In this document: one piece after another, positions 1 to 64,000 of the stretch
Layout: every line of letters begins with the position of its first letter
Numbering within the stretch: the first letter of the stretch is position 1
Made by a program: the position numbers and the translations under genes
Source: a virus
Reading direction: 5' to 3' (one strand)
DNA length: 64,000 nucleotides
Virus record (IMG/VR): IMGVR_UViG_3300028840_006907
Location: 224,001-288,000 of that record
Notes under the pieces: generated by a model
Database searches by the model: none
What the model saw: the letters and a program-made list of their open reading frames with translations, nothing else
Told to the model about the DNA's origin: nothing

Positions 1-1
1 A

Positions 2-595
2 GCTGTTGTAATTTCCAGTGATATTACCTCAGAGCGTATCGATAAATTAGTGGAATCAGAAAAGATCTCTAAAAAAGTTGCTAGTGCATTAAAAGAAATT
101 ATAAAAACTTACCCATTAAAAGTTGAAGCTTATAAAGAAGACAAATCTGAAAAACAGATTGGTGTTCCAGGTCATTTCCATTCTTTAAATAATTTGAGAC
201 AGGATTCACATTTATCGGAATATCATCAGGCTTCAGTAGAATCTCTTCGTAAAGGTAAAAGCCATGAAGATGTTAAGGAAGAACTTCTTAAAAAGTTGTC
301 AAATGACGAAGCTGATAAAGTCCTTTTGGATGCTGTAAAGGCATTTAATGAATCTCCCGCTGGAACCAAAGCGAATGCTCCAGTGATTCCTGAAAAGAAA
401 AAATTGGTTGCCGATATTGAACCTCCAAAAGTATTACCAGACAAAGAAACGATCATTCCACAGACTCAGGAGTTTATGGATTTTTATAAAGGTTCAAATG
501 AGCTTATAGTCGATATCGATGGTAAATCTGCCAACTCAAATTTATTGGAGATAGAGAATCTGGATAGTAAGTCCGGTATTGATAATGCATTCTAG
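2..595 (+). CDS. hypothetical protein, 5' end probably outside the window
   Basis: The frame is open from nt 2 with no in-frame stop, so the GTG at 50 in the ORF track may be internal. Ends at TAG 593-595. The next gene follows 10 nt later behind AGGAG. No motif recognised. Confidence 0.5.
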   Translation, partial: AVVISSDITSERIDKLVESEKISKKVASALKEIIKTYPLKVEAYKEDKSEKQIGVPGHFHSLNNLRQDSHLSEYHQASVESLRKGKSHEDVKEELLKKLSNDEADKVLLDAVKAFNESPAGTKANAPVIPEKKKLVADIEPPKVLPDKETIIPQTQEFMDFYKGSNELIVDIDGKSANSNLLEIENLDSKSGIDNAF

Positions 596-604
596 GAGCT
601 GTCT

Positions 605-1141
605 ATGGCTGATACTGAGAGGAAATTAGAGAATCTTGATTTGGATTCTGCAATTAAGAATCCTTCTCAACCTATTTCTGCAAATTTAGTGGAAGTAACT
701 GTTGCTCAACCTGAGGAATTAGCTGATGATGAAATTTGTCTTGCGATTAAAGAAGATGAATTGCCTGACACTGTTTTAAAAGCCGTTATTTTAGGTCTTG
801 CTGAAGAGCAGTCTTCATTAAAGACTTTACGTCAAAAGAAACAGAATGAAGGTAAGGATTCTTCTTATATCTCAATGAAACGTGGTATGTTGTTGAAATA
901 CATGTCTGAGACATTAATTCAACGGCAATCTTTAACTGGGTATACAGGAGAATTGGATTTAAGAGGTCCAAGATTCCGTGAAGTATTCAAAATGCTTTTG
1001 AATATTATTTCCGATACTTTTGATGAAATAAAAGTACCTCCAGAATATAAAGAGATGTTTTTTCATGCGTTATCACGAAATTTGGAGGGTTGGGAAGAGA
1101 GAGCTGAGAAGCTAGTAAAGAAGATGACACCTAAGGTATAA
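605..1141 (+). CDS. hypothetical protein (small-terminase position, unproven)
   Basis: 178-aa ORF with TAGGAG 8 nt upstream of the ATG. Its stop lies 3 nt before the large terminase start. The assignment is positional only; no motif recognised. Confidence 0.6.
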   Translation: MADTERKLENLDLDSAIKNPSQPISANLVEVTVAQPEELADDEICLAIKEDELPDTVLKAVILGLAEEQSSLKTLRQKKQNEGKDSSYISMKRGMLLKYMSETLIQRQSLTGYTGELDLRGPRFREVFKMLLNIISDTFDEIKVPPEYKEMFFHALSRNLEGWEERAEKLVKKMTPKV

Positions 1142-1143
1142 GA

Positions 1144-3036
1144 ATGAGTCTTTCTGAACTTTGTACAAATTATATAGGTTCTAATAGGTTAAAAGATGAG
1201 ACTGAGCGAAATATCATAGAATTTGCTGAGGCTCAATGGGGCCTAGGTATGGGTACTATGCCTGGTATCCCGCCTTTATTTCCTGTACAAAAGTTCATTT
1301 TTAAGACTTATTATAATATTCCTCTTGATAACGGTGATGACCGAATAATAATTGTTAAAGACAAGTTTAATGAGAAGGTCAGATACCGATTTAATGAGAA
1401 AGAATATTTAAATTTCTTGTTCAATGAAGGTCGTATAAATATCAAGGAGGTCACTGGAGACCCTAAAGATTCCAGAACTGACCTGGTATTAGTCATAGGA
1501 AGAAGAGGTCTAAAAACAAGTAGTATAGCGGTTTTAGTAAGTTTTGAAACTTACAAACTTCTTAAAAAAGTAAGTCCTCATGAGTATTATGGTATTATGC
1601 CTGATGATGAGATTCGGGTATCATGTGTTGCTACCAATAAAGAACAGGCTGGTGAACTCTTTCGAAGAATCAGTGGCCATCTAGAGCGTTCTGAATATTT
1701 TAAAAAATACCGTGAAAAACCCACATTGAGTTACATGAAATTAAGTACTCAACGTGATATTGAGGAGTACGGTCCTGGTAATAGATCCTCACTTCGTATT
1801 GTTGCCTCTCCCTGTACCGGTAGAGGACTTAGAAGTTATAATAATATCATAGCTGTTTTAGATGAGATGGCTCATTTCTTTGAGTCTGATACATCCACAG
1901 ATAAGTCAGATAAAGTGATTTATGATTCTGTTACTCCTTCTGTTGCAAAATTTGTCACTCCTGAAGGTGATCTTCATGGGAGAGTTATAAGTATATCATC
2001 TCCAAATGATCGATCAGGTAAATTCTATGAACTCTATGAGCGTTCCATGGAAGCTGATTGTGACAATATATTAATGATTCAGGCTCCTACCTGGGAAGTA
2101 GACTATACTCTTTCACCTAAATACCTAAGAGCGAAATATCTAGAAAATGCTGTTTCATATATGAGCGAGTTTGGTGCTGAGTTCTCTGATAGAGTGTCTG
2201 CTTGGATAGATAATGAGCAAATGTTAAGGATTAACATTATTCCAGGTTTGAAGTTAAAAAAGATAAGCTATGAGCGTACGCCTCATTTTATGGGTATTGA
2301 CGTTGGTCTTAAACAGGATGGAACTGCTATTGCAATTTGTCATATAGTAAAAGAAATGATTGGTGATATTGAAAGAAATTTGATTGAATTGGACTGCATA
2401 GATGCACGTTATGCAAAAGATGAGGATAAAGAATATTTCCATCCGGATGAAATAGCGGATTGGATAGCTACTTATAATGAGAAGTTTTACATTGTAAAAG
2501 GTATTATGGACCAATATTATGGTTTAGCTATGATACCTAAACTTCATGAAAAAGGTATAAAACAGATTAATGCAGCCCATTTCAGTCGGGATTTTAATTC
2601 AAAAGTATATCAAAATTTAATGTCGAAAATGCTCGATGTCTCATTAAGAATTCCAGAAGGTGATGAACATTTAGTTGATGGTAAAAAAACAAAGGATCTT
2701 GATTTAGTTACAGAAATGTTAAAGTTACGGGCTGTTACTCATTCAAAATATTTAATTACAGTAAAGGCTCCAGATGTAAAGAATGCTCATGATGATAGAT
2801 CTGATGCTTTTGCTCGTGCAGTCTATTTGGCTACTGAATATATGGCTTCTGGAGGTGGTATAGTAAAAAATAATCGTATTGAGAGTACTGGTAAAAACGC
2901 TTCTTATCGCCAGTATTATATGAAACAAAAAAGAAATGCGATGTATACAATGCGGCCTTCATCTGCCCTTCAAATGGAGATTTCAAGAAACAGACATTTT
3001 AATTCATTAATGAGCCAGCTCGGAACGAGGAGGTAA
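1144..3036 (+). CDS. terL: terminase large subunit
   Basis: 630 aa. Deviant Walker A VIGRRGLKTS, Walker B IIAVLDEMAHF, and an ISISSPN coupling-type motif. C-terminal RNaseH-like nuclease acidic motifs MGIDVGLKQDGTAIAICH and AHDDRSDAFARAVYL. Confidence 0.9.
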   Translation: MSLSELCTNYIGSNRLKDETERNIIEFAEAQWGLGMGTMPGIPPLFPVQKFIFKTYYNIPLDNGDDRIIIVKDKFNEKVRYRFNEKEYLNFLFNEGRINIKEVTGDPKDSRTDLVLVIGRRGLKTSSIAVLVSFETYKLLKKVSPHEYYGIMPDDEIRVSCVATNKEQAGELFRRISGHLERSEYFKKYREKPTLSYMKLSTQRDIEEYGPGNRSSLRIVASPCTGRGLRSYNNIIAVLDEMAHFFESDTSTDKSDKVIYDSVTPSVAKFVTPEGDLHGRVISISSPNDRSGKFYELYERSMEADCDNILMIQAPTWEVDYTLSPKYLRAKYLENAVSYMSEFGAEFSDRVSAWIDNEQMLRINIIPGLKLKKISYERTPHFMGIDVGLKQDGTAIAICHIVKEMIGDIERNLIELDCIDARYAKDEDKEYFHPDEIADWIATYNEKFYIVKGIMDQYYGLAMIPKLHEKGIKQINAAHFSRDFNSKVYQNLMSKMLDVSLRIPEGDEHLVDGKKTKDLDLVTEMLKLRAVTHSKYLITVKAPDVKNAHDDRSDAFARAVYLATEYMASGGGIVKNNRIESTGKNASYRQYYMKQKRNAMYTMRPSSALQMEISRNRHFNSLMSQLGTRR

Positions 3037-3039
3037 AAA

Positions 3040-6000
3040 GTGTCGGAAGTTTATCAGGGTGATTATGCCCCTAATTTATATAATGAGGAAAAGCGTTATT
3101 ACTTATTTCAAGCACAACAGTTGACAAATCTAACTGATGCTGAACTTCGTGATTTACATAATATATCGAACACGTATGTCCGTCGTACAGTGCAAGCTCA
3201 AATTGGTGATTGTGCAATACAAGATGGTTATAAAATTGCTGAGAATACTTCGGATAAGTCTAACAATTTTCTTATAACAGGAGGAAGTGGTACTCTTGAT
3301 GATCCAGGGATGTATTATCTTAAAGGATATCGATTATTCCTTTTAGGTGATATAGCCTATAAAGATCAAACAGATACAGGTACTATTACCGATGACGGTT
3401 ATACTAAAACTATATTACCTGCTCTGACAACGCCTACTGGGGTCACCTCCACTTTAAATAGCCTTTCTTTAAGTAATCCCACTCTTATCTGTTGTGGTGA
3501 TACGAGTGCTATTGCTAACTCTTCTGATTGGGGTCGAAATTGGGTTGATAGAAATGCTATGACATCCCAAAATCTAAATGGTTCTTCTTTAGGAGACGCC
3601 TCAGTCGGTTATGCAGTTGGTAATGTGGGAGCTGTTCTTCGTACAACTGATAGTGGAAATAGTTGGATAAATATCCGAACAAGTTTACCAACTCTACCAA
3701 CAAATTATCAAAATGTTAATTTCTTTGATGCTTATTTTGTGAACTCTTCTATCGGATGGATCACGGGTCAAAGTGGTGCCATATTAAAAACAATAAATGA
3801 TGGGACTAGTTGGACTGTACAGGGATCTGGTGTCACTACTTCAGATTTAAGTGGTGTTCATGGGACTGGATTAACTGATGTGTGGGCTGTCGGTAGTAGT
3901 GGTATGGTGGTAAAAACGACTGATGGTACAACCTGGTCTCAACAAGCTAGTGGAACTCTTTTTAATTTATCAAGAGTACATGCTATTAATACATTGGTCG
4001 CTTATGCTGTTGGTAATAGCGGTACTATAATAAAAACAACGAATGGTGGTACATCTTGGTCTGCACTTACTTCTGATACTACAGAAAATCTTCGTGATGT
4101 TCATTTCACGGATTTAAATAATGGTTGGGCTGTTGGTGATAATGGTACGATTACCCGAACAGATGATGCAGGTTCAACCTGGGATTCTTCTACTATTGCC
4201 AGTGTCGATTTAAGAGCTGTTACTTTTTATGATACCACAGGATTTACTGCTGGTGGAAGTGGTGAGATTTACAGAACTCTTGATAATACAAATTGGGTGA
4301 AATATCGTACTGATTATGTTTACATTGATTTCCATCTAGCTGAGGTTTCAGGTGATGCCACCTCAGGTAGTGAATACATAGATACAAGTTTAGTGGATGC
4401 GACTGTAGGTTATCCAAGTGCCAATAGATTGAGGGTGGTCTCTGATGTAAAAGTGTCTGAAGGGTGGCCAGCTCCAGCCGATTACACCAATACTGATGCT
4501 ACCCTTCAGCATTATATCGCTCCTCTTGCGTCAATAGAGCGTTCGGTGGGTACAAGTGATATAACTTCAGCTAACATCACAGATTTAAGAACTGTTGTTC
4601 GTACTATTGGTGAGATTGATGCTGCCCTTAAAGACGGAAGTATTGGTACTTCTGCAATAGCTGATGGAGCTATTACCCCTGATAAACTTGATAGTACTGG
4701 CGATTATACAATGGGATCACTCAGTATCTTGGGAGATTCTTCTATTGCTGGTGATTTAACTATAGGCGGTATATTAGTTGTTAGTGATTATAGAACTAGC
4801 ACTATCATGGATAATCTTGTGGTACGGGGATCTGCTCAATTAGGTGATTCAACAGCTCCATATGAGGATAGTGTTAATATTTATGGTAATATTACTCAAG
4901 TATTAGATTCAACTAAAATCGCTTATGATATACAAACATCTTCAACAACTGATGCTTCTCCAATAATTAAAATTGTTTCTGATAGTACAGGTAGTGTATG
5001 GCATGTAGAAAGTAAATCTCAAACGACATCGAGTCTTTTTGATGCTACTACACAGAATATGGGGTATGATTTCCATTTAAATCATTTAGGATATGAAGGT
5101 GGCTTATTTAAATTAAGGGATGATGCAAGTAACCATACCATTACTATATCTAAGACAGCTCCAGGATTTAGAGGGTCTGTTTTAGATGTTACAAGTAATA
5201 GCAATGACCCAACAATAAATATCGTAAACAGAGCTTTATCTGATTCAACAAGTTTAAGTATTGACCAGACTCATGGGACCATGATTACTTTGAATACGTT
5301 GGGTGATGCTTCTGGTATCGATATTTATTCACAAGGCTCTGGAAGAGACCTACATATAGATCATTCAGGTACTTTAGGAATAGCTGTAGATATTACTAGT
5401 TCCAGTGCACAGGTTGCAATGAATCTTGTAAATCAGATGGGACCTGCTGTAGTAATAACTCAGAATGGTGATGATGAAGCTCTGTTGGTTTTAAATAAAG
5501 ATTCTACAACCTTAGGAAGAGCTTTAGAGATTAACCATAGAGGTAGTGATGTTGGATTAGGTGTTTATAATACTGGTACTGGAATGGGTCAGCTAATTTC
5601 ACATGTAGGTGATTCTACTCATCCTGCATTAGATATTTATGTAGCAGGGAATGAAAAAGGTCCAGCTCTTCGTATAAATAAGGCAAATGATGAAACTGGT
5701 GAAGGTATAAGAGTATGGAATCAAGGTTTTAGCGAATCCTTAAGATTAATTCAGGATAGAACCGATTCCTCAGCTACAGTACTTTTAATTGAAAGCCAGA
5801 GTATTGGTTATGATGTTAGCTCTAGTAATTGGAATATAGATAGCTCAGGTAATATTTATACCGCTGGAAGTATTACTTCTGATTCTACTGCTACTGTAAC
5901 AAGTTCTAAATTTGCTTTTGATAGTACTTATTATATGACTTCTACAGGGATGTATCTTGATAACAGTGGCTATGATTCCTCTAATCCTGCTGTAGCTGGT

Positions 6001-9000
6001 AGGGCGTTTATAGAATCAGGTTTTTTAAGAGTCAGTGACGGTACTACAGCTTCTCCAATACCTTCATGGGGTGCTACTGGTGCCACAGGAAATACTGGGG
6101 CTACAGGATCCACAGGGGCTACAGGATCAGGGACTCAAGGAACAACAGGAGTTCAAGGATCTGCCGGGGCTACTGGAGCTACTGGACCGGCTGGAACTGG
6201 TTCTACAGGAGTCCAAGGTGTCCAGGGTGAAACCGGTATTCAGGGTCTCCAAGGTGATACGGGTGTTAGTTTAGGAGCAACAGGCTTGCAAGGTATCACA
6301 GGTCTCAGGGGATTCACGGGACTGCAGGGTCAAACCGGTGTTGCTGGGGAAACCGGAGTTCAGGGAGTGCAGGGACAAACCGGAGCTTTTGGTGGCCCTC
6401 CAGGAGAAACTGGCGTGCAAGGTGTCCAAGGAAACACTGGAGTACAAGGAACTACTGGAGTTCAAGGATCAACCGGAGTTCAAGGAATTCAAGGTCAGAC
6501 CGGAATTCAGGGAATCCAAGGAAATACTGGAGTACAAGGAATTCAAGGTAATACTGGAGTACAAGGTCAAACCGGAGTAAGTGGAGAAACTGGAGTACAA
6601 GGAACTACTGGAGTTCAGGGTATTCAAGGTCAAACTGGTATAGCAGGTCAGACAGGTATAGCAGGTCAAACCGGAGTTCAAGGAATCCAGGGAATTCAAG
6701 GTCAAACAGGTGCCCAGGGTTTAACAGGAGTAGCAGGTGAGACTGGAGTCCAAGGATCTCAGGGAAATACCGGAGTTCAAGGTATCCAAGGGCATACGGG
6801 AGCTGGGATACAAGGTACTACTGGTGTTCAAGGTTTACAAGGTCAGACTGGCTCTCAAGGTACTACTGGAATTCAGGGAGAAACTGGTGTAGGTATCCAA
6901 GGTCAGACGGGTGTTGCCGGTGTTGATGGCCAAACCGGAATTCAAGGAATCCAAGGAACCACAGGAGTTCAAGGTGAAACAGGAACTCAAGGAATTCAAG
7001 GAAATACCGGAATTCAAGGAACTCAAGGAAGCACAGGAGTTCAAGGAGAAACTGGAGTTGGTGCTCAAGGAACTACTGGAGTGCAAGGAATACAAGGAAA
7101 TACTGGAGTTCAGGGAACAACCGGAGTTCAGGGAATTCAAGGTCAAACCGGTGTTCAGGGAACACAAGGAGAAACAGGTTATATAGATTCTTCCAGTGTT
7201 AATCATAACGCTCTTCTTAATTTAACTGTTGGTGATGACCATACTCAGTATGCTTTTTTAGCTGGTCGTACTGGTGGGCAAACTATAAATGGTGGTGATG
7301 CTGCTTCAGACGTTTTAACTCTTCAAAGTACTACTGATACTACAAAAGGGAACATCATTCTTAATCCTATTAGTGGGGATGTCCCTGGTAAAGTTGGTAT
7401 AGGAGTAACATCTCCGATTTATCAATTACATGTTGGAGAGATTTTAGATGGCGGTACTGTAGGTATATGTATAAATAACCAGTATACTGCAAATGGATCA
7501 GTTGATGAAACTGCTAGTTTAATATATAGATTTGGTAGGCCACTCAGTCCTCAATATAGAGTAGCAGGTCAAGTATTAGTAGGTAAGGAACAGGATTGGT
7601 GGGATTATAATAGTACTGACGCTTATATGGCTTTTCATACTACTCGTGATACAATTTCACGTGAACAGATGAGAATTAATGCTCAAGGTTATGTTGGAAT
7701 AGGTACAACAAATCCCCAAGCTAAGCTTCATGTAACGACATTTGCTCAATTTGATGAAGGCTTTTCAACTAATATCGGTATAGGTGTTACCGCTCCTCAG
7801 GCACAGTTACATGTCGGAGAGAGTGTAACTGATGGAGATGTTTCAATAATTGTGAATAACTGGTCTTGGACTGGAGGGTCTGTAGATGAGACAGCTAGTT
7901 TACAATTCCGTTTTGGGCCTCCTCCAAGTAATTATTCTGCTGGTAAAATTTCTGCTCATAAAACTTTAGATTATATGAGTTTCGATAATAGAGACTCTTA
8001 TATGACTTTTAGTGTTGTAAATAATCAATCTGAAGTTGAGCGTATGAGGATTTTAAATGATGGAAAGGTAGGTATTGGTACAACTGATCCTCAAGAAAGA
8101 CTGCATGTAATTGATAGGGGTCAATTTGATATGGGGCTACAACAACCTATTGGTATAGGTGTAACGGCTCCATTAGCTGAATTACATGTTGGTAATAGTA
8201 CTAATGGTGGTGATGTAGGCATTATTATTAATAACCAATACAATACTACTGGATCAGTTGATGAAACAGCAAGTTTAATTTATAGATTCGGTACAGTAGG
8301 AAGTGCAAATTATCGAGTAGCTGCCAGAATTTGTGCTCATAAAGAATTAGACTGGCAATCTTTTGATAATGTCGATTCAGCTTTAGCTTTTAGGACTACT
8401 CGAAATCAATCTGAAAATGAAAGAATGAGAATAACTAGTGAAGGTGATGTAGGAATTGGTACTGTCACACCTTCAGAAAAATTACATGTAGAAGGTAATA
8501 TTTATACTACTAATGGTTTTCTTGCTGGTGGGAACATCCAAATTGAAGGGGACTTTTTAGGAGGGACTGATGGTAATTCTAATTTAGGCTCTACTTCAAG
8601 AAGATTTAATAACCTTTATATGGCTTCTTCGATAAATTATAATTCTGATCTAACCTTTGATTGTACGGGTACCCATGTAACCCTTACAACTGGTGGTAAC
8701 GTAGGTATAGGAACTACAAATCCCCAAGGATTATTTCATGTTTCTGATGATACCAATGGTGGTGATGTAGGTATTGTTGTTAGTAATCGCTATATTGGTG
8801 GTGGGTCAGTTGATGAAACAGCTAGTATGATTTATCGTTTTGGCCATCCGTTAGGAGTAGCTAATAAAGTTGCAGCCAGAATAAGTGCCCATAAAGAATT
8901 AGATTGGGCAAACTCTAATAATACTGATGCTGCTTTGATTTTCTGGACTACTCGTGATGCTGTTGAACGACAACAGATGAGAATTGATAGCAATGGTTAC

Positions 9001-10053
9001 TTAGGAATCGGTATAACTAATCCTCAGGAAATATTACATGTAGATGGTAATATCGTAGGATCATCTGGTTCTAATTTAGGGTCTGCTGCATTAAGATTTT
9101 CTAATCTTTATTTGGCTTCTTCTATAAACTATAATTCTGATCTTAATTTTGATTCAACAGGAACACATGTCACTTTTACAACAGGTGGTAATGTAGGTAT
9201 AGGTACTACAGATCCGCAAGCATTATTACATGTCTTTGATAGTACTAACGGTGGTGATGTTGAAGTTATAATTACTAATGACTATTATAGTGTTAGTTCG
9301 TTGGATGAAACTACCAGTATAACTTTTCAAAATAGAGGTCACGATGGTAATAGGTATACTGCAAGTAGAATTCTTTGTGGAAAAGAAGGAGATTTTAGTA
9401 TCTCTGATAGAAAAGGTTATCTAGCTTTCCATACAGTTAATCAAAGTTCATTTGAAAGAATGCGAATTACTTATGATGGTAATGTCGGTATAGATACTAC
9501 GGCACCTTTAGATAAGCTTTCTGTCGAAGGTCAAATGTCTGTGACTCTTGCAGGTGATCGAAAATTTAAAGTAGATAGTACAGGACAAATTTATTCCGAT
9601 GCAGGTACATCAATATTTACTCCTGCTGACCTTGCTGAATGGTCAAAGGTAGAGGGGTATCTGGAAGAATATGAGTTAGGTATGGTAGTACAACAATCCT
9701 GTGTAGATTTAACCGTTAAGCTAGCTGATAGCCCTTCTGAGAGAGTATATGGTGTGGTTACAAACCGTGCCACATTTTTGGGAAGTCTTACTGGTATTGA
9801 TAAGAAAATATTAAAAGAATTAACGGATAGTGAGATAGAAGATGAGTTCAATGCCAAAAAAATAGCAATGGTAGGGCATGTTCAAGTTCTGGTAAAGGGT
9901 ACCGTTAATATAGGTCAGTCATTGACTCTTTCTGATAAGAAAGGAATAGCACGGGGAGCTACAACTTTTGAAGAAAAAGCTCTGGCTCTTGGTATTGCAA
10001 GAGAAAGTTATGATTCAACCGATATAGGACTTATTGAGGCGAGATTATTATAA
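3040..10053 (+). CDS. giant virion fibre protein (BNR/Asp-box propeller + collagen-like tract + GIGT..LHV fibre repeats + C-terminal capping-type module)
   Basis: GTG start 6 nt after AGGAGG; 2,337 aa. About nt 3460-4300 carries repeated Asp-box-like motifs (TTDSGNSW, TINDGTSW, TTDGTTW, TTNGGTSW, TDDAGSTW). About nt 6070-7175 is uninterrupted G-X-Y (GVQGETGIQGLQG...). Nt 7390-9520 has ten copies of [VI]GIGxTxPxxxLHV spaced by conserved GGDVGIxxNN...GSVDETASLxYRFG...MRI units. The C-terminus reads ADLAEWSKVEG...GMVV...YGVVT...VGHVQVLVKG, resembling fibre C-terminal autoprocessing or chaperone modules. Confidence 0.85.
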   Translation: MSEVYQGDYAPNLYNEEKRYYLFQAQQLTNLTDAELRDLHNISNTYVRRTVQAQIGDCAIQDGYKIAENTSDKSNNFLITGGSGTLDDPGMYYLKGYRLFLLGDIAYKDQTDTGTITDDGYTKTILPALTTPTGVTSTLNSLSLSNPTLICCGDTSAIANSSDWGRNWVDRNAMTSQNLNGSSLGDASVGYAVGNVGAVLRTTDSGNSWINIRTSLPTLPTNYQNVNFFDAYFVNSSIGWITGQSGAILKTINDGTSWTVQGSGVTTSDLSGVHGTGLTDVWAVGSSGMVVKTTDGTTWSQQASGTLFNLSRVHAINTLVAYAVGNSGTIIKTTNGGTSWSALTSDTTENLRDVHFTDLNNGWAVGDNGTITRTDDAGSTWDSSTIASVDLRAVTFYDTTGFTAGGSGEIYRTLDNTNWVKYRTDYVYIDFHLAEVSGDATSGSEYIDTSLVDATVGYPSANRLRVVSDVKVSEGWPAPADYTNTDATLQHYIAPLASIERSVGTSDITSANITDLRTVVRTIGEIDAALKDGSIGTSAIADGAITPDKLDSTGDYTMGSLSILGDSSIAGDLTIGGILVVSDYRTSTIMDNLVVRGSAQLGDSTAPYEDSVNIYGNITQVLDSTKIAYDIQTSSTTDASPIIKIVSDSTGSVWHVESKSQTTSSLFDATTQNMGYDFHLNHLGYEGGLFKLRDDASNHTITISKTAPGFRGSVLDVTSNSNDPTINIVNRALSDSTSLSIDQTHGTMITLNTLGDASGIDIYSQGSGRDLHIDHSGTLGIAVDITSSSAQVAMNLVNQMGPAVVITQNGDDEALLVLNKDSTTLGRALEINHRGSDVGLGVYNTGTGMGQLISHVGDSTHPALDIYVAGNEKGPALRINKANDETGEGIRVWNQGFSESLRLIQDRTDSSATVLLIESQSIGYDVSSSNWNIDSSGNIYTAGSITSDSTATVTSSKFAFDSTYYMTSTGMYLDNSGYDSSNPAVAGRAFIESGFLRVSDGTTASPIPSWGATGATGNTGATGSTGATGSGTQGTTGVQGSAGATGATGPAGTGSTGVQGVQGETGIQGLQGDTGVSLGATGLQGITGLRGFTGLQGQTGVAGETGVQGVQGQTGAFGGPPGETGVQGVQGNTGVQGTTGVQGSTGVQGIQGQTGIQGIQGNTGVQGIQGNTGVQGQTGVSGETGVQGTTGVQGIQGQTGIAGQTGIAGQTGVQGIQGIQGQTGAQGLTGVAGETGVQGSQGNTGVQGIQGHTGAGIQGTTGVQGLQGQTGSQGTTGIQGETGVGIQGQTGVAGVDGQTGIQGIQGTTGVQGETGTQGIQGNTGIQGTQGSTGVQGETGVGAQGTTGVQGIQGNTGVQGTTGVQGIQGQTGVQGTQGETGYIDSSSVNHNALLNLTVGDDHTQYAFLAGRTGGQTINGGDAASDVLTLQSTTDTTKGNIILNPISGDVPGKVGIGVTSPIYQLHVGEILDGGTVGICINNQYTANGSVDETASLIYRFGRPLSPQYRVAGQVLVGKEQDWWDYNSTDAYMAFHTTRDTISREQMRINAQGYVGIGTTNPQAKLHVTTFAQFDEGFSTNIGIGVTAPQAQLHVGESVTDGDVSIIVNNWSWTGGSVDETASLQFRFGPPPSNYSAGKISAHKTLDYMSFDNRDSYMTFSVVNNQSEVERMRILNDGKVGIGTTDPQERLHVIDRGQFDMGLQQPIGIGVTAPLAELHVGNSTNGGDVGIIINNQYNTTGSVDETASLIYRFGTVGSANYRVAARICAHKELDWQSFDNVDSALAFRTTRNQSENERMRITSEGDVGIGTVTPSEKLHVEGNIYTTNGFLAGGNIQIEGDFLGGTDGNSNLGSTSRRFNNLYMASSINYNSDLTFDCTGTHVTLTTGGNVGIGTTNPQGLFHVSDDTNGGDVGIVVSNRYIGGGSVDETASMIYRFGHPLGVANKVAARISAHKELDWANSNNTDAALIFWTTRDAVERQQMRIDSNGYLGIGITNPQEILHVDGNIVGSSGSNLGSAALRFSNLYLASSINYNSDLNFDSTGTHVTFTTGGNVGIGTTDPQALLHVFDSTNGGDVEVIITNDYYSVSSLDETTSITFQNRGHDGNRYTASRILCGKEGDFSISDRKGYLAFHTVNQSSFERMRITYDGNVGIDTTAPLDKLSVEGQMSVTLAGDRKFKVDSTGQIYSDAGTSIFTPADLAEWSKVEGYLEEYELGMVVQQSCVDLTVKLADSPSERVYGVVTNRATFLGSLTGIDKKILKELTDSEIEDEFNAKKIAMVGHVQVLVKGTVNIGQSLTLSDKKGIARGATTFEEKALALGIARESYDSTDIGLIEARLL
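6070..7175 (+). repeat. collagen-like (G-X-Y)n coding repeat inside the 2,337-aa fibre gene
   Basis: 9-bp-periodic GGN-NNN-NNN coding with degenerate ggagttcaaggaa-type units. It creates many shadow ORFs on both strands. Confidence 0.9.
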
Positions 10054-10269
10054 TAACTTTTCAATCCTGTTGAGAATGGTGACCAGTTCACTTCGGCATT
10101 TTTCAATTTCATTGAATCTGCCGAAGAATTGGTTACTATGCATTAAATTAGCATCTGTTTTTACTTTTCTTAAATCAGAAGCTTGTTGACCTAATCTTCC
10201 TCTACGTTTTAACCATCTCTTTACAAGTTTTCTCAGATTTTCAACTTCAGTTTTTATCTCATCTTTCAT
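10048..10269 (-). CDS. hypothetical protein
   Basis: 73-aa basic, helical ORF and last gene of the minus-strand helicase operon. Its stop overlaps the stop of the convergent fibre gene by 6 nt. Confidence 0.55.
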   Translation of the reverse strand: MKDEIKTEVENLRKLVKRWLKRRGRLGQQASDLRKVKTDANLMHSNQFFGRFNEIEKCRSELVTILNRIEKLL

Positions 10270-10275
10270 AATATT

Positions 10276-12027
10276 TTATGCCTTGTGAAATCGAAAACTA
10301 TTATTAAATAAATAACTAGGTTTTGACTCAACTGATCTTCCCATGTATGTTCTGGTTTTTGAGTAGCTTATATTTAAACATTTCTGAGCCCTTGTGCATG
10401 CTACGTAAAATAATCTCTCTTCCTCTTTTTTATCTACAGCAAAACTATGAGGCCATACTCCTTCTTCTACACCTACAACTAGGACTGTATTAAATTCAAG
10501 ACCTTTACTGGCATGAGCCGTTAATAACTTAACCCCATGTCCGGTATCTTCTTCCAGAAATGTACTTGCTAAAACCAGGTCCTCTATGGTTCTAAATTCT
10601 CTGATGATTTCTAAAAATGAAGTCAGCATTGTACGGTCACTATCTTTTTTAATAGTAGTTCTATAATCTGTTTTATATAAGATAGTCTCAACAGCCTCTG
10701 AAGGAGTCATGCCCTTTATTTCATTTAAGATATTTATAAGTCCTCTTATACGGGGCATTTCATAAGCCATAGTTTCTAGATAAGACCAGCCTTCTCGAAG
10801 TAAAATTTCTTTTTTCTTTGCTCCGAATCCACGAGGGGGTACATTTACGATTCGGTTTAAACTTTCTAAATCATCTCTATTCGTACTGGCTTTGAGAAAA
10901 CTCATTAAATCTTTGGGAACTCTACGCTTATAATAAGGAAGGGCACCAACAACTTTATATGGTATGTGTTTACTTGCAAAAGCTCTTTCAAAGAATAAGG
11001 ATCTTGCATTTACGCGAAACAGTATTGCGGTATTTTCGTAATCGTTGGCTCTTATAAGGGCATTGGATATTTTCTCTGCCTCGTCTTCCTGACTATTAAA
11101 TCCGGTGAAAGATATTGATCCTTGGAAAGGGTTTTTAGCAACCATCTGATTACCGTATTGAATGTATTGATTGGCATGTTTTATGATCTCTGGAGAACAT
11201 CTGTAGTTGAAACTTAAGTGACATACAGTCGGTTTATGTAATTCTATAAAATGTTTTATGTTCTCAGGATGGGCACCCCTAAATTGGTAAATGGACTGAT
11301 TAAAATCAGCCACTACAAACAATGTCTTTGAATTTTTTGTGTATAGTTTATTTATAATGTCATATTGAATTAAAGATGTATCTTGAAATTCGTCTACTAA
11401 TAGATGAGGCCATTTTTTTGAGTAAAAATCAGCGCAATCTTTATGTCCTAAACAGTCATTGGCATAAATGAGTAGGTCATCGAAATCACATGCATTATTT
11501 TTTAGAAGAATCTCTTGGTAAGTTTTATATACAAGTAAAAAATTTCCTTCATTCAGTTCTGATGTAAACTGCGAAAGTCTGAATGATTTCCTGACATTAT
11601 CGGACCCCATTGATTTGATATGGCTAATAGCCAAGACATATGTTTTGGGTTCTCCGGGCAATTCCCGAGATTTAATGATTGTTTTTACAATTGATAACTG
11701 ATCACCGTCATCATATATACTAAAATTAGGTTTTATTGGTAAATGCCGTGTAAAATTTCTGATTATCCCTACACATAAACTGTGAATTGTGCTGACTTGC
11801 ATTTTTCCAATAGAGTCACAATGTAACTTTAATCGCTCTTTCATTTCATTGGCTGCTTTATTCGTAAAAGTAATAGCACATATATTATCTGGAGAAATAC
11901 CTTGTTCCATAAGCCTTAAAATCTTGGCTATAAGACATCGGGTTTTTCCTGATCCTGCCGAGGCATTAACCATTGTAGGTGATGCAGCTTCAACGGCTCT
12001 GGTTTGTTCTGTATCTAATGATATCAT
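10276..12027 (-). CDS. UvrD/PcrA/Rep-type superfamily 1 DNA helicase
   Basis: 583 aa. Walker A NASAGSGKTRCL, Walker B/motif II LLVDEFQDTS, motif V-VI LLTAHASKGLEFNTVLVVG, and LFYVACTRAQKCL. Start overlaps the upstream stop (TAATG). Confidence 0.9.
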   Translation of the reverse strand: MISLDTEQTRAVEAASPTMVNASAGSGKTRCLIAKILRLMEQGISPDNICAITFTNKAANEMKERLKLHCDSIGKMQVSTIHSLCVGIIRNFTRHLPIKPNFSIYDDGDQLSIVKTIIKSRELPGEPKTYVLAISHIKSMGSDNVRKSFRLSQFTSELNEGNFLLVYKTYQEILLKNNACDFDDLLIYANDCLGHKDCADFYSKKWPHLLVDEFQDTSLIQYDIINKLYTKNSKTLFVVADFNQSIYQFRGAHPENIKHFIELHKPTVCHLSFNYRCSPEIIKHANQYIQYGNQMVAKNPFQGSISFTGFNSQEDEAEKISNALIRANDYENTAILFRVNARSLFFERAFASKHIPYKVVGALPYYKRRVPKDLMSFLKASTNRDDLESLNRIVNVPPRGFGAKKKEILLREGWSYLETMAYEMPRIRGLINILNEIKGMTPSEAVETILYKTDYRTTIKKDSDRTMLTSFLEIIREFRTIEDLVLASTFLEEDTGHGVKLLTAHASKGLEFNTVLVVGVEEGVWPHSFAVDKKEEERLFYVACTRAQKCLNISYSKTRTYMGRSVESKPSYLFNNSFRFHKA

Positions 12028-12338
12028 TAATTATAATTCCAAAATCTTGTTTTCATACTTATAACTGAAGCACCCGCTACAATGTTAACGAGTAATCCAT
12101 AATTATAAGTATGGTTAATGTTATGTTTCTTTTTTACATCGTAAAGTTTTTTTAATGTTAATACTATTTCAGCTACTTCTAATAATAATGGAACTTCTTT
12201 TATTTCCTCTGAAGACTTGACTACTGGTTTATATAAATCGCTAAAAATCTTTTTAAAATAAACTTCTACCTCTCCTTTATCCGTCTTGAAAAAAATTCGA
12301 TACCTCCCCTTACCATTCTTTTTTAGTACCTCCATCAT
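12027..12338 (-). CDS. hypothetical protein
   Basis: 103-aa ORF translationally coupled to the helicase gene (TAATG overlap). No motif recognised. Confidence 0.55.
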   Translation of the reverse strand: MMEVLKKNGKGRYRIFFKTDKGEVEVYFKKIFSDLYKPVVKSSEEIKEVPLLLEVAEIVLTLKKLYDVKKKHNINHTYNYGLLVNIVAGASVISMKTRFWNYN

Positions 12339-12420
12339 AAGTCACTGCTAGTTTGGCTTTAATTAGCATTTTACCTAAATCTTTTCCGTCAACAAAGAAA
12401 TAAGTCATGAATTTAGTCAT
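12310..12420 (-). CDS. possible 36-aa coupling ORF (not in the ORF track)
   Basis: Its ATG overlaps the TGA of the upstream gene (ATGA at 12417-12420). Reads MTKFMTYFFVDGKDLGKMLIKAKLAVTYDGGTKKEW and its stop overlaps the next gene's start region. Supported by position only. Confidence 0.25.
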   Translation of the reverse strand: MTKFMTYFFVDGKDLGKMLIKAKLAVTYDGGTKKEW

Positions 12421-12638
12421 GTTTTATTCTTATTTTTTGAATTGCTCTTTTCATCGATTATATATTTTTTAATAGTATATACCTTTATTATTCCGAGTTT
12501 TTTAAATATATAATCTTGAAATTCTTTTTCTAATTTATCGAAATCATAACTTACTAATTCTAAAGCCCATTTTACCCTGAAATCTTTTTCAGCTAATTGA
12601 ATCAATTTTATTTGAAATTCTGTTTGTGTTAATTCCAT
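12417..12638 (-). CDS. hypothetical protein
   Basis: 73-aa ORF in the minus-strand operon. No motif recognised. Confidence 0.5.
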   Translation of the reverse strand: MELTQTEFQIKLIQLAEKDFRVKWALELVSYDFDKLEKEFQDYIFKKLGIIKVYTIKKYIIDEKSNSKNKNKT

Positions 12639-12658
12639 AAATTTTAAGAAAAGTCCTT

Positions 12659-12934
12659 CTATATTTTAGTTAATGGCTCGTCGTATTTTTCAAGAGTTTC
12701 ATCTCTTTTAACCAATTTGCAGTTTACAAATTCAGGCATTCTCGGGTCTTTATTAAATGTATCCACTAATTCCTGAGCATCATCTTTAAATAGACAACAT
12801 GCTTCGTGTGGGTCTTTCACGAAATGTGTCCATGAGTCATTCTCTGAACTGCGAATTTTTTTCATAGCATAAAAAGTACCATTCGGGTGTTGGATTAAAT
12901 AATCCTGGCTAGTATCTGTGTAAAAATCGTTCAT
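12659..12934 (-). CDS. hypothetical protein
   Basis: 91-aa ORF with AAGGCGG 7 nt upstream. First gene behind the conserved extended -10 motif at 12979-12999. Confidence 0.6.
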   Translation of the reverse strand: MNDFYTDTSQDYLIQHPNGTFYAMKKIRSSENDSWTHFVKDPHEACCLFKDDAQELVDTFNKDPRMPEFVNCKLVKRDETLEKYDEPLTKI

Positions 12935-12978
12935 AATATACCGCCTTTTGAATGAGTGTGAATAAGTTAATAGTGAGT

Positions 12979-12999
12979 CCTTTATAAATATTATACCAG
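12979..12999 (-). promoter_or_regulatory. conserved extended -10 promoter motif, family 2 (CTGGTATAATATTTATARAGG)
   Basis: The minus strand reads CTGGTATAATATTTATAAAGG (TGnTATAAT). A 20/21-identical copy lies at 21974-21994. Both sit upstream of minus-strand genes. Confidence 0.6.
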
Positions 13000-13089
13000 T
13001 CTACCCTTGAAACTCTCCCAAAAAAATTTTAATAAAAAATGTGATGGTTTGTAATTCGTTGAGAAGTATAAAATTATAAAACAAAAAAA

Positions 13090-13428
13090 TTAGTCTAAAA
13101 ACTTCTCAATATTTTCTATTGAATTAATGATTTTACCATTTTCTTGTATGAAATAAAATCTTTTTCCACATTTTATACAACTTATTACAGCCATGTTGGG
13201 AACAACTTCTTTAAAATGAAATTGATTATTGATTTGATCTATTACTGATTGCATATTTGAGAAGATGGTATTTCTTTGATATAATGTGAAGACATATTTA
13301 CAGTGAGGGCAGATAATTCGATGAGGATCAACAATTTTTTCCTTATGTTTTTTTATAAGTTCTATGATAAAACTTATAATAATGTAAATACTGAGAAAAG
13401 TCATGGGAAAAATTAATAATTCTTTCAT
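13090..13428 (-). CDS. small membrane-anchored zinc-ribbon protein
   Basis: 112 aa. N-terminal hydrophobic helix (LLIFPMTFLSIYIIISFII), then ICPHCKY...CIKCGK (two CxxC pairs). Start is 1 nt after the upstream stop. Confidence 0.55.
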   Translation of the reverse strand: MKELLIFPMTFLSIYIIISFIIELIKKHKEKIVDPHRIICPHCKYVFTLYQRNTIFSNMQSVIDQINNQFHFKEVVPNMAVISCIKCGKRFYFIQENGKIINSIENIEKFLD

Positions 13429-13429
13429 T

Positions 13430-13813
13430 CTAAAGATAATCCTCTATTCGTTTAGCCTTTTCATTCAGATATAATAGGACTTTTTCATCATCTTTGATTT
13501 TACCTTTATCATCGATATATGAAGTCATCTCAATAGATTTGATAGGTTTAACAGTCCCATGATTGATTTCAATTTTTCTATGTACTCCTTTTACTAACAA
13601 GTCAATTTCTTCTTTCTCATCTGAGTCCCAGTGGTACTCTGGGAATAAATAATTAATCTGATTCTTACCATAACCTTTAAATCGACTCAGGATGAAACTG
13701 TTATCAAATTTGTTAAATATGCCTAAAGTCGAATTTCTTGCCATTATAAGATACAGGCAATTGTGTATACATTTATTTAATGGGACATATGATTTAAATT
13801 TCTCTATGCTCAT
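13430..13813 (-). CDS. hypothetical protein
   Basis: 127-aa ORF directly downstream of the E1-like gene in the same operon. No motif recognised. Confidence 0.55.
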   Translation of the reverse strand: MSIEKFKSYVPLNKCIHNCLYLIMARNSTLGIFNKFDNSFILSRFKGYGKNQINYLFPEYHWDSDEKEEIDLLVKGVHRKIEINHGTVKPIKSIEMTSYIDDKGKIKDDEKVLLYLNEKAKRIEDYL

Positions 13814-13828
13814 TGAGTAATATATTTT

Positions 13829-14470
13829 TTATCTATCAAATTCTGAAATTTTCATATCTTTTAAAGTGATTATATAATTCTTTTTAACACCACTCTCAAT
13901 GAATTTGATTAATGACTCCGATGCTACTGCCACTGCCAGAAGTATAATATTCCTGGCCAATGGGTACTCGCATACATCAGGAGCTATCGTGTCTTTTGGG
14001 ACGGTATAAGATTCGTTCCATATTATTTCCGCGTAATCCTGAGACAGCCCGACATGTAAACAGCTCAAACCATTATCCTTACAATATTGATAAACTAATT
14101 TTCGGCTAATATTATTATCAAAAGAATCGATGATAATATTTGGTTTTTTCAAATATTTACTCACAGTAGTTTTATTAAGTTCTTTACTATTGGCATTCAA
14201 AACAGTTTTGGTTGAAGCATATGCTCTCATTTTCATAGTCGCTACTTTGTAGGTACCTTTTTCATTTTGGTTCCAGATCTGGGTACCATTATTGTGAGGT
14301 TCAATTCTGTCTTTATCGATAATTGTAATTTCTTTGAATCCCTGTCGAACTAAATTATCACAAAGATTTGACCCTATTGCTCCGACACCACAGAGTGTAA
14401 TTGGGGTTGTTGATAATTTACCAACTACTTCTTCAGATCGATACATTCTTTCATGTATTAATAAATCCAT
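13829..14470 (-). CDS. E1-like (ThiF/MoeB-family) adenylation-domain protein
   Basis: 213 aa. Rossmann motif ITLCGVGAIGSNLCDNLVRQGFKEITIIDKDRIEPHNNGTQ (GxGxxG followed by D-x-D...N...Q), then IIDSFDNNISRKL (the DN of ThiF-type folds). A Cys sits in DVCEYPLARN. The usual Arg of N-x-x-R-Q is Thr here. Confidence 0.75.
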   Translation of the reverse strand: MDLLIHERMYRSEEVVGKLSTTPITLCGVGAIGSNLCDNLVRQGFKEITIIDKDRIEPHNNGTQIWNQNEKGTYKVATMKMRAYASTKTVLNANSKELNKTTVSKYLKKPNIIIDSFDNNISRKLVYQYCKDNGLSCLHVGLSQDYAEIIWNESYTVPKDTIAPDVCEYPLARNIILLAVAVASESLIKFIESGVKKNYIITLKDMKISEFDR

Positions 14471-14474
14471 AATA

Positions 14475-14999
14475 TCATCCTATCCTAGCTATAATGCGAT
14501 CTTTTAACAAGACAAAGGGAATTTCAATACAACCTACAATCCGGTCTTTGTCTCTTTTATATAAATAAAATCTTTGTACTTCTGATTTGATTCCACATAA
14601 TAACGGTTTACCCAAAGCTTTGACCCAACCAGTCATAGTTTTATCATCTAAGGATGAAGGTTCCATTATATTACTTGGATGAGTATGATTAAAACCTACT
14701 ATTTTATTTCTGTCTCTGATTACTTTTTCCCAGTCAAAATCAACTGAACCAGGACCACCAGTGGATTCATAGATTAGTCTACCATAAATCCATTTGCAGT
14801 ATTTTTTACCATATATGATCCAACAATTTTCGTTAATTGTTTGTACTACTTCAATAGCTTCTATTGTTAATTTATTTTTATTGTAAATACCTTTATATGT
14901 TCGACCACATTCTGGGCATGGCATTCTTTGTGTTTCATTTTCTGTAATCCAGCATATATATTTTCCGCACTTACATGTAAATTCACTGCTTTCGGGCAT
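14475..14999 (-). CDS. zinc-ribbon + JAB/MPN+ (JAMM) metallopeptidase
   Basis: 174 aa. N-terminal CKCGKY...CPECGR. Exact JAMM signature GFNHTHPSNIMEPSSLD (H-x-H-x7-S-x2-D). Confidence 0.8.
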   Translation of the reverse strand: MPESSEFTCKCGKYICWITENETQRMPCPECGRTYKGIYNKNKLTIEAIEVVQTINENCWIIYGKKYCKWIYGRLIYESTGGPGSVDFDWEKVIRDRNKIVGFNHTHPSNIMEPSSLDDKTMTGWVKALGKPLLCGIKSEVQRFYLYKRDKDRIVGCIEIPFVLLKDRIIARIG

Positions 15000-15025
15000 A
15001 GGGATATATCCTTATTTTAGATTTT

Positions 15026-15925
15026 CTAATACAACGTTCTACTTATTTGATGAGTGCGTTGACCCTCTTTTATTACAGAAATTAATGCTTTTAAATCATA
15101 GTCTTTATCACCAACATGACCTGTTTCATGGTCGGTTAAACAGATGCCTGCAGTAATAACGTGGTGACTTTGATCTTTAGTAACAATAGTATTAAATTTC
15201 TCTCCATCGATTTCATATGTTACATAAATATGATCCGATTTTTCATCACTGCTCAGGTATTTACCTCCGGCAAATTCTATATCACGTTGAATCTTTGTTT
15301 TTTTCTTTTCTTCAAGTGCTCGTTCACGTTCTTCTTTGATTTTTAAATCGATTTTGTATTTTATGTTAAAAGCAATTTTCTCCTCCAATGTCAGACCAGA
15401 GAATTTTAATTTAGATGGGTCTCTGAATTCTTTCAGGGACTCATTAAGATAATCTGTAATCATCGGATCGGCTGACATATCCATTGAATCAAACCAGATA
15501 TTAGCTCCGTCAAATCGGCATAGACATTTAGAAAATGTTGTAACCATATCATCGAAAAGAAGAACTGGGTATAATTCTGATACTTTTAATCCCAGATGAT
15601 TACTCTTTATCGGGATCCCAAGATAAAAATCTTTCTTTTTATGTACTAAAACCATTCTTATCTTTGGTAAATATTTAAGATAAGATTGAATCTCATCTAT
15701 TTCCGCTAAATCTATTGCTTCAGCCCGTTTATTATCAAGTGCTTTGAATTTGTACCATCCCGGTTCTGTTTTCGGGATGTTTAAGTAATGAATAATTCCT
15801 TGAATACGGATAATGATTCGGTCATTATAATACACAGGAGAAATGATAGTCTTTTCAGTCATCATTTCTTCCTGTTTCCCTATTTTATCAATAAGGTTTA
15901 AAATATTATCTTTTCTTACGGTCAA
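15026..15925 (-). CDS. hypothetical protein with C-terminal E2/UBC-like active-site motif
   Basis: 299 aa. TTG start with GAGGAA 5 nt upstream, overlapping the upstream gene by 20 nt. The C-terminus YVTYEIDGEKFNTIVTKDQSHHVITAGICLTDHETG...LKALISVIKEG resembles the UBC motif HPN-x3-G-x-ICLD...SI-x-LL. The N-terminal ~220 aa has no recognised motif. Confidence 0.45.
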   Translation of the reverse strand: MTVRKDNILNLIDKIGKQEEMMTEKTIISPVYYNDRIIIRIQGIIHYLNIPKTEPGWYKFKALDNKRAEAIDLAEIDEIQSYLKYLPKIRMVLVHKKKDFYLGIPIKSNHLGLKVSELYPVLLFDDMVTTFSKCLCRFDGANIWFDSMDMSADPMITDYLNESLKEFRDPSKLKFSGLTLEEKIAFNIKYKIDLKIKEERERALEEKKKTKIQRDIEFAGGKYLSSDEKSDHIYVTYEIDGEKFNTIVTKDQSHHVITAGICLTDHETGHVGDKDYDLKALISVIKEGQRTHQISRTLY

Positions 15926-17462
15926 AAGATTTCCTCACGGGTAAAGGTGTATCCATGATCTCATATAGAAGATCGAGTTTTGATTTTCTGGATAGCAATG
16001 GAATTAATCCAGGCAATCCATAGTAATCGCTACCTTCAGGTTCATAGTAATCGAAAGGTATTCTAGCTTGTTTTAAATACATGCTGAATTCTTTACGACT
16101 CCATGAACTTGGAATGTAAATAATAGTAATAGTAGGAGTCACATTAAATTTTTTAACATAATTATCCCATATCTCAACGAAAAATGGATTATTATTTTCA
16201 CCTTCATCAGTGACCACTATTATCTGTTCTACATAATAGTTTTTTCTAATAAGGTAATCTAATGCTATACCTATGGAAGTCCCACCATTACTTTTTACAG
16301 GTCTGAAAGCCCTTTCCCAGGCAGACATATTCGGTTCATTAGCTGTGATCTCTCTGGCCATTGTATCAAAAGTAATAGCATAGAGAGGAGCTTCTGTAGC
16401 ACCTGAAATAAGAGCCGCAACATTTTTTCCGACTTCGATGGCTTGAGTCATAGAACCTGATTTATCGATAAAGACTGCAGTAGGTACTTTTATAACACCT
16501 TTCTTTTTAATTTGCTGATCTGCAATTTCATCGAGGATCTTTTGAGATTCCTCATTTTTGATCCGACCTGTTTTCTTTGCTTCTTTGGATTTTAAAGCTG
16601 ATACATTTTTAGCTTTTTTAGCTTTTTCCAATTTAGCCGTAATCAATGTTTTTGTATCCTCATTGTCCATGGCACCACGTTCTTCTAGGGAAGCATAGTT
16701 ATTAATAACTTCCTGTGGAGACATAGCATTGATTAGAGCAATCAGAATTGTAGGAGTGATTTGATCAACCAAACCTACAGCCACCGTATAAGGTACTTTA
16801 TGTTCTATAATCAGCTTTGCCACTTCAGTCGGATTATCAGCTTGTGCTATTTTTTCGAAAACATTTAATTTACTGTCCGTAGGACGTTCATTTCCGAAAA
16901 GAATCTTCTGAGCACGTTCACTAGGTGCTATACGAAGAGTAGCATATAATCCTTTAAGATCTTTTGGACTTTTTAGGGCAATAGCATCAAAAAGATCGTT
17001 GTTGGTTTCAATATATTGAAGAAATTTCTCAACATCCCTTTTAAAGGCAGTAGGAATATTTTTGTAAAGACCTACATTTTTTTCTTCAATTTTTACTTCA
17101 TCGATCATTTTTTTCTTCATTTTTATTTTTTTGCCCGTTTTATTTCTGATCTTTATTTTTTTACCTTTAATAAAACCGACCACACGTCTTTTAAGATATA
17201 CAGGTATTTCCCTGAAGAGGGCTAGCCCAACTTCACGGTTGTCAAGAAATTCATCAACAATAAGTGAACCGATGAATACTTCTTTATGATCCCGAATATC
17301 TCCATTCTTGTAGTACCAGCTTCCAAGGTGGGCATAAAACAGCGGATCTGCTTTTTGTAATTCAAGATGGGTATTTTTTAATTTATCTAGGTCCCGGTGA
17401 GGGCAACTCAGAAATGAGTTAAGCATGTTAACTCTGATATCATTTTCGTTAGCTTGGTTCAT
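15906..17462 (-). CDS. Ro60/TROVE-like protein with C-terminal vWA (MIDAS) domain
   Basis: 518 aa with AAGGAGG upstream. The C-terminal ~190 aa parallels the Ro60 vWA block by block: VFIDKSGSM (DxSxS), AITFDT, NGGTSIGIAL, QIIVVTDEGEN. The N-terminal ~330 aa is helical with ADPLFYAHLGSWYYKNGDIRDHKEVFIGSLIV, similar to the TROVE N-terminal signature. Contains a Lys-rich insert (GKKIKIRNKTGKKIKMKKK). Confidence 0.6.
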   Translation of the reverse strand: MNQANENDIRVNMLNSFLSCPHRDLDKLKNTHLELQKADPLFYAHLGSWYYKNGDIRDHKEVFIGSLIVDEFLDNREVGLALFREIPVYLKRRVVGFIKGKKIKIRNKTGKKIKMKKKMIDEVKIEEKNVGLYKNIPTAFKRDVEKFLQYIETNNDLFDAIALKSPKDLKGLYATLRIAPSERAQKILFGNERPTDSKLNVFEKIAQADNPTEVAKLIIEHKVPYTVAVGLVDQITPTILIALINAMSPQEVINNYASLEERGAMDNEDTKTLITAKLEKAKKAKNVSALKSKEAKKTGRIKNEESQKILDEIADQQIKKKGVIKVPTAVFIDKSGSMTQAIEVGKNVAALISGATEAPLYAITFDTMAREITANEPNMSAWERAFRPVKSNGGTSIGIALDYLIRKNYYVEQIIVVTDEGENNNPFFVEIWDNYVKKFNVTPTITIIYIPSSWSRKEFSMYLKQARIPFDYYEPEGSDYYGLPGLIPLLSRKSKLDLLYEIMDTPLPVRKSFDRKKR

Positions 17463-17483
17463 AATATCTCATCCTCCTTATGT

Positions 17484-17750
17484 TCAGGTTTCAATTTTTC
17501 CGAAAGTAGCATTTGGTCTAACTGTAATGTTACCATTTTTATGGTGTTCAACAACTAATTCAGCAAATTCTGATGCTGGTCTATCATAATGATCTACTAA
17601 AGCCAATTTAATTTGTTCACCAGTTATATTATCCGATGTGATCTCGGTTCCTGGTTCAATCCCGAGTTGTTCCCATCTGTCTTCTGGGAAAAGATCTTTG
17701 AGATTAATATCTTCAGTTTGACCATCATACATTATATGGACTTCACTCAT
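17484..17750 (-). CDS. small acidic protein, candidate ubiquitin-like (beta-grasp) modifier
   Basis: Start revised to the ATG at 17750, with GGAGG 5 nt upstream; the 109-aa version in the track lacks an RBS. 88 aa: MSEVHIMYDGQTEDINL...ITVRPNATFGKIET. First gene of the E2/JAB/E1 operon, with a Gly 4 residues from the C-terminus. Confidence 0.6.
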   Translation of the reverse strand: MSEVHIMYDGQTEDINLKDLFPEDRWEQLGIEPGTEITSDNITGEQIKLALVDHYDRPASEFAELVVEHHKNGNITVRPNATFGKIET

Positions 17751-17790
17751 ATGAGCCTCCTTGTAATAAGTTAAAAAAAGAGTCCCGTAT

Positions 17791-17807
17791 ATTATACGAC
17801 ACGAGAT
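17791..17807 (-). promoter_or_regulatory. conserved promoter motif, family 1 (CTYCRTGTCGTATAAT)
   Basis: The minus strand reads ATCTCGTGTCGTATAAT, about 40 nt upstream of the 17750 start. The same TGTCGTATAAT core recurs at 18956-18972 and 61807-61823 on the plus strand. Confidence 0.6.
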
Positions 17808-17888
17808 TAACATTTCATTAAGTAAAAAATTGGGTAGAATATAAATTCTTGTGTGTCATCATGGTAAATAACTTTTTTAAAAAAATTA

Positions 17889-17917
17889 TTGACACACTTA
17901 AAATTTATGGTTATATT
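17889..17917 (+). promoter_or_regulatory. sigma70-type promoter of the RNA operon
   Basis: TTGACA (17889-17894), a 17-nt spacer, then TATATT (17912-17917). The predicted start near 17924 coincides with the first base of the RNA1 closing helix. Confidence 0.7.
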
Positions 17918-17923
17918 ATTGAC

Positions 17924-18063
17924 AGTTCTGCACTCTAACTTTTGATGCTTACATAGAGAAAATAGCTCAGTTGGTCAGAGCGCGAGATTTAGGTTCTTGA
18001 AGTCTTCGGTTCAATTCCGAATTTTCTTACCATAAAATTAGCACCTTCAACTTGTGCAGAACT
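17924..18063 (+). ncRNA. structured RNA unit 1: shared closing module enclosing a complete tRNA
   Basis: Perfect 10-bp terminal helix AGTTCTGCAC (17924-33) / GTGCAGAACT (18054-63). Family module just inside it: 5' TCTAACTTTTGATGCTTACA and 3' GCACCTTCAACTT. The cargo is the tRNA at 17956-18032. Confidence 0.6.
17956..18032 (+). tRNA. tRNA, anticodon UAG (Leu by the standard table), class-I shape, CCA encoded
   Basis: Hand-folded cloverleaf. Acceptor GAGAAAA/TTTTCTT (G1-U72). D-arm GCTC-AGTTGGTCA-GAGC. Anticodon arm CGAGA-TTTAGGT-TCTTG (U33, anticodon TAG at 17990-92, G37). 5-nt variable loop AAGTC. T-arm TTCGG-TTCAATT-CCGAA, A73, then CCA. Confidence 0.85.
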
Positions 18064-18081
18064 ACTTAAACCAAGAAATAA

Positions 18082-18199
18082 AAGTCAGACATTCTAATTA
18101 TTAGGGCGTACATGGCGTTAAAACCATGCTTCCTGCAGAAATCAGGAAGCAATCTCTGGGCCAAGGCTCAGGGGCGCACTGATGACTTATGTCTGACTT
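18082..18199 (+). ncRNA. structured RNA unit 2: shared closing module enclosing three hairpins
   Basis: 11-bp terminal helix AAGTCAGACAT / ATGTCTGACTT. Module 5' TCTAATTATTAGGGCGTACA and 3' GCGCACTGATGACTT. Interior hairpins: CATGG-cgttaaaa-CCATG, CTTCCTG-cagaaat-CAGGAAG, and CTGGG-ccaagg-CTCAG. Confidence 0.55.
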
Positions 18200-18248
18200 A
18201 ATATAGATTGTAAAGTGTTGTAAAATAAATTTGATCTTTGAAAATTAT

Positions 18249-18430
18249 AGGATAATGCCTTCTAACCTGTTGGGCTTACAAATTTTACTGGTTCGACTCC
18301 AGGTTCCGCCTCTCGGTCCTTTTGTAAAGATTGTAAAGGATCAGGAGGCGGAACAAGCCGGGTGGTCTGGCGATTGAATGCAAATCAATTTATTTGAAAT
18401 TAACGCTCTTTTAACTTGGGCATTTATCCT
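18249..18430 (+). ncRNA. structured RNA unit 3: closing module + circularly permuted tRNA-like core (Y-RNA/YrlA-like)
   Basis: Terminal helix AGGATAATGCC / GGGCATTTATCCT (one bulge), followed by TTTTTT. Order inside: T-arm CTGG-TTCGACT-CCAG (18288-302); a 20-bp closed acceptor-like hairpin (18303-354); AA; D-arm GCC-GGGTGGTCT-GGC; and hairpin ATTGA-ATGCAAA-TCAAT. Confidence 0.6.
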
Positions 18431-18477
18431 TTTTTATAGTAATTTATAATTTTATATAAAGTGATCTTTGAAAATAT

Positions 18478-18660
18478 GAGGTAAGTGCCTCCTAACATAA
18501 CGGGCTTACAAATTAATAGGGTTCAACTCCCTGTTCCCCCGCCTAAGTCTTTGTCATATAATGATTAAGATTTGGGCGGGGGAACGAGCTGGGTGGTTCA
18601 GCAATCAACGTTTAATTGATGAAAAACATTTTTACGCTCTTTTAACTTAGGCACTTACTC
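18478..18660 (+). ncRNA. structured RNA unit 4: closing module + circularly permuted tRNA-like core
   Basis: Terminal helix GAGGTAAGTGCC / GGCACTTACTC, followed by TTTTT. T-arm AGGG-TTCAACT-CCCT. Closed acceptor-like hairpin GTTCCCCCGCC...GGCGGGGGAAC. D-arm GCTG-GGTGGTT-CAGC. Hairpin ATCAA-CGTTTAA-TTGAT. Confidence 0.6.
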
Positions 18661-18681
18661 TTTTTATTAAATTGAAATTAC

Positions 18682-18858
18682 AAGGAGCACCTTCTAACCT
18701 GTTGGGCTTACAAGTTATTCGGGGTTCAAATCCCTGTCCCGGCACTAGGTTGATTCCCTAAAAGTCAACCCAGTGCCGGGATAGCCAAATTGGTAAAGGC
18801 GACTATATTGAACATAGTAAACAAAACTATCTACGCTCTTTTAACTTGGGTGCTCTTT
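18682..18858 (+). ncRNA. structured RNA unit 5: closing module + near-perfect circularly permuted tRNA
   Basis: Terminal helix AAGGAGCACC / GGTGCTCTTT. T-arm CGGGG-TTCAAAT-CCCTG (18720-36). Acceptor 3' strand TCCCGGC + A73, a linker hairpin, then acceptor 5' strand GCCGGGA (18775-81). U8 A9, D-arm GCCA-AATTGGTAA-AGGC, and anticodon arm ACTAT-ATTGAAC-ATAGT (UGA at 18809-11). Confidence 0.6.
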
Positions 18859-18899
18859 ATATATTTCTCGCAAAAGGAATACAGGGTGAAACAGGAGTA

Positions 18900-18940
18900 T
18901 AGGGATTAAGAAGAAATTTTTGATCCCTATTTTATTTTTT
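18900..18940 (+). terminator. intrinsic terminator closing the RNA operon
   Basis: Stem TAGGGAT (18900-06) / ATCCCTA (18923-29), then TTTTATTTTTT. The loop is rather large (16 nt). Confidence 0.5.
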
Positions 18941-18955
18941 CCCGGATTTTCCCTA

Positions 18956-18972
18956 CCTTCATGTCGTATAAT
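18956..18972 (+). promoter_or_regulatory. conserved promoter motif, family 1
   Basis: CCTTCATGTCGTATAAT, 44 nt upstream of the 19016 start. 16 of 17 positions match the copy at 61807-61823. Confidence 0.6.
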
Positions 18973-19015
18973 TATTAGATAAAGATTTTCTAAACATTTT
19001 ATTAGGTAATTAATT

Positions 19016-21643
19016 ATGACATGTAAAATTTGTAAGAGTAATCTTTCTTATACTTTTGATAAATTTCCAGCTTATAAGTTCTGTCCTTGTTGTAACCTTT
19101 ATTTTCAAGAAGAATTTCCACCAAAGATATTTGAAGGTCCTGATGAGAATAACGGGCATGGTCCCGGTACAGGTCATTTAATGTCTGAGGATGAAAAGGA
19201 AATAAATAAAAATTTCGCTAATGTTCTCTATGATATGTTTATTCCTCGAACTCTTCTAGATATAGGTTGTAAATACCCCTATTTTATTAGTGTGTTAAAA
19301 GATAAAATAGATGTATTAGGAATTGATCCTATTTCAGAGATCTTGAAATATGGAGAAGAATTGGGTGTCTCTGTAATTCGTGATGATTTTGAAGATATGA
19401 ATATTACTCCTTTAAAAAATAAATTCGATTTAATAACTTTGATACATACTTTCGAACATTTTTATAGCCCAATAGAGACCATGAAAAAGATAATCGAATG
19501 TCTTACTCATAGAGGAGTGCTTTTAATAAGAATTCCAAACATAGATATTGAAGGTATAGAAAGAGATTTTACTGATCATCATGTTCAAATCCATCCCTTT
19601 ATATATTCAACACAAGCAATGTATCGAATCGCTCAAAAATTTGATTGTGAAATTTTTAGGGTCGATGATATTATTGGATATGGCCAGAGCGATTTTTATT
19701 TAAGGAAGAAAAGGGACCATCTTTCTTTATCGGTTTGTATGATTGTAAAAGATGAGGAAAAGAATGTTTCTGATTGTTTGGAGAGTATAAAAGATGTAGC
19801 TGATGAAATCATAGTTGTGGATACCGGATCTATAGATAATACCAAAGAAATAGTATCCAAATATACAACAAAGATATATGACTTTAAATGGATTGATGAC
19901 TTTTCTGCTGCTAGAAATCACTCTTTAAGTAAGGCAACGGGTGACTTTATTTTATGGCTTGATGCTGATGATATTGTAGAAAATCCAGAAAAGATTAATG
20001 AAATATTAAAAAATGATGATGCTAAGATATTTAATTTTAATATTAAATATGGAAATGATGTCTTTAGTCAGGCTAGACTATTTAGGAATTTTTATAATAT
20101 AAAATTTTCTGGTAGAGTTCATGAATATCCTGTAATCGATAATTTATATATAAAAGATACTGAAGTTAATGTAATTCATAAAACCGAAAAACATTCAACA
20201 GAAAACCGTTCTGATAGAAATCTCCGTCTCCTTAAAAAAGAATACGAAGATAATCCGAACAATTCCCGGACACTTTTTTACCTGGCAAGTGCTTATAAAG
20301 AACTTACTCGTTGGGATGAAGCTATAGATTTTTATCGAAAATATTTAACTATTTCTATCTGGAAAGATGAGAGATGGATGGCTCAAAAGAATATTGGATG
20401 TATTCTTTCCTGGAATAGAAAATATGAAGAAGCCATTGAAGAATTGAAGAAGGCTATTGAAATAGATGATCGATGGGCTGAGTCATATTATTATATAGCT
20501 GAGTGTTATTTCTATTTAAAAAACCCTCAAGAATGTATAAACTGGTCTTTAAAAGCTATTGAGAAAAAGATGCCCGAATCACCTCTTTGGAAAGAGATCC
20601 CAATTTATAATGACGCACCATACCGTTATCTCTTTGCTTCTTATGGTTCTTTAGGTGATTTTGAGAAAGCATTGCATTATTGTAAGATAGCATCAGAAAA
20701 AGTTCCTGAGGATGAATGGCTTAAGGAAAGAGTCACTTATTTTGAGAATGCTACAAAAGGAGTTCCTGTTGTAGTCGAATGTAATCGGTGGGGGGCTTTG
20801 GGTGATTGTTTAATGACAACTGCATCTTTACGTGCCATTAAGCATAAGATTCCGGGTTGTTTTATAAGATATGTCACCCATCCTAGTATGTTCCCGATCC
20901 TTGAAGGGAATAAGTTTATAGATGAACTTGTATCAGAATCTAAATCTGAGAACTCAGAAAAGGTTTATTTCTCATATCCTGACAGTAAATCTCCTATTAA
21001 AGATGAAGGTTATCCTAATAAGCCTTTGAATCGCCATTTAGTACGTATATTCGCAGAATGTGCTGGTTTAAAAGAATTTGATAATCTAAAGATGGAGTGT
21101 ACTCTTACAAAAGATGAGGAGAAATCAGGTCAGTCATTGAGATCTCGATTTAAGAAATATGTGACTCTTCATATCCATTCGGGTTGGTCTGAGTATAAGG
21201 ATTGGTATAATGATCGTTGGGAGACTGTTGTAGATGAGTTATTTAAAAGAGGTTACGTGGTTGTTCAGCTAGGCCATAAAGATGAGGGTCTCTTAGTTGG
21301 TACTGTGGATTATAGAGGCCATACTATAAAAGAAGCTATCTCTGCAATAAAATATGCTGATATTCATTTAGGAGTGGATTCATTTACAAACCATGCCTCG
21401 GCTACTGTGGGGACTCCTGCAGTTATTTTATTTGGGTCTACTTCTCCAACCGGTTCCGGGTATGATCAGAATATAAACCTTTATAAAGATTTGAAATGTC
21501 AGCCTTGTTATAAAGAATATGCATGGTCTAAGGATAATAAAGGAAAATGTCCTTATAATAAACTATGTATGGATCAGATCCTGGTTCAGGAAGTATTAGA
21601 CGGTTTTATGAGATTAGAAAAAAAATTATTTATTGATGGATAA
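19016..21643 (+). CDS. multidomain glycan-modifying enzyme (Zn-ribbon, SAM-methyltransferase-like, GT2, TPR, GT9/heptosyltransferase-like)
   Basis: 875 aa. CKICKS...CPCCN. Methyltransferase motif I-like LLDIGCKYPYF. GT2 motifs LSVCMIVKDEEKNV...IIVVDTGSIDNT and WLDADD. TPR-like LFYLASAYKELTRWDEAIDFYRKYL. GT9-like NRWGALGDCLMTTASLRAIKHKIPG and GVDSFTNHAS. Confidence 0.75.
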   Translation: MTCKICKSNLSYTFDKFPAYKFCPCCNLYFQEEFPPKIFEGPDENNGHGPGTGHLMSEDEKEINKNFANVLYDMFIPRTLLDIGCKYPYFISVLKDKIDVLGIDPISEILKYGEELGVSVIRDDFEDMNITPLKNKFDLITLIHTFEHFYSPIETMKKIIECLTHRGVLLIRIPNIDIEGIERDFTDHHVQIHPFIYSTQAMYRIAQKFDCEIFRVDDIIGYGQSDFYLRKKRDHLSLSVCMIVKDEEKNVSDCLESIKDVADEIIVVDTGSIDNTKEIVSKYTTKIYDFKWIDDFSAARNHSLSKATGDFILWLDADDIVENPEKINEILKNDDAKIFNFNIKYGNDVFSQARLFRNFYNIKFSGRVHEYPVIDNLYIKDTEVNVIHKTEKHSTENRSDRNLRLLKKEYEDNPNNSRTLFYLASAYKELTRWDEAIDFYRKYLTISIWKDERWMAQKNIGCILSWNRKYEEAIEELKKAIEIDDRWAESYYYIAECYFYLKNPQECINWSLKAIEKKMPESPLWKEIPIYNDAPYRYLFASYGSLGDFEKALHYCKIASEKVPEDEWLKERVTYFENATKGVPVVVECNRWGALGDCLMTTASLRAIKHKIPGCFIRYVTHPSMFPILEGNKFIDELVSESKSENSEKVYFSYPDSKSPIKDEGYPNKPLNRHLVRIFAECAGLKEFDNLKMECTLTKDEEKSGQSLRSRFKKYVTLHIHSGWSEYKDWYNDRWETVVDELFKRGYVVVQLGHKDEGLLVGTVDYRGHTIKEAISAIKYADIHLGVDSFTNHASATVGTPAVILFGSTSPTGSGYDQNINLYKDLKCQPCYKEYAWSKDNKGKCPYNKLCMDQILVQEVLDGFMRLEKKLFIDG

Positions 21644-21940
21644 ACGCCATGTAGCAATTATTCCTTTTGGGTTCTCTATAGATACGTTTGTAGTAAATTG
21701 AGAAAGGAGTTCAAAAGGAGTGGTACAAATTACTTCTTTAAGTTCATGCTTATCTATAAGGACTGGTCCATAAGCTACGAAAAAGCAATTAATTATCAAT
21801 TCTATTAGATCAGTTGAGTTAAATTCCTCGATCCATTCTCTCATAAAATCACACCAGGCTTGAGGTGTTGGGGTATCGTCATGTTTTTCAAAGAGTTTTG
21901 CTAATTCCGTATAATCTTGATTTGTGTAAGTGATGCTCAT
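21626..21940 (-). CDS. hypothetical protein
   Basis: 104-aa ORF with AAAGGA RBS, behind the family 2 promoter motif. Its 3' end overlaps the convergent 19016 gene by 18 nt. Confidence 0.55.
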   Translation of the reverse strand: MSITYTNQDYTELAKLFEKHDDTPTPQAWCDFMREWIEEFNSTDLIELIINCFFVAYGPVLIDKHELKEVICTTPFELLSQFTTNVSIENPKGIIATWRLSINK

Positions 21941-21973
21941 CTGGTATTCCTTTCTTTACGTCTTCAATTCTAA

Positions 21974-21994
21974 CCTCTATAAATATTATACCAG
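21974..21994 (-). promoter_or_regulatory. conserved extended -10 promoter motif, family 2
   Basis: The minus strand reads CTGGTATAATATTTATAGAGG, 34 nt upstream of the 21940 start. Confidence 0.6.
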
Positions 21995-22250
21995 GAATTG
22001 GGTGAAAAACTGCCAAAATAATTTCGGCCTTTTTGTAACCTCATAGATATCAATAGATTACCACAGATAAAAATTTATCCTATTATTTATATCTTATTAT
22101 CCATTTTAATAATGTTTTAATACTATCTAGCTCCAATAAAATCTTCTATTCTAATAAATGTTCTTAGTGGGACATATCCGAGGATCAGAATTTACTTTAA
22201 GTGCTACCTTAGGTAAGATGATCTAACCGGCAAAAAGCTAAGGAGTTACG

Positions 22251-25200
22251 ATGGCCAAGACAAAAAGGAAATGGATTGAGCTGGATTGGTACAATCCCAA
22301 TGCCTTACGTGCACAAGACATACCTTACGATCAAACCGAAAGTGTAAAAGATGCTATAGATAGAGCTGCCTCTGGAGTTCTCGGTCCGACGGGGACCACG
22401 GGTTCGACCGGTTCAACAGGTTCGACGGGTCCAACGGGTCCGACGGGAGCCACGGGTGCGACGGGAGCAGGAATCCAGGGTGAAACCGGAGTCGCTGGAG
22501 TTCAAGGAGCTACCGGAACCGGTGGTGGTGGAGATACTGGTGTCCAGGGTGAGACCGGTTTACCCGGAGCCACAGGAATCCAAGGTACAACCGGTATCCA
22601 GGGAACTACAGGAATCCAAGGTGAAACTGGAATCCAGGGACATACAGGTACAGTTGGAACAACGGGTGTTCAAGGAGAAACCGGTTCTCAGGGTACTACT
22701 GGAATCCAGGGAGAAACTGGAGTAAAAGGTGAAACTGGTATTCAAGGTCAAACCGGTATAGCTGGTGGAGCAGGATTTCCAGGAGCAACTGGAGTCCAGG
22801 GCGAAACCGGAGTCCAAGGAACTACTGGGGTTCAAGGGGAAACCGGGGTTCAAGGAACCACAGGAGTAGCCGGAGCAACCGGAGTCCAGGGAACTACTGG
22901 CGTCCAGGGAACTACTGGCATCCAAGGTGAAACGGGTGTCCAGGGAGATACTGGAGTTGGTGCCACTGGAATCCAAGGAACCACAGGTATCCAGGGTCAA
23001 ACCGGTGTTCAAGGTATCACCGGAGCTTATGGTGGTCCTCCTGGAGAAACTGGTGTCAAGGGAGAAACCGGAGTACAGGGGGCTACTGGAATCCAAGGTC
23101 TTCAAGGATTGCAGGGAACCAAAGGTGAGACCGGAACACAAGGTATTCAAGGCCAGACCGGAGTTCAGGGAGAAACTGGAGTTCAAGGGCAGACTGGTAC
23201 AGGTGCTCCAGGAGCCACTGGAGTTCAAGGGCAGACTGGTATCCAGGGAACCACTGGAATAGGTTTAGGTTCAACAGGAGTAGCGGGAGCAACTGGAATT
23301 CAAGGTACTACCGGAGTTCAAGGTAGGACTGGAGTCCAAGGATTTACCGGAGCTGCTGGTTTAGGTGAAACTGGTATCCAAGGAGCTACCGGAGTCCAGG
23401 GTGCCACAGGTATTCAAGGGACTACTGGTGCAGGAATCCAAGGAGCCACAGGTATTAGTGGTGACACGGGAGTTCAAGGAGCCACAGGAATTAGAGGTAC
23501 TACTGGTGCAGGAATCCAAGGAGCCACGGGGGTTCAGGGCATTCAAGGTCAAACTGGAGCCCAGGGCGAAACCGGAGTCCAGGGTGAAACCGGAATAGAA
23601 GGTTCTCAATTTGCAGGATTTAATTATAAAGCAAAAACAGACAATCAATCTGATACAGATCCTGGTATAGGAAATTTAAAGTGGAGTGCTGTAGCTCAAG
23701 TCACATCTAGTGAGCTTTATGTGGATGATGCTGACGTTAATTCTACGGATCTCAGTAATTTTTACCTCACTTTAAAAGCTGCCGACTCTTTACGTATTGT
23801 TCGTATGGAAGATCCTTCTCAGTATCAGATTTTTAATATAACAAACGTTACTGATAGAACCGGATGGTTCCGTTTATCTGTTACACCTGTTGTTTCAGGT
23901 GGTTCGACTTTTAGTTTAAATGATAATATCATACTGATATTTAGTATATCAGGTCCTAGAGGTCAGACCGGAGTAAAAGGTGAGACTGGAATTCAAGGAA
24001 CTACAGGTGTTGCCGGAGCCACAGGAGTCCAAGGTCAAACTGGAATTCAGGGTCAAACTGGAATCCAGGGCATACAGGGCCAGACTGGAATTCAAGGACA
24101 AACTGGTATTCAAGGTCAAACAGGAATCCAAGGTCAGACAGGTGTTGGCGCTCAGGGTGCTACTGGTGTAGCTGGTCAAACCGGGGTCCAGGGAGAAACT
24201 GGGATACAAGGTCAGACTGGTGCAGGAATCCAGGGAACTACTGGTGTTCAAGGCGTTCAAGGATTAACAGGTGTGCAAGGCCAGACAGGTGCCGGAATCC
24301 AAGGTGAAACCGGAGTCCAGGGTACTCAAGGTTTAACCGGTATACAGGGTCAGACAGGTGCTGGAATCCAAGGAGAGACTGGTGTTCAGGGAAACACTGG
24401 GGCTTTTGGTGGTCCTCCCGGAGAAACTGGTGTTCAGGGAGAAACTGGTGCACAAGGTTTAACTGGAGTCCAAGGTCAAACCGGAGCAGGTATTCAGGGA
24501 GCCACTGGTATTCAAGGAGTTACTGGAGTTCAAGGCCAAACCGGTGCTGGTATTCAAGGAGTCACTGGAATCCAAGGACAAACTGGTATACAGGGTCAGA
24601 CAGGAGTAGCAGGTCAGACCGGAGTCCAAGGAATACAAGGCCAGACAGGAGTAGCAGGTCAGACCGGAGTTCAAGGAATTCAAGGACAAACCGGAATAGC
24701 AGGTCAGACCGGAGTTCAGGGTATACAAGGTCAAACTGGAATTCAAGGGCAGACTGGTGCTGGAATCCAAGGTACAACTGGAGTAGCCGGAGCTACAGGA
24801 GTTCAGGGAATTCAAGGTCAAACAGGAGCTGGAATCCAAGGTACAACTGGAGTCCAGGGAACTACAGGAGTTCAAGGTGAAACTGGTACTGGTATTCAGG
24901 GAGAAACTGGTACGCAAGGTATTCAGGGTCAAACCGGAATTCAGGGACAGACTGGGATTCAAGGTAATACTGGTGTAAAAGGTGAAACCGGAGTTCAGGG
25001 TTTTCCAGGTCCTCAGGGTACGAAAGGTGATACTGGTGCTCAAGGTATTCAAGGTGAGACAGGAACTCAAGGAATTCAGGGCCAAACTGGAGTAGCTGGA
25101 GAAACTGGAGTTCAGGGTCAAACGGGTACTCAAGGAATTCAGGGTCAGACTGGTGTAGCTGGTGCAACTGGTGCGGGAATTCAAGGTCAAACTGGTGTTC

Positions 25201-28200
25201 AAGGAATCCAAGGTCAGACTGGAATCCAGGGGCAAACTGGAGTCCAGGGTGAAACAGGTATAGAAGGATCTTTATGGGCTGGATTTAGTTATAATGCCAA
25301 GACTGATGATCAGTCAGATACAGATCCTGGTACAGGGAATCTTAAATGGAGTACTGTTGCTCAGGTAAATGCGGGTGAACTTTATGTAGATGATACTGAT
25401 CAATATTCCATAGATTTAAGTAATTTTTATCTTACGTTAAAGGCTGGTGATTCTCTTCGAATAATTCGTCAGGAAGACCCTTCTCAATATCAAATTTATA
25501 ATATAACAAATGTTACAGATAGAACAGGTTGGTTCCGTCTTAGTGTGACCTATGTTACTTCAGGTGGATCTACTTTCAGTCTTAATGATAATATTATTCT
25601 TGTTTTTGTTAAAGCTGGAATTCAAGGTCAGACAGGTGCCCAAGGTATTCAAGGTCAAACAGGAGTCCAAGGAATTCAAGGACAGACTGGAGTTCAAGGA
25701 GCCACAGGTACCCAAGGAATTCAGGGGCCACAAGGCCAGATAGGTCTTCAAGGTACTACTGGGGTCCAAGGTGAAACCGGAGTCCAGGGCACACAAGGTC
25801 AGACGGGTATCCAGGGTACAACAGGTGCCGGGATTCAGGGTCAAACCGGAGTCCAGGGAATTCAGGGTCAAACCGGTATTCAAGGTCAAACAGGAGCAGG
25901 TATTCAGGGAGCTACTGGTATTGCTGGTATAGATGGTCAGACTGGAATCCAGGGTGAAACCGGAATTCAGGGCCAAACTGGAGCTGGTATTCAGGGAGCT
26001 ACTGGTATTGCTGGTATAGATGGTCAGACTGGAATCCAGGGTGAAACCGGAATTCAGGGCCAAACTGGAGCTGGAATCCAAGGTGAAACCGGTATCCAAG
26101 GAATTCAAGGATTAACAGGTATTCAAGGTACAACTGGTGCTGGCATTCAGGGAGAAACTGGAGTACAGGGTACACAAGGTCAAACAGGTGTTCAAGGTCA
26201 AACAGGTGCCGGAATTCAGGGTGAAACCGGAGTCCAGGGCACACAAGGTCAAACCGGTATTCAGGGTCAAACTGGCGCTGGTATCCAAGGTGTGACAGGA
26301 ATTCAAGGAATACAAGGACAAACTGGTATCCAGGGTCAAACGGGTGCCGGAATCCAAGGAGAAACCGGAGTCCAGGGAGAAACAGGAATACAAGGTCAGA
26401 CTGGTGCAGGAATCCAGGGAACTACTGGTGTTCAAGGCGTCCAAGGATTAACAGGTGTCCAGGGTCAAACTGGTGCTGGTATTCAAGGTGAAACCGGAGT
26501 CCAGGGTACTCAAGGTTTAACTGGTATACAGGGTCAGACAGGTGCTGGCATTCAGGGAGAAACCGGGGTCCAGGGAGAAACTGGAATACAAGGTCAGACT
26601 GGTGCAGGGATTCAGGGTGTGACAGGAATTCAAGGTCAAACTGGAGTTCAGGGAACTACAGGAATCCAGGGTCAAACAGGTGTTGGGATCCAGGGTGTGA
26701 CTGGAGTTCAAGGAATTCAAGGTCAAACCGGTATTCAAGGTCAAACCGGTATTCAAGGTGAAACCGGAGTGTCTGGAGCTACAGGTATTCAGGGAATTCA
26801 AGGTCAAACCGGAATCCAGGGTCAGACCGGAGTCCAAGGAGAAACAGGTGTACAAGGTTCTACAGGTGTATTAGGTGATCCTAATTGGATAGATTTTGTA
26901 CCTCAAGCATCTGCTCCTAGTCATCAGGAAGCTCGCCTTTTTTATGATTCAACAGACCATTCATTGAGTTATTACAATGAAGAATCTGATGTTACCCTGA
27001 ATTTAGGTCGTGAATTATATATCAGAGTGTATAATGCAACAGTTTCAACAATAACTAACGGTCAAGTAGTTTATGTCACAGGTGTTGCTGCAGGATACCC
27101 CACAATAGATTTAGCAGATGGTAGTGATTTAACTAAGACTAATAATATAGGAGTGGCTACTCATAATATAGAAGCCTCAACATTTGGTTATATCACATTA
27201 TTTGGATTAGTAAGAGATATTAATACTAATGCTTTCAGTGCTGGTGATGAAGTTTGGTTAAGTGAAAGTACTCCAGGTGGTTACCAGTCTTTTGCAGGTA
27301 CATATGCCGTTAAAATAGGTTATGTTGTTGTTTCAGATACATTAAATGGTTCAATAATGGTAGCTATGGGTGATACGGAAGCTACTATAGCTGGATTGAA
27401 TGATGTAAATCTTACTAGTATCTCTGATGGTCAGTATTTACAATGGGACTCGGATTCTACTAAATGGGTTAATGTTTCTGAAAGTCCTCAAGGTGATACA
27501 GGTATCCAAGGAGCAACTGGAGTTCAAGGAATTCAAGGAACTACAGGAGTTCAAGGAGCAACTGGAGTTCAAGGTATTCAAGGAACCACAGGAATTCAAG
27601 GACAGACCGGAGTTCAGGGTGAAACCGGAATTCAAGGAACTACAGGAGTCCAGGGAGAAACTGGTACTGCAGGAATAGACGGTCAGACAGGAGTTCAGGG
27701 TGAAACCGGTATTGCAGGAATAGATGGTCAGACAGGAGTTCAAGGTACTACCGGAGTTCAGGGAATTCAAGGAACTACAGGAATTCAGGGAGAAACCGGT
27801 ACTGCAGGAATAGACGGTCAGACAGGAGTTCAAGGTGAAACTGGAACTGCAGGAATAGACGGTCAGACAGGAGTTCAAGGTACTACCGGAGTTCAAGGAA
27901 CCACTGGAATTCAAGGTACTACCGGAATTCAGGGAACTACTGGAATTCAGGGAGAAACCGGTACTGCAGGAATAGACGGTCAGACAGGAGTCCAAGGTAC
28001 TACTGGGATTCAGGGGGAAACCGGAGTCCAAGGTACCACAGGGATTCAGGGAGAAACCGGAGTCCAAGGTACTACTGGAATTCAGGGAGAAACTGGTGTT
28101 TTTGGGATTGTCAATTATATCGATTATGAACCTCAAGATACAGTTCCTTCTCATTTAGAAGGTCGTACCTTTTATGACAGTACAGATCATTCTTTAAGTT

Positions 28201-31200
28201 ATTATTTAGATTCAACCGATGTGACTCTTAATATAGGGCAAGAATTTCTTATTCGAGTTGAGAATAAATCGGGTGGAGCAATAGTAGATGGTCAAGCAGT
28301 CTACGTCACTGGTTCTAATGAAGATGTCCCTGAAGTAAATCTAGCAAAAGCAGATTCTTCAAATACTTCTGAGGTTTTAGGTATTGCTACTCAGGTAATT
28401 GAAAATGATACGCAAGGTTATGTTACTTGTGCTGGAAAAATACGTAACTTAAATACTAGTGATTGGACTTCAGGAGATTTACTTTATTTATCTGATAAAA
28501 CTGCTGGTGCATTGACCAATGTTCAACCTTCAGGTAATAGTAATATATTTAGTGTTCATATAGGTCTTGTTATAAGATCACATGCTAGCGATGGTGTTAT
28601 TTTTGCTCACCGTCATATTCCTCATTACCGTCCAGAACAGTTAAGAGATACCACTGCATCTTCTTTAACTGATGGTCAGGTTTTATCTTATGAAAGTAGT
28701 ACAGATAGATGGATAAATAGCACTTTACCTTCAATTACACAATCTATAGATAGAAATGAACCTGGTGGTTTTGTCAACAGAACAGACAGTACAGTAGGTT
28801 TTACTGAATCTACTCGTACTTTGCAAGTTACAACCGCGAGTTCTTATGATATCTATCAGGCTGGTACTAAATATACAATTAATGCAACCGATTCTACTCA
28901 AATTCCTGATACAAATGGTTTGCACTATATTTATTTCGATACCACTAATATGACTGTACAAACGAATCCAGCACTTCAGAATATTCTAGATATCATATAT
29001 GAAAAATCTCTTATTGCTGCGATATATTGGAACTCTTCCGATGATAGAGCTATTATAACCAATGATGAACGTCATGGTATTGTGATGGATGGTAGGACCC
29101 ATTCTTATCTTCATACTACTAGAGGAACTCAATATACATCACCAGGCTTAACTCCTGGAGATTTTGATATTGATGGAGCTGGAAGTAATGACAGTGCCAG
29201 TCAAATGAGTATTTCTGATGGGCAAATACAAGATGAAGATATTTGGTTTGAAATTCAAGATGGTAATCCTCAAATATTAGATCCTATAGCTGAAATTCCT
29301 GTTATTTATAAAGATGGTGCAGGAGCTGAATGGAAAATAAAATATTGGACAGCTTCATGGGCATCTGCAACCTCTTATCCTACTGGTACTATAATAAGAG
29401 AGAGTAATTCTTATTTTAGATCTAGTGGAGGAACTTCAGGTGGTGCTCTTCCTGCTTTTTCTGCAAATCGTGAACCAGGTGATACTATTGTTGATAATAC
29501 AATTACGTGGACAAATGTTGGTTCTCCATTGTCTCCTGTGATTAATTTTGTGGGAGGTAATTATAGATTAGCATATAATCAGTTTACTGGTGGGGCATGG
29601 CAACAAACCGAAGTAACAAATGGTAATTATGTTCTTACTCATATATTTGCTACGACTGATATTTTTCATCCTATTATGGCTATTCAAGGTGAGAATGAGT
29701 ATGGTAATGTTGCTGCAGCTAGAGCAGGAGCTTTAACAGAACTAGATAGTATTGTATTGTCTGGATTGGATTTTCCTGAATCAATATTTCTTGCTACAGT
29801 TATTTTTCAGACTAATAATACTTATACTAATCAAGTAAAAGCTCGAACTATCTCAACTGATACAGGTGATGATTTTATAGATTGGAGATTTTCTCAAATC
29901 AATGCAGCCTCAACAGGTGATCAAGGTCCTCAAGGAGAAACTGGTGTTCAAGGGGTACAGGGTGAAACCGGAGTACAGGGTGAAACCGGAGTAGCAGGAG
30001 CAACTGGTGTTCAAGGAATACAAGGCCAGACTGGAATCCAGGGAGAAACTGGAATTCAAGGAGCCACAGGTGTTGCCGGAGCAACTGGTGTTCAAGGGAT
30101 CCAAGGTCAGACTGGAATCCAAGGAGAAACTGGAATTCAAGGAACTACGGGAGTAGCAGGAGCAACTGGTGTCCAAGGAATCCAAGGAGAAACCGGAATT
30201 CAAGGAGAAACCGGAATTCAAGGAGCAACTGGTGTTCAAGGTATTCAAGGAACAACCGGAGTTCAAGGAATTCAGGGAACCACAGGAGTTCAGGGTGAAA
30301 CCGGAGTCCAAGGAATTCAAGGAACCACAGGAATTCAAGGAATTCAAGGAACCACAGGAGTTCAGGGTGAAACCGGAGTCCAAGGAATTCAAGGAACCAC
30401 AGGAATTCAGGGTGAAACCGGAATTCAAGGAATTCAAGGAACCACAGGAGTTCAGGGAACCACAGGAGTTCAAGGAATACAAGGAACCACAGGAGTTCAG
30501 GGTGAAACCGGAGTCCAAGGAATTCAAGGAACCACAGGAGTTCAGGGAGAAACTGGAGTTCAGGGGATCCAGGGTCAGACTGGAATTCAGGGAGAAACTG
30601 GAGTAGCCGGAGCAACTGGAGTACAGGGCCAAACAGGAGTTCAAGGAATCCAAGGTCAAACTGGTATACAGGGAGAAACCGGAGTAGCCGGAGCAACCGG
30701 AGTACAGGGTCAAACAGGAGTTCAAGGAATCCAAGGACAAACTGGTGTTCAAGGAGCAACCGGAGTAGCCGGAGCTACTGGAGTTCAGGGAGAAACAGGA
30801 ATTCAAGGAATCCAAGGACAAACTGGTATACAGGGAGAAACCGGGGTAGCCGGAGCAACCGGAGTACAGGGCCAAACAGGAGTTCAAGGAATTCAAGGAA
30901 ATACTGGTGTTCAAGGAGCAACCGGAGTTCAAGGAACTCAAGGAGATACTGGAGTTCAAGGAACAACTGGTGTTCAAGGTGAAACCGGTTTAGAAGCAGC
31001 TTATCATTTCTTTGCGGATCAGTTGGATAGTCCTAATAATGCTGATTGGGCTGTTAATGCTCTTGCTCCAGCTTCTGCTGATACTACAAATAATGCTCTT
31101 GTTGTACGTCGGTTTGATGATACGGATGAAGAAGGTGTAGGATTTATGGTAAATATTCCAACAGGAAGGACAAATATAGTATTTGGATTTAAGAGTAGGG

Positions 31201-31487
31201 CTGAAACAGCTCCTGGATCGGCGCATAATGTAAAACCAAAGGTATATGTCAGGGAAATACCTGATAATACTACTGTGGAAAGTTGGTCTTCTGGTTATGA
31301 TTTAAATGCTTTAAGTATGCCAACAAATACCTATTTTCAATATGATTCTCAATCTGTAGCTTTTACCGCTCTTGATATTACAGGTGGGAGATTGGCTCAA
31401 TTTGAAGTAACAAGAGATCATACGGGTGTAACTCCTGATTTAACTGGTGACTGGGACTTGCTAGAGCTTAATGTTTCATTTACCTAG
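22251..31487 (+). CDS. giant modular collagen-like virion fibre/fibril protein
   Basis: AAGGAG RBS; 3,078 aa. Five G-X-Y tracts (about nt 22383-23600, 23950-25260, 25616-26870, 27486-28100, 29916-30990). They are separated by two copies of a ~118-aa module (FAGFNYKAKTD...DRTGWFRLSVT), two copies of a second module (DPNWIDFVPQASAPSHQEARLFYDSTDHSLSYY / IVNYIDYEPQDTVPSHLEGRTFYDSTDHSLSYY), one ~400-aa unique globular region and a ~165-aa C-terminal domain. Confidence 0.9.
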   Translation: MAKTKRKWIELDWYNPNALRAQDIPYDQTESVKDAIDRAASGVLGPTGTTGSTGSTGSTGPTGPTGATGATGAGIQGETGVAGVQGATGTGGGGDTGVQGETGLPGATGIQGTTGIQGTTGIQGETGIQGHTGTVGTTGVQGETGSQGTTGIQGETGVKGETGIQGQTGIAGGAGFPGATGVQGETGVQGTTGVQGETGVQGTTGVAGATGVQGTTGVQGTTGIQGETGVQGDTGVGATGIQGTTGIQGQTGVQGITGAYGGPPGETGVKGETGVQGATGIQGLQGLQGTKGETGTQGIQGQTGVQGETGVQGQTGTGAPGATGVQGQTGIQGTTGIGLGSTGVAGATGIQGTTGVQGRTGVQGFTGAAGLGETGIQGATGVQGATGIQGTTGAGIQGATGISGDTGVQGATGIRGTTGAGIQGATGVQGIQGQTGAQGETGVQGETGIEGSQFAGFNYKAKTDNQSDTDPGIGNLKWSAVAQVTSSELYVDDADVNSTDLSNFYLTLKAADSLRIVRMEDPSQYQIFNITNVTDRTGWFRLSVTPVVSGGSTFSLNDNIILIFSISGPRGQTGVKGETGIQGTTGVAGATGVQGQTGIQGQTGIQGIQGQTGIQGQTGIQGQTGIQGQTGVGAQGATGVAGQTGVQGETGIQGQTGAGIQGTTGVQGVQGLTGVQGQTGAGIQGETGVQGTQGLTGIQGQTGAGIQGETGVQGNTGAFGGPPGETGVQGETGAQGLTGVQGQTGAGIQGATGIQGVTGVQGQTGAGIQGVTGIQGQTGIQGQTGVAGQTGVQGIQGQTGVAGQTGVQGIQGQTGIAGQTGVQGIQGQTGIQGQTGAGIQGTTGVAGATGVQGIQGQTGAGIQGTTGVQGTTGVQGETGTGIQGETGTQGIQGQTGIQGQTGIQGNTGVKGETGVQGFPGPQGTKGDTGAQGIQGETGTQGIQGQTGVAGETGVQGQTGTQGIQGQTGVAGATGAGIQGQTGVQGIQGQTGIQGQTGVQGETGIEGSLWAGFSYNAKTDDQSDTDPGTGNLKWSTVAQVNAGELYVDDTDQYSIDLSNFYLTLKAGDSLRIIRQEDPSQYQIYNITNVTDRTGWFRLSVTYVTSGGSTFSLNDNIILVFVKAGIQGQTGAQGIQGQTGVQGIQGQTGVQGATGTQGIQGPQGQIGLQGTTGVQGETGVQGTQGQTGIQGTTGAGIQGQTGVQGIQGQTGIQGQTGAGIQGATGIAGIDGQTGIQGETGIQGQTGAGIQGATGIAGIDGQTGIQGETGIQGQTGAGIQGETGIQGIQGLTGIQGTTGAGIQGETGVQGTQGQTGVQGQTGAGIQGETGVQGTQGQTGIQGQTGAGIQGVTGIQGIQGQTGIQGQTGAGIQGETGVQGETGIQGQTGAGIQGTTGVQGVQGLTGVQGQTGAGIQGETGVQGTQGLTGIQGQTGAGIQGETGVQGETGIQGQTGAGIQGVTGIQGQTGVQGTTGIQGQTGVGIQGVTGVQGIQGQTGIQGQTGIQGETGVSGATGIQGIQGQTGIQGQTGVQGETGVQGSTGVLGDPNWIDFVPQASAPSHQEARLFYDSTDHSLSYYNEESDVTLNLGRELYIRVYNATVSTITNGQVVYVTGVAAGYPTIDLADGSDLTKTNNIGVATHNIEASTFGYITLFGLVRDINTNAFSAGDEVWLSESTPGGYQSFAGTYAVKIGYVVVSDTLNGSIMVAMGDTEATIAGLNDVNLTSISDGQYLQWDSDSTKWVNVSESPQGDTGIQGATGVQGIQGTTGVQGATGVQGIQGTTGIQGQTGVQGETGIQGTTGVQGETGTAGIDGQTGVQGETGIAGIDGQTGVQGTTGVQGIQGTTGIQGETGTAGIDGQTGVQGETGTAGIDGQTGVQGTTGVQGTTGIQGTTGIQGTTGIQGETGTAGIDGQTGVQGTTGIQGETGVQGTTGIQGETGVQGTTGIQGETGVFGIVNYIDYEPQDTVPSHLEGRTFYDSTDHSLSYYLDSTDVTLNIGQEFLIRVENKSGGAIVDGQAVYVTGSNEDVPEVNLAKADSSNTSEVLGIATQVIENDTQGYVTCAGKIRNLNTSDWTSGDLLYLSDKTAGALTNVQPSGNSNIFSVHIGLVIRSHASDGVIFAHRHIPHYRPEQLRDTTASSLTDGQVLSYESSTDRWINSTLPSITQSIDRNEPGGFVNRTDSTVGFTESTRTLQVTTASSYDIYQAGTKYTINATDSTQIPDTNGLHYIYFDTTNMTVQTNPALQNILDIIYEKSLIAAIYWNSSDDRAIITNDERHGIVMDGRTHSYLHTTRGTQYTSPGLTPGDFDIDGAGSNDSASQMSISDGQIQDEDIWFEIQDGNPQILDPIAEIPVIYKDGAGAEWKIKYWTASWASATSYPTGTIIRESNSYFRSSGGTSGGALPAFSANREPGDTIVDNTITWTNVGSPLSPVINFVGGNYRLAYNQFTGGAWQQTEVTNGNYVLTHIFATTDIFHPIMAIQGENEYGNVAAARAGALTELDSIVLSGLDFPESIFLATVIFQTNNTYTNQVKARTISTDTGDDFIDWRFSQINAASTGDQGPQGETGVQGVQGETGVQGETGVAGATGVQGIQGQTGIQGETGIQGATGVAGATGVQGIQGQTGIQGETGIQGTTGVAGATGVQGIQGETGIQGETGIQGATGVQGIQGTTGVQGIQGTTGVQGETGVQGIQGTTGIQGIQGTTGVQGETGVQGIQGTTGIQGETGIQGIQGTTGVQGTTGVQGIQGTTGVQGETGVQGIQGTTGVQGETGVQGIQGQTGIQGETGVAGATGVQGQTGVQGIQGQTGIQGETGVAGATGVQGQTGVQGIQGQTGVQGATGVAGATGVQGETGIQGIQGQTGIQGETGVAGATGVQGQTGVQGIQGNTGVQGATGVQGTQGDTGVQGTTGVQGETGLEAAYHFFADQLDSPNNADWAVNALAPASADTTNNALVVRRFDDTDEEGVGFMVNIPTGRTNIVFGFKSRAETAPGSAHNVKPKVYVREIPDNTTVESWSSGYDLNALSMPTNTYFQYDSQSVAFTALDITGGRLAQFEVTRDHTGVTPDLTGDWDLLELNVSFT
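25899..26072 (+). repeat. exact 87-bp tandem duplication inside the collagen-like gene
   Basis: 25899-25985 and 25986-26072 are identical base for base (ggtattcagggagctactggtattgctggtatagatggtcag...ggccaaactggagct). Each copy encodes GIQGATGIAGIDGQTGIQGETGIQGQTGA. Confidence 0.9.
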
Positions 31488-31498
31488 AAGGAGTATTA

Positions 31499-32656
31499 AT
31501 GCCCGAATGGGGAATAGATACCGCAGGTACTACAACAACGACGCCGAATTGGTGTCGTGCTATGGGTGGAACCTCTCCCAATATAGACAATATGCTTTTA
31601 AAAAGTGTGTCTATATATGTAGGTTCTACTCATACTCAACAAATCCGATTAGCAGTTTATTCTGGTGGTAATTTAACGACAGGTCCTGATGGTGCAACTC
31701 TCGTTTATGATGCTGGGGTGACTTCTGGCACGGCTTTAAACACATGGTTAACTATAAATATTCCTACTGAAGTAATTCTTCCTAAAAATGCTGTGACATG
31801 GGTAGCATTTAGAAATAATGGTGGTTATATAATCCATTATTATGGTACCAGTCCAGCCGGAAATGATTTTCAAACTGCTCGTGGTAGATATAGCTCTACT
31901 GTTCTTGATGGAGATGAAACTTCAGCTTTTCCTTCTACATGGCCTTCTGATGGTGGAGCTTTTGCTGCTTTTTGGTATTCTACATATATTATTTATCAAA
32001 TAAGATATTATGGAGGATTATTTTTCGAATCATCGAGTAGTATGTATTTATCTTCCGTATCATCATTTACTCCTCCTGCAAATTGTTCTGTCTCTTTTTG
32101 GCTCTTTCATAGTAATGATGGTGGCACTCCTAGAATAGTTAGCCATAGTGATAATTGGGAAATATGGATAAATGCAAGTAATCAAATATCTAATGATATG
32201 AATTGGGGTACTTCTTTGGTATCTAGTGCTACTATTAATACTAATACACGATATTATATAGTATGTACAAGAGCTTCTGACAATACTTTACAAATATATG
32301 TAAATGGCCAATTTGATAATTCTAGTAGTGGTGGAACAGGTTCACCAGGATCGGCCACGTTTTATGTAGGTGTTAAACAAACATTATTACAATATTTTGA
32401 TGGTTATATAGAAGATTTAAGAATTTATAATAGAGTCCTTTCAGCAAATGAAATAGCCACTATTTATGGCTGTAAAGGAACAGATTCCATTACTTATGGC
32501 TTAATTCATAAATGGCCTATGCAAGAAAAGGCAATAGATGTGGTTGCTAGTGGAACCGGGTCTATAATAGATTTAGGTCCAAGTAGACTAGATTTGACTC
32601 CTAATAATAATCCTACTTATTCTGGAACACAATTGAAATTTAAAAGGTTTGGATAA
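31499..32656 (+). CDS. virion-associated protein with shared LamG-like (concanavalin-type) C-terminal domain, paralogue 1
   Basis: 385 aa with AAGGAG RBS. C-terminus: FTPPANCSVSFWL...WEIWI...YYIVCT...IYVNG...FDGYIEDLRIYNRVLSANEIATIYGCKGTDSITYGLIHKWPMQE. This stretch aligns with the last ~200 aa of the next three paralogues. Confidence 0.7.
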   Translation: MPEWGIDTAGTTTTTPNWCRAMGGTSPNIDNMLLKSVSIYVGSTHTQQIRLAVYSGGNLTTGPDGATLVYDAGVTSGTALNTWLTINIPTEVILPKNAVTWVAFRNNGGYIIHYYGTSPAGNDFQTARGRYSSTVLDGDETSAFPSTWPSDGGAFAAFWYSTYIIYQIRYYGGLFFESSSSMYLSSVSSFTPPANCSVSFWLFHSNDGGTPRIVSHSDNWEIWINASNQISNDMNWGTSLVSSATINTNTRYYIVCTRASDNTLQIYVNGQFDNSSSGGTGSPGSATFYVGVKQTLLQYFDGYIEDLRIYNRVLSANEIATIYGCKGTDSITYGLIHKWPMQEKAIDVVASGTGSIIDLGPSRLDLTPNNNPTYSGTQLKFKRFG

Positions 32657-34878
32657 TGGGTAAACAAATTTTTAGTTCAGAGGGTTCCGATACTTTCACT
32701 GTACCAAAAGGAGTGACTTCCATTACTGTCAAGGCATGGGGTGCAGGAGCTGGTGGTGGAGGGGGTGGAACGGCTAGTGTTGGTGGAGCCGGAGGTGGTG
32801 GAGGTTATGTTCAGGGTGATATATCTGTAACACCTGAAGAAACCCTTAATATTCATGTAGGTGGAAATGGAGGTTTAGGAACTTTTACAGGTACCGCAGC
32901 TTCTGGTGGTGGGGGAGGAGGTAAATCTTCAGTTTACAGAAGTACAACTCCTTTATTTGTAGCTGGCTCTGGAGGAGGCGGAGGTGGTGGTGATAATTCA
33001 TCAGGGACTCCGGCGGGAGCCGGAGGTGCTGGTGGAGGAAGTACTGGTGGGTCTGGTGGTTCTTCCGGAGGAGCTAGTGGCGGTAGTGGTGGCACTCAGT
33101 CAATTGGTGGAACACAGGGTTCTGGAGGTCAAAATGCAGGAGTTTTTGGAAAAGCTCGTGCAGAAACCACTTTAAATAATGCCTTAAATTTTGATGGTGA
33201 TCCTGAATATGTTACAATAGGAACAGATTCTGTTTTTAATTTTACTAATTCTTTTACCCTTGAATGTTGGATTAAACCCGATAATGTAACAGGATCTAAA
33301 AGGGTAATAAGTTCAAGATCATCTGATACCAATAATGGAGTTGGATTTGGTATTAACGGTAACAATCCTGCTTTTACAACATATGGTAAACAAGATTTTA
33401 CTTCTACTGGAACCGTTTCAGCAGGAGTTTGGGCTCATATAGCAGTAGTCTTTACTTCAGGTAATAATGCAAGATTTTATATAAATGGAGAGTTTATAAA
33501 TCAGGTAGACGGTACCCAAGCAGCTACAACTTCTGGTATATATATGGTTCTTGGTATGCTTGGTTTTTATGATGATGAACAATATTGGGTAGGTGAACTT
33601 GATGAAATAAGAATGTGGAATGATGAGCGTACTGATAAAGAGATATCTGATTATTATGCTCAAACTCTTACAGGTAGTGAAGCAAACTTAGTCGCTTACT
33701 ATAAATGTAATGAATCATCAGGTACAAATCTTCCCGACGAAACCACAAATAGTAATGATGGCACACTCCAAAATATGGAAGATGCTGATTGGGTTACATC
33801 AAGTTGGTCTCCATTGACAGACGCTGCTGATGCTGGGGCTGGTGGTGACGGTGGAATGGGTACTGGCACTGGGGGTGGTGGCTCTGGTGGCACAACATAT
33901 GGCGGTGATGGTGGAATTGGTGATAGTGGTGGCACCCCTGGATTTTCTGGCGGTGGCGGAGGCGGTGCAGGCTATGGTGGAGGTGGCGGGGGATCATGTT
34001 CGGTTTCTGGCGGAGACGCTGGTGGTGGTGGGGGCGCTGGCTCTAGCTATATTATAGGTACCGCTACGTCAACTACCAATACGCAAGCATCAGGCCAGAA
34101 TCCACCTAATACGGGCGACCCAGACTATACTGGTTCTGTAGGAGTTGGAGGAAATGGGGGTAGTACAAGTACAAATGGGAATAATGGTAATGATGGTTTA
34201 ATAGTTATCAGTTGGGTTGACCCTCCAGCATATATAGGTATGAAATTTGAATCAGATAGTTCACAATTTTTGTCTTCTGTAGCAAATTTTACCGCTCCTT
34301 CTAGTACAACTGTTACATTTTGGTTATCTTCTACTAATCTCACAGGATTAAAAAGAATTATTGGTTGGTCCGATTTTTGGGAAATAAAGACGATTGATAA
34401 TGATATATCTAATGATTTAAATGGAGAGTTAACCACTTATTCTACAACTCCATTAGATCTTAATACTCTTTATCATGTTGCTTGTACATATAATTCCTCT
34501 GATGATGCTGCGAAAGTATATATAGATGGGTCTCTTGATGGTACGGGTTCAAATACTGAAACTCCTTCTGGAACAACACTACAAATAGGTTTTAGACCTG
34601 GTGCACCTGACGGTTATTTTGACGGTTATTTAGGTGATATAAGAATTTATGATAGGGTTTTATCTGATTTTGAAATAGCCACAATTCATGCATGTCGAGG
34701 AACTGATGGAATAGTCCATGGTTTACGTAATAGGTATTTATTAAATGAAAGAGCAATGAATGTTGCTGCTGATGGGACAGGTTCGGTTAAAGATATGGCT
34801 CAGGATCAATTAAACATGACTCCAAATAATAGTCCTGTTTATGAAGGAACAACATTAAAATATAGAAGGATGGGTTGA
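32656..34878 (+). CDS. glycine-rich (polyglycine-type) + LamG + shared LamG-like C-terminal domain protein, paralogue 2
   Basis: 740 aa. N-terminal FTVPKGVTSITVKAWGAGAGGGGGG...GGGGYVQGDISVTPEETLNIHVGGNGG matches the Gly_rich family pattern. Central LamG motifs FTLECWIKPD, WAHIAVVF, FYINGEF, GELDEIRMWN. A second Gly-rich block, then C-terminal FDGYLGDIRIYDRVLSDFEIATIHACRGTDG. Confidence 0.75.
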   Translation: MGKQIFSSEGSDTFTVPKGVTSITVKAWGAGAGGGGGGTASVGGAGGGGGYVQGDISVTPEETLNIHVGGNGGLGTFTGTAASGGGGGGKSSVYRSTTPLFVAGSGGGGGGGDNSSGTPAGAGGAGGGSTGGSGGSSGGASGGSGGTQSIGGTQGSGGQNAGVFGKARAETTLNNALNFDGDPEYVTIGTDSVFNFTNSFTLECWIKPDNVTGSKRVISSRSSDTNNGVGFGINGNNPAFTTYGKQDFTSTGTVSAGVWAHIAVVFTSGNNARFYINGEFINQVDGTQAATTSGIYMVLGMLGFYDDEQYWVGELDEIRMWNDERTDKEISDYYAQTLTGSEANLVAYYKCNESSGTNLPDETTNSNDGTLQNMEDADWVTSSWSPLTDAADAGAGGDGGMGTGTGGGGSGGTTYGGDGGIGDSGGTPGFSGGGGGGAGYGGGGGGSCSVSGGDAGGGGGAGSSYIIGTATSTTNTQASGQNPPNTGDPDYTGSVGVGGNGGSTSTNGNNGNDGLIVISWVDPPAYIGMKFESDSSQFLSSVANFTAPSSTTVTFWLSSTNLTGLKRIIGWSDFWEIKTIDNDISNDLNGELTTYSTTPLDLNTLYHVACTYNSSDDAAKVYIDGSLDGTGSNTETPSGTTLQIGFRPGAPDGYFDGYLGDIRIYDRVLSDFEIATIHACRGTDGIVHGLRNRYLLNERAMNVAADGTGSVKDMAQDQLNMTPNNSPVYEGTTLKYRRMG

Positions 34879-34881
34879 TAA

Positions 34882-37173
34882 ATGGGACAGCAATCTTTCA
34901 GTACAGCCGGTTTAACTTCATTTCAAGTTCCTGTTGATATTACATCTATAACGGTAAAGTGTTGGGCTGGTGGAGCTGGTGGAGGAGCCGGGGGGACTTC
35001 TGGTGTTGGAGGAGTGGGTGGCGGTGGTGGCTATGTTCAGGGAGATATAACCGTCACTCCTTCGGAAATACTTAGTATTCATCTTGGGGGTGCTGGGAAT
35101 TCAGGAAGTTTTGGAGGAACTTCTGGTTCTGGAGGTGGTGGTGCTGGTCTATCTAGTGTCTCGCGTGGCTCAACACCTTTATTTGTAGCCGGAGCAGGTG
35201 GGGGAGGCGGTGGTGGAGACAATAGTAATCCGGCTGCTGGTGGAGCTGGTGGGGCAGGAGGTTCCTCTACCGGAGGAACTGGAGGCAGTTCTCTAAATGC
35301 CAATGGAGGAACTGGTGGAAGTCAAGTATCTGGTGGTACTGGTGGTACTGGTGGTATAGTTTCAGGTGCTGCTGGAGGTGCCCCTATTTCTGCAGCAGCT
35401 AATTTTGGTAATTGCCTTGACTTTGATGGAACAGATGAATGGGTCTCTTCAGCTAATTCTTATTCTAATCCTCAGACTTTTACAACTGAGTTATGGTTTA
35501 AAACTACCACTACTTCAGGAGGATTATTAATTGGTTTCGGAAACAGTCAAACAGGAACTTCTACCAGTTATGACAGAAGGATCTGGTTAAGTAATTCCGG
35601 AAATGTCTATTGTGGAGTTTATGCTGGATTAATTTTAGGAGTTCAGACGGTAAATTCTTCTGGTACATATAATGATGGAGAATGGCATCATGTTGCAATG
35701 GTCCATGACTCTGGAGGGTTTGAATTATTTGTTGATGGTATATCACAAGGAACAAATGCAAATCCTTCACAAGATACTTTTACAGGTTACTGGCGACTCG
35801 CAGGAACTACGGTTTGGTCGGGATGGTCTCCTGCTCCTACTAATAATTATTATGTAGGTCAAATTGATGAAGTCAGATTTTGGCAAGAAGCTCGAACAAC
35901 TTGTCAATTAATAAATAATGCAAATAAATATTTAGCTGGAACTGAGACTAATTTAGCTTTTTATTGGAAATTAAATGAATCTTCCGGTTCTACCGCAAAT
36001 GATGAAACTACCAATAATAATGATGGCACACTCCAAAATATGGAAGATGCAGACTGGGTTACTTCTAGTTGGAGTGGTAAGTGGATAGGTATTGGTACTG
36101 GAGGTGATGGTGGAGACGGTAATGATGGAGGGACTACTAGAGGATCAGAGGCTAATGGAGGTATCACTTGTGCTGGATCAGGTGGTACAGCCGATGTCGG
36201 TGCTGCTGGTTATGGTGGCGGTGGTGGCGGTGGCGCTGGTTACGGTGGAGGTGGAGGAGGCTCGGCTTCTCAAGCTTCAAATGCTGGTGGAGGTGGTGGA
36301 GGAGGTGGCTCCAGTTATATAATTGGTTCTGCTACGTCAACTACCAATACGCAAGCTTCGGGACAGAATCCTCCCAACACAAGCGACCCGGACTATACTG
36401 GTTCTGCAGGAGTTGGTGGAAATGGGGGTGCTACAAGTACTGCAGGATCAAATGGTAATAATGGTTTGATTGTTATTAGTTGGACAGAACCTCCGACATA
36501 TGTTGGGATAACATTTGTAGCGAGTAGTTCTCAAAGATTGGCATCAGTAGCAAATTTTACTCCTCCTCAAAATTGCTCCGTATCATGGTGGTTAAAACTA
36601 TCTTCGTTGAATCAGTTTGGGAGGACAGCAAGTCTAAGTGTTAATTGGGAAATAGGTCTATCTGATAATGCAGGTACTCCTACTGCTAATGGTATTATTA
36701 ATGCTATGAATAGTGGTGCTCTTTTGTATTCTTCAACAAGTCTTCAAGCTGATCTTCGTTATCATGTTGTATGTACAGCAACTTCTAGTGCCCGTCAAAT
36801 ATTTTTAAATGGTGTTCTTGATAATAGTGCTGCTTCTGGAGGGACTGCTCCTGCAGCAGGGACTCTTTATGTTGGATGTCAATATGGTGGAACTCTATAT
36901 TTTCTTGATGGGGCTATAGAGGATTTAAGGGTATATAATCGGATAATTACTGCAGAAGAAGTGGCTACAATTTATGCTTGTGAAGGAAGAGACGGTATAA
37001 CATATGGCTTAATACATCGATGGCCTATGAATGAAGGTGCAGCAGGTGTTGTAGCGAGTGGTACTGGTTCTGTAAAAGATGAGGCTACAAATCAATTGAA
37101 TTTAACTGCAACTAATAGTCCAGTTTATTCTGGATCACAATTGAATTATAGACGAAAATATAGGACTCATTAA
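34882..37173 (+). CDS. glycine-rich + LamG + shared LamG-like C-terminal domain protein, paralogue 3
   Basis: 763 aa with the same architecture as 32656-34878: FQVPVDITSITVKCWAGGAGGGAGG...GGGGYVQGDITVTPSEILSIHLGG; FTTELWFKTT, WHHVAMVH, LFVDG, GQIDEVRFWQ; LDGAIEDLRVYNRIITAEEVATIYACEGRDG. Long stretches are identical with paralogue 2 (DGTLQNMEDADWVTSSW; TSTTNTQASGQNPPNT). Confidence 0.75.
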   Translation: MGQQSFSTAGLTSFQVPVDITSITVKCWAGGAGGGAGGTSGVGGVGGGGGYVQGDITVTPSEILSIHLGGAGNSGSFGGTSGSGGGGAGLSSVSRGSTPLFVAGAGGGGGGGDNSNPAAGGAGGAGGSSTGGTGGSSLNANGGTGGSQVSGGTGGTGGIVSGAAGGAPISAAANFGNCLDFDGTDEWVSSANSYSNPQTFTTELWFKTTTTSGGLLIGFGNSQTGTSTSYDRRIWLSNSGNVYCGVYAGLILGVQTVNSSGTYNDGEWHHVAMVHDSGGFELFVDGISQGTNANPSQDTFTGYWRLAGTTVWSGWSPAPTNNYYVGQIDEVRFWQEARTTCQLINNANKYLAGTETNLAFYWKLNESSGSTANDETTNNNDGTLQNMEDADWVTSSWSGKWIGIGTGGDGGDGNDGGTTRGSEANGGITCAGSGGTADVGAAGYGGGGGGGAGYGGGGGGSASQASNAGGGGGGGGSSYIIGSATSTTNTQASGQNPPNTSDPDYTGSAGVGGNGGATSTAGSNGNNGLIVISWTEPPTYVGITFVASSSQRLASVANFTPPQNCSVSWWLKLSSLNQFGRTASLSVNWEIGLSDNAGTPTANGIINAMNSGALLYSSTSLQADLRYHVVCTATSSARQIFLNGVLDNSAASGGTAPAAGTLYVGCQYGGTLYFLDGAIEDLRVYNRIITAEEVATIYACEGRDGITYGLIHRWPMNEGAAGVVASGTGSVKDEATNQLNLTATNSPVYSGSQLNYRRKYRTH

Positions 37174-37220
37174 TTATAAAATTTACATATAAGATCTATA
37201 TAACATATAAGGAGGTTCAA

Positions 37221-37736
37221 ATGTATAAAACAGCATTAGTATGTGGAGTCTGGGACAAATTGCATGAAGGGCATAAAAATATAATTAAATATTCTATAGA
37301 AAATTCTGAATTACTGAAAATTTTTGTATTAGAAATTAATATACATGATAGACATGAAGAGCCTTTTATACCTTATGAAGAAAGAAAAAAAACAGTCGAA
37401 AATTATGTCCTTTCTTTAGGGGCAAGAGATAAGGTACAAATAATAGGAAAAAAAGATGCTACGGAAGTTATGGTATTGGATGAATTGAGAACTGTAGATT
37501 GCGCCTTTGCTTGTGCTAAAGATAAAAATCAGCAAATTTTAGAAATGATAAAAATAACTCAAGATAGAGTTGCTAAATTAGAAGGCCCTGATGGACGTAA
37601 GCCATTTGTTATGGAATGGGTAGATCCTGTGAAAAATGATGAAGGAAAAATAATCTCTTCAAGTAAATACAGGAAAAAAAGCCGTTTAGAAAAAGAAAAG
37701 AGAGTAAATTCTTCAGGTGGATATGGTCGATTTTAA
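37221..37736 (+). CDS. cytidylyltransferase-family nucleotidyltransferase
   Basis: 171 aa with AAGGAGG RBS. N-terminal ALVCGVWDKLHEGHKNIIKYS carries the (H/T)xGH signature of the cytidylyltransferase / PPAT / TagD fold. Confidence 0.6.
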   Translation: MYKTALVCGVWDKLHEGHKNIIKYSIENSELLKIFVLEINIHDRHEEPFIPYEERKKTVENYVLSLGARDKVQIIGKKDATEVMVLDELRTVDCAFACAKDKNQQILEMIKITQDRVAKLEGPDGRKPFVMEWVDPVKNDEGKIISSSKYRKKSRLEKEKRVNSSGGYGRF

Positions 37737-38959
37737 TGGCACAATATAAAGTTCGTACATCTAATGCTAACCAAGGCCAGTATATGAAAAATGCTGGCTC
37801 TCGAACTACTACTGGTCCATTACAATTTGGGAGATCTGGTAAAGGAACAGCAAATGATGTTCGAATAGCTTTAAGATGGCAACCAAATATAGATATGACT
37901 GGTAAATATATGATAGTTACTTCTGCCTATATTCGTGTTACAAGAGAGACTGAAGATACTGGCGCATTTACAGCTACAGTTAGAGTGCATAATGGTTCTG
38001 CTCCTGATTTATCTACAACTGATTTAGCTTGGGGTTATTCTGATATAGGTTATTCTCAATCATGGTCGATAGCAGATTCATGGAGTGCTGATACTGAATT
38101 TACTTCACCTGATATGAAAAGCGCAGTACAAGCTTGGTTTAATAGGAGTGCTCATTCAAGTACGGATTGGATTGGTTTCATTATTGATGATGGTGATTCT
38201 GCTGATGATGAATATAAAGGAGTCTATGATGCTGATCATTCTACTTCAAGTTATCGTCCTGAATTAGAAATAAATTATAAAATATATTCAGGAGGAGATA
38301 ATGGTGGATTATCTTTTACAGCATCGAGTTCTCAGTATTTGGAATCAGTTAGTAATATTACACCTCCTGCAACATCTTCAGTATCTTTTTGGATTTATTT
38401 AACTGAATTGAATCAATTTGGTCGAACTATTAGTCGATTTGCTTATGAAATTGGTCTATCAGATAATGCCGGATCTCCTCCTAATGGGATAGTTAATGCT
38501 ATGACTAGTGGAACTATACTTGTATCAAGTTCTCTTACAGTGAATACCCTTTATCATTGTGTTTGTACGGCCTCATCTACTGCTCGACAGATATATCTTA
38601 ATGGAGTATTGAATACTTCAGGAGGTGGTGGTACGGTATCAACAGCAGGGACTATGTGGATCGGGTCACAAGATGGTGTTGATTTTTTCCTATCTGGTCA
38701 TTTAGAAGATATACGAATTTATAATCGTATCCTTACATTAGCTGAAGTTCAAACTATTTATGCTTGCCAAGGCTCAGATAGTATTACTTATGGATTAATT
38801 CATAGATGGCTTATGAATGAGGGTCCGATAAGTTCGGTAGCAAGTGGTACTGGACTAGTAAAAGATTATGGGATAAATCAAGTAAATATGACTCCATTTA
38901 ATAGTCCAGTTTTTTTAGGAACTCAAATGAAAAATAGGAATAAGTATAGGACCCATTAG
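37736..38959 (+). CDS. virion-associated protein with shared LamG-like C-terminal domain, paralogue 4
   Basis: 407 aa; start overlaps the upstream stop (TAATG). Distinct N-terminal beta-rich domain ending SSYRPELEINYKI. C-terminus LSGHLEDIRIYNRILTLAEVQTIYACQGSDSITYGLIHRWLMNE. Confidence 0.7.
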   Translation: MAQYKVRTSNANQGQYMKNAGSRTTTGPLQFGRSGKGTANDVRIALRWQPNIDMTGKYMIVTSAYIRVTRETEDTGAFTATVRVHNGSAPDLSTTDLAWGYSDIGYSQSWSIADSWSADTEFTSPDMKSAVQAWFNRSAHSSTDWIGFIIDDGDSADDEYKGVYDADHSTSSYRPELEINYKIYSGGDNGGLSFTASSSQYLESVSNITPPATSSVSFWIYLTELNQFGRTISRFAYEIGLSDNAGSPPNGIVNAMTSGTILVSSSLTVNTLYHCVCTASSTARQIYLNGVLNTSGGGGTVSTAGTMWIGSQDGVDFFLSGHLEDIRIYNRILTLAEVQTIYACQGSDSITYGLIHRWLMNEGPISSVASGTGLVKDYGINQVNMTPFNSPVFLGTQMKNRNKYRTH

Positions 38960-39048
38960 GTTGTAATAATGTATAAATATTTCATTAATAATATTACAGG
39001 AATATGTCGATTTTAAAAAGATTTGGATAAAAATAAGGAGATTTTAAA

Positions 39049-40779
39049 ATGGCAGATGTATTAAATAGAACAACGAAAGAACAGAGGTTCAGTGTTCATA
39101 CTCCCGATTATTCAGTAGTAGACTGGATAATAAATCCAGATCTATCCGGAGTGATTGGAGTCCCAGTAAAATATTGGAAAATAGATGGTGATGTTGTTTC
39201 AGAGATGAATCAATCTGAAAAAGATGCGGTTGATAGTGCTCTATTGCCTGGTATAAAAACAGCTAAAAAAGCTTCTTTAAGAACAGAGGGTGACCAATTA
39301 ATAGAAAATCAAGGCTATTCAGCAGGTAAACAAAGATCATTAATTTCTCAGCATTCTAAAAGTACTAAAATGAAACCCAAAAGAGAAAAGTATGTTAGAG
39401 ATTTTATGGATTGGATTGAGCAAGTAGATGAAGAAGTCGTATTAAAACAAGATTTGGTAGATGATCAGACTTCAGAAGCAGGAGTAAATTCTGTTATTTT
39501 AGATTCTGCAGGTCTTATTGCTGCTGATCCTGGTGTTACCATTTCAGGTACTCTTGATACTACAGATAGTTCTAGCTTAGATAATTATCTTGATACAAAT
39601 GCTGAAGTGACTGATCCATTAACCGGTATTGTAGGTCCGTGGGATCAAATGCAGATATTAAATCATCGACGTGAAATATATAATGACTCATCAAATCCAA
39701 TTTATTGGCCTGATAATACTGCCATTTTAGGTTCGGGAGGTTATTTAGAAGATCATGCCAATCGGATTAATAATCTTGAAGTGATTCATGGAAAGTTAGG
39801 TTGGCATAATCAATTAATAACTCAAGCGACTTATACTCGACCTAAAGATCTGCTCATTTATTATGGGTGGTTAAACTCTTATAATTCAGGAATTCTTTCT
39901 TGGAACAATGAGAGCGTGGCTCAGCATATGGCGAGATATAGTCTTCTTGTTTTTGGAGACGGTATTCAGGATCCTGGCCATGGAGATTATGCCAATACTC
40001 AAGTTATTGTTCCACGTGTAAAGGCTTTAAGTTGTTATTCTGAAATTTATGGCTATGTAACTGTTGATCAAACTTTTAGTGATTTTACTTCAAAAGTTGA
40101 TCAATGGGATACCTTACAAGTAGATGGAATATTTTTAGATGAAGCGGGTTATGATCATGGTCGGACTCGGGATGAATTTAATCAGAGAGTAGATTATGTC
40201 CATGGCAAAACTTATGCTAATAAATGTTTTGCTAATGCTTGGAATACAGATCATATTTTAGGAATAACCAATGATCCTAGTTATCCTGATTCTACATATA
40301 ATGACTCTTGTGCTGAATCTAATTTAACTTTAAACGATTGGATTCTTCTTGAAAGTTTTCCTGTCAATACTACAGCATATGCAGCAAATGATGGGTATGA
40401 ATCTATCAGTGATTGGGCCACAAGAGGAGTAAAAGCGAAAGATTTAAGAGCTACATATGGTGTAAATTTTGCCAGTGTTAGTATGATTTCCAATGACCAT
40501 ACAGATAATACTGCTTTATCTAACTTTGCCTTTACTTCTTCGATGATGTTTTCATTAGAAGGTCATGGAACCTCAGATACCAATTATGCTGCTAGTTCTG
40601 CTAGGGTTAATTATTTTCCTCGTCCAGATATCACACAAATGGGAGTTGTTTATAGCTTAAATTGTTCTGTCCAAATTGATGCGAATGATTCGTCAGTCTA
40701 TCATAGATATACACCGAATGCTAAAATGTCGTTAGATTTTTCTGATGGTGCTCATACAAGTACTATAGCAAAATTTTAA
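39049..40779 (+). CDS. putative polysaccharide-active (beta/alpha)8-barrel-like protein with N-terminal extension, paralogue A
   Basis: 576 aa with AAGGAG RBS. The C-terminal ~310 aa is collinear with 41276-42208: RPKDLLIYYGWLNSYNS, LLVFGDGIQDPGHGDYANTQ, YGYVTVDQ, VDGIFLDEAGYDHG, NAWNTDHILG, WILLESFPVN. The DGIF[LM]DE block resembles GH114 / spherulin-4-type hydrolases. This comparison is from memory only. Confidence 0.5.
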   Translation: MADVLNRTTKEQRFSVHTPDYSVVDWIINPDLSGVIGVPVKYWKIDGDVVSEMNQSEKDAVDSALLPGIKTAKKASLRTEGDQLIENQGYSAGKQRSLISQHSKSTKMKPKREKYVRDFMDWIEQVDEEVVLKQDLVDDQTSEAGVNSVILDSAGLIAADPGVTISGTLDTTDSSSLDNYLDTNAEVTDPLTGIVGPWDQMQILNHRREIYNDSSNPIYWPDNTAILGSGGYLEDHANRINNLEVIHGKLGWHNQLITQATYTRPKDLLIYYGWLNSYNSGILSWNNESVAQHMARYSLLVFGDGIQDPGHGDYANTQVIVPRVKALSCYSEIYGYVTVDQTFSDFTSKVDQWDTLQVDGIFLDEAGYDHGRTRDEFNQRVDYVHGKTYANKCFANAWNTDHILGITNDPSYPDSTYNDSCAESNLTLNDWILLESFPVNTTAYAANDGYESISDWATRGVKAKDLRATYGVNFASVSMISNDHTDNTALSNFAFTSSMMFSLEGHGTSDTNYAASSARVNYFPRPDITQMGVVYSLNCSVQIDANDSSVYHRYTPNAKMSLDFSDGAHTSTIAKF

Positions 40780-40788
40780 GAGGATTTT

Positions 40789-41262
40789 ATGGATGTTTTA
40801 TTTGATGTTTATGATTCTGTTGGGGGTGTAGATGTTGATAGTGCTGTAACAGTATTATTTGATACTTCGAGATATATATGTAATAATGTGTCTTTATTAT
40901 CAGGAGAAATTAATATCTTACCTAATTCTCATAGTATAATTCCTCCAGACAATGATATCTTATTACTTATGGCAAAAGTTACAATAGATGCTGTTAGTGG
41001 GAATAATCAAACTCAAGCAAAGATATGGCTCGAAGTTGACACAGGTTCAGGTTATGTAGTGGTACCTGGAACTGATAGTTATTCTTATAGTATTTCAAAT
41101 AGTGTGGGTCATGGTACTGCTATTATAAATACCACATATCAAATTAGTAAATTAAATAAGATTATTTGTAAATTTAGAGTTAGAGCAGAAAAATCAGTGG
41201 GGAATAATTCTTTAAGTACACTAGCTCAAGCTAGTAATTTCATAGGTTTAATTAACGAATGA
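40789..41262 (+). CDS. hypothetical protein
   Basis: 157-aa ORF with AGAGGA RBS, lying between the two barrel-like paralogues. No motif recognised. Confidence 0.6.
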   Translation: MDVLFDVYDSVGGVDVDSAVTVLFDTSRYICNNVSLLSGEINILPNSHSIIPPDNDILLLMAKVTIDAVSGNNQTQAKIWLEVDTGSGYVVVPGTDSYSYSISNSVGHGTAIINTTYQISKLNKIICKFRVRAEKSVGNNSLSTLAQASNFIGLINE

Positions 41263-41275
41263 GGGAGGATTATTT

Positions 41276-42208
41276 ATGAGACCAAAGAACCTGTTAATTT
41301 ATTATGGGTGGCTTAACGCTTATAATAGCGCAGAAAATCAATGGCAAAATGAGAACGTGGCGATTGACCTTTGTAAATATAATGTACTCGTTTTTGGAGA
41401 TGGGATTCAGGATCCAAGTCACGGGGATTTTGCAAATACTCAAGCAATACTCGCTCGAATCAGGGAATTAAACCCAGCTTCATTGATTTTCGGTTATGTG
41501 ACTGTAAACCAATCTATAACAGATTTTACTACAAAAGTAGTATTATGGAATGATCTTGAAGTTGACGGCATCTTTATGGATGAAGCAGGCTATGATTATG
41601 GGAAAAATCGTGCTGAGTTAAATAGTCGTATTGATGTTGTCCATAGTCAAGAGACAGCAAATACATGCTTTTTAAATGCTTGGAATATTGATCATATTCT
41701 TGGTATAGAAGAAGATTCAAATTTTCCTAATGCCACTTTTAATCCAGGTTTAGTAGATTCTAATGCTTATGAAGATGATTGGTATTTATTAGAAAGTTTT
41801 GCCGTTAATACTTCAGCTTATGGTACAAATGATGGGTATGCTAATGGAAGTGAATGGGTTGTTCGTGGAAATAAAGCTATAGAAAAACGAAAAGAATATG
41901 GTATAAAGTTAGCCTCAACTGGAATTATTAATGATGATAATCCTGAAGGTCAGAGTTTATTTGATTTTTGTTATAGGTCTGCATTGGCTTTTAGTTTAAA
42001 TGCCAATGGTACTTCGGATGCTTTTTATGGAGCTAGTTCTGCAGCTACTAAATATTGGGATCGTCCTAAACCTTATCATTTCACCAAAGAGGAAGAATTT
42101 TCTGTAGTGGAAGATCAGAAGACAGCTAATGCTTATATTAGATTTTTTCCATTCATGAAAGTAACTCTTAATTTCGGAACCAATAGTTCATCTATATTAA
42201 GATGGTAA
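41276..42208 (+). CDS. putative polysaccharide-active (beta/alpha)8-barrel-like protein, paralogue B
   Basis: 310 aa with GGGAGG RBS: RPKNLLIYYGWLNAYNS, VLVFGDGIQDPSHGDFANTQ, VDGIFMDEAGYDYG, NAWNIDHILG, WYLLESFAVN. Confidence 0.5.
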   Translation: MRPKNLLIYYGWLNAYNSAENQWQNENVAIDLCKYNVLVFGDGIQDPSHGDFANTQAILARIRELNPASLIFGYVTVNQSITDFTTKVVLWNDLEVDGIFMDEAGYDYGKNRAELNSRIDVVHSQETANTCFLNAWNIDHILGIEEDSNFPNATFNPGLVDSNAYEDDWYLLESFAVNTSAYGTNDGYANGSEWVVRGNKAIEKRKEYGIKLASTGIINDDNPEGQSLFDFCYRSALAFSLNANGTSDAFYGASSAATKYWDRPKPYHFTKEEEFSVVEDQKTANAYIRFFPFMKVTLNFGTNSSSILRW

Positions 42209-42209
42209 G

Positions 42210-42226
42210 TTAATAATCTTTTGATA
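42210..42226 (+). promoter_or_regulatory. conserved intergenic motif, family 3 (TTAATAATCTTYTRATA)
   Basis: TTAATAATCTTTTGATA immediately after the stop at 42208. An 18-nt spacer then TATATA follows. Three further copies lie in the head-module intergenic regions. Confidence 0.45.
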
Positions 42227-42284
42227 CGAAAGCTATATATAGATAGTAATAAAATCCAAATAACAAATACAGATAGGAGATAGT

Positions 42285-42464
42285 ATGAATCAGGTTGATA
42301 TTGAAAGAGAACGTCTTGCTTTTGATGAAAAAGTAGCACTTGCTGAATTAGAGGAAGCGAAAGCAAATCAGAGAGTGAAAGAAATTAAATATCAAAAAGC
42401 TCGTTTTTGTTTAGAAATTTTCGTAGCGAATGCTCGGGAAGAAACTCAAAAAACACAAGGATAG
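42285..42464 (+). CDS. small coiled-coil-like protein (59 aa, below the ORF-track cutoff)
   Basis: AGGAGA 4 nt upstream of the ATG. Reads MNQVDIERERLAFDEKVALAELEEAKANQRVKEIKYQKARFCLEIFVANAREETQKTQG. Fills a gap otherwise covered only by an antisense ORF. Confidence 0.5.
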   Translation: MNQVDIERERLAFDEKVALAELEEAKANQRVKEIKYQKARFCLEIFVANAREETQKTQG

Positions 42465-42470
42465 AATTTT

Positions 42471-42782
42471 ATGCCAGGAGAATTAAAAGATCCTGAACAA
42501 TCTATACCTTTTCACTATGACCCTAAATATGATCAAGTCCCTGGTGCTAATCAGCCAGGGGCTAGAAATACTGATGGGTATATAGAATCTATTATTATGG
42601 AGAATTTAGGGATAAGAGTCAGTCCTGAGAAGATGGAAATGATCATAGAAAAATTGGACGACAAAGGATTCTTTCATAGAAATCCGGGTAGTCAGGAGTT
42701 CAGGGATGAAGTGGTCAAACTAACTAAACGCTTTGTAATGGCGGGAAGGGTCGCTAGAAAATGCCTGATTTTAATAAATTGA
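42471..42782 (+). CDS. hypothetical protein
   Basis: 103-aa ORF with AAGGA upstream. Overlaps the next gene by 22 nt. Confidence 0.6.
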   Translation: MPGELKDPEQSIPFHYDPKYDQVPGANQPGARNTDGYIESIIMENLGIRVSPEKMEMIIEKLDDKGFFHRNPGSQEFRDEVVKLTKRFVMAGRVARKCLILIN

Positions 42783-43141
42783 TAACTGAAATTGATGATG
42801 ATAGTAAAGACATAAAGATAAAATTAGGAAATTTATTTGAAAAATATGAAAATCTTTATCGGGAAGGGAATAGACAGTTTAGAACAGAGAGAATAGCTTC
42901 TGCTGGGTCAATGGATGGTCTGGAAGAATTTCGTCGTTTGATGCTTATTGTAAAAAGAAATAAGGATGTAGTGGCCTCGCTAATGCGGGGTATAGCTAAT
43001 TTTAGGTCTATTTCAAATTTTAAGTTTGTAGAAGAGGAAGTAGAAATTTCAAAACCGAAACCAAAGAAAACAAAGAAAGCTACTCCTGAAAAAGTGATCA
43101 TACCTATACCAATAGTAGCGGAGGAATTTAATGGCGAATAA
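42761..43141 (+). CDS. hypothetical protein
   Basis: 126-aa ORF overlapping the portal start by 11 nt. Has a Lys-rich C-terminal segment. Confidence 0.6.
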   Translation: MPDFNKLITEIDDDSKDIKIKLGNLFEKYENLYREGNRQFRTERIASAGSMDGLEEFRRLMLIVKRNKDVVASLMRGIANFRSISNFKFVEEEVEISKPKPKKTKKATPEKVIIPIPIVAEEFNGE

Positions 43142-46100
43142 ACGAATAAGAGTTGTAACAGCGCAAGATAATGTACCGAAACGGGCAACTCGAAGAAAAG
43201 TAGTCAGCAGGGATACTAATCCTAAGGTGACAAATCTTACAGATAATGAAAAAAGAGCCAGACGGATTGCTACAACAACATCTATGGGATTCGGTCTTCG
43301 TTCTGCAAGTGATATTGTAAATAGCAGTGAAGCAAACTTTTACTCCCCCCAATTAAGTACTGATTTTCTTGAGAAGCCACAGAATCTACGTGAACGTAGA
43401 GCCTTTTATAGATTCTTTTATAATACGAATGAAATTATCGGACAATCTATTGATATTCATTCCACATTACCTCTTTCGAAATTGCGTCTCGTTCCTCCAA
43501 AAGGGAGAAATAAACATCAGAACAATTACGTTTTTAAGTTTTTCCAAAAGATGTGTGATGAAATGAAGCTCTTTAAAACACTTATTGAGATAACTCATGA
43601 ATACTTTCTTTTTGGTAATTGCTTGGCTAAGTATGCCGAGGTAAAGACTCCCTTTGGGTATAAGGAAGCGAAAGAGATAGAAGTAGGTGACTTCTTATTG
43701 ACAGATAAAGGGCGCTATAGGAAAGTCTTGAAGAAATGTGTAAGACCTTCTGAAAATGTTCTCAAAGTTAAATGTTGGAAAGATTTTAGGGAATTACCTG
43801 TTTCTGAAGAACATCCTATAGAAATATTAAAAGATGATGGCTTTGTTTTTGCCCAAGCTGAGGAATTGTCCTTAAACGACTATATCCGAGTTACTTGGCC
43901 TACTGAAATATCTGATAAAGAATATGTTCCTTTTGAATTTACAGATAAATATACAAAAGTGGAAAATGGCTATGAGTTAAAATTTGAAGTACTGCGTACC
44001 AGAAATCCTCATGCTTTCCGTGCTCGAAAAGAATTATTATCATGGCTAAGTTCTTTATCTAAACCAGTAATAAGGACAAGAAAACAGTTGTCCGAAGATT
44101 TTGATGTTCCTCTTTCCACATTGAATAATGTGATTTATAAACTTGGGAAAGAACTTGATGTAAAATTTCATGAAAGAATAGGTGCTTCAGGTTTTCAAAA
44201 AGGTTCTCAAGTAAAATGGTTTCCTATTGAGGACATAGAAGTCACGGATTCCTATAGTATTCATAAAACCCTATTTTTAGATGCTATTGATGGAATTGAT
44301 ATCAATAATGATTTTGCGTATCTTGCAGGATATTGGTTGGGAGATGGCACTTTGGCTCGTGATTCGCAAAGAGGGACATGGGGTCGTGGTTTGTGGCAAA
44401 TTTCAGTAGACCAGGAATTTGAAGGTTTAAATCGGATACGAAGTATTTTACATAATTTTTTTGGTTCTGGTAATGTGATAGAATGGAATTCGGGTAATCT
44501 ACTTTATTTAAAAGTTATCTCAAATCCTGCTTTTTTAGAATGGTGGGCTGAAAATTTTGGTGAAACTTCTTTCGGTAGAAATTATAAAAGAATTCCTGAA
44601 TGGTTTATAAAACTTCCTATGGAAAAACTTCAAAATTTTCTGGCAGGTTTGATAGATTCAGATGGTTGTATTAGTGTGAGTGGTGAAAATCAGAAATGTA
44701 TAACGAATATCTCAATGGCGTCTCGAAATATAATGGATTCTGTAAGAGACATAACTTTAAAATGTGGTGTTGTAGTGAATTACAACGAAGGAACTGAAAG
44801 AGAAGTTACTTTACCACAGGGAGACAAATGTTTCTCAAAAAAAATGTATACTGTAACAGCCTCAGATGAAGAATCCTGTAAAATTTTAACTCAATATGCC
44901 ACAAAAAGTATACCTGTAGATGCCCAATTCTCAGAAATGGGAAGATATTGGATAAGAACTGATTCAGGTTTAGCCTTCAAAATTAAGTCTATAAAAACAG
45001 AAGAATATAATGATTTAGTATACAATTTTGAAGTAGAAGAAGACCATACCTATCAAGTAGCTGGTTTTAGTACTCATAATTGCTTTATTTTTGCTGAAGA
45101 AGATGATTGGAAGGAAGGTATAACTACCGAAAACATAGGACAGAAAAAAGAAGAGGCCAAACAACGTTCCCAGCTCCTTAAAGATAAATTTGATATTAAG
45201 GATAAGAATCCTCTTTATAAAGGATGGAAAAAGCTTCTTATACTTCCTCCTGACCAGGTTAGGGTTCGTAAACTTCCTCTTACTGATGAGGTAGCAATTG
45301 AATATATGCCTGATCCGGAAACTCGAAAATTTCTGACTTCTGATATACCAATTGATCCTACAGATCCTACAAGAAGGTTAGACTATTCTATTTCTAATGA
45401 ATTGCGGGAAAAAGTACGTCAAAGTGGGGTTATACCTTTGGATACCGATCCTTATACAGGTTCACATGTTTTTCATCTGGCAAGAAAGAAATCACAATAT
45501 GAGCCTCTTGGTGTATCTATCGTTGAGCGTTGCATAAATACTCTTGTTTTAATGGATAAATTGAGACAGGCTCAGACATCGATTGCATCGCGTCACATGA
45601 CTCCTATGCGTGTTGTATGGGCTGAGGACTTAAATTCGGATGATGTCGATAATTTACGTGAGCAGGTTGATCTTGCTTTAGTAGATCCTGATTTCAGTAT
45701 TATTGCCAATTATGAAATTCACTGGGAAGAAATGGGATCGAATGGCCGTTTATTAGATGTAGAAGCGGAAATGGAAAGCTCATTAAATAGATTATTTGCC
45801 GGATTAGGTGTGACTCGGGAAATGTTAACTGGTGAAGGTACTTATACAGGGAGTAGAGTTTCATTAGAAATAATGAATACTATGTATCTTCTTTTCCGTG
45901 AAGTGCTCCAGGATTATATAGAAAATACATTGTTTAAGCCTATAGCTAAAAAGAAGGGTTTTATAGAATATGATGAATATGGTAATGAGACACTTCTTTA
46001 TCCGAAAATCAGTTTTACCCGATTGGCTATTAGAGATAATGAGCAATATTTTGACGCAGCCTTTCAGTTATATCAGAAGGGTTCAATTTCCATCGATCTT

Positions 46101-46484
46101 ATTTTGGATATTCTTAATATTGATCCTGATGCGACCAGGGAAAAGATTGAACAAGATCTGTTTACTGTTAATGATAGTCTTTTCAATGAAATGATGAGAA
46201 ACCTTTATACAAATGTGGCTGCCCCACTTGTAGAGGAAACTAATGTTACTGAGAAATTGGCTAAATATCTTCATTTAGAAAAGACTGAAAAACCTGAGGC
46301 CACAGAAGGTGAATCTCGATTTAGTTCTGTTAATGGAAAGGATTACAGGAAAAAGCTTTCAAAAGTCATGAAATACTTTATTGATAATCCTGAAAAATTA
46401 AATTCCATTTTTGCAAAGAATGGACAGTTAAAACCTAAACAAGCGAGAAATAATCAATGCGTTGTCGCTCAATCCCGGAATTAA
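43131..46484 (+). CDS. portal (head-tail connector) protein interrupted by an intein
   Basis: GGAGGA RBS; 1,117 aa, or 630 aa once residues 164-650 (the intein) are removed. Extein blocks resemble T7-gp8-type connectors from memory: LFKTLIEITHEYFLFGN|CFIFAEE versus LFEALKQLVVAGNVLLYLPE, and YEPLGVSIVERCINTLVLMDKLRQAQ versus GESYGRSYIEEYLGDLRSLENLQEA. It heads the capsid gene block. Confidence 0.75.
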   Translation: MANKRIRVVTAQDNVPKRATRRKVVSRDTNPKVTNLTDNEKRARRIATTTSMGFGLRSASDIVNSSEANFYSPQLSTDFLEKPQNLRERRAFYRFFYNTNEIIGQSIDIHSTLPLSKLRLVPPKGRNKHQNNYVFKFFQKMCDEMKLFKTLIEITHEYFLFGNCLAKYAEVKTPFGYKEAKEIEVGDFLLTDKGRYRKVLKKCVRPSENVLKVKCWKDFRELPVSEEHPIEILKDDGFVFAQAEELSLNDYIRVTWPTEISDKEYVPFEFTDKYTKVENGYELKFEVLRTRNPHAFRARKELLSWLSSLSKPVIRTRKQLSEDFDVPLSTLNNVIYKLGKELDVKFHERIGASGFQKGSQVKWFPIEDIEVTDSYSIHKTLFLDAIDGIDINNDFAYLAGYWLGDGTLARDSQRGTWGRGLWQISVDQEFEGLNRIRSILHNFFGSGNVIEWNSGNLLYLKVISNPAFLEWWAENFGETSFGRNYKRIPEWFIKLPMEKLQNFLAGLIDSDGCISVSGENQKCITNISMASRNIMDSVRDITLKCGVVVNYNEGTEREVTLPQGDKCFSKKMYTVTASDEESCKILTQYATKSIPVDAQFSEMGRYWIRTDSGLAFKIKSIKTEEYNDLVYNFEVEEDHTYQVAGFSTHNCFIFAEEDDWKEGITTENIGQKKEEAKQRSQLLKDKFDIKDKNPLYKGWKKLLILPPDQVRVRKLPLTDEVAIEYMPDPETRKFLTSDIPIDPTDPTRRLDYSISNELREKVRQSGVIPLDTDPYTGSHVFHLARKKSQYEPLGVSIVERCINTLVLMDKLRQAQTSIASRHMTPMRVVWAEDLNSDDVDNLREQVDLALVDPDFSIIANYEIHWEEMGSNGRLLDVEAEMESSLNRLFAGLGVTREMLTGEGTYTGSRVSLEIMNTMYLLFREVLQDYIENTLFKPIAKKKGFIEYDEYGNETLLYPKISFTRLAIRDNEQYFDAAFQLYQKGSISIDLILDILNIDPDATREKIEQDLFTVNDSLFNEMMRNLYTNVAAPLVEETNVTEKLAKYLHLEKTEKPEATEGESRFSSVNGKDYRKKLSKVMKYFIDNPEKLNSIFAKNGQLKPKQARNNQCVVAQSRN
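43620..45080 (+). mobile_element. intein with LAGLIDADG homing-endonuclease domain (487 aa) in the portal gene
   Basis: Begins with Cys (CLAKYAEVKT...VGDFLL). Block B is SEEHPIEI. Two LAGLIDADG motifs: LAGYWLGDGTLA and LAGLIDSDGCIS. Ends VYNFEVEEDHTYQVAGFSTHN, followed by the +1 Cys (CFIF). In frame, 1,461 nt. Confidence 0.9.
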
Positions 46485-46816
46485 TCCGTTTAATTGCTAA
46501 AGAGATGGATAATGAGGGTGAGGTTGTTAAGAAGTTTAAGGCCAAACCAAAAAATAAACCTCCTCGTCGAAAGCCTTCTATTCAGAATGAAAGTAGTAAA
46601 TCTGATTATATGAAGAATTATATGGAAGAGTATCGGGGAGATGGTAAGGATTATCAAAAGAAGCCTGAATTGATAAAAGAACTTCGAAAGAAGCAAAGAG
46701 AACGTTTAAAGGGTAAAAAATTGCTAAAAGCTTCTGGTAATGTTGGCATAGGATCTAATACTCCTGTACGTGAATTATATATAACAGAGTCTTCTGATAT
46801 TCTATTTATAGATTAA
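46457..46816 (+). CDS. basic small protein carrying one fibre-type GNVGIGSNTPVRELYI motif
   Basis: 119-aa ORF overlapping the portal 3' end by 28 nt; the start is uncertain (an alternative ATG lies 16 codons in). The C-terminal GNVGIGSNTPVRELYI matches the repeat of the 3040-10053 fibre. Confidence 0.55.
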   Translation: MRCRSIPELIRLIAKEMDNEGEVVKKFKAKPKNKPPRRKPSIQNESSKSDYMKNYMEEYRGDGKDYQKKPELIKELRKKQRERLKGKKLLKASGNVGIGSNTPVRELYITESSDILFID

Positions 46817-46829
46817 TAATCTTTTGATA
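46813..46829 (+). promoter_or_regulatory. conserved intergenic motif, family 3
   Basis: TTAATAATCTTTTGATA overlapping the stop codon at 46814-46816. Confidence 0.45.
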
Positions 46830-46870
46830 TTTATTTGATTCTTCCAAGTTTAGAGAGAAGGAATAAAGGT

Positions 46871-47257
46871 ATGTCGAAGAAAAAAGGTTTAGGACAACAT
46901 GTTGAGAAATCTCTTACTGTGATGGATGATCTAGCAAAGGGTTTAAAAGATTTTGCTCATATGCCTTTGAAAAAAGGTTTAGTTTCAAACGATACCTATG
47001 ACGATGATATAGGGAAATTAATTAATAGTGCTAAGGAAGAGGCTTTTGCCCTTATTAATAAAATCGATGATTTAAAGCATAAAGTAAAGGGTATGAAGAA
47101 AAAGCACAATAGCCGTTTTGCTAGAAATGTTGTAGCTCGTTTTCTTGAGTCTAAGACTGAGATGGAAGAGTGGGTAAAAACGGTTAAAGAAGAAAAAGTT
47201 AGTGAAGATCCTGAAAAATGGGTAAAAACAGTCAAAGAGAAAAAGGTTCAGAAATAA
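46871..47257 (+). CDS. hypothetical protein
   Basis: Start moved to the ATG at 46871 (GAAGGAATAAAGGT upstream); the track's 46835 start is a TTG. Sequence MSKKKGLGQH..., with a duplicated C-terminal WVKTVKE(E/K)KV. Confidence 0.6.
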   Translation: MSKKKGLGQHVEKSLTVMDDLAKGLKDFAHMPLKKGLVSNDTYDDDIGKLINSAKEEAFALINKIDDLKHKVKGMKKKHNSRFARNVVARFLESKTEMEEWVKTVKEEKVSEDPEKWVKTVKEKKVQK

Positions 47258-47259
47258 GA

Positions 47260-47276
47260 TTAATAATCTTCTAATA
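47260..47276 (+). promoter_or_regulatory. conserved intergenic motif, family 3 (variant)
   Basis: TTAATAATCTTCTAATA, 3 nt after the stop at 47257. Confidence 0.4.
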
Positions 47277-47317
47277 ATGCTTTAAAAGGCAACAATAATA
47301 AATAAAGGTATTTAGCG

Positions 47318-47887
47318 ATGAATATTATTTTATTAGTCCCCAAAGTGGTACAAAATTATATAGGTCAATTTCCAGAAGTTAGACATAATGCATATAATTA
47401 TTTCAATTATGATAACAGAATCATAGATGAAAGAGTTAATCGTCATGATCAAAAGCCCCCTTATAAAGGGCCAGATGATTTTTCTAATCCGGATTATGAC
47501 GCTTTGATTACATATGCTAAAACTATAATAAATCCTATTCTAGCTAAATATAGTATGAAAGTGGCTCATGAGGATGCTCTTCATACAGCAATTCGTGATT
47601 TCAATAACGGTTTATTCGATGGTAAAGTTAATGCCTCTAAATTTGAAGTATTGTTGAAAGGGATGGCTTTACCTGCAGTGCCAATGCAACCTCCTTGTCC
47701 GTGTGGGGTTATGGCCAAGAAAGAAGATAAAAAAGAAAAACCTACTGAAATTAAACCTCATGTTTTAAAACAGTTAGGTTTAAGTCCTAAAGATATTCCA
47801 ATGAGACAAGTTGTTAAAAAAGTGGTGCAAAGAGGTAAGGCACCCCTTGTTGTTCGTGAAAAAGGTAAGCATATAATTAAGAAATAA
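47318..47887 (+). CDS. hypothetical protein
   Basis: 189-aa ORF in the head module. No motif recognised. Confidence 0.6.
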   Translation: MNIILLVPKVVQNYIGQFPEVRHNAYNYFNYDNRIIDERVNRHDQKPPYKGPDDFSNPDYDALITYAKTIINPILAKYSMKVAHEDALHTAIRDFNNGLFDGKVNASKFEVLLKGMALPAVPMQPPCPCGVMAKKEDKKEKPTEIKPHVLKQLGLSPKDIPMRQVVKKVVQRGKAPLVVREKGKHIIKK

Positions 47888-47917
47888 ATTTACAAAAAAA
47901 TACTAAGGAGGATTGTA

Positions 47918-48250
47918 ATGGCTCTTAAGAATGCGAAAGAATATACTGAAAGATTAGACAAAATCGCTGATAAAATTGAAAAGATTTCTCCAGAACTTGC
48001 TCTCTGCATAGATAAAATCTCAGATGTTATTGAGGGCAAAAAAGATGCTTCTACTCTTAAGTTTGATCCAGATGAAGCAAAATACATGGCTAATCGTTTT
48101 AACTTTGATGTACGTCAACGTGAAGCTGATGAACCTTACATGGATAATTTCAACAAGAGTGATTTCGAACAAGTAATGGATGAAAAGAAAAATCCAGAGC
48201 CAATCCGTACTGCAAGCGTTCCTTATCAAAAAGTACAAGAAGAAAAATAA
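47918..48250 (+). CDS. hypothetical protein
   Basis: 110-aa ORF with AAGGAGG RBS. Confidence 0.65.
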   Translation: MALKNAKEYTERLDKIADKIEKISPELALCIDKISDVIEGKKDASTLKFDPDEAKYMANRFNFDVRQREADEPYMDNFNKSDFEQVMDEKKNPEPIRTASVPYQKVQEEK

Positions 48251-48283
48251 TTTTTGTTCTCTTTTGATTTAAGGAGGTAATTA

Positions 48284-48820
48284 ATGCCTGCATTATATCC
48301 ATCAGCGGTGGCACCTGAGGCTTTTAAACCAGGTGAATGCGTTAGAAGGTTTGTAACGGAATGGAATGTTACTCCCTATTTGGGTGTTGTGTCACATATT
48401 GTTCCGGCAACTAGTAAAGTATGGGTTCAATGGCCTTTTGGGTCTCAACCTGAAGATCCTGAATTTCTTGTTAAAGTAAATCCTGATGTTGCAGGAATGC
48501 CTACAGCTTTTATTGATCGAGGTTATAACTCTTATGAGAAGACTTTGTCGGAAAAGGCTTATGGAGCTATTCCTAAAAGAATAATACCTAGTCGTGACTG
48601 TGTTAAACCTATAGTTGTTACTGCTCGGGATAAAATGGCCATACGTATTGCTCATACATTTGCTACTCGGACGATAGGGAGTCTTGTTGATGACATTGAA
48701 GGTTGTTTAAAAGATGGTATGACAGATGTACAGACCTATAATAAAATCTTTAATAAATATGGGACTATATGTTCTGATTATATCATAAAATCTTCAATTA
48801 AAAAGATTTATCAATCGTAA
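48284..48820 (+). CDS. hypothetical protein
   Basis: 178-aa ORF with AAGGAGG RBS. Confidence 0.65.
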   Translation: MPALYPSAVAPEAFKPGECVRRFVTEWNVTPYLGVVSHIVPATSKVWVQWPFGSQPEDPEFLVKVNPDVAGMPTAFIDRGYNSYEKTLSEKAYGAIPKRIIPSRDCVKPIVVTARDKMAIRIAHTFATRTIGSLVDDIEGCLKDGMTDVQTYNKIFNKYGTICSDYIIKSSIKKIYQS

Positions 48821-48830
48821 GGAGATATCA

Positions 48831-49127
48831 ATGATACATAAATGGACTACTAAGTTCGGGCCAGTAGTTTTAATTACTCCCGAATCAGAAGGTAGAAGGA
48901 GACCTACAGTAGGAATTTTTTCAAAAGGTTATGAGGGTTACGCTGTAGGTAATAAAGCAAATGTGCTTAAGACTCTTATAGAGACTAAAGCTCATTTTAC
49001 TCAGGAGAAAGATGAAAAACCCGATGTTTCAGATAAAGTAAAAAGCCCTATTAAAAAGTTTTCATTTGCAAATGTGATTCGTGTTTATGCGAAAAAATTA
49101 GAGGAGAAGAATAATGTTTCTTCATAA
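48831..49127 (+). CDS. hypothetical protein
   Basis: 98-aa ORF with AAGGAG RBS. Confidence 0.6.
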   Translation: MIHKWTTKFGPVVLITPESEGRRRPTVGIFSKGYEGYAVGNKANVLKTLIETKAHFTQEKDEKPDVSDKVKSPIKKFSFANVIRVYAKKLEEKNNVSS

Positions 49128-49416
49128 ATATAAGGATGAATCAGGGACTTTTTATGGTTTGACGGGTTCGAGTAATTCTAATAATGTGAAGCTATTAGCA
49201 GATTCTGTAGGAAAGAATGTTATCCCGGCTGACCGGGTTAAGAATGCTCTTGCCCTTATAGAAGCTGCCTTTAGGGAGAAGCCTGAGGAAAAGAAACCAG
49301 AACCTGAGAAAAAGAAACCCGAGAAAGAAGAGAAGTCTGAAAAAAAGGAAAAAACAGCTATTTCGGATGTAATCCGTAAATACGGGCTGACGCTAAATTC
49401 ACTAGATAAGGAATAA
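49114..49416 (+). CDS. hypothetical protein
   Basis: 100-aa ORF with GAGGAG RBS, overlapping the upstream gene by 14 nt. Contains a KPE/KEK-rich segment. Confidence 0.6.
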   Translation: MFLHKYKDESGTFYGLTGSSNSNNVKLLADSVGKNVIPADRVKNALALIEAAFREKPEEKKPEPEKKKPEKEEKSEKKEKTAISDVIRKYGLTLNSLDKE

Positions 49417-49420
49417 TTAT

Positions 49421-50989
49421 ATGGCAATGCTAAAATACGGCTCGGCTGTTATAATCGATTCTGAAGTAAGCACTGATCAGTGGTCTAAGAGTGTTTGTTG
49501 CGGTAATAAAGGTAAACATTCTTGTGGTGAAGGTAAATGCCGGGTCAAGATTGCTAAAAATGTATTTGCTAAATATACTCCTGAGAAATACTTATTGAGC
49601 CATTGTACGATTATAGCTGCAGTTGATACTGAATTAGCTAATCCTTCTGATCCTAAAAGTGATTATTATATCCATCCTAATTTTTCCAAATATGTAAATA
49701 ATAATGGTGATGCATGGTCAAAGCAGATGCTTGCTTCATGTTACCGTTCTTTTATAGGTTCCCATAATTACTTGGAACATGTACAAATACCCGAACTCAG
49801 TAAGGGGAGGGTAATTGATGCTATTCTGAGAGAAGTCCCTATAGGACGAGATAAACAGGGTAAAGAGTTAACAACCTATTATGTTGATATTCTTGTTGCT
49901 ACTGAGAGAAAGCATAAACAGTTAATAGCTGATATTCAATCAAAGAAGCTTAATTCTCTTAGTATGGGATGTAAAATAGCTTATAGCATATGTACTAAAT
50001 GTGGTAAAAAGGCAGTAGATGAAACAGAGGCTTGTCAGCATATTCGTTTTGAAAAGAACAATATGTTTTATGATAATAATGGTGTTCAACGTAAGGTAGC
50101 TGAATTGTGTGGCCATTATTCTGAGCCTGAGAGTGTTACTTTCATCGATGCTTCATGGGTAAAAAATCCTGCATTTACTGGTGCTGTAATTCGAAATATC
50201 GTTAATCCACCAGAAAACATCTTGGCTAAAATTGAGGAAGCTAGTAAAAAAGAAAGTTATCTGATTCAAGAAGATGATTTTCTTAAGGCTGCTCATAAAA
50301 TAGCCCAGGATCCTCCAGCAGAAGAAGAACCTCCTGCAGAGGAAGAGACTGCTCCTGATACTGAGGCACCAGAAGCTCCTCCTGAAGAAGCTACTCCAGC
50401 CGATGAAGGTGGTGCTGTTGAAGAGCCTCCTGCCGAGTTACCTGAGGTAGATCAGAATAATGTCAAGACTTGGAAAAATGAGGTAAAGAAAAAGGTCCTT
50501 CAAGAATTGGGTGATGAATTAGTTGAAGAGATGACAAAAGAAGATGATATGGGACCTCGTGAATTAGAAACTTTGGATGATAGTTTAATTCAACCAACCG
50601 CATCTCAAGCATTAAAGCGTATGTGGGTATTAAAGGAAGGTTGGAATAAATTCCTGAAGGAAACGACAAATGGTTTAAGTAAAGATAATCATGATCGGTT
50701 AAAATTCGGTGCTTTCATAATGTTGAATAGCAATGATCCTAAAGTTTTATCTCATTATGGTTATAACCGTAGGGATTTTTTAGCAGTGATGTCTTACATA
50801 GATCAATTTTTTAAGAATCGTTTACCAGTAAGAGTGAAGAAAGCAGTAGCTAAGCTCAATGGTACGAAGGATTTATCATTAAAAGATACTGTACATTCTT
50901 TACAAAAGCTTTCGGGAAAAAGGCTTGCTGAAAAAGAAATTAAGAAGTCTTTAGTGTGGTTAAAATTAATGGATTTGTACAAAGAATAA
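49421..50989 (+). CDS. head-module protein, possible prohead protease fused to an acidic linker and C-terminal domain
   Basis: 522 aa with AAGGA RBS. The N-terminal ~250 aa has SHNYLEH and KKLNSLSMGC blocks, reminiscent of HK97-type prohead protease His and Ser blocks (weak, from memory). It also has a CxxC...C..H cluster (CTKCGKKAVDETEACQH), then a PAEEEPPAEEETAPDTEAPEAPPEE linker. Confidence 0.4.
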   Translation: MAMLKYGSAVIIDSEVSTDQWSKSVCCGNKGKHSCGEGKCRVKIAKNVFAKYTPEKYLLSHCTIIAAVDTELANPSDPKSDYYIHPNFSKYVNNNGDAWSKQMLASCYRSFIGSHNYLEHVQIPELSKGRVIDAILREVPIGRDKQGKELTTYYVDILVATERKHKQLIADIQSKKLNSLSMGCKIAYSICTKCGKKAVDETEACQHIRFEKNNMFYDNNGVQRKVAELCGHYSEPESVTFIDASWVKNPAFTGAVIRNIVNPPENILAKIEEASKKESYLIQEDDFLKAAHKIAQDPPAEEEPPAEEETAPDTEAPEAPPEEATPADEGGAVEEPPAELPEVDQNNVKTWKNEVKKKVLQELGDELVEEMTKEDDMGPRELETLDDSLIQPTASQALKRMWVLKEGWNKFLKETTNGLSKDNHDRLKFGAFIMLNSNDPKVLSHYGYNRRDFLAVMSYIDQFFKNRLPVRVKKAVAKLNGTKDLSLKDTVHSLQKLSGKRLAEKEIKKSLVWLKLMDLYKE

Positions 50990-51022
50990 GTGAAAAAAAG
51001 TTAAGTACAATAGTTTCAATTA

Positions 51023-51039
51023 TTAATAATCTTTTAATA
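51023..51039 (+). promoter_or_regulatory. conserved intergenic motif, family 3 (variant)
   Basis: TTAATAATCTTTTAATA followed by TTGGTATGAT (a TGnTATGAT-like extended -10). Lies 63 nt upstream of the scaffold gene start. Confidence 0.45.
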
Positions 51040-51101
51040 TTGGTATGATGGACAACAAAAAAGATTAAAAATAAAAGATAAATATTCATAGGAGGTTAAA
51101 C

Positions 51102-51935
51102 ATGGCGAGAGAAAGATTGAGCTGGGATAAGAAGAAGGAAGCCGAACAAAAGAAACAGGCTGATCCTTACACAATGAATCAAGATCATACTAATCCACCA
51201 GCTTCGAAATACGATATTGGTGGTCCTTCTGAATTTGCAGAAGATCCAGATATGAAAACTCCATGGAAAAATGAGGGTCGTGTTGAGACTGGTCATCCTG
51301 CTCCAGCTCGTGAAGCAGTTAAAGCTGCTCGTCAGTTGGAAGACAAAGCTCTCAAATGCATTACCATTGCTCAGAGAATACTTCCAGGAGCCTCTGATAA
51401 CATTATCGAAGATCAAGCGACTGATTTTATGCATTTACCTGACAAATGCATCCTCGCTACTCTTCAACGTCAAGCTGAATTAGCAGAAAAGCTTGCTAAA
51501 GATGATGAGAAGGACGAGGAAAAAATGGAAGAAGAAAAGGAAGCTAAAGAAGAAAAAGTAGTTGAAGAAAAGCCTGCTGAAAAAGAAGCAGCTAAAGAAA
51601 AAGAAGAACCGGAAGAAGAGGAAGAAAAGGAAGCTAAAGAAGAAAAAGTAGCTGAAGAAAAGCCTGCTGAAAAAGAAGCAGCTAAAGAAAAAGAAGAGCC
51701 GGAAGAAGAAGAGGAAGAAAAGGAAGCTAAAGAAGAGCCAAAAAAAGAAGCTACCGCAGAAATGGATATTGAATTAGGTGGTGATAATAGTGTGGATCTT
51801 CTCGATTCAGTATTTGCTGCTGAAGAAAAACAAGGTGCAAAAAAACTTAGTGGGATAGTGAAACAGGCTTCATCAGAAGGTGAATTGGGTAGTCTCTGGA
51901 CTTCTCCACCTGATGTGTCTGAAGCTTTCAAATAA
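51102..51935 (+). CDS. acidic scaffolding-type protein
   Basis: 277 aa with AGGAGG RBS. Extremely E/K-rich centre with a tandem repeat. Sits two genes upstream of the capsid gene, after the portal. Confidence 0.6.
   Translation: MARERLSWDKKKEAEQKKQADPYTMNQDHTNPPASKYDIGGPSEFAEDPDMKTPWKNEGRVETGHPAPAREAVKAARQLEDKALKCITIAQRILPGASDNIIEDQATDFMHLPDKCILATLQRQAELAEKLAKDDEKDEEKMEEEKEAKEEKVVEEKPAEKEAAKEKEEPEEEEEKEAKEEKVAEEKPAEKEAAKEKEEPEEEEEEKEAKEEPKKEATAEMDIELGGDNSVDLLDSVFAAEEKQGAKKLSGIVKQASSEGELGSLWTSPPDVSEAFK
51537..51719 (+). repeat. 90/93-bp tandem repeat in the scaffold gene
   Basis: aaggaagctaaagaagaaaaagta[gt/gc]tgaagaaaagcctgctgaaaaagaagcagctaaagaaaaagaaga... occurs twice (starts at 51537 and 51627), and a third partial copy starts near 51720. 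Encodes KEAKEEKV(V/A)EEKPAEKEAAKEKEEPEEEEE. Confidence 0.85.
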
Positions 51936-51985
51936 AGAAGATATTCGCAATTAACAGAATTTACTAACTTAGGAGGTTAAGATTT

Positions 51986-52549
51986 ATGGCTAGTTCAAAT
52001 CTCCCGCTCCCTAATGCGCATTGTAATGTTCTGTATCGTCAGACTTTCAATACTTACGGTACAATCGTTGCTGCTGGATTAACTCAGAATAACCGCGTAG
52101 GGAACGCACAGAAAGCGAACAATACTCGCCTGAATGCAAATACCAATTTAGGTATTCTCGCAGGTAGTGTTGTTGCTGTAGCTGGAAGTGGTACAATTGG
52201 GCCGTGCGCCGGTGACGCTTCTGCAAATGACCTTGCAGTAGGTATTGCAGTAAATGATGCTGTCGGTAACGCCTATGAGTCAAGTTCCGCTGTAGCATCG
52301 AACAGAGTAGTTTATGCCCATGGAACCGGTACAGTCTTTAATACCGATATCTATGAGACAAAAGCAACGGACGGCACCGCTGCTGTTACCTATACTGCAG
52401 GTGACAGATTGTATTCATCCCAGAATGGGTTGCTTACAAATTCAAGTGGTATGGCCTTAGTTCCTAGTGCCTATCATACTATGATTGGCATTGTTTTAGA
52501 AGTTCCAACTGCTTCTAATCCATATATGACCGTTCAAATGAGAATATAA
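51986..52549 (+). CDS. putative capsid decoration / head-associated protein
   Basis: 187 aa with AGGAGG RBS, immediately upstream of the capsid gene. Ala/Gly/Val-rich beta-type sequence (AVGIAVNDAVGNAY...YTAGDRLYSSQNGLL...MIGIVLEV), like small head-decoration proteins. Visibly GC-richer codon usage, as in the capsid gene. Confidence 0.4.
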   Translation: MASSNLPLPNAHCNVLYRQTFNTYGTIVAAGLTQNNRVGNAQKANNTRLNANTNLGILAGSVVAVAGSGTIGPCAGDASANDLAVGIAVNDAVGNAYESSSAVASNRVVYAHGTGTVFNTDIYETKATDGTAAVTYTAGDRLYSSQNGLLTNSSGMALVPSAYHTMIGIVLEVPTASNPYMTVQMRI

Positions 52550-52564
52550 GGGAGGTGAGTCTCA

Positions 52565-53437
52565 ATGGCTGAAATTAGCAATCAAGTAAAACAAGAAATT
52601 ATTGCTGAGTATATTAAAACTGCCGGTGGACGTGCGAAACTCGCTGCGTCAATGACTCAGCCTTTACGTCTTAGGAGAGACTACACCAGTGTAGGTCGTA
52701 AGACTTTCTTGGTAGAACAGCTCCCTGACGGTGCATTACCAATTTATGACAAAGATCCTAATGTCACAGCATATGTGATTGGTGAAGAAGGTGCCAACAT
52801 TTTGGCTATCACCAAACCTCGCCGTGTCATTTTTCCTTTGTTTGAAATTGCATCCAATCCGGAAATTCCGTTAACTCAAATCAAAGAACGTCGTTTCGAT
52901 CTCATCGAACGTGCTCAAGACCTTGCTAAATCAGAAATTCAGGCTGAAGAAGACACACGTGTTTTTGAAGTTCTGGATGCTGTAGCAACAAATGGTTTTG
53001 ATAACATCGGTGCAACGAATGCAGATATCCCTGCAACTGCTCCTCTTACACCTTCAGACCTCGCTGATGCTTTTGCACTAGTAGAGCGCCATGATCTGCG
53101 TGTAGCAAGAGTATTTGCCAATGCACTGGATTACAGTGACATTCGTAAGTGGGGACGTGATGTTCTTGATATCGAGAGTCAGGCAACATTACTTAAAACT
53201 GGTCTTATGGCAACCGTTTGGGGAGCCCAGATCATAGTTTCAAGAAAAGTTCCTGTAGGATACATCTATGTATGTGCAGAACCTGAATTCTTTGGCCGGA
53301 TACCTGTCCGTACAGAGCTTACAGTTCTCTCTGCTGATGATCCACGTAACCGTACAATCGGATTTTCATGTTTTGAAAATCTTGGTATTGGTTGCCACAA
53401 TCCTCTCGGCTTGGATCGTGTCGTACTTTCTCGATAA
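52565..53437 (+). CDS. major capsid protein (HK97-fold type)
   Basis: 290 aa with GGGAGGTGA RBS. Biased, GC-richer codon usage and a strong terminator just downstream. Position after the scaffold, and size and sequence style typical of short HK97/encapsulin-like shell proteins (no delta domain). Confidence 0.7.
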   Translation: MAEISNQVKQEIIAEYIKTAGGRAKLAASMTQPLRLRRDYTSVGRKTFLVEQLPDGALPIYDKDPNVTAYVIGEEGANILAITKPRRVIFPLFEIASNPEIPLTQIKERRFDLIERAQDLAKSEIQAEEDTRVFEVLDAVATNGFDNIGATNADIPATAPLTPSDLADAFALVERHDLRVARVFANALDYSDIRKWGRDVLDIESQATLLKTGLMATVWGAQIIVSRKVPVGYIYVCAEPEFFGRIPVRTELTVLSADDPRNRTIGFSCFENLGIGCHNPLGLDRVVLSR

Positions 53438-53460
53438 GAATTGATACTTATTGATAAAAA

Positions 53461-53505
53461 GGGCTATTAGAGGGACAGTCCCCACTAATGGCCCTTTCTT
53501 TTTTT
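53461..53505 (+). terminator. rho-independent terminator after the capsid gene
   Basis: GGGCTATTAG (53461-70) pairs with CTAATGGCCC (53485-94) with one G-U pair. Followed by TTTCTTTTTTT. Confidence 0.8.
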
Positions 53506-53526
53506 ATGAATTAAAGGGAGTAAAAA

Positions 53527-53892
53527 ATGAAAAGTCTATCATCGTTTTTAAAAAAGATAGCTTATCGTATAGCTACTGAATTCCCTGATACTTCAGAATT
53601 ACGCGAGAATGAACCTGATTGGTCTGAGCTAAATAAAGAGTCTCTTCCATGGCAGGCATTTGCTAATTATAAGTCCATGGATAAAGAGAAAAAATCTACC
53701 TGGAAATATCCTCATCATTTTATAGCTGGAGGTAAAAAAGAGGATGGGATTTTTACATCAGGTACGATGTATCTTCATAAAGGTGGTTTAAACGCTGCCT
53801 GGGCTGCTGCTCAAGGTGCTCGGTCAGGAAAAAAAGCTACTCCAGAAATTATCACTCATTTAGAAAGACATCGTAAAGCTATAAAAGAATAA
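53527..53892 (+). CDS. hypothetical protein
   Basis: 121-aa ORF with AAGGGAG RBS. No motif recognised. Confidence 0.6.
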   Translation: MKSLSSFLKKIAYRIATEFPDTSELRENEPDWSELNKESLPWQAFANYKSMDKEKKSTWKYPHHFIAGGKKEDGIFTSGTMYLHKGGLNAAWAAAQGARSGKKATPEIITHLERHRKAIKE

Positions 53893-54028
53893 GCTAAAAA
53901 AATTTGTAATTATTCTTCATTTAAAACGTTTTGATTTAAAAGAAGTTATCATATTTTATGGTAACTTTTTTTCATTTGTTTAAAAAATTTTGCTGTTCGT
54001 TTCCCTTCTAAACCTTGTATTAATATGT

Positions 54029-55063
54029 ATGGGAAAGAAATGCAAAGATAAGCACTGTTTTAATGATGCTGAAATAAAAGGTTATTGTGTAAGGCATTAT
54101 TTTAGCCTACCTAGATGTGAGTATCCTGGGTGTCCGAATATTACTCTTGTTAAAAACGGCCTCTGTAAAAAACACTCTGAATTAGATCCAAAAGACATAC
54201 CTAATTATAAACCGAAAAGAAGACAGGAATCGGTTAAAAGGGAAATTAAGTTTCCTAAAAATTGGAATCATTTTTCTTTGGAACAGAAAAAAATCCTTCT
54301 TAATAAGGAAACGAAGTCTAAATTAATAATATATATCTTAAAAAAGGATCAAAGTTTTGATGTAAAGAATGCTTGTAAAAGGAGGCTTCTGGAATTAGGG
54401 TGTGAAATACCAAAAGATTTAACGTATAAATGTAAAGTCCCTGGTTGTGATAATGGTCCAAGTTCGTTAAATCATTATACTAGTGGATTTTGCCAAACTC
54501 ATTATCAGCAATATCTAAAAGGAATAATAGATAAAGACGGTAAATCAATCAGGGATTTGGTAGATGTAGGGAAACACAATGCTAATATATCTCCTGAAAG
54601 GGCTATATTATCTAAATATAATACTTTAATTAAAGGCATACACCATATCAGGAAAGAATTGCGAAATCTGAGAGATATGTCCTTTGACATGGATTATAAA
54701 TTTAATTTCTTTCCGCAATTAGGGTTTGTTGAAGACAGTTTAAAATTTATTTATAGTCCCCATTTTATTCTGAAGAATACATCGTTTTTGAAAAACACTA
54801 CATTAAAGGAGATCTTGGGAGAGAAAGAAGAACACGCACAGGTGATGTTGAAATTAGATGGCAATGAATATAAGGGGGAATTGATTCAGGGAGATGAATC
54901 AAAAATATTCATTACTGATAAAATAGATAAGAAAGGTTCAGTAGTTCTTTTTTTGAGAGGTATAGAAGATTTTACAGAATATCCTTTTGAATGCAAAGCT
55001 TATGATAAGGAAACTAACATAGTACAGAATATACGAATAGAGGAAATTCGTGAAGATAAGTAG
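54029..55063 (+). CDS. Cys/His zinc-finger repeat protein
   Basis: The ATG at 54029 is preferred over the TTG at 53990 (neither has a clear RBS). Three repeats of C-x2-5-C-x8-13-C-x2-H: KKCKDKHCFNDAEIKGYCVRHY; CEYPGCPNITLVKNGLCKKH; CKVPGCDNGPSSLNHYTSGFCQTHY. Confidence 0.6.
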   Translation: MGKKCKDKHCFNDAEIKGYCVRHYFSLPRCEYPGCPNITLVKNGLCKKHSELDPKDIPNYKPKRRQESVKREIKFPKNWNHFSLEQKKILLNKETKSKLIIYILKKDQSFDVKNACKRRLLELGCEIPKDLTYKCKVPGCDNGPSSLNHYTSGFCQTHYQQYLKGIIDKDGKSIRDLVDVGKHNANISPERAILSKYNTLIKGIHHIRKELRNLRDMSFDMDYKFNFFPQLGFVEDSLKFIYSPHFILKNTSFLKNTTLKEILGEKEEHAQVMLKLDGNEYKGELIQGDESKIFITDKIDKKGSVVLFLRGIEDFTEYPFECKAYDKETNIVQNIRIEEIREDK

Positions 55064-55068
55064 GTTTT

Positions 55069-55245
55069 ATGATTATAACGACTCTTTCTTGTGCCATTAT
55101 TTTAATCGCAATATTTTTATTGATATTGTCTTTATTATCTGATTGTGAGCCTTTTGGGATAAGTCGAGATCTAATAGTCACTCTTTTTCAGATATTAAAT
55201 GCTATTTTAGCTGGAGCTATAATCATTTATCATAATTGGGGTTAA
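55069..55245 (+). CDS. possible 58-aa two-helix membrane protein (below the ORF-track cutoff)
   Basis: MIITTLSCAIILIAIFLLILSLLSDCEPFGISRDLIVTLFQILNAILAGAIIIYHNWG. Two hydrophobic helices. Starts 6 nt after the upstream stop with a weak RBS. Confidence 0.35.
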   Translation: MIITTLSCAIILIAIFLLILSLLSDCEPFGISRDLIVTLFQILNAILAGAIIIYHNWG

Positions 55246-55249
55246 TTTA

Positions 55250-55459
55250 TTACCACTTATTGTAATTTCTGCCATATGAATTATTTCTATGGTTTTGATT
55301 GCTTCCATTCCTATCATCTTTTTCGGCTTTTCTTTTTTTCCTACAATCTGGACATCTTACTGGATCGCTGAAACCTTTTTGATTAAAGAAATCCTGTTCA
55401 CCGGCTGTGAAAGTAAAATTATTACCACAATCTCTGCAAGCTATCTGTCTGTCAGACAT
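55250..55459 (-). CDS. zinc-ribbon protein (CxxC...CxxC)
   Basis: 69 aa with AAGGAG RBS. CRDCGNNFTFTAGEQDFFNQKGFSDPVRCPDCRKKRK matches the small 'probable zinc-ribbon' family pattern C-x2-CG-x-F-x5-EQ...P-x-C-x2-CR. Confidence 0.7.
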   Translation of the reverse strand: MSDRQIACRDCGNNFTFTAGEQDFFNQKGFSDPVRCPDCRKKRKAEKDDRNGSNQNHRNNSYGRNYNKW

Positions 55460-55473
55460 ATTTTCTCCTTTGG

Positions 55474-56361
55474 TTATTCCTCTAATTTTTCTACAATCGA
55501 TTTCAATTTATTAATATGTTCTTGTTCTTCTTGTATTTTTTCTTCCCATAGATCAGAATCTTTAAGTGAGGTAATAGTCCGGTCTATAAGATTTACGAGA
55601 ACACTCGGTTCTAATGCATCCAGTTCCCAGCTTTCTTCTCCAAATTTTATAATATATGATTGATATCGGGAATCAGTAGTTTTGGCAGGATTGGGAGGAG
55701 GGCTAAATTCCTCTATTTGATTAAAGTTCAGAGCGATACGTTTTACTTCCATTCCACCCATAAATAATTCTAATCGATCAGTTATGTCCCTAGTCATATC
55801 GATCCCAGATGGATCATGATCGCCTAGATGGATGACAATAGGTATCTGTGATTTACCTTTAAATTTCATTGCATGTCTTCTGAATCTGCGACCTGCTGAC
55901 CACATTTCACTTTGAGAAGTATAACCTCTACATGAAAAATATGGCACATCATGTTGATTACATATCCTGTCTATAACTCCGACAAGAGCATCTTTTTCTA
56001 TCCAGACTTCGGGACGATATATTTGGTTTTCCCATTTATCGATTTCATATTGTTCAATACAAGTTTCGATAATTTGAGCTGGGCTGTCCCAATGAGATAA
56101 CTGTTGTAATTCTCTTGTTCTATCTTCAAGTCTATCCCAATCTACTAATCCAGCAAGTCGAGCATCATTGATAATAGATCCCAATCTTTTATACTCTGAT
56201 TGTTTATTAGCAATAAGATCTCGGGAGACAAACTGGTAGTATAATTGACGAAGAGTAAGTTTAAATCCTTGCCCTCTATATTCTTCGATGATATTATTAG
56301 CTTGATCTATTATAGTTAAGCTAGAACTTGCGAAATTTTTCTTGATATATGCTATTTTCAT
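55474..56361 (-). CDS. Spo11 / topoisomerase VI-A-like protein (catalytic-Tyr motif + TOPRIM)
   Basis: 295 aa. LTLRQLYYQFVSR matches the (T/S)-x-R-[DEQ]-[IL]-Y-Y tyrosine motif. IVIHLGDHDPSGIDM matches the TOPRIM D-x-D-P-x-G motif. Start overlaps the upstream stop (ATGA). Confidence 0.6.
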   Translation of the reverse strand: MKIAYIKKNFASSSLTIIDQANNIIEEYRGQGFKLTLRQLYYQFVSRDLIANKQSEYKRLGSIINDARLAGLVDWDRLEDRTRELQQLSHWDSPAQIIETCIEQYEIDKWENQIYRPEVWIEKDALVGVIDRICNQHDVPYFSCRGYTSQSEMWSAGRRFRRHAMKFKGKSQIPIVIHLGDHDPSGIDMTRDITDRLELFMGGMEVKRIALNFNQIEEFSPPPNPAKTTDSRYQSYIIKFGEESWELDALEPSVLVNLIDRTITSLKDSDLWEEKIQEEQEHINKLKSIVEKLEE

Positions 56362-57038
56362 TGGGAGATAATATTTATTGTAGTTGGGTATTGGTTTTTT
56401 ACTATGAATTCTGCTTCTGCTTCATTTAAAGCTTCTACTGAAACAGTTTTATTATGAATGATACTTTTTTTATTATAATAAAATTCAATATTCATTTGAA
56501 ATTTTCGTTTCTTTGGTGGGGTAAAATCCTGTTGTATATCTATAAAAAAATTTTGTGGGCCTAAAATAGAAGGACCTATAAGTTTTTCAGTAGTTTCCTT
56601 TTTTATACTAATTATTTCTTTTGGAGAAAATTGGTCTTTTATTTTTTTAATAGCGTCTTCGATATCTTCAGCAAAAATATTAATTGTTGTTGGGGTTTCG
56701 AATTCTTTTGTTTCTCCTAATATTTTATTCTGATAAAAGAGTATCATTTGAACTTCAAATCGTTGATGAGTTTTATACGGCTTATTAAAGTTTTCGATTA
56801 TTCTTTTTTCAAGTGAAGCATAATCAAATTCAAATGTATTAGGACCATAATCCATTCGGCAATGGTTAGGCCATAGAGGTTGTGATTCTGGAGAATGGTG
56901 TTCAGTATATGGATTGGAGCTTTTTGGTTCACCTTTAAGTTCTGGTCTATAAAAATCTGTCCAGTCTGTCAATTGCCCAGTTTTAATAAGAAGTTTTAAA
57001 TATGCTGGATCTATTCTTTTGTATTTATGATCTTCCAT
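56358..57038 (-). CDS. hypothetical protein
   Basis: Start moved to the ATG at 57038 (AAGGA 5 nt upstream); the track start at 57086 lacks an RBS. 226 aa; no motif recognised. Confidence 0.55.
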   Translation of the reverse strand: MEDHKYKRIDPAYLKLLIKTGQLTDWTDFYRPELKGEPKSSNPYTEHHSPESQPLWPNHCRMDYGPNTFEFDYASLEKRIIENFNKPYKTHQRFEVQMILFYQNKILGETKEFETPTTINIFAEDIEDAIKKIKDQFSPKEIISIKKETTEKLIGPSILGPQNFFIDIQQDFTPPKKRKFQMNIEFYYNKKSIIHNKTVSVEALNEAEAEFIVKNQYPTTINIISQ

Positions 57039-57373
57039 AATTTTCCTTAAAAAAGATGTTTGAATTATAACTAAAATATAATTCAAACATCAACAAATTT
57101 TATGTAGAAATAAATTGTATGGGGAGAATCCCACAATATCTAAGTATACTAAAAAGTTTAGACAAAGACAAAGAAAAAAACTAATTTGAAGAAATAAAAT
57201 ACTATATTAAGTAAGAAATATACCAAAATAGCCCAAAATATACCAAAAGTTTTTGCTTATTTCATCTAAGTCTAATTTTTTGAAGTATTTGGAATAAAAA
57301 TAATATAATTTATGATTTATTATGGTTTTTCTTATTAAGTAGATCGTGTATCTAATTTTGAAAGGAGTTGCCT

Positions 57374-58087
57374 ATGGCAGAAGAACAAAAGAGCTATAAA
57401 GATGTTTATCCTGAGATTGACCCTCTCATTAAAGCAGATCCTCTCCTTAATTGGGGAAGATTTAAAAAAGAGCATCCTGATTTATCTAATAAAATTACAA
57501 GATGGTCTTATCTTCGTCGAAGAAGCATAATTTTAGGTTACGGGGGTTATGGGAGTAAGATGAAAAATAAGAAAAAGAGTAAGAAAGGTGCCCGTAGAAT
57601 GAAAAAGAAAGAAACTCCAAAGAAAGTTAAAGTAGTAAAGACTATCCAGAATTTAAAAGGTGTTACTGATGAGCAGATTGTCAAGTATGTTAGTGATACT
57701 CTTCCAACCTCGAAAAATAAAAGGGAATATGTCAAATTGGGTAAAATATTAGTAAAAAACCCAGGTATATCATATCCAGATTTAAAGAAAAAGAAGTTTG
57801 TAACAATGAGCAATCCGACTTATTACATATTCAGAAAAAACTTTATTAATCATTTCAGTGCTAATGGTAAAGTAGAGCCGGAAGTAGTTGAGACGAAACC
57901 TAAGAAAAAGAATGGCTATAAAAGAAAAGGGACTATTTATAGATCTATACTTATCGATAAAGAAGCTAGTGATGTTGAGGTAGCTCAAGCGAAAAAAATT
58001 ATTGGAGCAATGAGAGAAGAAGAAAAAATGAATTATGAAGTAGAAGAATTAAAAACTGGTTATGAAATCAGAAAGTTTACTAAATAA
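57374..58087 (+). CDS. lysine-rich basic protein
   Basis: ATG at 57374, 6 nt after AAGGAG; the track lists a TTG two codons upstream. KNKKKSKKGARRMKKKETPKKVKV segment, possibly nucleic-acid binding. Confidence 0.6.
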   Translation: MAEEQKSYKDVYPEIDPLIKADPLLNWGRFKKEHPDLSNKITRWSYLRRRSIILGYGGYGSKMKNKKKSKKGARRMKKKETPKKVKVVKTIQNLKGVTDEQIVKYVSDTLPTSKNKREYVKLGKILVKNPGISYPDLKKKKFVTMSNPTYYIFRKNFINHFSANGKVEPEVVETKPKKKNGYKRKGTIYRSILIDKEASDVEVAQAKKIIGAMREEEKMNYEVEELKTGYEIRKFTK

Positions 58088-58103
58088 TTAAGGAGGTTAA
58101 TGT

Positions 58104-58490
58104 ATGACTAGAGGCTCACTTAAGAAAAAGTTGTCGGGAGAAAAATCTTGGCTTATTATTAATGATGGCTCAGATGGGGTGAAGGTGGTAAAGGAGTTTG
58201 GTATACAGAAACGGAAAGTAATTGAGTTTTCTTTAGTTTGTGTTTCAGAGGGTATTTATATCAAACATCCTCACTATGAGTTCCGATCTACTGTATCTCA
58301 TTATTGCTCTACTCAGAAGGACATAAGATTGAGTCTAAATAAGACATTTCTTTCGTCAATTATAAAAACCCTAAGAAAGATAGGTTTGTGGGAAGCCATT
58401 GTAAACAAGGACTTTTTACAAGTCAATCGAGATAACTCAAAATCAAATAAAGGTGTCGTGAAAAGGGAATTAAGACGATTATTGGGGTAG
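58104..58490 (+). CDS. hypothetical protein
   Basis: 128-aa ORF with AAGGAGG RBS. Confidence 0.6.
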   Translation: MTRGSLKKKLSGEKSWLIINDGSDGVKVVKEFGIQKRKVIEFSLVCVSEGIYIKHPHYEFRSTVSHYCSTQKDIRLSLNKTFLSSIIKTLRKIGLWEAIVNKDFLQVNRDNSKSNKGVVKRELRRLLG

Positions 58491-58494
58491 TTTA

Positions 58495-59253
58495 GTGAAG
58501 AGGAAAGAATCAACAAAGACTTCAGAGTTTCTAGAAAATCTTTTGAAAAAGATGGCTTCTAGGAGACTCATTCGAATTCGTACAGAAAATAATAAATCCT
58601 TGAAGATTTCCTATAAAGGGTGCAGTGATCTTTTTAGTTCAAAATGGAATATAAAAATATACAATTCAGGGACAGTTGTATGTACTGATTTAGTACCTTT
58701 AAGAAAGTATGCTGTTGGGAAATTTAAGCTTCCTGATCCGTCTTTAAAATTGATAAAATGCGACGACAGCGGCTGGGGGTTTCCCTTATGCGGAATTTTG
58801 ATAGGTCTTGAATTTAATAGAAAAATATATGTGGGTGAAATAGGTGTTGAGTATTTTAAGTCACCTTCATTTGAAAAGAAAGAGTATTTGAAAAAATATT
58901 CTGATGAGGGTATTAAAATACTTAATAAAAAAATAGGTGCTAATCCTAAAACCCATAGAATTGAAATATGTACTGGATATGTAAATGGAACTCTTCGAGA
59001 TGATTTAAGAGAATTAGGATATGATGTACGAACAGTCGAAATAACGGGTCTACTCCAGAATAAGCTAGAGATATATTATAAAATGTACATAAAGAAGAAG
59101 ACTGGAGTAGATCTCGCCTATGACCCTAAAGAAGTAACAAAAAAACAGCTAGTTTTTGAATACCACAAGGCCCTGGAATGGGGTCAGAAGTATGCACCTC
59201 ATTTATTGAAATCTGGATGGCAGTCCATGAAAGATAAAGGTATTACTGGATAA
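58495..59253 (+). CDS. hypothetical protein
   Basis: 252-aa ORF with a GTG start 4 nt after the upstream stop. The start is uncertain. Confidence 0.5.
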   Translation: MKRKESTKTSEFLENLLKKMASRRLIRIRTENNKSLKISYKGCSDLFSSKWNIKIYNSGTVVCTDLVPLRKYAVGKFKLPDPSLKLIKCDDSGWGFPLCGILIGLEFNRKIYVGEIGVEYFKSPSFEKKEYLKKYSDEGIKILNKKIGANPKTHRIEICTGYVNGTLRDDLRELGYDVRTVEITGLLQNKLEIYYKMYIKKKTGVDLAYDPKEVTKKQLVFEYHKALEWGQKYAPHLLKSGWQSMKDKGITG

Positions 59254-59332
59254 TACCACCCACCTAAAATATTTCCAAAAATTAATAATTTATTGATATT
59301 TTCTTTTCTGGAAAAAGCAGAAAGGAAAATAT

Positions 59333-59764
59333 ATGCGTGTATTAATATCTGATGTAATTCGAAAGACTGCTATAGATTTTAGTGTGTTACGAAAAATTCC
59401 CGGTTTTCTTAAAAATCCTATAGAAGCTGCTAAAAAATATATTGTAGATCTTATTTTAGAAGATCCTGAAAAGAATTTAATGCCTGTTTTAAATTTTAAA
59501 CCTGGTGCAAGTGCCAAAACTGCTCTTGTACCTTATCCAAAAGGAACACCCAGACCTAAAAAGAAAAAGAAGATTATGGATACAAAGACAATCCTAGGTC
59601 TTACTGCAGTAGTAGCTTTGACGTTTTTGCTTCAAATATTTGGTCCAGGATTTGTAAAGGATATTGAAAAAGATGTCCAATCTAAAATAAATGATAAAAA
59701 AATTATCCAAACTATAAAGACTAATTATGCTGAGACACAAAAAGCAATAGAAGGAGAATTCTAA
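59333..59764 (+). CDS. hypothetical protein with one predicted transmembrane helix
   Basis: 143 aa with AAAGGA RBS. Hydrophobic ILGLTAVVALTFLLQIFGPGF segment after a KKKKK stretch. Confidence 0.55.
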   Translation: MRVLISDVIRKTAIDFSVLRKIPGFLKNPIEAAKKYIVDLILEDPEKNLMPVLNFKPGASAKTALVPYPKGTPRPKKKKKIMDTKTILGLTAVVALTFLLQIFGPGFVKDIEKDVQSKINDKKIIQTIKTNYAETQKAIEGEF

Positions 59765-59808
59765 TTCCCGCCTTTCTTATGGTTAAGTGTTTTCTAGTAA
59801 GGGAGTGA

Positions 59809-60537
59809 GTGTATGCACTCCCTTCGAAATGGATCTCAAAAATTATGAAAATTACGATAGCTTCCTGTATAAGAAAAACTGCACTGCAATCAAAAGCTGA
59901 TCACTGGGCTTCTAAGATCAGAGACAATTATGATATGACCTGTGAGTTTGGTCCAAAAGTCTATGATGGTCATTTAATCCTTAGAGAAGTATACAATATA
60001 TTAAAACCGGTTCCACCAGCCCTTATAAAAGATTGTGGTATTAAGAAGCTCCTGATTCGGGGAGACATGGGTCCGAATAAACCGTATTATCCGAATCACG
60101 GATATTTTGTAGGTGATCAAGTAGCATTAAATGCTGATATTTTCCACCATCCTGATTTACCCGATGATTTTTTTGATCATCGTGGGTATTTTCTAACTCG
60201 TCCTCAACAGACACTTTTACATGAAGTTTCTCATGCATTCGATTTTCATAACGGTGAATTATCTAGAAAAGAAAATTGGTTAAAATTGTCTGGATGGAGT
60301 GATAGTTTTAGACCCGGTCTTAAACGTCTCATTATTAGTGAGCCTGGTACTCCTCAAATAGTTGGAGATATGTATTATGATCCTAAAGCTGAAGGATTTA
60401 CAAGATTTTATGCTCGTAGAAATAGTGAAGAAGATTGGGCTGATTCTAGTGCCTTTTATATAGGTGGGCTTAAGAATAAAGTGCCTATAAAAAAACATAC
60501 CTATTTTGATAATATTTATAAAAAATATTATCCCTAA
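59809..60537 (+). CDS. putative zinc metallopeptidase (HExxH)
   Basis: 242 aa with a GTG start after GGGAG. TLLHEVSHAFDF contains HExxH. No other motif recognised. Confidence 0.5.
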   Translation: MYALPSKWISKIMKITIASCIRKTALQSKADHWASKIRDNYDMTCEFGPKVYDGHLILREVYNILKPVPPALIKDCGIKKLLIRGDMGPNKPYYPNHGYFVGDQVALNADIFHHPDLPDDFFDHRGYFLTRPQQTLLHEVSHAFDFHNGELSRKENWLKLSGWSDSFRPGLKRLIISEPGTPQIVGDMYYDPKAEGFTRFYARRNSEEDWADSSAFYIGGLKNKVPIKKHTYFDNIYKKYYP

Positions 60538-60607
60538 CTTTTTAAACTATTATTTTAAATCAGAGATTATAGTATATTTCTAAGATTATACCATAAGATA
60601 TTAAGTA

Positions 60608-61783
60608 ATGATTCCAGAAAATAATTCTCTATTAGATTTGACAGGTGAAAAATTTGGAGACTGGAAAGTTATTTCTCGTGCTTCAAATATTAAAGGCCAT
60701 ACCAGATGGCTTTGTGTCTGTAATTGTGGTAAAAAAGTTCCTGTTTATACCTCAAGTTTAAGGTCAGGAAAATCAACTAGTTGTGGGCATAAGAAAAGAA
60801 ATTTCATAGATTTATCAGGTAAAAGATTTGGTAAGTTATATGTAATTGGTGAGACAACAAAAAACCCTTATACCTATGCCTTAAGATATCGTTCCAAAAA
60901 TAAAGGAAAATGTTGGGAATGTTTATGTGATTGTGGAAATAAATGTATTGTAACTTCTAGGAATTTGTTATCGGGTAATACTAAAAGTTGTGGTTGTTTA
61001 GGGATTTTTTCTGATCCCACTAAAGGTTCTAAAAAGGCTCTTTTTAGAAAATATAAAAGAAGTGCAAAAATAAGAGACCATTCTTTTAATATATCTTTTG
61101 ATCAATTTTTAGTTATGATAGATCAAGAGTGCTTTTATTGTGGAAAAAGTCCTTCTCAAACTTTTAAAGGTAATAGAGAAGATTTTCTTTATAATGGTAT
61201 TGATAGATTAGAGAGTAATAGAGGTTATGAAATAGGTAACATAGTTACTTGTTGTAAAGAATGTAATTATTTAAAATGGACAAAAAGTATTAACGATTTT
61301 TTAATATGGCTAAAAATGTGTTATAATCATTTAAATCTTGAGTTCACTGACTCCCTTTTAACTATCCAAATAAATTCAAATGAAGTGGATATTCAAAATA
61401 ATGAAAAATATAATCTAAGAAAAGATGATCCTTGTTATTACTCTAAGAATACGTTTTATAATGTTTATAAAAATGTTTGTGGTAAGAAAAGAGGGTTAAT
61501 TTTTGAATTGAGTTTTGAGGAATTCTTTTCTATTAGTCAAAGGAAATGTTTTTATTGTGGTATAGAACCTAATAAGCTCTTTAAAAAGGGTTCAAGTAAA
61601 GGATTCTTTTATAATGGTCTTGATAGGATAAATAATGACATGGGTTATATCAAAGATAATATTGTTACTTGTTGTTCAATTTGCAATGAATCTAAGATGA
61701 ATTTAGATCAAAAAATTTTTATTAATAGAATCAAAAAATGCTATGGATATTTAAAGAAATATTATTTAAAAAAATTTTTTTGA
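60608..61783 (+). CDS. HNH-type endonuclease-like protein with duplicated modules
   Basis: 391 aa. Two N-terminal Cys-rich repeats (WLCVCNCGKK...STSCGH; WECLCDCGNK...TKSCGC). Two HNH-like modules (CFYCG...YNGIDRLESNRGYEIGNIVTCCKECNYLK; CFYCG...YNGLDRINNDMGYIKDNIVTCCSICNESK). Confidence 0.65.
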   Translation: MIPENNSLLDLTGEKFGDWKVISRASNIKGHTRWLCVCNCGKKVPVYTSSLRSGKSTSCGHKKRNFIDLSGKRFGKLYVIGETTKNPYTYALRYRSKNKGKCWECLCDCGNKCIVTSRNLLSGNTKSCGCLGIFSDPTKGSKKALFRKYKRSAKIRDHSFNISFDQFLVMIDQECFYCGKSPSQTFKGNREDFLYNGIDRLESNRGYEIGNIVTCCKECNYLKWTKSINDFLIWLKMCYNHLNLEFTDSLLTIQINSNEVDIQNNEKYNLRKDDPCYYSKNTFYNVYKNVCGKKRGLIFELSFEEFFSISQRKCFYCGIEPNKLFKKGSSKGFFYNGLDRINNDMGYIKDNIVTCCSICNESKMNLDQKIFINRIKKCYGYLKKYYLKKFF

Positions 61784-61806
61784 ATTTTTTGCTTAATACT
61801 TACCCT

Positions 61807-61823
61807 CCTTCGTGTCGTATAAT
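61807..61823 (+). promoter_or_regulatory. conserved promoter motif, family 1
   Basis: CCTTCGTGTCGTATAAT, 43 nt upstream of the 61866 start. Confidence 0.6.
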
Positions 61824-61865
61824 AGATAGGGTTGATCCAATTTCAACATTTAGTTTAGGAATTTT

Positions 61866-63947
61866 ATGAAACCAACAATTTCTCTTGTAATGGTAGTCTA
61901 TAATGTCAGTAAGACACTTGATAGATGTCTTAAAGGTTTTAGTCAGTGTTCGGATGAAATAGTAGTTGTTATAGATAATAAAACAACGGATAATAGTGAA
62001 GAAATTGCTCGAAAATATACCGATAAAATTTATCATTTCGATTGGATAGATGACTTTTCTGCCGCGAGAAATTTCTCTTTTGATAAGTGCACATGTGATT
62101 TTATCCACTGGTGCGATGGTGATGATTACATTCTTCCTGAAGATATAAAAATGATAAATGATCTAGATCTTACTGATTGGGATATGGTTGTTATGGATTA
62201 TGTCTATGCTCAGGATGAGTTTGGAAATGATAAATCGGTTGTCCCCAGAGAGAGAATTATAAGAAGATCTCTGGGATTGAAATGGGAGGGTGAAATACAT
62301 GAGTGTATTTTACTTCAAGGAAGAGTAAAACATACCCATATCCGAACTTATCATGATAAACAGCATGGGACTTCTGAACGTAATCTTGCCATATTAGAAA
62401 GAATTACTGAGAAAAATCCTAGTTCAAGAAATCTCTATTATCTCGGTAAAGAATATTATGATATGGGTAGAATTGATGAGGCAATTAATTATCTTTTGAA
62501 ATTTCTTGATTGTCCTGATGCCTTTTGGGAAAATGCTTATCAGGCTCATTGTAAATTGGCTATGGCTTATTTACAGAAAAAAGATGAGACTAGATTTAAA
62601 AAGCATATTTTTGAATCGATTAAGATGGAAGACCGTCAGGCAGAACCTATATATTTTCTCGCTTTATATTATATGAATAAAGGTCAATGGGATAGAGCTA
62701 TTCAGTGGTTTGAAGTATGTGCTCATATGGAGCATCCTGCAGATCTTCTAGGTGCTCATTTACCAGAATATTATACATGGTTACCTAATTTAAATCTTTG
62801 TGTTTGTTATAATGCTATTGGTGAAATTGAGAAAGCATACGAATGTAATGAAAAAGTTTTGAAATACCGTTCAAAAGATCCTCGTGCTGTCAGTAATAGA
62901 GAAATTCTTAAAAATGCTTTAAACTCAAAAAAGAAGAAAGAAGATGGTCAAGGTAAAAAACTGAATCTCGGTTGTGGTGGTAAACCTGTAGAGGGTTTTG
63001 TCAGTGTTGATATATTTAAAAGTCCCAAAATTGATGAAGTTTTTGATATGGGTGATATTCCGTATAAAGATAATACTATAGGAGCTATTTATAGTGAGCA
63101 TGCTTTAGAACATGTTTCTTTTGAACGAGTAGAAGAAGTTCTTAAAGAATGGTTTCGAGTTTTACAACCAGGGGGAGAACTTTTCCTTTATATGCCTGAT
63201 TTTGAAAATTGTTGTAAAAGTTATATAAATGCTCCGATTGACCATCCTCATTTTATGAATACTAAAGCTTGGTTTAAATATACTGTCTATGGAATTCAAA
63301 AGAGTCAGGGCGGGGAACCAGATGAAGCCCAGTTCCATCTTAGTGGCTTTTCAAAAGAGGAGATAAAAATAGTATTAGAACGGAATGGTTTTGTTATTGA
63401 TAAAGTAGAAAATTATGGTGGGGAAGGTCAGAAGCCTGATTATGGAACTCCTTCTATGGAAATCCATGCCCGAAAGCCTGAAGTAAAAAAGGAAATAATA
63501 CCTGTCAAGAAAGAGTCTGTGAAAGTGGTAGAGAAACCGAAACCTGTGAAAAAGGATTCGGGTATAAAGGTAGCCTGGATCGGGACTGAGAATTGGGTAG
63601 CTGCTCAGACAAGAATCAGAATATTAAATGTGCATCAATGGTTAAATGACCATGGTATAGAATCGGTGGTAACAAATAACTGCAAGGATGTAATCACGCA
63701 AGATTTTGATGTAGCCATTGTCGGAAAGAGATTTGATGAAGAAATTTATAATGGTGTCAAGGAATTGAAGAAGTCCAATAAAATAGTCTATTGCGATTTA
63801 TGTGAGGATGTTGTTAATTGGGCCTGGGTAAATGAGATAATGGTTGAATGTGATAAAGTTATCTGTTGTTCTAATACTCTTGCTGAGAGGGTGAAGCCAG
63901 TGAATCCTAATGTTGTAGTTATTGAAGATGCCTACGAGATGGTATAA
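61866..63947 (+). CDS. multidomain glycan-modifying enzyme (GT2, TPR, SAM-methyltransferase, C-terminal GT-like domain)
   Basis: 693 aa. GT2 motifs ISLVMVVYNVSKTLDRCL...IVVVIDNKTTDNS and WCDGDD. TPR-like LYYLGKEYYDMGRIDEAINYLLKFL. Methyltransferase motifs KLNLGCGGKPVEGFVSVD and LQPGGELFLYMPD. The GT2-TPR part is collinear with 19016-21643. Confidence 0.75.
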   Translation: MKPTISLVMVVYNVSKTLDRCLKGFSQCSDEIVVVIDNKTTDNSEEIARKYTDKIYHFDWIDDFSAARNFSFDKCTCDFIHWCDGDDYILPEDIKMINDLDLTDWDMVVMDYVYAQDEFGNDKSVVPRERIIRRSLGLKWEGEIHECILLQGRVKHTHIRTYHDKQHGTSERNLAILERITEKNPSSRNLYYLGKEYYDMGRIDEAINYLLKFLDCPDAFWENAYQAHCKLAMAYLQKKDETRFKKHIFESIKMEDRQAEPIYFLALYYMNKGQWDRAIQWFEVCAHMEHPADLLGAHLPEYYTWLPNLNLCVCYNAIGEIEKAYECNEKVLKYRSKDPRAVSNREILKNALNSKKKKEDGQGKKLNLGCGGKPVEGFVSVDIFKSPKIDEVFDMGDIPYKDNTIGAIYSEHALEHVSFERVEEVLKEWFRVLQPGGELFLYMPDFENCCKSYINAPIDHPHFMNTKAWFKYTVYGIQKSQGGEPDEAQFHLSGFSKEEIKIVLERNGFVIDKVENYGGEGQKPDYGTPSMEIHARKPEVKKEIIPVKKESVKVVEKPKPVKKDSGIKVAWIGTENWVAAQTRIRILNVHQWLNDHGIESVVTNNCKDVITQDFDVAIVGKRFDEEIYNGVKELKKSNKIVYCDLCEDVVNWAWVNEIMVECDKVICCSNTLAERVKPVNPNVVVIEDAYEMV

Positions 63948-63956
63948 GGAGTACAA

Positions 63957-64000
63957 ATGGAAGTTAGGAAATTTGAAAATGTCCGAGAACTAATAGATAG
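63957..64000 (+). CDS. start of a further CDS running off the window
   Basis: ATG 6 nt after AAGGAG. The frame stays open to the window end (MEVRKFENVRELID...). Confidence 0.5.
   Translation, partial: MEVRKFENVRELID

Follow-up and report, generated by a model that had tools for sequence, protein, structure and literature searches.

The three short motifs studied here lie in a 64-kb stretch of DNA (the window) from an uncultivated jumbo phage of 389 kb whose genome carries terminase, prohead protease and major head genes. One copy, on the minus strand, precedes an operon that encodes an 88-aa Ubl-like protein and a Ro60 homologue. The other two, on the plus strand, precede large multi-domain glycosyltransferase genes, hereafter GT875 and GT693 after the lengths of their products (Table 1). 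The metagenomic source contig (JGI 3300017963, Ga0180437_10000019, 388,651 bp) supplied flanking sequence as well, about 9.4 kb on the upstream side of the window and about 10 kb on the downstream side.

Table 1 Features in the 64-kb window; positions are those of the window unless a related locus (L number) is named.
Feature	Position	Strand	Details
Motif copy 1 (Ubl)	17791-17807	minus	17-mer ATCTCGTGTCGTATAAT, read from the sequence
Ubl cassette	17791-17830	minus	T-tract 17830-17823; CTTAATG box 17822-17816; 19-nt spacer including TCTCGTGTCG 17815-17797; TATAAT 17796-17791; putative start G at about 17784
Motif copy 2 (GT875)	18956-18972	plus	17-mer CCTTCATGTCGTATAAT, read from the sequence
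GT875 cassette	18933-18972	plus	T-tract 18933-18940; degenerate box CCCGGAT 18941-18947; spacer with CTTCATGTCG; TATAAT 18967-18972; putative start A at about 18979
Motif copy 3 (GT693)	61807-61823	plus	17-mer CCTTCGTGTCGTATAAT, read from the sequence
GT693 cassette	61784-61823	plus	T-tract 61784-61791; CTTAATA box 61792-61798; spacer with CCTTCGTGTCG; TATAAT 61818-61823; putative start G at about 61830
Operon downstream of copy 1	13090-17750	minus	From Pfam, fold searches and synteny in relatives
88-aa Ubl-like protein	17484-17750	minus	
Ro60 fold homologue, 518 aa	15906-17462	minus	
Multi-barrel protein (not E2), 299 aa	15026-15925	minus	
JAB (weak match)	14475-14999	minus	
ThiF/E1	13829-14470	minus	
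Two small ORFs at operon end	down to 13090	minus	
Promoter of tRNA/structured-RNA array	17889-17917		TTGACA-17-TATATT
tRNA	17956-18032	plus	Between GT875 and the Ubl operon
Three tandem structured RNAs	18225-18860	plus	Paralogous, about 190 nt each
Terminator-like hairpin and T-run	18899-18930	plus	Closes the tRNA/structured-RNA array before copy 2
GT875 gene, 875 aa	19016-21643	plus	Methyltransferase, GT2, TPR, GT9 (Pfam); downstream of copy 2
GT693 gene, 693 aa	61866-63947	plus	GT2, TPR, methyltransferase (Pfam); downstream of copy 3
Repeat arrays of the 2337-aa and 3078-aa ORFs	6000-7200, 22400-31000	plus	9-nt-periodic, collagen-like
CTGGTATAATAT family	12988-12998, 21983-21993; L134 519; L219 8848	minus (both window copies)	
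TTAATAATCTTYTRATA family	42210, 46813, 47260, 51023 (variant 59282); L132 2819		

The operon behind copy 1 had been labelled Ubl/Ro60/E2/JAB/E1 in the original prediction, and these labels fared unevenly. Ro60 holds at the level of fold: the 518-aa protein has no sequence match in Pfam or the PDB, and its AF2 model (pLDDT 79) finds only Ro60/TROVE structures among its 13 best PDB matches, all over the full length (TM 0.53-0.69), which confirms from the predicted structure a full-length Ro60 (TROVE + vWA) fold homologue. E1 likewise holds, with a strong ThiF match (1.9e-23). The JAB match is weak (21.9 bits against a cut-off of 25). The E2 label is not supported: the model of the 299-aa protein (pLDDT 86.5) contains several beta-barrels, lacks a UBC fold and gives only weak OB/S1/CSD-like matches; judged from this model, the protein may bind RNA as a partner of the Ro60 module. 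The 88-aa protein ends in an invariant RPNATFG followed by a tail of 1-4 residues, a C-terminus compatible with that of a JAB-processed Ubl. PDB sequence and profile searches returned nothing for the Ro60, ‘E2’ or ‘Ubl’ proteins. In two related loci, the Ro60/JAB/ThiF operon additionally includes an RtcB RNA ligase gene (L134 12197-13543; L135 9755-12094, intein-sized in the latter), echoing the bacterial rsr-yrlA-rtcB association; the phage studied here has no RtcB at its Ro60 operon.

GT693 heads a long same-strand gene cluster that extends past the window and includes a 994-aa GT and a UDP-glucose dehydrogenase (gene table of L131). Elsewhere in the window, the ORFs of 2337 and 3078 aa hold long collagen-like repeat arrays that have many 12-mers in common and in which G+C rises to 0.45-0.49. 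Nucleotide synteny with 80 capsid-module relatives (78-94% identity in the major head protein) breaks off precisely where the major head gene ends, and the DNA from 53438 onwards (53.4-64 kb) is specific to this phage lineage.

Copies 1 and 2 face away from each other across a spacer rich in non-coding RNA. A tRNA occupies this spacer in every relative from L134 to L141, with an anticodon that differs from one to the next (Leu, Arg, Val, Ile/Glu, Asp). In the window, the tRNA is followed by three tandem structured RNAs with the conserved boxes CCTTCTAACCTGTTGGGCTTACAA and ACGCTCTTTTAACTTGGG in common. Their terminal stems carry compensatory changes (ATGCC/GGCAT, GTGCC/GGCAC, GCACC/GGTGC), as does an acceptor-like stem closed by a loop, and a tRNA-type T-arm is present. 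This architecture, adjoining the gene for a Ro60 homologue, is that of the YrlA-type bacterial Y RNAs, which are tRNA mimics. An Rfam search of the spacer (17.75-19.02 kb) identified the tRNA only.

The three 17-mers were found on reading the sequence exactly where, and on the strands on which, the original prediction had placed them. Their 11-nt core, TGTCGTATAAT, matches the window three times on both strands together, compared with a mean of 0.02 in dinucleotide-preserving shuffles, none of which (0 of 100) reaches three; the claim that the core occurs nowhere else is thus borne out for the window, and the flanks of the source contig hold no further copy. An exhaustive two-strand search, suggested at the outset for the full genome, has in this way covered the window and about 20 kb of flank, or about 84 kb of a 389-470-kb genome. 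Relaxing the pattern adds little. A 16-mer consensus with up to two mismatches recovers the same three sites only, and the 11-mer with up to two mismatches gives 25 matches against 22 expected, so that there are three sharp copies and no wider degenerate family. The sole one-mismatch match to the 11-mer (18552-18562) falls in a hairpin loop of one of the structured RNAs.

Placement is equally specific. All three copies are intergenic, in a window of which intergenic DNA makes up 5.7%, and each points toward its downstream gene; frequent occurrence inside genes, named in the original prediction as telling against it, is not what the window contains. The last T of TATAAT lies 40 nt (Ubl), 43 nt (GT875) and 42 nt (GT693) from the ATG, within the range of about 40-45 nt that had been estimated. 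For Ubl the true start is the ATG at 17750 behind a GGAGG, not that of a longer ORF, and GGAGG or AGG precedes the start codon downstream of every copy. The shorter string GTATAAT is strongly enriched between genes, with 6 of its 16 window copies in the intergenic 5.7%; five of these six stand 40-55 nt ahead of a start codon, and by their flanks these five fall into two families.

Searches further afield with the motif itself were unproductive. An exact-pattern scan of IMG/VR with CTTCRTGTCGTATAAT gave 19 matches; all are unrelated, apparently fall in ordinary (likely coding) sequence and show no resemblance to the window. Among relatives, 31 UvrD-helicase loci (607 kb, identity no higher than 52%) contained no copy, nor did the 80 capsid-module loci (919 kb), the latter count being uninformative because synteny ends right after the major head gene. 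A literature search for the motif string produced nothing relevant, and megablast of 10-24 kb against GenBank phages gave no match.

Aligned on the hexamer, the copies prove to be the cores of a promoter-like cassette of about 60 nt. A T-rich tract (about -46 to -39) is followed by a CTTAAT(G/A) box at -38 to -32 that ends exactly 19 nt before the hexamer; the last 8 nt of this 19-nt spacer form the block TC(G/A)TGTCG (-20 to -13), and a perfect TATAAT occupies -12 to -7 in all three copies. The similarity extends beyond the 11-mer, with TC(G/A)TG directly upstream of it common to the three. The seventh base downstream of the hexamer is a purine (G for Ubl, A for GT875, G for GT693), beyond which comes a leader of 33-36 nt that carries the ribosome-binding site. 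The Ubl and GT693 copies additionally share AATTTTTT(A/G)CTTAAT at the identical distance, and about 15 nt of tract is identical between them; in the GT875 copy the T-tract is present and the upstream box is degenerate.

None of the usual auxiliary elements accompanies the hexamer. A TTGACA-like -35 element at 16-18 nt was not found in the three copies; Ubl alone has ATGAAA at 16 nt, which is kept neither in L134 nor in the other two copies. The TG of an extended -10 is absent at -15/-14, where all three copies have T and C, and so is an AAC-type ECF -35 element at 16-17 nt. Secondary structure is not a common trait either: copy 1 forms a small hairpin (-7.6 kcal/mol, z = -1.95), and copies 2 and 3 are no different from shuffles, which excludes a hairpin or terminator as the common role. 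A 13-nt palindrome at copy 1, CGTATAATATACG, has no counterpart at the other two. The terminator-like hairpin with its T-run that closes the RNA array stands directly ahead of the GT875 copy. The three sites are very probably promoters of one class.

Relatives of the downstream genes allow this proposal to be compared across genomes. Homologues of the Ro60-like protein number more than 1,000 in metagenomic huge phages, with some mislabelled as proteins of Nanoarchaeia MAGs, and the Ubl-like and Ro60-like gene pair recurs in 67 of 83 fetched loci. By Ro60 identity the closest are L134 (79%), L135 (75%) and L136 (68%, from a 512-kb phage), which all keep the arrangement of GT875, a tRNA-bearing spacer of about 1-1.4 kb, the divergent Ubl-Ro60-...-JAB-ThiF genes and then UvrD. 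The divergent linkage of GT875 to the Ubl operon recurs in L134-L141 and L192. For GT693, orthologues were found in L217 (78%), L220 (74%), L218 (74%) and L219 (67%). Searching IMG/VR with Ro60, with GT875 and with the C-terminal part of the 2337-aa protein returned no relatives, and a GT693 profile found nothing in GTDB genomes and, in IMG/VR, only relatives at 51% identity or less with uninformative upstream regions.

Nine orthologous or paralogous promoters (from the window, L134, L135, L217 and L220) were aligned without gaps on the hexamer; as they come from three orthologous groups, they amount to few independent observations. All hexamers are TAnnAT (TATAAT, TAAAAT, TATTAT, TAACAT), and the L218 GT693 orthologue adds TATCAT, so that T-12, A-11, A-8 and T-7 are invariant in the nine and in L218. 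C at -38 is invariant in the nine, with a T-rich tract further upstream, and the box ending 19 nt before the hexamer reads CTTATCG, CTTATTG, CTTGTCG or CTTAATR. The Ubl orthologue of L134 thus reads ...CTTATCG-N19-TAAAAT and the GT875 orthologues of L134 and L135 CTTATCG/CTTATTG-N19-TATAAT/TATTAT; the GT693 orthologues of L217, L220 and L218 keep the box and the N19 spacing with TAACAT, TATAAT and TATCAT, respectively. The order of terminator-like hairpin and then promoter before GT875 is the same in L134 and L135.

Matrices trained on one gene set find the promoters of another. A matrix from the relatives' GT promoters puts the GT693 site of the window in first place and its Ubl site in second of 127,922 positions; one from the relatives' Ubl promoters places window GT693 second, and one from the GT693 relatives places window Ubl first, each of the same 127,922 positions. 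The window GT875 copy, a poor match to the upstream box, ranks 11-104 in these cross-gene tests. With the hexamer and proximal block masked, Ubl and GT693 rank 36-97 and GT875 1,865 and 13,093. Across 4.7 million positions of related loci, every score above 30 belongs to a training sequence, the one exception being the window's own GT693 site re-fetched in L131. The best independent match is the L218 GT693 orthologue (22.0 against a background maximum of 16.6), with its hexamer 5 nt from the ATG. Among 58 distinct relatives, GTAWAWT occurs 15-60 nt before the Ubl ATG in 20, compared with 2.1 expected. As far as comparison of sequences goes, these findings speak for genuine promoters and for a family that ties the three gene sets together in more than one genome.

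What the lineages do not have in common is the block next to the hexamer. At the Ubl promoter it reads TCGTGTCG in the window and L134 and TCGTGTAA in L135; at GT875, TCATGTCG in the window, TAACGTTG in L134 and CAATATTG in L135; at GT693, TCGTGTCG in the window, TAATTCCG in L217 and TAATTCCA in L220. The bases from -17 to -13 differ between the Ubl, GT875 and GT693 promoters of the relatives, and the exact TGTCG extension is common to all three loci in this phage only; it is not conserved in relatives and hence not required for the function of orthologous promoters. On these alignments, the family is defined by its bipartite layout and not by the 11-nt core.

The direction of change is informative in part. 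Ro60 identity pairs the window with L134 as sisters and leaves L135 as the outgroup. The window GT875 promoter has C-19 and C-14 where L134 and L135 both have A and T, so that both C bases are derived; both match the Ubl state. At GT693, 4 of 8 positions differ from L217 and L220, and at each of the four the window base equals the Ubl state, although the nearly star-like GT693 tree leaves the direction of these four changes tentative. Had all six differences arisen in the window lineage, each would have gone toward Ubl, with a probability of about (1/3)^6, or roughly 0.001, under equal rates; the two GT875 changes of resolved direction taken by themselves give about 1 in 9. The pattern suggests homogenisation toward the Ubl state, driven either by selection favouring one shared site or by short conversion. 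GT875 and GT693 encode paralogues only 34% identical over 330 aa, yet the 16-mers upstream differ at a single base, which argues for constraint rather than recent duplication alone. The Ubl operon is unrelated to the GT genes.

The 512-kb relative (L136/L219; Ga0392328_0000002) departs from this scheme. Its Ubl operon promoter is of the TGGGTATAAT type, and at both of its GT orthologues a leaderless-like TGTACCATTWAT immediately precedes the ATG. GT875 and GT693 therefore share their promoter type with each other there, as they do in the window/L134-type lineages, and on present comparisons the link of Ubl to the GT promoters is restricted to the window, L134 and L135 lineages. A -10-like element 0-5 nt before the ATG is seen at GT orthologues in L136 (about 8312-8330) and L219 (about 9985-10000), both TGTACCATTWAT, and in L218 (2127-2171, CAGTATCAT), which suggests leaderless mRNAs in these relatives. 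The original prediction of a promoter family joining the Ubl/Ro60 operon to the two GT genes is supported by position, orientation, -10 element, conserved layout and matrix ranks of 1-2; it needs amending in that the 11-nt core is not the defining element and that the Ubl-GT link is not universal.

Other promoter-like sequences of the phage look different. The promoter of the tRNA/structured-RNA array in the same spacer is a textbook TTGACA-17-TATATT, and two small genes carry CTGGTATAATATTTATA, a true extended -10. This second family, CTGGTATAATAT(T/A)..., stands before small ORFs and is kept in relatives. A third, TTAATAATCTTYTRATA, precedes structural genes, recurs in the capsid-module relatives L044, L051, L055 and L078, and is probably a late class. 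Judged by motif, the phage has at least three or four promoter-like families, of which the TATAAT/CTTAAT cassette class is a distinct one.

With moderate confidence, we read the three cassettes as one promoter class with a sigma70-type -10 and neither -35 nor TG, factor-assisted, that would place the three loci under a common programme. The hexamer would most likely be read by host RNA polymerase with a sigma70-family sigma factor, as the invariance of T-12, A-11, A-8 and T-7 indicates. Given the lack of a TTGACA-like -35 and of TG, the class is probably weak alone and probably needs a further factor contacting the upstream CTTAxxG box, the TCRTGTCG block or both; it could be a phage activator, a sigma-remodelling protein or a repressor. 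The Ubl/Ro60 operon and the two GT-led loci would then follow a common expression programme unlike those of the CTGGTATAATAT and TTAATAATCTTYTRATA classes. The dedicated regulator or sigma factor of the original prediction is an inference; the only sigma-like gene nearby lies about 6 kb upstream of the window (L132 3774-4412) and encodes a 212-aa protein whose only Pfam domain is a sigma70 region-4 HTH (residues 45-91), with no region 2; by Pfam it does not qualify as a true sigma factor. The subset of window and flank ORFs scanned against Pfam or PHROGs yielded no ECF sigma gene and no match to MotA or AsiA. A stronger version of the same reading, in which a recently fixed phage factor or sigma-remodelling system recognises the TC(G/A)TGTCG block and the CTTAAT box at its unusual 19-nt distance and, through selection-driven homogenisation of promoters, recruited the two GT loci into a Ro60/Y-RNA/Ubl-JAB-E1 regulon, is unlikely, and we put it forward only tentatively.

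The three sites could instead be independent, ordinary host-sigma70 promoters, with no regulator or temporal class behind them and a shared block that reflects cassette descent together with short gene conversion or chance. TATAAT is after all a generic consensus, the orthologous promoters of relatives work with other bases at -17 to -13, the paralogous GT875 and GT693 genes also have similar leaders, and the identical tract of Ubl and GT693 spans only about 15 nt. The cassettes, however, have no -35 at 16-18 nt and no TG, unlike the tRNA promoter (TTGACA-17-TATATT) and the CTGGTATAAT class of the same phage. The two resolved GT875 changes (about 1 in 9) and the four GT693 differences all match the Ubl state, and the Ubl operon, though no GT paralogue, has the bipartite layout in several genomes. 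We regard this explanation as the less likely one.

Mobility offers another account, modelled on the promoter-early stem-loop (PeSL) cassettes of T4-type phages, in which the copies would mainly provide short stretches of homology through which accessory genes are shuffled. The three loci are all accessory, capsid-module synteny stops right after the major head gene, and the cassette is repeated and about 60 nt long, with a small hairpin at the Ubl copy. Only one of the three copies folds, though, no junctions or rearrangements were seen at the cassettes, and orthologous cassettes stand before the same genes in the same places in relatives of 65-79% protein identity, which indicates vertical inheritance; the account is improbable. 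Least probable of all is that the motif is no promoter but a repeat that arose by chance, an intrinsic terminator or hairpin in RNA, or a pair of inverted terminal repeats at the edges of a mobile tRNA/Y-RNA segment. A scan does flag 17806-17783 on the minus strand as terminator-like, and copies 1 and 2 form an inverted pair 1.17 kb apart around the non-coding RNA array. Against this, the shuffle counts exclude chance (3 versus 0.02), copy 1 alone folds and has no minus-strand gene upstream to terminate, copy 3 is solitary, and the divergent promoters of L134 and L135 are not inverted repeats of each other. The bounded-segment version was rejected because the inverted pair is not kept in those two loci.

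For huge uncultivated phages without transcript maps, motif families are the only handle on the expression programme. The one described here gives a testable grouping of a Ro60/Y-RNA-like/Ubl-JAB-E1 module with large multi-domain glycosyltransferases, and its cassettes are a ready sequence set for reporter or in-vitro transcription assays. It also provides a small, clean case of promoters turning over, and apparently being homogenised, inside a single phage lineage, with the bipartite layout kept and the proximal block lineage-specific. If the recent-regulon reading were true, RNA quality control and protein tagging would be coupled to glycosylation at one stage of infection.

Promoter classes are well known in phages, and such a class is in itself an expected and fairly ordinary form of phage gene control. 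The early promoters of phiKZ, reportedly mapped by dRNA-seq, are a motif-defined temporal class of a large phage. Such classes rest on mapped starts and, for phiKZ, on phage-encoded polymerases, whereas ours rests on sequence and comparison; in both, short sharp motifs lie 30-50 nt upstream of gene starts and divide, or in our case would divide, the genome into expression classes. Among ECF sigma promoters, that of B. subtilis sigmaW (TGAAAC-N16-CGTATA) comes to mind since the motif contains CGTATA, but relatives replace the CG (TTGTATAAT, CCATATAAT). A sigmaW-like reading was rejected, there being no AAC -35 at 16-17 nt and a neighbouring ‘sigma’ that is a region-4 HTH only. The cassettes also recall extended -10 promoters (TGnTATAAT) and the Gram-positive ‘-16 region’ (TRTGnTATAAT) in that bases directly upstream of the -10 are conserved and no -35 is needed, and T-17, G-16 and T-15 fit TRT; position -14, however, is C and not the essential G, and the true TGn class of this phage is a separate one (CTGGTATAATAT).

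The nearest analogy is with the middle promoters of phage T4, which combine a MotA box with a sigma70 -10 and are served by AsiA/MotA sigma appropriation. The MotA box, (a/t)(a/t)(a/t)TGCTT(t/c)A, is centred near -30, 11-13 nt from the -10. Here the box lies at -38 to -32 and ends 19 nt before the hexamer instead of about 12 nt, and in relatives it reads CTTAxxG/CTTGAAC, so a T4-type MotA-dependent middle promoter was rejected on spacing, and the scanned ORFs include neither MotA nor AsiA. The likeness is one of design: as in T4, a sigma70-type -10 is combined with a phage-specific upstream box in place of the canonical -35, the GT693 copy reads TTTGCTTAA, which resembles the MotA box, and the resulting regulatory class would serve non-structural genes.

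Follow-up and report, generated by a model that had tools for sequence, protein, structure and literature searches.

A complete class-I tRNA with a variable anticodon arm as the predicted cargo of a YrlA-type Y RNA beside a divergent phage Ro60 gene

The single tRNA found by ARAGORN in the window, that is, in the whole 64-kb stretch of giant-phage DNA analysed here, forms the cargo domain of a Y RNA, the first of five that are encoded in one transcription unit extending from a promoter at 17889-17917 to a terminator-like hairpin at 18899-18930. Judged by its sequence, this first unit is a Y RNA of the YrlA type that carries a complete and unpermuted tRNA; the kind is known but the variant is new. 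Its UAG anticodon, nominally specific for leucine, is one of the states that a variable element takes on a class-I body of generic type and does not define a bona fide tRNA-Leu, because the scaffold is constant while the anticodon arm is swapped across related phages. An initial annotation of this region had described a tRNA enclosed by a shared RNA module and bearing a Leu anticodon on a class-I body. What it observed was confirmed, and its interpretation was supported in part.

ARAGORN placed the tRNA at 17956-18032 on the plus strand, with the anticodon tag (UAG) at position 35, and the Rfam tRNA model RF00005 matched the same interval along the full model (1-71) with 65.9 bits (E 4.3e-12; gathering score 29). 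The tRNA is complete, 77 nt long and of class I, with discriminator A73 and a genomically encoded CCA (18030-18032) that is internal to the proposed transcript. Read from the sequence, the acceptor stem comprises 7 bp, all Watson-Crick except G1.U72, and the conserved nucleotides U8, A14, G15-C48, G18G19, A21, G53-T54-T55-C56, A58 and C61 are present. The T arm is TTCGG-TTCAATT-CCGAA. The anticodon arm CGAGA-TTTAGGT-TCTTG (17983-17999), with the anticodon TAG at 17990-17992 followed by G37, is the hypervariable element of the family. Folded alone, the tRNA gave a minimum free energy (MFE) of -16.9 kcal/mol compared with -16.1 kcal/mol for the cloverleaf, so the predicted fold is essentially the cloverleaf. 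The class-I cloverleaf with encoded CCA and UAG anticodon is thus genuine, and its anticodon loop is in the standard register. A tRNA on the minus strand, whose anticodon would be CUA, was rejected because T loop, D loop and CCA are correct on the plus strand only. An assembly artefact behind the UAG anticodon was also rejected, since an independent contig of 389 kb shows 100% identity over 9.46 kb. In two independent samples of this phage the UAG state is stable, and the variability described below lies between lineages and not within this one. The Rfam scan (gathering scores for the window, E up to 10 over 17700-19000) gave no match besides the tRNA; weak hits to miRNA, snoRNA and plastid families in 17700-19000 were dismissed as chance matches to hairpins.

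The tRNA is flanked by a leader of 32 nt (17924-17955) and a trailer of 31 nt (18033-18063). The first ten nucleotides of the leader, AGTTCTGCAC (17924-17933), are the perfect 10-bp complement of the last ten of the trailer, GTGCAGAACT (18054-18063), and together they form the closing helix. This is followed by the 5' internal-loop motif TCTAAC (17934-17939), for which the family consensus from 66 tRNA and 108 non-tRNA units is T-C-T-A-A, and by the 5' strand of an inner helix (17940-17955) that includes the motif GCTTACA (17947-17953), a candidate Ro60 contact, and a 2-nt linker, TA, which separates this motif from position 1 of the tRNA. The trailer up to the closing helix (18033-18053) consists of the A-rich linker TAAAATT, the inner-helix 3' strand AGCA (18040-18043), CCTTC, and the conserved 3' motif AACTT (18049-18053), in which A-C-T is invariant. 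The order of elements in the family is closing helix, TCTAAC-like motif, about 7 nt, GCNTACA, cargo, (A)GC, about 6 nt, RACTY and closing helix. All 37 aligned units have TACA, and the trailer base opposite the N of GCN changes together with it (T-A 72, A-T 29, G-C 28; by RNAalifold U-A 17, A-U 8, G-C 7). The closing helices themselves range from 8 to 30 bp and are unrelated to each other in sequence. For the whole unit the proposed architecture has an energy of -30.9 kcal/mol compared with an unconstrained MFE of -33.5 kcal/mol. A stringent module detector returned 235 units from the real sequences, whereas shuffled sequences gave 12-19, nearly all of these with helices of 8-10 bp. The module around the window tRNA is kept in the orthologues from related loci L092, L093, L012 and L105-L107, and in L093 the closing helix shows a compensatory change from GCAC/GTGC to GCGC/GCGC. 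Conservation of leader and trailer in relatives, on which the initial annotation had made its case depend, is therefore evident.

The transcription unit begins with a sigma-70-type promoter, TTGACA-17 nt-TATATT (17889-17917, plus strand; 11/12 consensus matches), so that transcription should start at about 17923-17926, where the closing helix begins. All further units lie on the plus strand. Unit 2 (18082-18199; TCTAAT...GCGTACA / GCGCAC...GACTT) carries a three-hairpin cargo without a T arm, has an orthologue in L092 and folds with an MFE of -52.2 kcal/mol (z = -6.8). Unit 3 (18249-18429), recognised by reading the sequence and 73% identical to its L092 orthologue, has a permuted tRNA-like cargo in the order T arm, capped acceptor hairpin and D arm, followed by the hairpin ATTGA-ATGCAAA-TCAAT. 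It escaped the module detector owing to a bulge in its closing helix and was assigned by eye and by alignment. Units 4 (18478-18661) and 5 (18679-18861), identified by the detector and by alignment with L092, also carry permuted tRNA-like cargo and end in the hairpins ATCAA-CGTTTAA-TTGAT and ACTAT-ATTGAAC-ATAGT, respectively; in the L092 orthologue of unit 4 the corresponding hairpin is ATAGA-CTATTAA-TCTAT. Units 3-5 thus have capped acceptor stems yet anticodon-like terminal hairpins. The claim that helix and module of the tRNA unit are common to the four non-tRNA units is borne out by the detector and, for unit 3, by inspection and the L092 alignment. By its sequence pattern, the array ends in an intrinsic-terminator-like hairpin followed by a T run (18899-18930, plus strand). 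The array is transcribed divergently from the adjoining protein operon, and a nucleotide search with it against 50,697 phage records gave no match.

The locus is read as a Y-RNA array because the adjoining gene for a 518-aa protein (15906-17462, minus strand) encodes, by predicted fold, a divergent Ro60. The AF2 model of this protein (pLDDT 83.6) comprises a helical-repeat ring and a vWA domain with a MIDAS-like DKSGSM motif. In a Foldseek search with the model, the best 13 PDB matches were all Ro60/TROVE structures, matched at full length with probability 1.00 (E 5e-11 to 5e-8, TM 0.5-0.62) at a sequence identity of 11-15%. Searches of the protein sequence against Pfam (including TROVE, PF05731), NCBIfam and the PDB sequences gave no match, and a PHROGs 'HNH' match was partial and rejected as spurious; vWA Pfam families are recorded on homologues. 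The same module occurs upstream of this Ro60 clade in about 105 loci, one of them in the chromosome of Dictyobacter alpinus, and the clade was present in 1 of the 50,697 deposited phage records. The Dictyobacter unit (L097), a cellular member with the same module, matched the Rfam YrlA model RF02553 at E 3.9e-9, although its 46.2 bits do not reach the gathering score of 69. Together with the full-length TROVE and vWA fold predicted for the neighbouring protein, this shows that the guess of a Y-type RNA was right.

Between the RNA array and the Ro60 gene there is always a gene for a small protein (88 aa in the window, 17484-17750, minus strand; 86-90 aa in L092, L093 and L105) whose C-terminus, GNITVRPxxxFG, is conserved and followed by 0-5 residues. 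It is probably ubiquitin-like (Ubl). Three further genes on the minus strand belong to the cassette. A conserved partner protein of 299 aa (15026-15925) gave a confident model with weak OB/S1/CSD-like matches (TM 0.15-0.27) and possibly contains tandem OB/S1-like RNA-binding domains. It is followed by a JAB/MPN-type peptidase (14475-14999), assigned by PADLOC JAB models, synteny and a Pfam Prok-JAB match (E 1.6e-4) below the cut-off, and by a ThiF/E1-like adenylyltransferase (13829-14470; Pfam ThiF, 83.3 bits; PADLOC E1-E2 models). Beyond these generic E1 and JAB models PADLOC detected no known defence system. RtcB, considered as a core partner in an RNA-repair model, was dropped: of 61 loci with sufficient flanking sequence only one has it close to the cassette, and the window lacks it.

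How does this arrangement compare with known Y RNAs? Like YrlA (RF02553; Chen et al. 2014, PMC4201824), the units adjoin a gene for a Ro60 orthologue, often occur several per locus and have 5' and 3' ends that pair into a long stem with a conserved internal loop in it; in the present family the inner helix covaries. A further likeness is a distal domain derived from tRNA, in which the T and D arms are canonical, and in window units 3-5 and the Dictyobacter unit these arms and the capped acceptor stand in the permuted order. In the other units, and also in cellular relatives, a stem of the same type as that of the tRNA unit bears tRNA mimics that are permuted as in YrlA. The differences concern cargo, attachment and motif. 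YrlA has a circularly permuted domain with a closed acceptor and without an anticodon loop or CCA, whereas the present unit carries a whole tRNA in unpermuted order, whose acceptor stem is open and which has an anticodon arm and an encoded CCA; the stem joins the acceptor end and not the anticodon stem; the conserved motif is GCNUACA with UCUAAC/RACUY and not GNCGAAN0-1G; and the anticodon arms are hypervariable. Neither the bacterial Ro60-binding motif GNCGAAN0-1G nor its metazoan counterpart GGUCCGA was found on the 5' strand, which contains no CGAA, and at E up to 10 no Rfam YrlA or Y_RNA match was obtained in the window between 17700 and 19000. tmRNA and the viral 3' tRNA-like structures likewise fuse a tRNA-shaped domain, recognised by enzymes of tRNA metabolism such as RNase P and the CCA-adding enzyme, to an RNA module, but these have a free CCA 3' end and no true anticodon arm, while here the CCA is internal and the arm canonical.

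It might be asked whether the UAG anticodon makes this a genuine though unconventional tRNA-Leu, leucylated or otherwise charged, that reads CUA and CUG. In the about 105 related loci we counted 174 unique units, 66 with a full tRNA and 108 without. The family cloverleaf is supported by compensatory changes in 20 of 23 pairs, and all 66 enclosed ('caged') tRNAs are of class I whatever their anticodon, including nine 'Leu' and three 'Ser' calls. The mismatch between a Leu anticodon and a class-I body, with a 5-nt variable loop (AAGTC) where a long arm is expected, is therefore present but not peculiar to one odd tRNA-Leu. A free Leu(tag) of 84 nt in a related phage (L081) is of class II, and the same locus has a free Ser(tga) of 86 nt. 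In favour of leucylation it can be said that the long variable arm is not a strict requirement of E. coli LeuRS. The intact G18G19 and G15-C48, the stability of UAG in both samples and the presence of A73 point the same way. That A73 fits Leu identity is coincidental, since orthologues with the same body and Arg-type anticodons have A73 (L012), G73 (L093) or U73 (L092) and only three of seven CCA-ended caged tRNAs with Leu anticodons have A73; the discriminator base is independent of the anticodon among caged tRNAs. The annotated phage tRNAs nearest to the window body are tRNA-Pro (about 80% over 57-59 nt) and tRNA-Met, not tRNA-Leu. The comparison of codon usage that had been proposed was made for the window, in which CUA (6%) and CUG (5%) are the rarest Leu codons. 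Stop-codon recoding or a suppressor was rejected, since the standard code gives long open reading frames and the tRNA reads with UAG and not CUA; the stop codons are TAA 24, TGA 5 and TAG 4. On balance we regard a genuine tRNA-Leu as highly improbable.

Comparison of orthologous units demonstrates, at the level of sequence, that the module and the acceptor, D and T arms are under purifying selection and that the anticodon arm turns over rapidly. Divergence per site in orthologous pairs was 0.30 in the loop, 0.17-0.19 in the anticodon stem and 0.06 in the tRNA body, about five times less than in the loop, and the anticodon differed in 16 of 21 pairs. The nearest relatives of the window tRNA have the same body with anticodon ACG or UCG or with a 6-nt loop. 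The clearest case is that of L016 and L017, which are identical over 5,891 nt except for eight substitutions at 3456-3474, that is, within the 19 nt of the anticodon arm, with none in the remaining 5,872 nt. This excludes a co-varying partner encoded within that locus. A second copy of the swapped arm, which could have served as local donor for intralocus gene conversion, was absent from the flanks searched.

One might argue that the anticodon arm has no function and drifts, and that the tRNA serves only as a YrlA-like elbow of T and D arms that recruits a generic tRNA-binding effector or stabilises the Y RNA. The conserved parts are indeed the T arm, the D arm and the module, recognition of the elbow is part of the YrlA model (10.1101/312249), and an excess of A34 together with irregular loops would fit relaxed constraint in an AT-rich genome. 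Of the 55 seven-nt loops of caged tRNAs, 14 have A34 and only five have G34, and 11 of the 66 caged tRNAs (about 17%) have loops of 6 or 8 nt. The substitutions between L016 and L017 are, however, far above any neutral rate, and neutral drift of the anticodon was rejected on this basis. Moreover, the arms turn over with compensatory changes in the stem and retain the architecture of the loop (Y32 in 54/55, U33 in 46/55 and R37 in 54/55 seven-nt loops, with G36 followed by G37 in 12/12), which argues for selection that preserves them as anticodon arms. Identical arms or loops also recur: ATTGA-TTTCTAA-TCAAT is found again in the distant locus L042, and the loop UUUAGGU is shared by L014, L021 and the window. 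A purely structural role therefore seems improbable.

A second possibility is that the unit is a scaffolded precursor of a working decoder, in which the role of the Y-RNA stem and Ro60 is limited to protecting, timing or quality-controlling maturation. RNase P and 3' trimming would free a CCA-ended tRNA that is charged mainly through its anticodon and supplements or replaces host tRNAs, for example those depleted by anticodon nucleases, and anticodon switching would follow the tRNA need of each phage lineage. The textbook cloverleaf with all tertiary-interaction nucleotides, the A-rich single-stranded linker directly after the CCA and a 7-bp acceptor that would make the unit an RNase P substrate, like M. 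smegmatis YrlA (PMC4201824), are in keeping with this, and evasion of anticodon nucleases by phage tRNAs whose anticodon loops are altered has been described (PMC10264068, PMC11464382). Caged tRNAs have an encoded CCA more often (41/66) than free ones (8/29). The A34 variants would read the NNU codons that dominate the AT-rich genome (AAT 88%, GAT 85%, CAT 90%). CCA enrichment, 7-bp acceptor and canonical loop are exactly the features of a released decoding tRNA and argue against tethering. On the other hand, the codons cognate to UAG are the rarest Leu codons. Bacterial LeuRS and SerRS recognise their tRNAs without reading the anticodon, yet anticodons for Leu and Ser are found on class-I bodies of a generic kind in which A73 is inconsistent. 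The irregular loops and the frequencies of A34 and G34 given above would hardly suit decoders. Some units have no acceptor stem of their own (unit 1 of L001), free ordinary tRNAs without a cage coexist in related genomes, and the same arms, including UUUAGGU, are found on permuted units with closed acceptors, which cannot be charged. Such permuted units are enriched for canonical anticodon-like hairpins (13 observed, 2.1 expected). We consider the precursor explanation rather unlikely, although not negligibly so.

The explanation that we favour, to which we would give an even chance, is that of a tRNA tethered to Ro60 whose anticodon arm is a swappable specificity element, probably in conflict with host factors that target tRNAs; the sequences on which it draws are metagenomic. 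Against it speak the missing CGAA-type motif, the low sequence identity between the predicted Ro60 and known ones, and the constancy of UAG in both samples of this phage. Ro60 would bind the stem, made up of the 10-bp closing helix, the conserved internal loop and the inner helix ending in GCNUACA, and would hold the tRNA domain as an effector-binding module, as has been proposed for YrlA. The anticodon arm would then decide which anticodon-reading factor is engaged, the likeliest targets being host tRNA-targeting defence nucleases or anticodon-modifying enzymes, and the unit would then serve as a bait, decoy or sensor on a tether. Cleavage at G1 by RNase P, which also cuts M. smegmatis YrlA, is possible. 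An encoded CCA is an anti-determinant for RNase Z. Even after cleavage at G1, the leader-trailer duplex and the CCA could thus keep the tRNA on the ribonucleoprotein (RNP). Among the alternatives offered by the initial annotation a decoy fits best, because the identical UUUAGGU loop is also displayed in L014 on a permuted, closed-acceptor scaffold that cannot be charged; a regulated precursor is possible. Precedent for the main elements exists in that the tRNA-like domain of YrlA is a proposed effector-binding module and that M. smegmatis YrlA is cut by RNase P, stays bound to Rsr and acquires CCA (PMC4201824; 10.1101/312249).

Ro60 systems are also known from other phages. Thermus phage phiLo encodes a Ro60 with Y RNAs (Yrl1 and Yrl2) directly upstream, but these use the CGAA motif and have no tRNA cargo (PMC12135203). 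In Bas63, the Ro60 protein gp130 is reported to counter the defence system Ppl, and its gene adjoins genes annotated as tRNAs, some of which the authors speculate to be Y RNAs (PMC11482910). The clade described here differs from both in being very divergent, without a TROVE Pfam match, and in its linkage to Ubl, E1 and JAB genes. The confinement of diversification to the arm could be explained by conflict with host anticodon nucleases, as in anti-defence phage tRNAs (PMC10264068; PARIS, PMC11464382; retron evasion, PMC11555353), in which the anticodon loop is likewise the adaptive feature. Those tRNAs, however, are free, chargeable decoders with isotype-appropriate bodies, whereas here the tRNA lies within a predicted Ro60-binding stem, its isotype identity elements vary independently of the anticodon, and arms of the same kind are also carried by scaffolds that cannot be charged.

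A more far-reaching version, which we offer as a doubtful speculation, would make the array a programmable 'anticodon display'. The Ro60 RNP would present cassette-exchanged arms, each capturing or sensing one host factor that reads anticodons, for instance a modification enzyme or an anticodon nuclease of a defence system, and the Ubl-E1-JAB proteins together with the OB-fold-like 299-aa protein would act on the captured factor, perhaps tagging or neutralising it. Units with an unpermuted tRNA would, in addition, represent living intermediates of the route by which Y RNAs are proposed to have arisen from tRNA transcripts.

Conservation of Y RNAs and Ro60 extends from bacteria to humans, yet we know of no effector that is engaged by the tRNA-like domain of bacterial YrlA. 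A large Y-RNA clade with full tRNAs and arm-only diversification points to anticodon-reading factors as partners and makes the question of this effector testable. It would also link Ro60/Y-RNA biology to the phage-host conflict over tRNAs, currently a very active area, and supply candidate evolutionary intermediates between tRNAs and Y RNAs. The analysis brings to light a conserved, uncharacterised Ro60-Ubl-E1-JAB cassette in huge phages and some bacteria, including the cultured Dictyobacter. For annotation it means that 'tRNA' calls with odd anticodons beside phage Ro60 genes, be they A34 types, class-I Leu or Ser types or suppressor-like UCA, should not be taken as decoding capacity or as evidence of recoding.

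ARAGORN called a single tRNA in the whole 64-kb window (17956-18032, +; anticodon tag), and the Rfam tRNA model covered it completely (65.9 bits against a gathering score of 29, E 4.3e-12). The sequence reads as a 7-bp acceptor stem (G1.U72 followed by six Watson-Crick pairs), U8, A14, a G15-C48 Levitt pair, G18G19 and A21 at the tertiary positions, a 5-bp anticodon stem (CGAGA/TCTTG) with the loop TTTAGGT, which includes U33, G37 and the anticodon UAG (17990-17992), a 5-nt variable loop (AAGTC), the T arm TTCGG-TTCAATT-CCGAA, and the discriminator A73 followed by an encoded CCA (18030-18032). The predicted fold of the isolated tRNA is essentially the cloverleaf. The initial annotation had described a cloverleaf with encoded CCA, UAG anticodon and 5-nt variable loop, and every detail proved accurate. 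The RNA passes every sequence and structure test for a tRNA; the anticodon is the only one that it passes for tRNA-Leu.

This tRNA is caged, that is, completely enclosed by a leader/trailer stem. A perfect 10-bp helix (17924-17933 with 18054-18063) joins the 32-nt leader to the 31-nt trailer. Between helix and tRNA lie conserved elements on both sides: TCTAAC, about 7 nt, GCTTACA and TA 5' of the tRNA, and 3' of it an A-rich linker, then AGCA and, some 5 nt further on, AACTT. As the initial annotation had proposed, the module is common to the four neighbouring non-tRNA units, at 18082-18199, 18249-18429, 18478-18661 and 18679-18861, with an identical order of elements, and it is also kept in the orthologues of the window tRNA. 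A near-consensus sigma-70 promoter (17889-17917, TTGACA-17-TATATT), whose predicted transcription start falls on the opening bases of the closing helix, precedes the array, and a terminator-like hairpin with a T run (18899-18930) closes it 3' of the last unit; the five units therefore look like a single transcription unit. For the tRNA unit, the proposed architecture as a whole has a predicted energy of -30.9 kcal/mol, compared with -33.5 for the unconstrained minimum.

The other units carry different cargo. Units 3-5 are tRNA mimics in permuted order (T arm, closed acceptor hairpin, D arm) with a capped acceptor; each of them still finishes with an anticodon-like hairpin of 5 bp and 7 nt (loops ATGCAAA, CGTTTAA and ATTGAAC), and these hairpins also vary among orthologues. 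Unit 2 possesses the module and three hairpins with no T arm (-52.2 kcal/mol, z = -6.8), including an 8-bp stem with the 7-nt loop CAGAAAT and CTGATGA in its 3' strand; in its orthologue at the related locus L092 the stems are kept and the loops are not. A CTTTGA motif occurs within 35 nt upstream of 57/172 units (about 2% expected), typically at about 8-15 nt, for example at 18224-18229 and 18456-18461 in the window and in loci L003, L007, L008, L011 and L069. Its role may be that of a promoter element for individual units, or it may mark sites of processing within the array.

Divergent from the array are five genes, for an 88-aa protein, a 518-aa protein, a 299-aa protein, a JAB peptidase and a ThiF/E1-like enzyme. 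The 518-aa protein had no sequence match in Pfam, NCBIfam or PDB. Its AlphaFold model (pLDDT 83.6) could be aligned along its whole length to the Ro60 of Xenopus, human, Deinococcus and the Thermus phage phiLo; the best 13 PDB structure matches were all Ro60 (probability 1.00, E 5e-11 to 5e-8, TM 0.5-0.62), and vWA-only structures ranked far below. The predicted fold thus identifies the protein as a probable Ro60 orthologue. Y RNAs typically flank Ro60 genes, also in phages (PMC4201824; PMC12135203).

The genes form a conserved cassette beside the array (13829-17750, -), with the same order in L004, L008, L012-L016, L092, L093, L105 and others. Among 61 loci with at least 2.5 kb of downstream sequence, the 299-aa protein was present in 52, JAB in 38 and ThiF in 36. 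The small protein (80-89 aa) always ends in GN(I/V)TVRPxxxFG plus 0-5 residues, as would be expected if it were a ubiquitin-like protein whose processing exposes a C-terminal Gly. A literature search found no description of a Ro60-Ubl-E1-JAB linkage. The close relative L093 has an RtcB RNA ligase gene (8396-9560) about 1.6 kb downstream of the cassette, absent from the window and from 60 other loci with sufficient flank. Directly downstream of the array, an 875-aa fusion (19016-21643, +) combines a methyltransferase, a family-2 glycosyltransferase, TPR repeats and a family-9 glycosyltransferase, and is syntenic in L092, L093 and L105. Elsewhere the window encodes two giant collagen-repeat proteins (3310-10053 and 22251-31487, +; 2,247 and 3,078 aa) with Gly-X-Y tracts broken by globular domains, then several Laminin_G_3/concanavalin-like proteins (31499-37173), all of which probably belong to the fibres or appendages of a huge phage. 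A 1,117-aa ORF (43131-46484, +) contains an intein splicing domain and a LAGLIDADG homing endonuclease.

About 105 loci were fetched around homologues of the 518-aa protein. The evidence is metagenomic sequence, mostly contigs of huge phages (the longest 582 kb; the record containing the window has 469,617 bp), with a few cellular genomes. The module was detected upstream of the Ro60 gene throughout, in 235 units (174 unique) compared with 12-19 in shuffled sequence; covariation of the closing helix is partly circular, since the detector selects for such helices. The invariant block is GCNUACA, whose N covaries with the trailer (T-A 72, A-T 29, G-C 28). The GCN-trailer pairing holds in 77% of cases against 39% with permuted partners, in a register picked to maximise pairing; RNAalifold on a MAFFT alignment of 37 units independently recovered the same covariation and found compensatory changes in 20/23 cloverleaf pairs. 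A tRNA recognisable by ARAGORN occurs in 66/174 unique units, beginning -1 to +3 nt past GCNTACA in 56/66. One sub-type (L001 4444-4572, L026 1396-1522, L006 4532-4655, L042) has D, anticodon and T arms but lacks its own acceptor stem and CCA; in place of the acceptor stands the inner helix of the module (GCTTACA/...TTAGC), and these RNAs are still called as tRNAs by ARAGORN.

A unit of the cultured bacterium Dictyobacter alpinus matched Rfam YrlA (46.2 bits, E 3.9e-9, below the curated threshold of 69). Because of this match and the linkage of the units to Ro60, we take the module to form the stem of Y RNAs in a divergent family of the YrlA class. Among cellular genomes, the D. alpinus Uno16 chromosome (L097, 3562-3951) and a Chloroflexia MAG (L104, 780-kb contig) carry a Ro60 of this clade (37-42% identity) together with the module, the 299-aa protein and ThiF. 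Their cargo is permuted with no full tRNA; the Dictyobacter unit contains the anticodon-like arm CGGA-CTTCTAA-TCCG.

YrlA as published mimics a tRNA in circularly permuted form, made up of T arm, closed acceptor hairpin and D arm (10.1101/312249). The window unit, in contrast, holds a complete, unpermuted tRNA with anticodon arm and genomic CCA, whose acceptor end connects to the Y stem. The Ro60-binding motif GNCGAAN0-1G / CGAA is absent from the family, which has GCNUACA instead. By genomic context and stem architecture the unit belongs to the broad class of YrlA-type Y RNAs; it is not a member of RF02553, as it lacks that motif, a covariance-model match and the permuted, anticodon-less design. 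We found no description of a full tRNA inside a Y-RNA stem in the literature searched, which left some Wolin-lab reviews outside its coverage. A 2014 survey dropped candidates overlapping annotated tandem tRNA genes (PMC4201824), and the PhageMaP preprint speculated, without going further, that tRNA genes by the Ro60-like gp130 of Bas63 might be Y RNAs (PMC11482910).

It might seem odd that a Leu anticodon sits on a class-I body, as the initial annotation remarked. The UAG state is real, being confirmed by an independent 389-kb contig from another sample (100% identical over 9,462 nt), and the mismatch of anticodon and body is not peculiar to this tRNA. All 66 caged tRNAs are class I (72-78 nt), also the nine that carry a Leu anticodon (tag, taa, caa, aag) and the three that carry a Ser one (tga), whereas a related phage contig has free tRNAs of class II (84 nt for Leu(tag), 86 nt for Ser(tga)). 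Judged from these sequences, the puzzle dissolves at the level of the family. The orthologues of the window tRNA share its closing helix and module as well as its acceptor, D and T arms, and have anticodon arms carrying TCG (L093), ACG (L012, L106, L107) or a 6-nt loop (L092). The suggestion that A73 fits Leu identity did not hold, because the discriminator on this same body is G, A or U and so is not linked to the anticodon. The annotated phage tRNAs nearest to this body are tRNA-Pro and tRNA-Met. Codon usage was examined on the phage side: the 33 window ORFs use the standard code, and of their Leu codons CUA (6%) and CUG (5%) are the least frequent. Caged tRNAs with anticodon UCA (L008/L010 5215-5291, L042; labelled SeC by ARAGORN) would at face value suggest UGA suppressors or code-4 recoding; further anticodons AUU, AUC, AUG, AAU and AAC place A34 in two-codon boxes.

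In 21 orthologous pairs with tRNA bodies at least 88% identical, divergence per site was 0.30 in the anticodon loop, 0.17-0.19 in its stem, 0.06 in the rest of the tRNA, 0.075 in the leader and 0.105 in the trailer, and the anticodon differed in 16/21 pairs (calls in relatives are ARAGORN's, checked by eye for key cases). The loci L016 and L017, from sister metagenomes, differ by 8 substitutions in 5,891 aligned nt, all within the anticodon arm (3456-3474), changing ATC to TCT with compensatory stem changes. This confinement excludes neutral drift of the arm and, as the two loci are otherwise identical, no other element within about 3 kb co-varies with it. Cassette exchange or selection are possible mechanisms; no donor copy was found in the available flanks. 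Other pairs show GCA and CTT on one body (L001, L026), ATT and TAA (L004, L005), and, among 19 differences over 6,147 nt, a change at anticodon position 36 (AAT, AAC) between L062 and L063. The loop architecture is kept (Y32 54/55, U33 46/55, R37 54/55; G36 is always followed by G37), with an abnormal position 34 (A34 14/55, G34 5/55) and loops of 6 or 8 nt in 11/66. Arms recur across unrelated units: L017 and the distant L042 share an identical one, ATTGA-TTTCTAA-TCAAT, and the window loop UUUAGGU recurs on a permuted, closed-acceptor unit of L014 (2477-2663, -). Strict anticodon-like hairpins occur in 13/55 permuted units (2.1 expected), and 9/10 of their triplets are also found in caged tRNAs. 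Comparison of sequences thus shows rapid, architecture-preserving turnover of the arm on a scaffold under purifying selection.

Could the caged tRNA be released and used in translation? Encoded CCA is enriched (41/66 caged, 8/29 free tRNAs), and the 7-bp acceptor and canonical loops are retained. We nevertheless consider release for decoding rather unlikely, and decoding not the main job, because equivalent arms sit on scaffolds that cannot be charged, loops are irregular, some units have no acceptor stem, identity elements do not track the anticodon and the cognate codons are rare. A mixed outcome is plausible by analogy, in which RNase P cuts but the leader-trailer duplex and Ro60 retain the tRNA; YrlA of M. 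smegmatis is cut by RNase P and remains bound to Rsr (PMC4201824).

The locus, as far as sequence and predicted fold define it, shows a real tRNA lacking tRNA-Leu identity features, embedded in a Y-RNA stem beside a putative Ro60 orthologue. In the model that we favour over decoding, Ro60 would bind the Y-RNA stem, the tRNA would be the effector-binding module of the Ro60 RNP, as proposed for YrlA, and the anticodon arm would choose the partner. Defences that target tRNAs, and phage tRNA counter-measures, are well documented (PMC10264068, PMC11464382). The system could be studied in the cultured D. alpinus. An arms race with host factors that read anticodons would yield rapid diversification of the anticodon arm at strain level.

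What the first reader, a model, noticed from the sequence alone, without database searches (positions are those of the whole stretch)
18249..18858. Three tandem circularly permuted tRNA-like genes
Units 3-5 contain all tRNA arms in rotated order. The order is: closing helix, module, T-arm (GGTTCGACTCC / GGGTTCAACTCCC / GGGGTTCAAATCCC), acceptor 3' strand, linker hairpin, acceptor 5' strand, two nt, D-arm with GG, a 5-bp stem with a 7-nt loop, module, closing helix. Unit 5 is almost a perfect permuted tRNA. Its acceptor is GCCGGGA/TCCCGGC with A73, followed by U8 A9, D-arm GCCA-AATTGGTAA-AGGC, and anticodon arm ACTAT-ATTGAAC-ATAGT with U33, UGA and A37. Unit 3 has loop ATGCAAA (GCA). Unit 4 has CGTTTAA, which lacks U33. 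The break point is equivalent to tRNA position 43/44. There are two readings. (a) They are YrlA-type tRNA mimics whose acceptor-like stem is capped, which fits the adjacent Ro60-like gene. (b) They are true permuted tRNA genes that would need end-joining across the closing helix plus RNase P/Z removal of the linker, a route known only from a few eukaryotic algae and archaea. An identical 14-nt TGATCTTTGAAAAT precedes units 3 and 4 (18232-45, 18462-75), and T-runs follow their 3' helices, suggesting unit-specific initiation, processing or termination.
Basis: partly seen in the sequence, partly recalled or inferred. Interest (0 to 1): 0.85.

Follow-up and report, generated by a model that had tools for sequence, protein, structure and literature searches.

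The report
Permuted tRNA mimics beside phage Ro60
Three small RNA genes in a huge phage each contain every arm of a tRNA in rotated order, mounted on a conserved stem next to a hidden Ro60-like gene; they look like a new branch of the known Ro60 "Y RNA" tRNA mimics, not real permuted tRNA genes.

Summary
Units 3-5 (18250-18429, 18478-18660, 18682-18858) each hold, in order: closing helix, conserved module, T-arm, 7-bp acceptor stem capped by a hairpin, D-arm, 5-bp/7-nt anticodon-like arm, module, closing helix.

- A covariance model built only from relatives elsewhere hits the window at exactly these three places (43-48 bits).
- After in-silico re-permutation, ARAGORN calls them tRNAs.
- They belong to a five-unit array. 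Unit 1 holds a normal tRNA with CCA in the same scaffold.
- The nearby 518-aa gene, invisible to Pfam TROVE, folds as full-length Ro60.
- The Ro60-like gene and scaffold RNAs recur in about 100 huge-phage/metagenome loci and in at least 72 cellular genomes, mostly cyanobacteria.
- In cyanobacteria the same scaffold also displays sarcin-ricin-loop/GTPase-centre rRNA mimics.

Best reading: a new variant of YrlA/Yrn1-type Y RNAs. It has a different basal protein-binding motif, is broken in the variable region rather than the anticodon loop, and keeps an anticodon arm.

True permuted tRNA genes are unlikely. There is no bulge-helix-bulge motif, U33 is often missing, most relatives have 4-9-nt acceptor caps, and the scaffold is shared with tRNAs and rRNA mimics.

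Function is inferred, not shown.

The parts
17889..17917 (+). Sigma-70-like promoter (TTGACA-17-TATATT) that would start transcription at the first base of unit 1
   Evidence: 11 of 12 matches. The same TTGACA...TATATT arrangement precedes the first unit in related loci L018, L022, L023, L025 and L029.
17925..18062 (+). Unit 1: scaffold (closing helix 17925-17933/18054-18062; module 17934-17953 and 18041-18054) enclosing an ordinary cloverleaf tRNA with encoded CCA (17956-18032; anticodon UAG, no long variable arm)
   Evidence: Rfam tRNA 65.9 bits; ARAGORN; coordinates.
18082..18199 (+). Unit 2: same scaffold, with an apical domain of three hairpins that is not tRNA-like (YrlB-like partner)
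   Evidence: Fold at -54 kcal/mol; module profile hits; coordinates.
18232..18245 (+). 14-nt motif TGATCTTTGAAAAT, copy 1, just upstream of unit 3 (copy 2 at 18462-18475, upstream of unit 4)
   Evidence: A TCTTTGA-type motif lies within 35 nt upstream of 39 of 106 units across loci.
18250..18429 (+). Unit 3: closing helix 18250-18260/18418-18429; 5' module 18261-18280; T-arm 18287-18303; acceptor 3' strand 18304-18310; linker hairpin 18311-18346; acceptor 5' strand 18347-18353; D-arm 18356-18372; anticodon-like arm 18373-18389 (loop AUGCAAA); 3' module 18405-18418
   Evidence: covariance-model hit of 47.4 bits, E 5e-7; ARAGORN after re-permutation.
18478..18660 (+). Unit 4: closing helix 18478-18490/18650-18660; 5' module 18491-18510; T-arm 18517-18533; acceptor 18534-18540/18578-18584; linker hairpin 18541-18577; D-arm 18587-18603; anticodon-like arm 18604-18620 (loop CGUUUAA, no U33); 3' module 18636-18649
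   Evidence: covariance-model hit of 43.2 bits, E 3e-6; ARAGORN after re-permutation.
18682..18858 (+). Unit 5: closing helix 18682-18692/18849-18858; 5' module 18693-18712; T-arm 18720-18736; acceptor 18737-18743/18775-18781; linker hairpin 18744-18774; D-arm 18784-18800 (class II type); anticodon-like arm 18802-18818 (loop AUUGAAC); 3' module 18835-18848
   Evidence: covariance-model hit of 48.2 bits, E 3e-7; ARAGORN calls it tRNA-Ser(UGA) at the default threshold after re-permutation.
18899..18940 (+). Terminator-like hairpin followed by a T-run, closing the five-unit array
15906..17462 (-). Cryptic Ro60-like protein (518 aa): helical-repeat ring plus C-terminal vWA with MIDAS motif DKSGS, and a lysine-rich beta-hairpin insertion at about aa 101-130
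   Evidence: AlphaFold2 pLDDT 83.5. Foldseek PDB top 13 hits are all Ro60/TROVE, aligned full length, E 4e-11 to 3e-8, TM 0.52-0.64. There is no Pfam TROVE hit.
17484..17750 (-). Small ORF (88 aa) that precedes the Ro60-like gene in most loci; a candidate ubiquitin-like protein (inferred, fold not tested)
   Evidence: Gene call. Conserved in 42 of 54 loci. Homologues end near Gly or Gly-Gly.
15026..15925 (-). 299-aa protein conserved downstream of the Ro60-like gene; predicted to be made of several OB/S1/cold-shock-like beta-barrels (weak)
   Evidence: AlphaFold2 pLDDT 84.6. Foldseek best hits are RNase II, 3go5 and Unr CSDs, E 1e-4 to 2e-3 with low TM. Present in 44 of 54 loci.
13829..14999 (-). 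JAB-type peptidase (14475-14999) and E1-like ThiF adenylyltransferase (13829-14470), completing the conserved operon
   Evidence: Pfam ThiF E 1.9e-23; Prok-JAB E 1.6e-4, below the curated cut-off. PADLOC E1-E2 and JAB hits. JAB is present in 34 and E1 in 24 of 54 loci.

Best explanation
Units 3-5 are three paralogous genes for structured non-coding RNAs of a previously unannotated family of Y-RNA-like scaffold RNAs. These RNAs go with a cryptic Ro60-like ring protein.

Each RNA has two modules.

(1) A basal module.
- A 9-15-bp helix is made by the 5' and 3' ends.
- Next comes a conserved asymmetric internal loop. The 5' strand reads YYUAAC-N5. The 3' strand reads N-R-ACU-Y-R.
- Then a 6-7-bp helix ends in invariant G-C/C-G pairs, followed by an invariant UACA.
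- I infer this module is the docking site for the Ro60-like protein.

(2) An apical display module.
- In units 3-5 it is a complete tRNA body in circularly permuted order: T-arm, 7-bp acceptor stem closed by a 31-37-nt hairpin, D-arm, and a 5-bp/7-nt anticodon-like arm.
- The basal module emerges where a class II tRNA carries its long variable arm.

The five-unit array is probably transcribed from one sigma-70-type promoter at 17889-17917 to a terminator near 18900-18940. Internal processing or initiation signals (TCTTTGAAA motif, T-runs) lie between units.

Inferred mechanism: by analogy with Yrn1/YrlA, the Ro60-like ring holds the basal module. The tRNA-shaped module then recruits, tethers or titrates a tRNA-binding factor of host or phage.

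Shown:
- the anatomy of the units;
- conservation and covariation of the helices;
- specificity of the signal in the window;
- the Ro60 fold of the neighbouring protein;
- co-occurrence of gene and RNA across phages and bacteria.

Inferred:
- physical binding to the Ro60-like protein;
- the L-shaped fold;
- the identity of the effector;
- the biological role.
For: Anatomy and specificity
- Folds appear and coordinates.
- A covariance model from non-window units hits only units 3-5 significantly in the window. It gives 44 hits at E<=1e-3 in 79 viral/metagenome loci.
- It gives 96 hits at E<=0.01 in 79 cellular loci. All are on the gene's strand, nearly all upstream of the gene (one, L161 5543-5617, lies downstream).

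Covariation
- Permuted core: 96% of cells paired against 58% in shuffles; 20 of 21 pairs change on both sides; score 0.99 against 0.23, and at most 0.21 when partners are slid.
- Basal module: 77% against 58%; score 0.46 against 0.19 (0 of 500 shuffles); invariant G-C, C-G, UACA and ACU.

tRNA likeness
- 33 of 37 re-permuted family members are called tRNA by ARAGORN, against 0 of 37 shuffles.
- Window units.
- U8 is present in 28 of 35, A14 in 30 of 35, and GG occurs in the D-loops.

Partner protein
- Ro60 fold and MIDAS motif.

Synteny
- The operon is conserved.
- The 5'-module pattern gives 230 hits on the + strand against 3 on the - strand in 80 cellular loci. Of these, 199 lie within 4 kb upstream of the gene. 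Shuffled sequence gives 8 and 8.
- In the window the pattern occurs only in the array, plus one chance match.

The display idea
- The same scaffold holds cloverleaf tRNAs (32 of 106 units), T-arm-only domains, non-tRNA folds and, in cyanobacteria, sarcin-ricin-loop/GTPase-centre mimics.

Precedent
- YrlA and Yrn1 (PMC4201824; bioRxiv 10.1101/312249) and phage Ro60 with Yrl RNAs (PMC12135203).
Against: - No Rfam family other than tRNA (unit 1) matches, even at E<=10.
- The canonical Ro60-binding motifs (GNCGAAN0-1G in bacteria, GGUCCGA in animals) are absent from the 5' strand.
- The protein is not recognised by the Pfam TROVE model, and identity to solved Ro60s is only 10-15%. Its RNA-binding mode may therefore differ.
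- In this window the array is divergent from the operon, whereas it is co-directional in most relatives.
- The seed set for the covariation count was chosen by a parser that demands pairing. This inflates the paired percentage.
- Nothing shows expression, binding or the L-shape.
- The intact anticodon-like arm, and the NCC(A) after the acceptor 3' strand in 9 of 12 long-linker relatives, hint that the acceptor end may be opened in some members.
Confidence: 0.72

Rival explanations
1. The RNAs are Y-like scaffold RNAs, as in the best explanation. In addition, the acceptor hairpin of units 3-5 is cut out: RNase P cleaves at the acceptor 5' strand, the 3' side is trimmed, and the CCA-adding enzyme repairs it. 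The result is a two-piece, CCA-ended tRNA-like molecule held together by its helices, as reported for Mycobacterium smegmatis YrlA. It might even be aminoacylated.
For: - All three units have a true 7-bp acceptor stem stacked on a 5-bp T stem. This is the feature that made M. smegmatis YrlA an RNase P substrate, with CCA addition in vivo (PMC4201824).
- Linker lengths in the family are bimodal: 4-9 nt or 27-39 nt.
- 9 of 12 long linkers start with N-C-C and 4 start with N-CCA. This is far above the roughly 6% expected by chance.
- Unit 4 reads G-CC-U at that position.
Against: - Units 3 and 5 lack CC after the discriminator position (UCUC and ACUA).
- In all three the linker extends the acceptor helix through the would-be cleavage site. 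That generally disfavours RNase P.
Confidence: 0.2
2. They are true circularly permuted tRNA genes. The closing helix is cleaved, the ends are ligated into a circle, and RNase P/RNase Z remove the linker. The products would be functional tRNA-Cys, tRNA-Lys and tRNA-Ser for translation.
For: - All arms are present in the order known from Cyanidioschyzon permuted tRNA genes.
- After re-permutation ARAGORN accepts them.
- Position 37 is a purine in 33 of 35 and position 38 is A in 28 of 34 family members.
Against: - The termini form a long helix, a 10/7-nt internal loop and a 7-bp helix. This is not a 3-4-3 bulge-helix-bulge.
- U33 is missing in unit 4 and in 12 of 35 members.
- Most relatives cap the acceptor stem with 4-9 nt.
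- The same scaffold flanks ordinary CCA-ended tRNAs, which need no end-joining. It also flanks non-tRNA and rRNA-fragment mimics.
- Anticodon-like triplets are not conserved between close relatives.
- Bacteria and their phages are not known to have the tRNA-splicing endonuclease (established knowledge).
Confidence: 0.04
3. The scaffold is a tRNA expression, processing or stabilisation cassette and has nothing to do with the Ro60-like protein. It would be a leader-trailer duplex that protects or times the release of phage tRNAs. The permuted units would then be degenerate by-products of tandem tRNA duplication.
For: - 32 of 106 units contain normal tRNAs, mostly with encoded CCA followed by an A-rich trailer.
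- Tandem-duplication origin is supported by NCC(A) at the start of long linkers.
- It is also the published model for YrlA origin (bioRxiv 10.1101/312249).
Against: - Permuted units are maintained with compensatory changes in all four helices. They recur in phages and bacteria.
- The scaffold is tightly linked, in position and strand, to the Ro60-like gene.
- tRNA arrays without the scaffold exist in related loci, for example L012.
- The scaffold also carries rRNA mimics.
Confidence: 0.06

Closest known systems
YrlA RNAs of Salmonella, Mycobacterium smegmatis and mycobacteriophages (Chen et al. 2014, PMC4201824; crystal structure 6CU1, bioRxiv 10.1101/312249)
   Same: - The stem is formed by the 5' and 3' ends.
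- T-arm, capped acceptor-like stem and D-arm come in permuted order, with tRNA elbow nucleotides.
- It is encoded within a few kb of a Ro60 gene, and often more than one Y RNA occurs per locus.
- The literature already calls it a circularly permuted tRNA with a closed acceptor stem.
   Different: - YrlA is opened at the anticodon loop and has no anticodon loop. Here the break is in the variable region and a full 5-bp/7-nt arm is kept.
- YrlA has the GNCGAAN0-1G motif. Here a different conserved internal loop, GC pairs and UACA take its place.
- The partner protein is not detectable as TROVE by sequence.
- The array has five units.
- The same scaffold also holds unpermuted tRNAs.
Deinococcus radiodurans Yrn1 (Y RNA that tethers Rsr to PNPase)
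   Same: It has a T-arm and a stem-loop that can be drawn as a 5-bp anticodon arm. No V arm is present, so the Ro-binding stem leaves the tRNA-like body near the variable position (PMC4201824).
   Different: - Yrn1 has only a partial D-arm and a 6-nt loop.
- It has the canonical Ro-binding helix.
- Here the D-arm and the 7-bp acceptor stem are complete.
Circularly permuted tRNA genes of Cyanidioschyzon merolae and other algae, and of Thermofilum pendens
   Same: The gene order is the same: T-arm, acceptor 3' strand, intervening sequence, acceptor 5' strand, D-arm, anticodon arm.
   Different: - Those genes rely on a bulge-helix-bulge motif, the splicing endonuclease and a ligase.
- They give canonical tRNAs with U33.
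- None of these features is seen here, and the host is a bacteriophage.
[quoted passage not shown]
   Same: It is an authentic-looking tRNA predicted to act as a non-translational partner in Ro60/RtcB-type RNA-repair neighbourhoods. This resembles unit 1 and the 32 embedded tRNAs.
   Different: - b7a-tRNA is not described as embedded in a conserved closing stem.
- It is associated with Band-7/RtcB rather than a Ubl-E1-JAB operon.
- This comparison rests on the citing paper, not on sequence.
Thermus phage phiLo Ro60 with Yrl1/Yrl2 (PMC12135203; PDB 9KOP, 9L5Y)
   Same: It is a phage-encoded Ro60 with Y-like RNAs just upstream. 9KOP is the best structural match of the 518-aa protein.
   Different: - The phiLo RNAs were picked by the CGAA motif and a stem-bulge-stem shape.
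- They are not described as full tRNA mimics.

Membership tests
Bacterial Y RNA of the YrlA/Yrn1 type | Long stem formed by pairing of the RNA's 5' and 3' ends | tested here: met
   Minimum-free-energy folds. All 15 closing-helix pairs covary across 83 units.
Bacterial Y RNA of the YrlA/Yrn1 type | Canonical Ro60-binding sequence in the 5' strand (GNCGAAN0-1G; GGUCCGA in animals) | tested here: not met
   The motif is absent from all five units. Instead the family conserves YYUAAC...GC-N-UACA on the 5' strand and GC...R-ACU-Y-R on the 3' strand.
Bacterial Y RNA of the YrlA/Yrn1 type | Encoded within about 4 kb of a Ro60 orthologue, usually on the same strand | tested here: met
   - The array starts 463 nt from the start of the Ro60-like gene.
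- The protein's Ro60 identity is structural only.
- The array is on the same strand in most relatives but divergent in the window and its closest relatives.
Bacterial Y RNA of the YrlA/Yrn1 type | tRNA-like domain with T-arm, closed acceptor-like stem and D-arm in permuted order, carrying elbow nucleotides | tested here: met
   The T-loop is TTCRANY, GG occurs in the D-loop, and U8/A14 are mostly kept.
Bacterial Y RNA of the YrlA/Yrn1 type | Match to a curated Y-RNA covariance model | tested here: not met
   In 17750-19000 the only credible Rfam match at E<=10 is tRNA in unit 1. All other matches are far below gathering scores. I could not verify which Y-RNA families Rfam 15 holds.
Bacterial Y RNA of the YrlA/Yrn1 type | Physically bound and stabilised by Ro60; tethers an effector such as PNPase | not testable with these tools
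   This needs RIP/CLIP, EMSA or a knockout.
Circularly permuted tRNA genes (algal/archaeal type) | The 3' half lies upstream of the 5' half, with all arms present | tested here: met
Circularly permuted tRNA genes (algal/archaeal type) | Leader and trailer form a bulge-helix-bulge motif at the junction to be joined | tested here: not met
   The conserved structure is a long helix, a 10/7-nt internal loop, a 7-bp helix and single strands. There are no 3-nt bulges flanking a 4-bp helix.
Circularly permuted tRNA genes (algal/archaeal type) | The product has a canonical decoding anticodon loop (U33, purine 37) | tested here: inconclusive
   - Units 3 and 5 have U33; unit 4 has G33.
- In the family U33 occurs in only 23 of 35, while purine 37 occurs in 33 of 35.
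- All GUA and UUU loops lack U33.
Circularly permuted tRNA genes (algal/archaeal type) | tRNA-splicing endonuclease and ligase are available in the organism | not tested
   Only 64 kb of a 388-kb phage genome is in hand. No such gene was seen among the proteins scanned.
Canonical tRNA | Recognised by tRNA models in native order | tested here: not met
   Rfam and ARAGORN find only the unit 1 tRNA in the whole window.
Ro60/TROVE protein (for the neighbouring gene 15906-17462) | Helical-repeat ring followed by a vWA domain with MIDAS | tested here: met
   AlphaFold2 model with pLDDT 83.5. Full-length Foldseek matches to 9KOP, 1YVP, 2NVO, 9NEP and others. The DKSGS motif is present.
Ro60/TROVE protein (for the neighbouring gene 15906-17462) | Match to the Pfam TROVE profile | tested here: not met
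   There is no TROVE hit for the window protein or five homologues, even at E<=0.1. Only weak VWA hits appear in homologues.

The most novel reading that the evidence does not exclude
The Ro60-like ring and its scaffold RNAs form a modular bait or decoy system. One conserved docking stem displays interchangeable mimics of the RNAs of translation:
- whole tRNAs;
- permuted tRNAs whose Tyr-, Lys- and Cys-like anticodon loops have lost U33;
- in cyanobacteria, the sarcin-ricin loop and GTPase-associated centre.

The mimics would capture, sense or neutralise nucleases and toxins that attack tRNA or the ribosome. The conserved E1/JAB/small-protein operon might mark what is caught.

In the huge phage, units 3-5 would then be anti-defence decoys against host anticodon nucleases.
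Probability: 0.22. Interest if true: 0.9.

Novelty: new variant of a known kind. Interest (0 to 1): 0.68.

Why it matters
What the tRNA-like domain of bacterial Y RNAs does has been open since 2014. This family adds a second, independent and very large set of examples with informative variation.

- **Interchangeable displays.** One docking stem carries whole tRNAs, permuted tRNA bodies that keep an anticodon arm, and rRNA functional-centre mimics. The displayed shape, not decoding, therefore seems to be what matters. Concrete candidate ligands follow: tRNA- and ribosome-binding enzymes or toxins.
- **A hidden Ro60 clade.** It has over 1,000 metagenome proteins and at least 447 species genomes, mostly cyanobacteria and planctomycetes, as well as huge phages. 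Sequence-based TROVE surveys miss it.
- **An unreported linkage.** The clade sits with an E1/JAB/small-protein operon. I found no report of this in the papers searched.
- **Origin of Y RNAs.** Permuted units that still carry NCCA after the acceptor 3' strand support the published idea that such mimics arose from tandem tRNA genes.

Tried and rejected
- **Rfam.** Gathering thresholds on the whole window and E<=10 on the region gave only the unit 1 tRNA. The rest were sub-threshold microRNA-type hairpin noise on the acceptor hairpins.
- **BLAST.** Searching the region against deposited phage genomes gave no relative.
- **Sequence searches for the 518-aa protein.** Pfam, PADLOC, PHROGs and NCBIfam, plus a PDB sequence search, all failed to name it. 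Only fold comparison worked.
- **Cas6 idea for the 299-aa protein.** A weak PADLOC Cas6 hit (E 0.0045) suggested an array-processing nuclease. The model looks instead like stacked OB/S1-type barrels, so I dropped the idea.
- **tRNA thiolation idea.** I asked whether the operon is a tRNA-thiolation pathway of the TtuA/TtuB/TtuC type. The 299-aa protein has no PP-loop motif or Pfam hit, so I did not pursue this.
- **Ribozyme or bulge-helix-bulge reading of the module.** Neither Rfam nor the covarying structure supports it.
- **Unit detection.** Pairing 5' and 3' module profile hits missed about half of the units because the 3' profile is weak. I replaced it with a closing-helix search. nhmmer at E<=0.01 on the cellular loci found nothing, so I used a pattern with shuffled controls instead.
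- **Extra pattern match.** A match at 54625 lies inside an ORF, has no closing helix, and is chance.
- **Literature.** Seven searches found no description of this family.
Full report
**1. What is in the sequence**

The stretch 17925-18858 on the + strand holds five units of one design. Each unit is closed by a 9-13-bp helix made from its two ends.

Inside the helix lies a conserved module.
- The 5' side reads TCTAAC-N5-GGGC-TTACA in units 3 and 5, with close variants in units 1, 2 and 4.
- The 3' side reads GCTC-TTTTAACTTG or a close variant.

What sits on top of the module differs between units.
- Unit 1 (17925-18062) holds an ordinary cloverleaf tRNA with an encoded CCA. It scores 65.9 bits against Rfam tRNA, and ARAGORN gives anticodon UAG.
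- Unit 2 (18082-18199) holds three hairpins that do not resemble tRNA.
  - a T-arm;
  - a 7-nt acceptor 3' strand;
  - a 31-37-nt linker hairpin;
  - the complementary 7-nt acceptor 5' strand;
  - two nucleotides;
  - a D-arm with GG;
  - a 5-bp stem with a 7-nt loop;
  - a 15-16-nt A/U-rich linker back to the module.

All quoted strings, both copies of TGATCTTTGAAAAT and the T-runs are at the stated positions.

**2. Is it more than chance?**

I built a covariance model of the permuted core from 21 units found in other loci, using no window sequence.
- Searched over the 64-kb window on both strands, it gives three significant hits. These are unit 5 (48.2 bits, E 3e-7), unit 3 (47.4 bits) and unit 4 (43.2 bits).
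- The only other hit is an insignificant one in unit 1 (E 0.14).

I then cut the sequences at the acceptor hairpin and joined the anticodon-like arm to the few bases before the T-arm.
- ARAGORN calls unit 5 tRNA-Ser(UGA) at its default threshold.
- It calls units 3 and 4 tRNA-Cys(GCA) and tRNA-Lys(UUU) at 95% of the threshold.
- None of 300 shuffles is called, even at 80%.

In native order no tRNA finder sees them.

One refinement applies. The break is in the variable region. Many family members, unit 5 included, have the D-arm typical of class II tRNAs (GCCRAGTGGTWAAGGC). The module and closing helix therefore occupy the place of the long variable arm. This last step is inference.

**3. The neighbourhood**

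The window is part of a tailed phage. It encodes terminase, a portal with an intein, a prohead protease and a major head protein. It comes from a 388-kb metagenome contig.

Divergent from the array lies a minus-strand operon:
- an 88-aa ORF;
- a 518-aa protein;
- a 299-aa protein;
- a JAB-type peptidase;
- an E1-like ThiF protein.

The 518-aa protein matches nothing in Pfam, PADLOC or NCBIfam, and has no sequence relative in the PDB.
- Its C-terminus carries a MIDAS motif.
- An AlphaFold2 model from 36 homologues has pLDDT 83.5.
- The 13 best Foldseek matches in the PDB are all Ro60/TROVE structures aligned over the full length. They include phiLo Ro60 9KOP, Xenopus Ro 1YVP, human Ro60 and Deinococcus Rsr 2NVO (E 4e-11 to 3e-8, TM 0.52-0.64).

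The 299-aa protein models as stacked OB/S1/cold-shock-like barrels with weak matches.

**4. Relatives**

The Ro60-like protein has more than 1,000 relatives in metagenomes.
- I fetched 16 IMG/VR loci, 80 metagenome loci and 80 loci from species genomes.
- The order small ORF, Ro60-like, 299-aa, JAB, E1 is conserved. Among 54 loci with enough downstream sequence, these genes occur in 42, 54, 44, 34 and 24 loci.
- Profile and closing-helix searches found 106 distinct scaffold units in the viral and metagenome loci.
  - 32 units enclose a normal tRNA, mostly with CCA and then an A-rich trailer.
  - About 35 are full permuted tRNA bodies.
  - Others have only a T-arm and acceptor stem, or no tRNA features.
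- The covariance model gives 44 hits at E<=1e-3 in 79 of those loci.
- It gives 96 hits at E<=0.01 in 79 cellular loci. All lie on the gene's strand, and nearly all lie upstream of the gene; one (L161 5543-5617) lies downstream. A few low-scoring hits straddle tandem tRNAs.
- The cellular loci are mostly cyanobacteria (Nostoc, Calothrix, Phormidium, Laspinema), planctomycetes and others.
- A simple pattern for the 5' module gives 230 hits on the gene's strand against 3 on the other in the 80 cellular loci. Of these, 199 lie in the 4 kb upstream. Shuffled sequence gives 8 and 8.
- Pfam sees no TROVE in the cellular homologues either. The published TROVE-based survey of Y RNAs (PMC4201824) would therefore have missed this clade.

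**5. Structure support**

For the module, I replaced each apical domain with AAAA and aligned 83 units.
- The proposed closing helix and inner helix are paired in 77% of cells, against 58% in shuffles.
- The covariation score is 0.46 against 0.19 (0 of 500 shuffles), and 0.10-0.26 when partners are slid.
- Two pairs (G-C, C-G), the following UACA, one A in the 5' loop and ACU in the 3' loop are invariant or nearly so.
- RNAalifold adds a covarying pair just before UACA.

For the permuted core:
- 96% of cells pair, against 58% in shuffles.
- 20 of 21 pairs change on both sides.
- The score is 0.99 against 0.23.

This second count is inflated, because the seeds were picked by a parser that requires pairing. 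The independent evidence is the window search and a genome-scale control. In that control the parser found 65 hits in 1.45 Mb of real sequence, against 6 in block-shuffled sequence. Most real hits follow a UACA junction.

**6. Mimic or gene for a working tRNA?**

Several observations argue for a mimic.
- The same scaffold carries things that need no end-joining (normal tRNAs) and things that cannot be tRNAs at all.
- In the Calothrix chromosome a unit at L176 6220-6425 encloses AGUACGAGAGGAAC, the sarcin-ricin-loop sequence. It also encloses a GTPase-associated-centre-like segment that Rfam scores as a 23S fragment.
- The sarcin-ricin string follows the scaffold junction in about 30 cyanobacterial loci.
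- The conserved structure at the termini is not a bulge-helix-bulge.
- U33 is present in only 23 of 35 permuted units. It is absent from every GUA and UUU loop, although purine 37 and A38 are kept.
- 22 of 35 units cap the acceptor stem with 4-9 nt.
- Anticodon-like triplets differ between close relatives.

These features match the published description of YrlA as a circularly permuted tRNA with a closed acceptor stem (bioRxiv 10.1101/312249). They also match Yrn1, which has an anticodon-like arm (PMC4201824).

One point stays open. The long-linker class, to which units 3-5 belong, often begins N-C-C(A) after the acceptor 3' strand (9 of 12). M. smegmatis YrlA, which also has a 7-bp acceptor stem, is cut by RNase P and receives CCA in vivo. 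A two-piece, CCA-ended form therefore cannot be excluded. In the window only unit 4 has CC at that position.

**7. Expression signals**

- A strong sigma-70-type promoter (TTGACA-17-TATATT, 17889-17917) ends 7 nt before unit 1.
- A terminator-like hairpin with a T-run lies at 18899-18940.
- The first unit of several related arrays has the same promoter.
- TCTTTGA-type motifs lie within 35 nt upstream of 39 of 106 units. T-runs follow 42 of 106 closing helices.
- In the window the 11-mer core is not enriched genome-wide.

Whether the motif is a promoter, a processing site or a protein site is unknown.

**8. Mechanism proposed**

Shown:
- a conserved two-module RNA;
- a Ro60-fold protein gene tightly linked to it;
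- interchangeable apical domains that imitate RNAs of translation.

Inferred by analogy with Ro60/Y RNA systems (PMC4201824; PMC12135203):
- the ring protein docks on the basal module;
- the tRNA-shaped domain tethers or titrates a tRNA-binding factor.

In a phage, a decoy or tether for host tRNA-directed enzymes is the most economical guess. The operon partners (E1, JAB, a small Gly-ended protein, an OB-fold protein) suggest an added conjugation or RNA-handling step, but nothing tests this.

**9. Comparison and novelty**

In kind this is a Y-RNA-like tRNA mimic, so the concept is known. It fails two membership features of YrlA: the canonical Ro-binding motif and a curated model match. It also differs in several ways:
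- the break point;
- an intact anticodon-like arm;
- array size;
- the scaffold shared with real tRNAs and rRNA mimics;
- a Ro60 partner that sequence profiles do not recognise;
- the operon context.

I found no paper describing it. The library searched is incomplete, so this is not proof of absence. I rate it a new variant of a known kind.

- Overall interest: 0.68.
- Most novel reading still open: a modular bait system for translation-targeting toxins.
- Probability of that reading: about 0.2.

Noticed in passing
window 17925-18062: Unit 1 is an ordinary-looking tRNA with encoded CCA, enclosed by the same closing helix and module as the mimics. Its anticodon is UAG (Leu) but it lacks the long variable arm of bacterial tRNA-Leu. 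32 of 106 scaffold units in relatives likewise hold cloverleaf tRNAs, several with A34 anticodons (AUU, AAU, AUC, AAG, AAA).
   Followed up: partly
L176 6220-6425 (Calothrix sp. NIES-2100 chromosome) and about 30 other cyanobacterial loci: The same scaffold encloses the sarcin-ricin-loop sequence AGUACGAGAGGAAC. In several loci it also encloses a 23S GTPase-associated-centre-like segment, which Rfam scores as LSU rRNA at 51.7 bits. An L7/L12-like ORF lies in the same locus (L176 3353-3733).
   Followed up: partly
window 15906-17462 (protein residues about 101-130): The Ro60-like protein carries a long lysine-rich two-stranded beta-hairpin (GKKIKIRNKTGKKIKMKKKMIDEVKIEEKNVG) inserted in the helical ring. 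It is conserved across homologues. I noticed no equivalent in what I know of solved Ro60s, but I did not inspect the alignments residue by residue.
   Followed up: no
window 13829-17750 and loci L002-L097: The operon of a small Gly-ended ORF, the Ro60-like protein, a 299-aa OB-fold-like protein, a JAB peptidase and an E1-like ThiF protein is conserved in huge phages. I found no report of a Ro60 link to ubiquitin-like conjugation machinery in the papers searched.
   Followed up: partly
family-wide; window 18609-18615: U33 is replaced in all GUA (Tyr-like) and UUU (Lys-like) loops and in 2 of 3 GCA loops, while purine 37 and A38 are kept. The numbers are small. This might make the loops non-decoding or nuclease-resistant.
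   Followed up: partly
long-linker permuted units in L019, L020, L045, L048, L069; window 18541-18544: The linker after the acceptor 3' strand begins N-C-C in 9 of 12 cases and N-CCA in 4. This is either a relic of tandem CCA-encoding tRNA genes or a sign that the acceptor end is opened.
   Followed up: partly
window 18232-18245, 18462-18475; 39 of 106 units in relatives: The motif (G/A)WTCTTTGAAA lies a few nucleotides upstream of many units in distant relatives. Its role (promoter, processing site or protein site) is unknown.
   Followed up: partly
window 43131-46484: The portal protein gene is interrupted by an intein with a LAGLIDADG homing endonuclease domain.
   Followed up: no
window 3040-10053 and 22251-31487: Two giant ORFs (2337 and 3078 aa) contain stretches of markedly higher G+C (0.44-0.49 against about 0.34 elsewhere). 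Several Laminin_G_3 fibre-like proteins follow at 31499-38959.
   Followed up: no
window 19016-21643: Directly downstream of the RNA array lies an 875-aa fusion protein. It combines a SAM methyltransferase, a family 2 glycosyltransferase, TPR repeats and a family 9 glycosyltransferase (heptosyltransferase).
   Followed up: no
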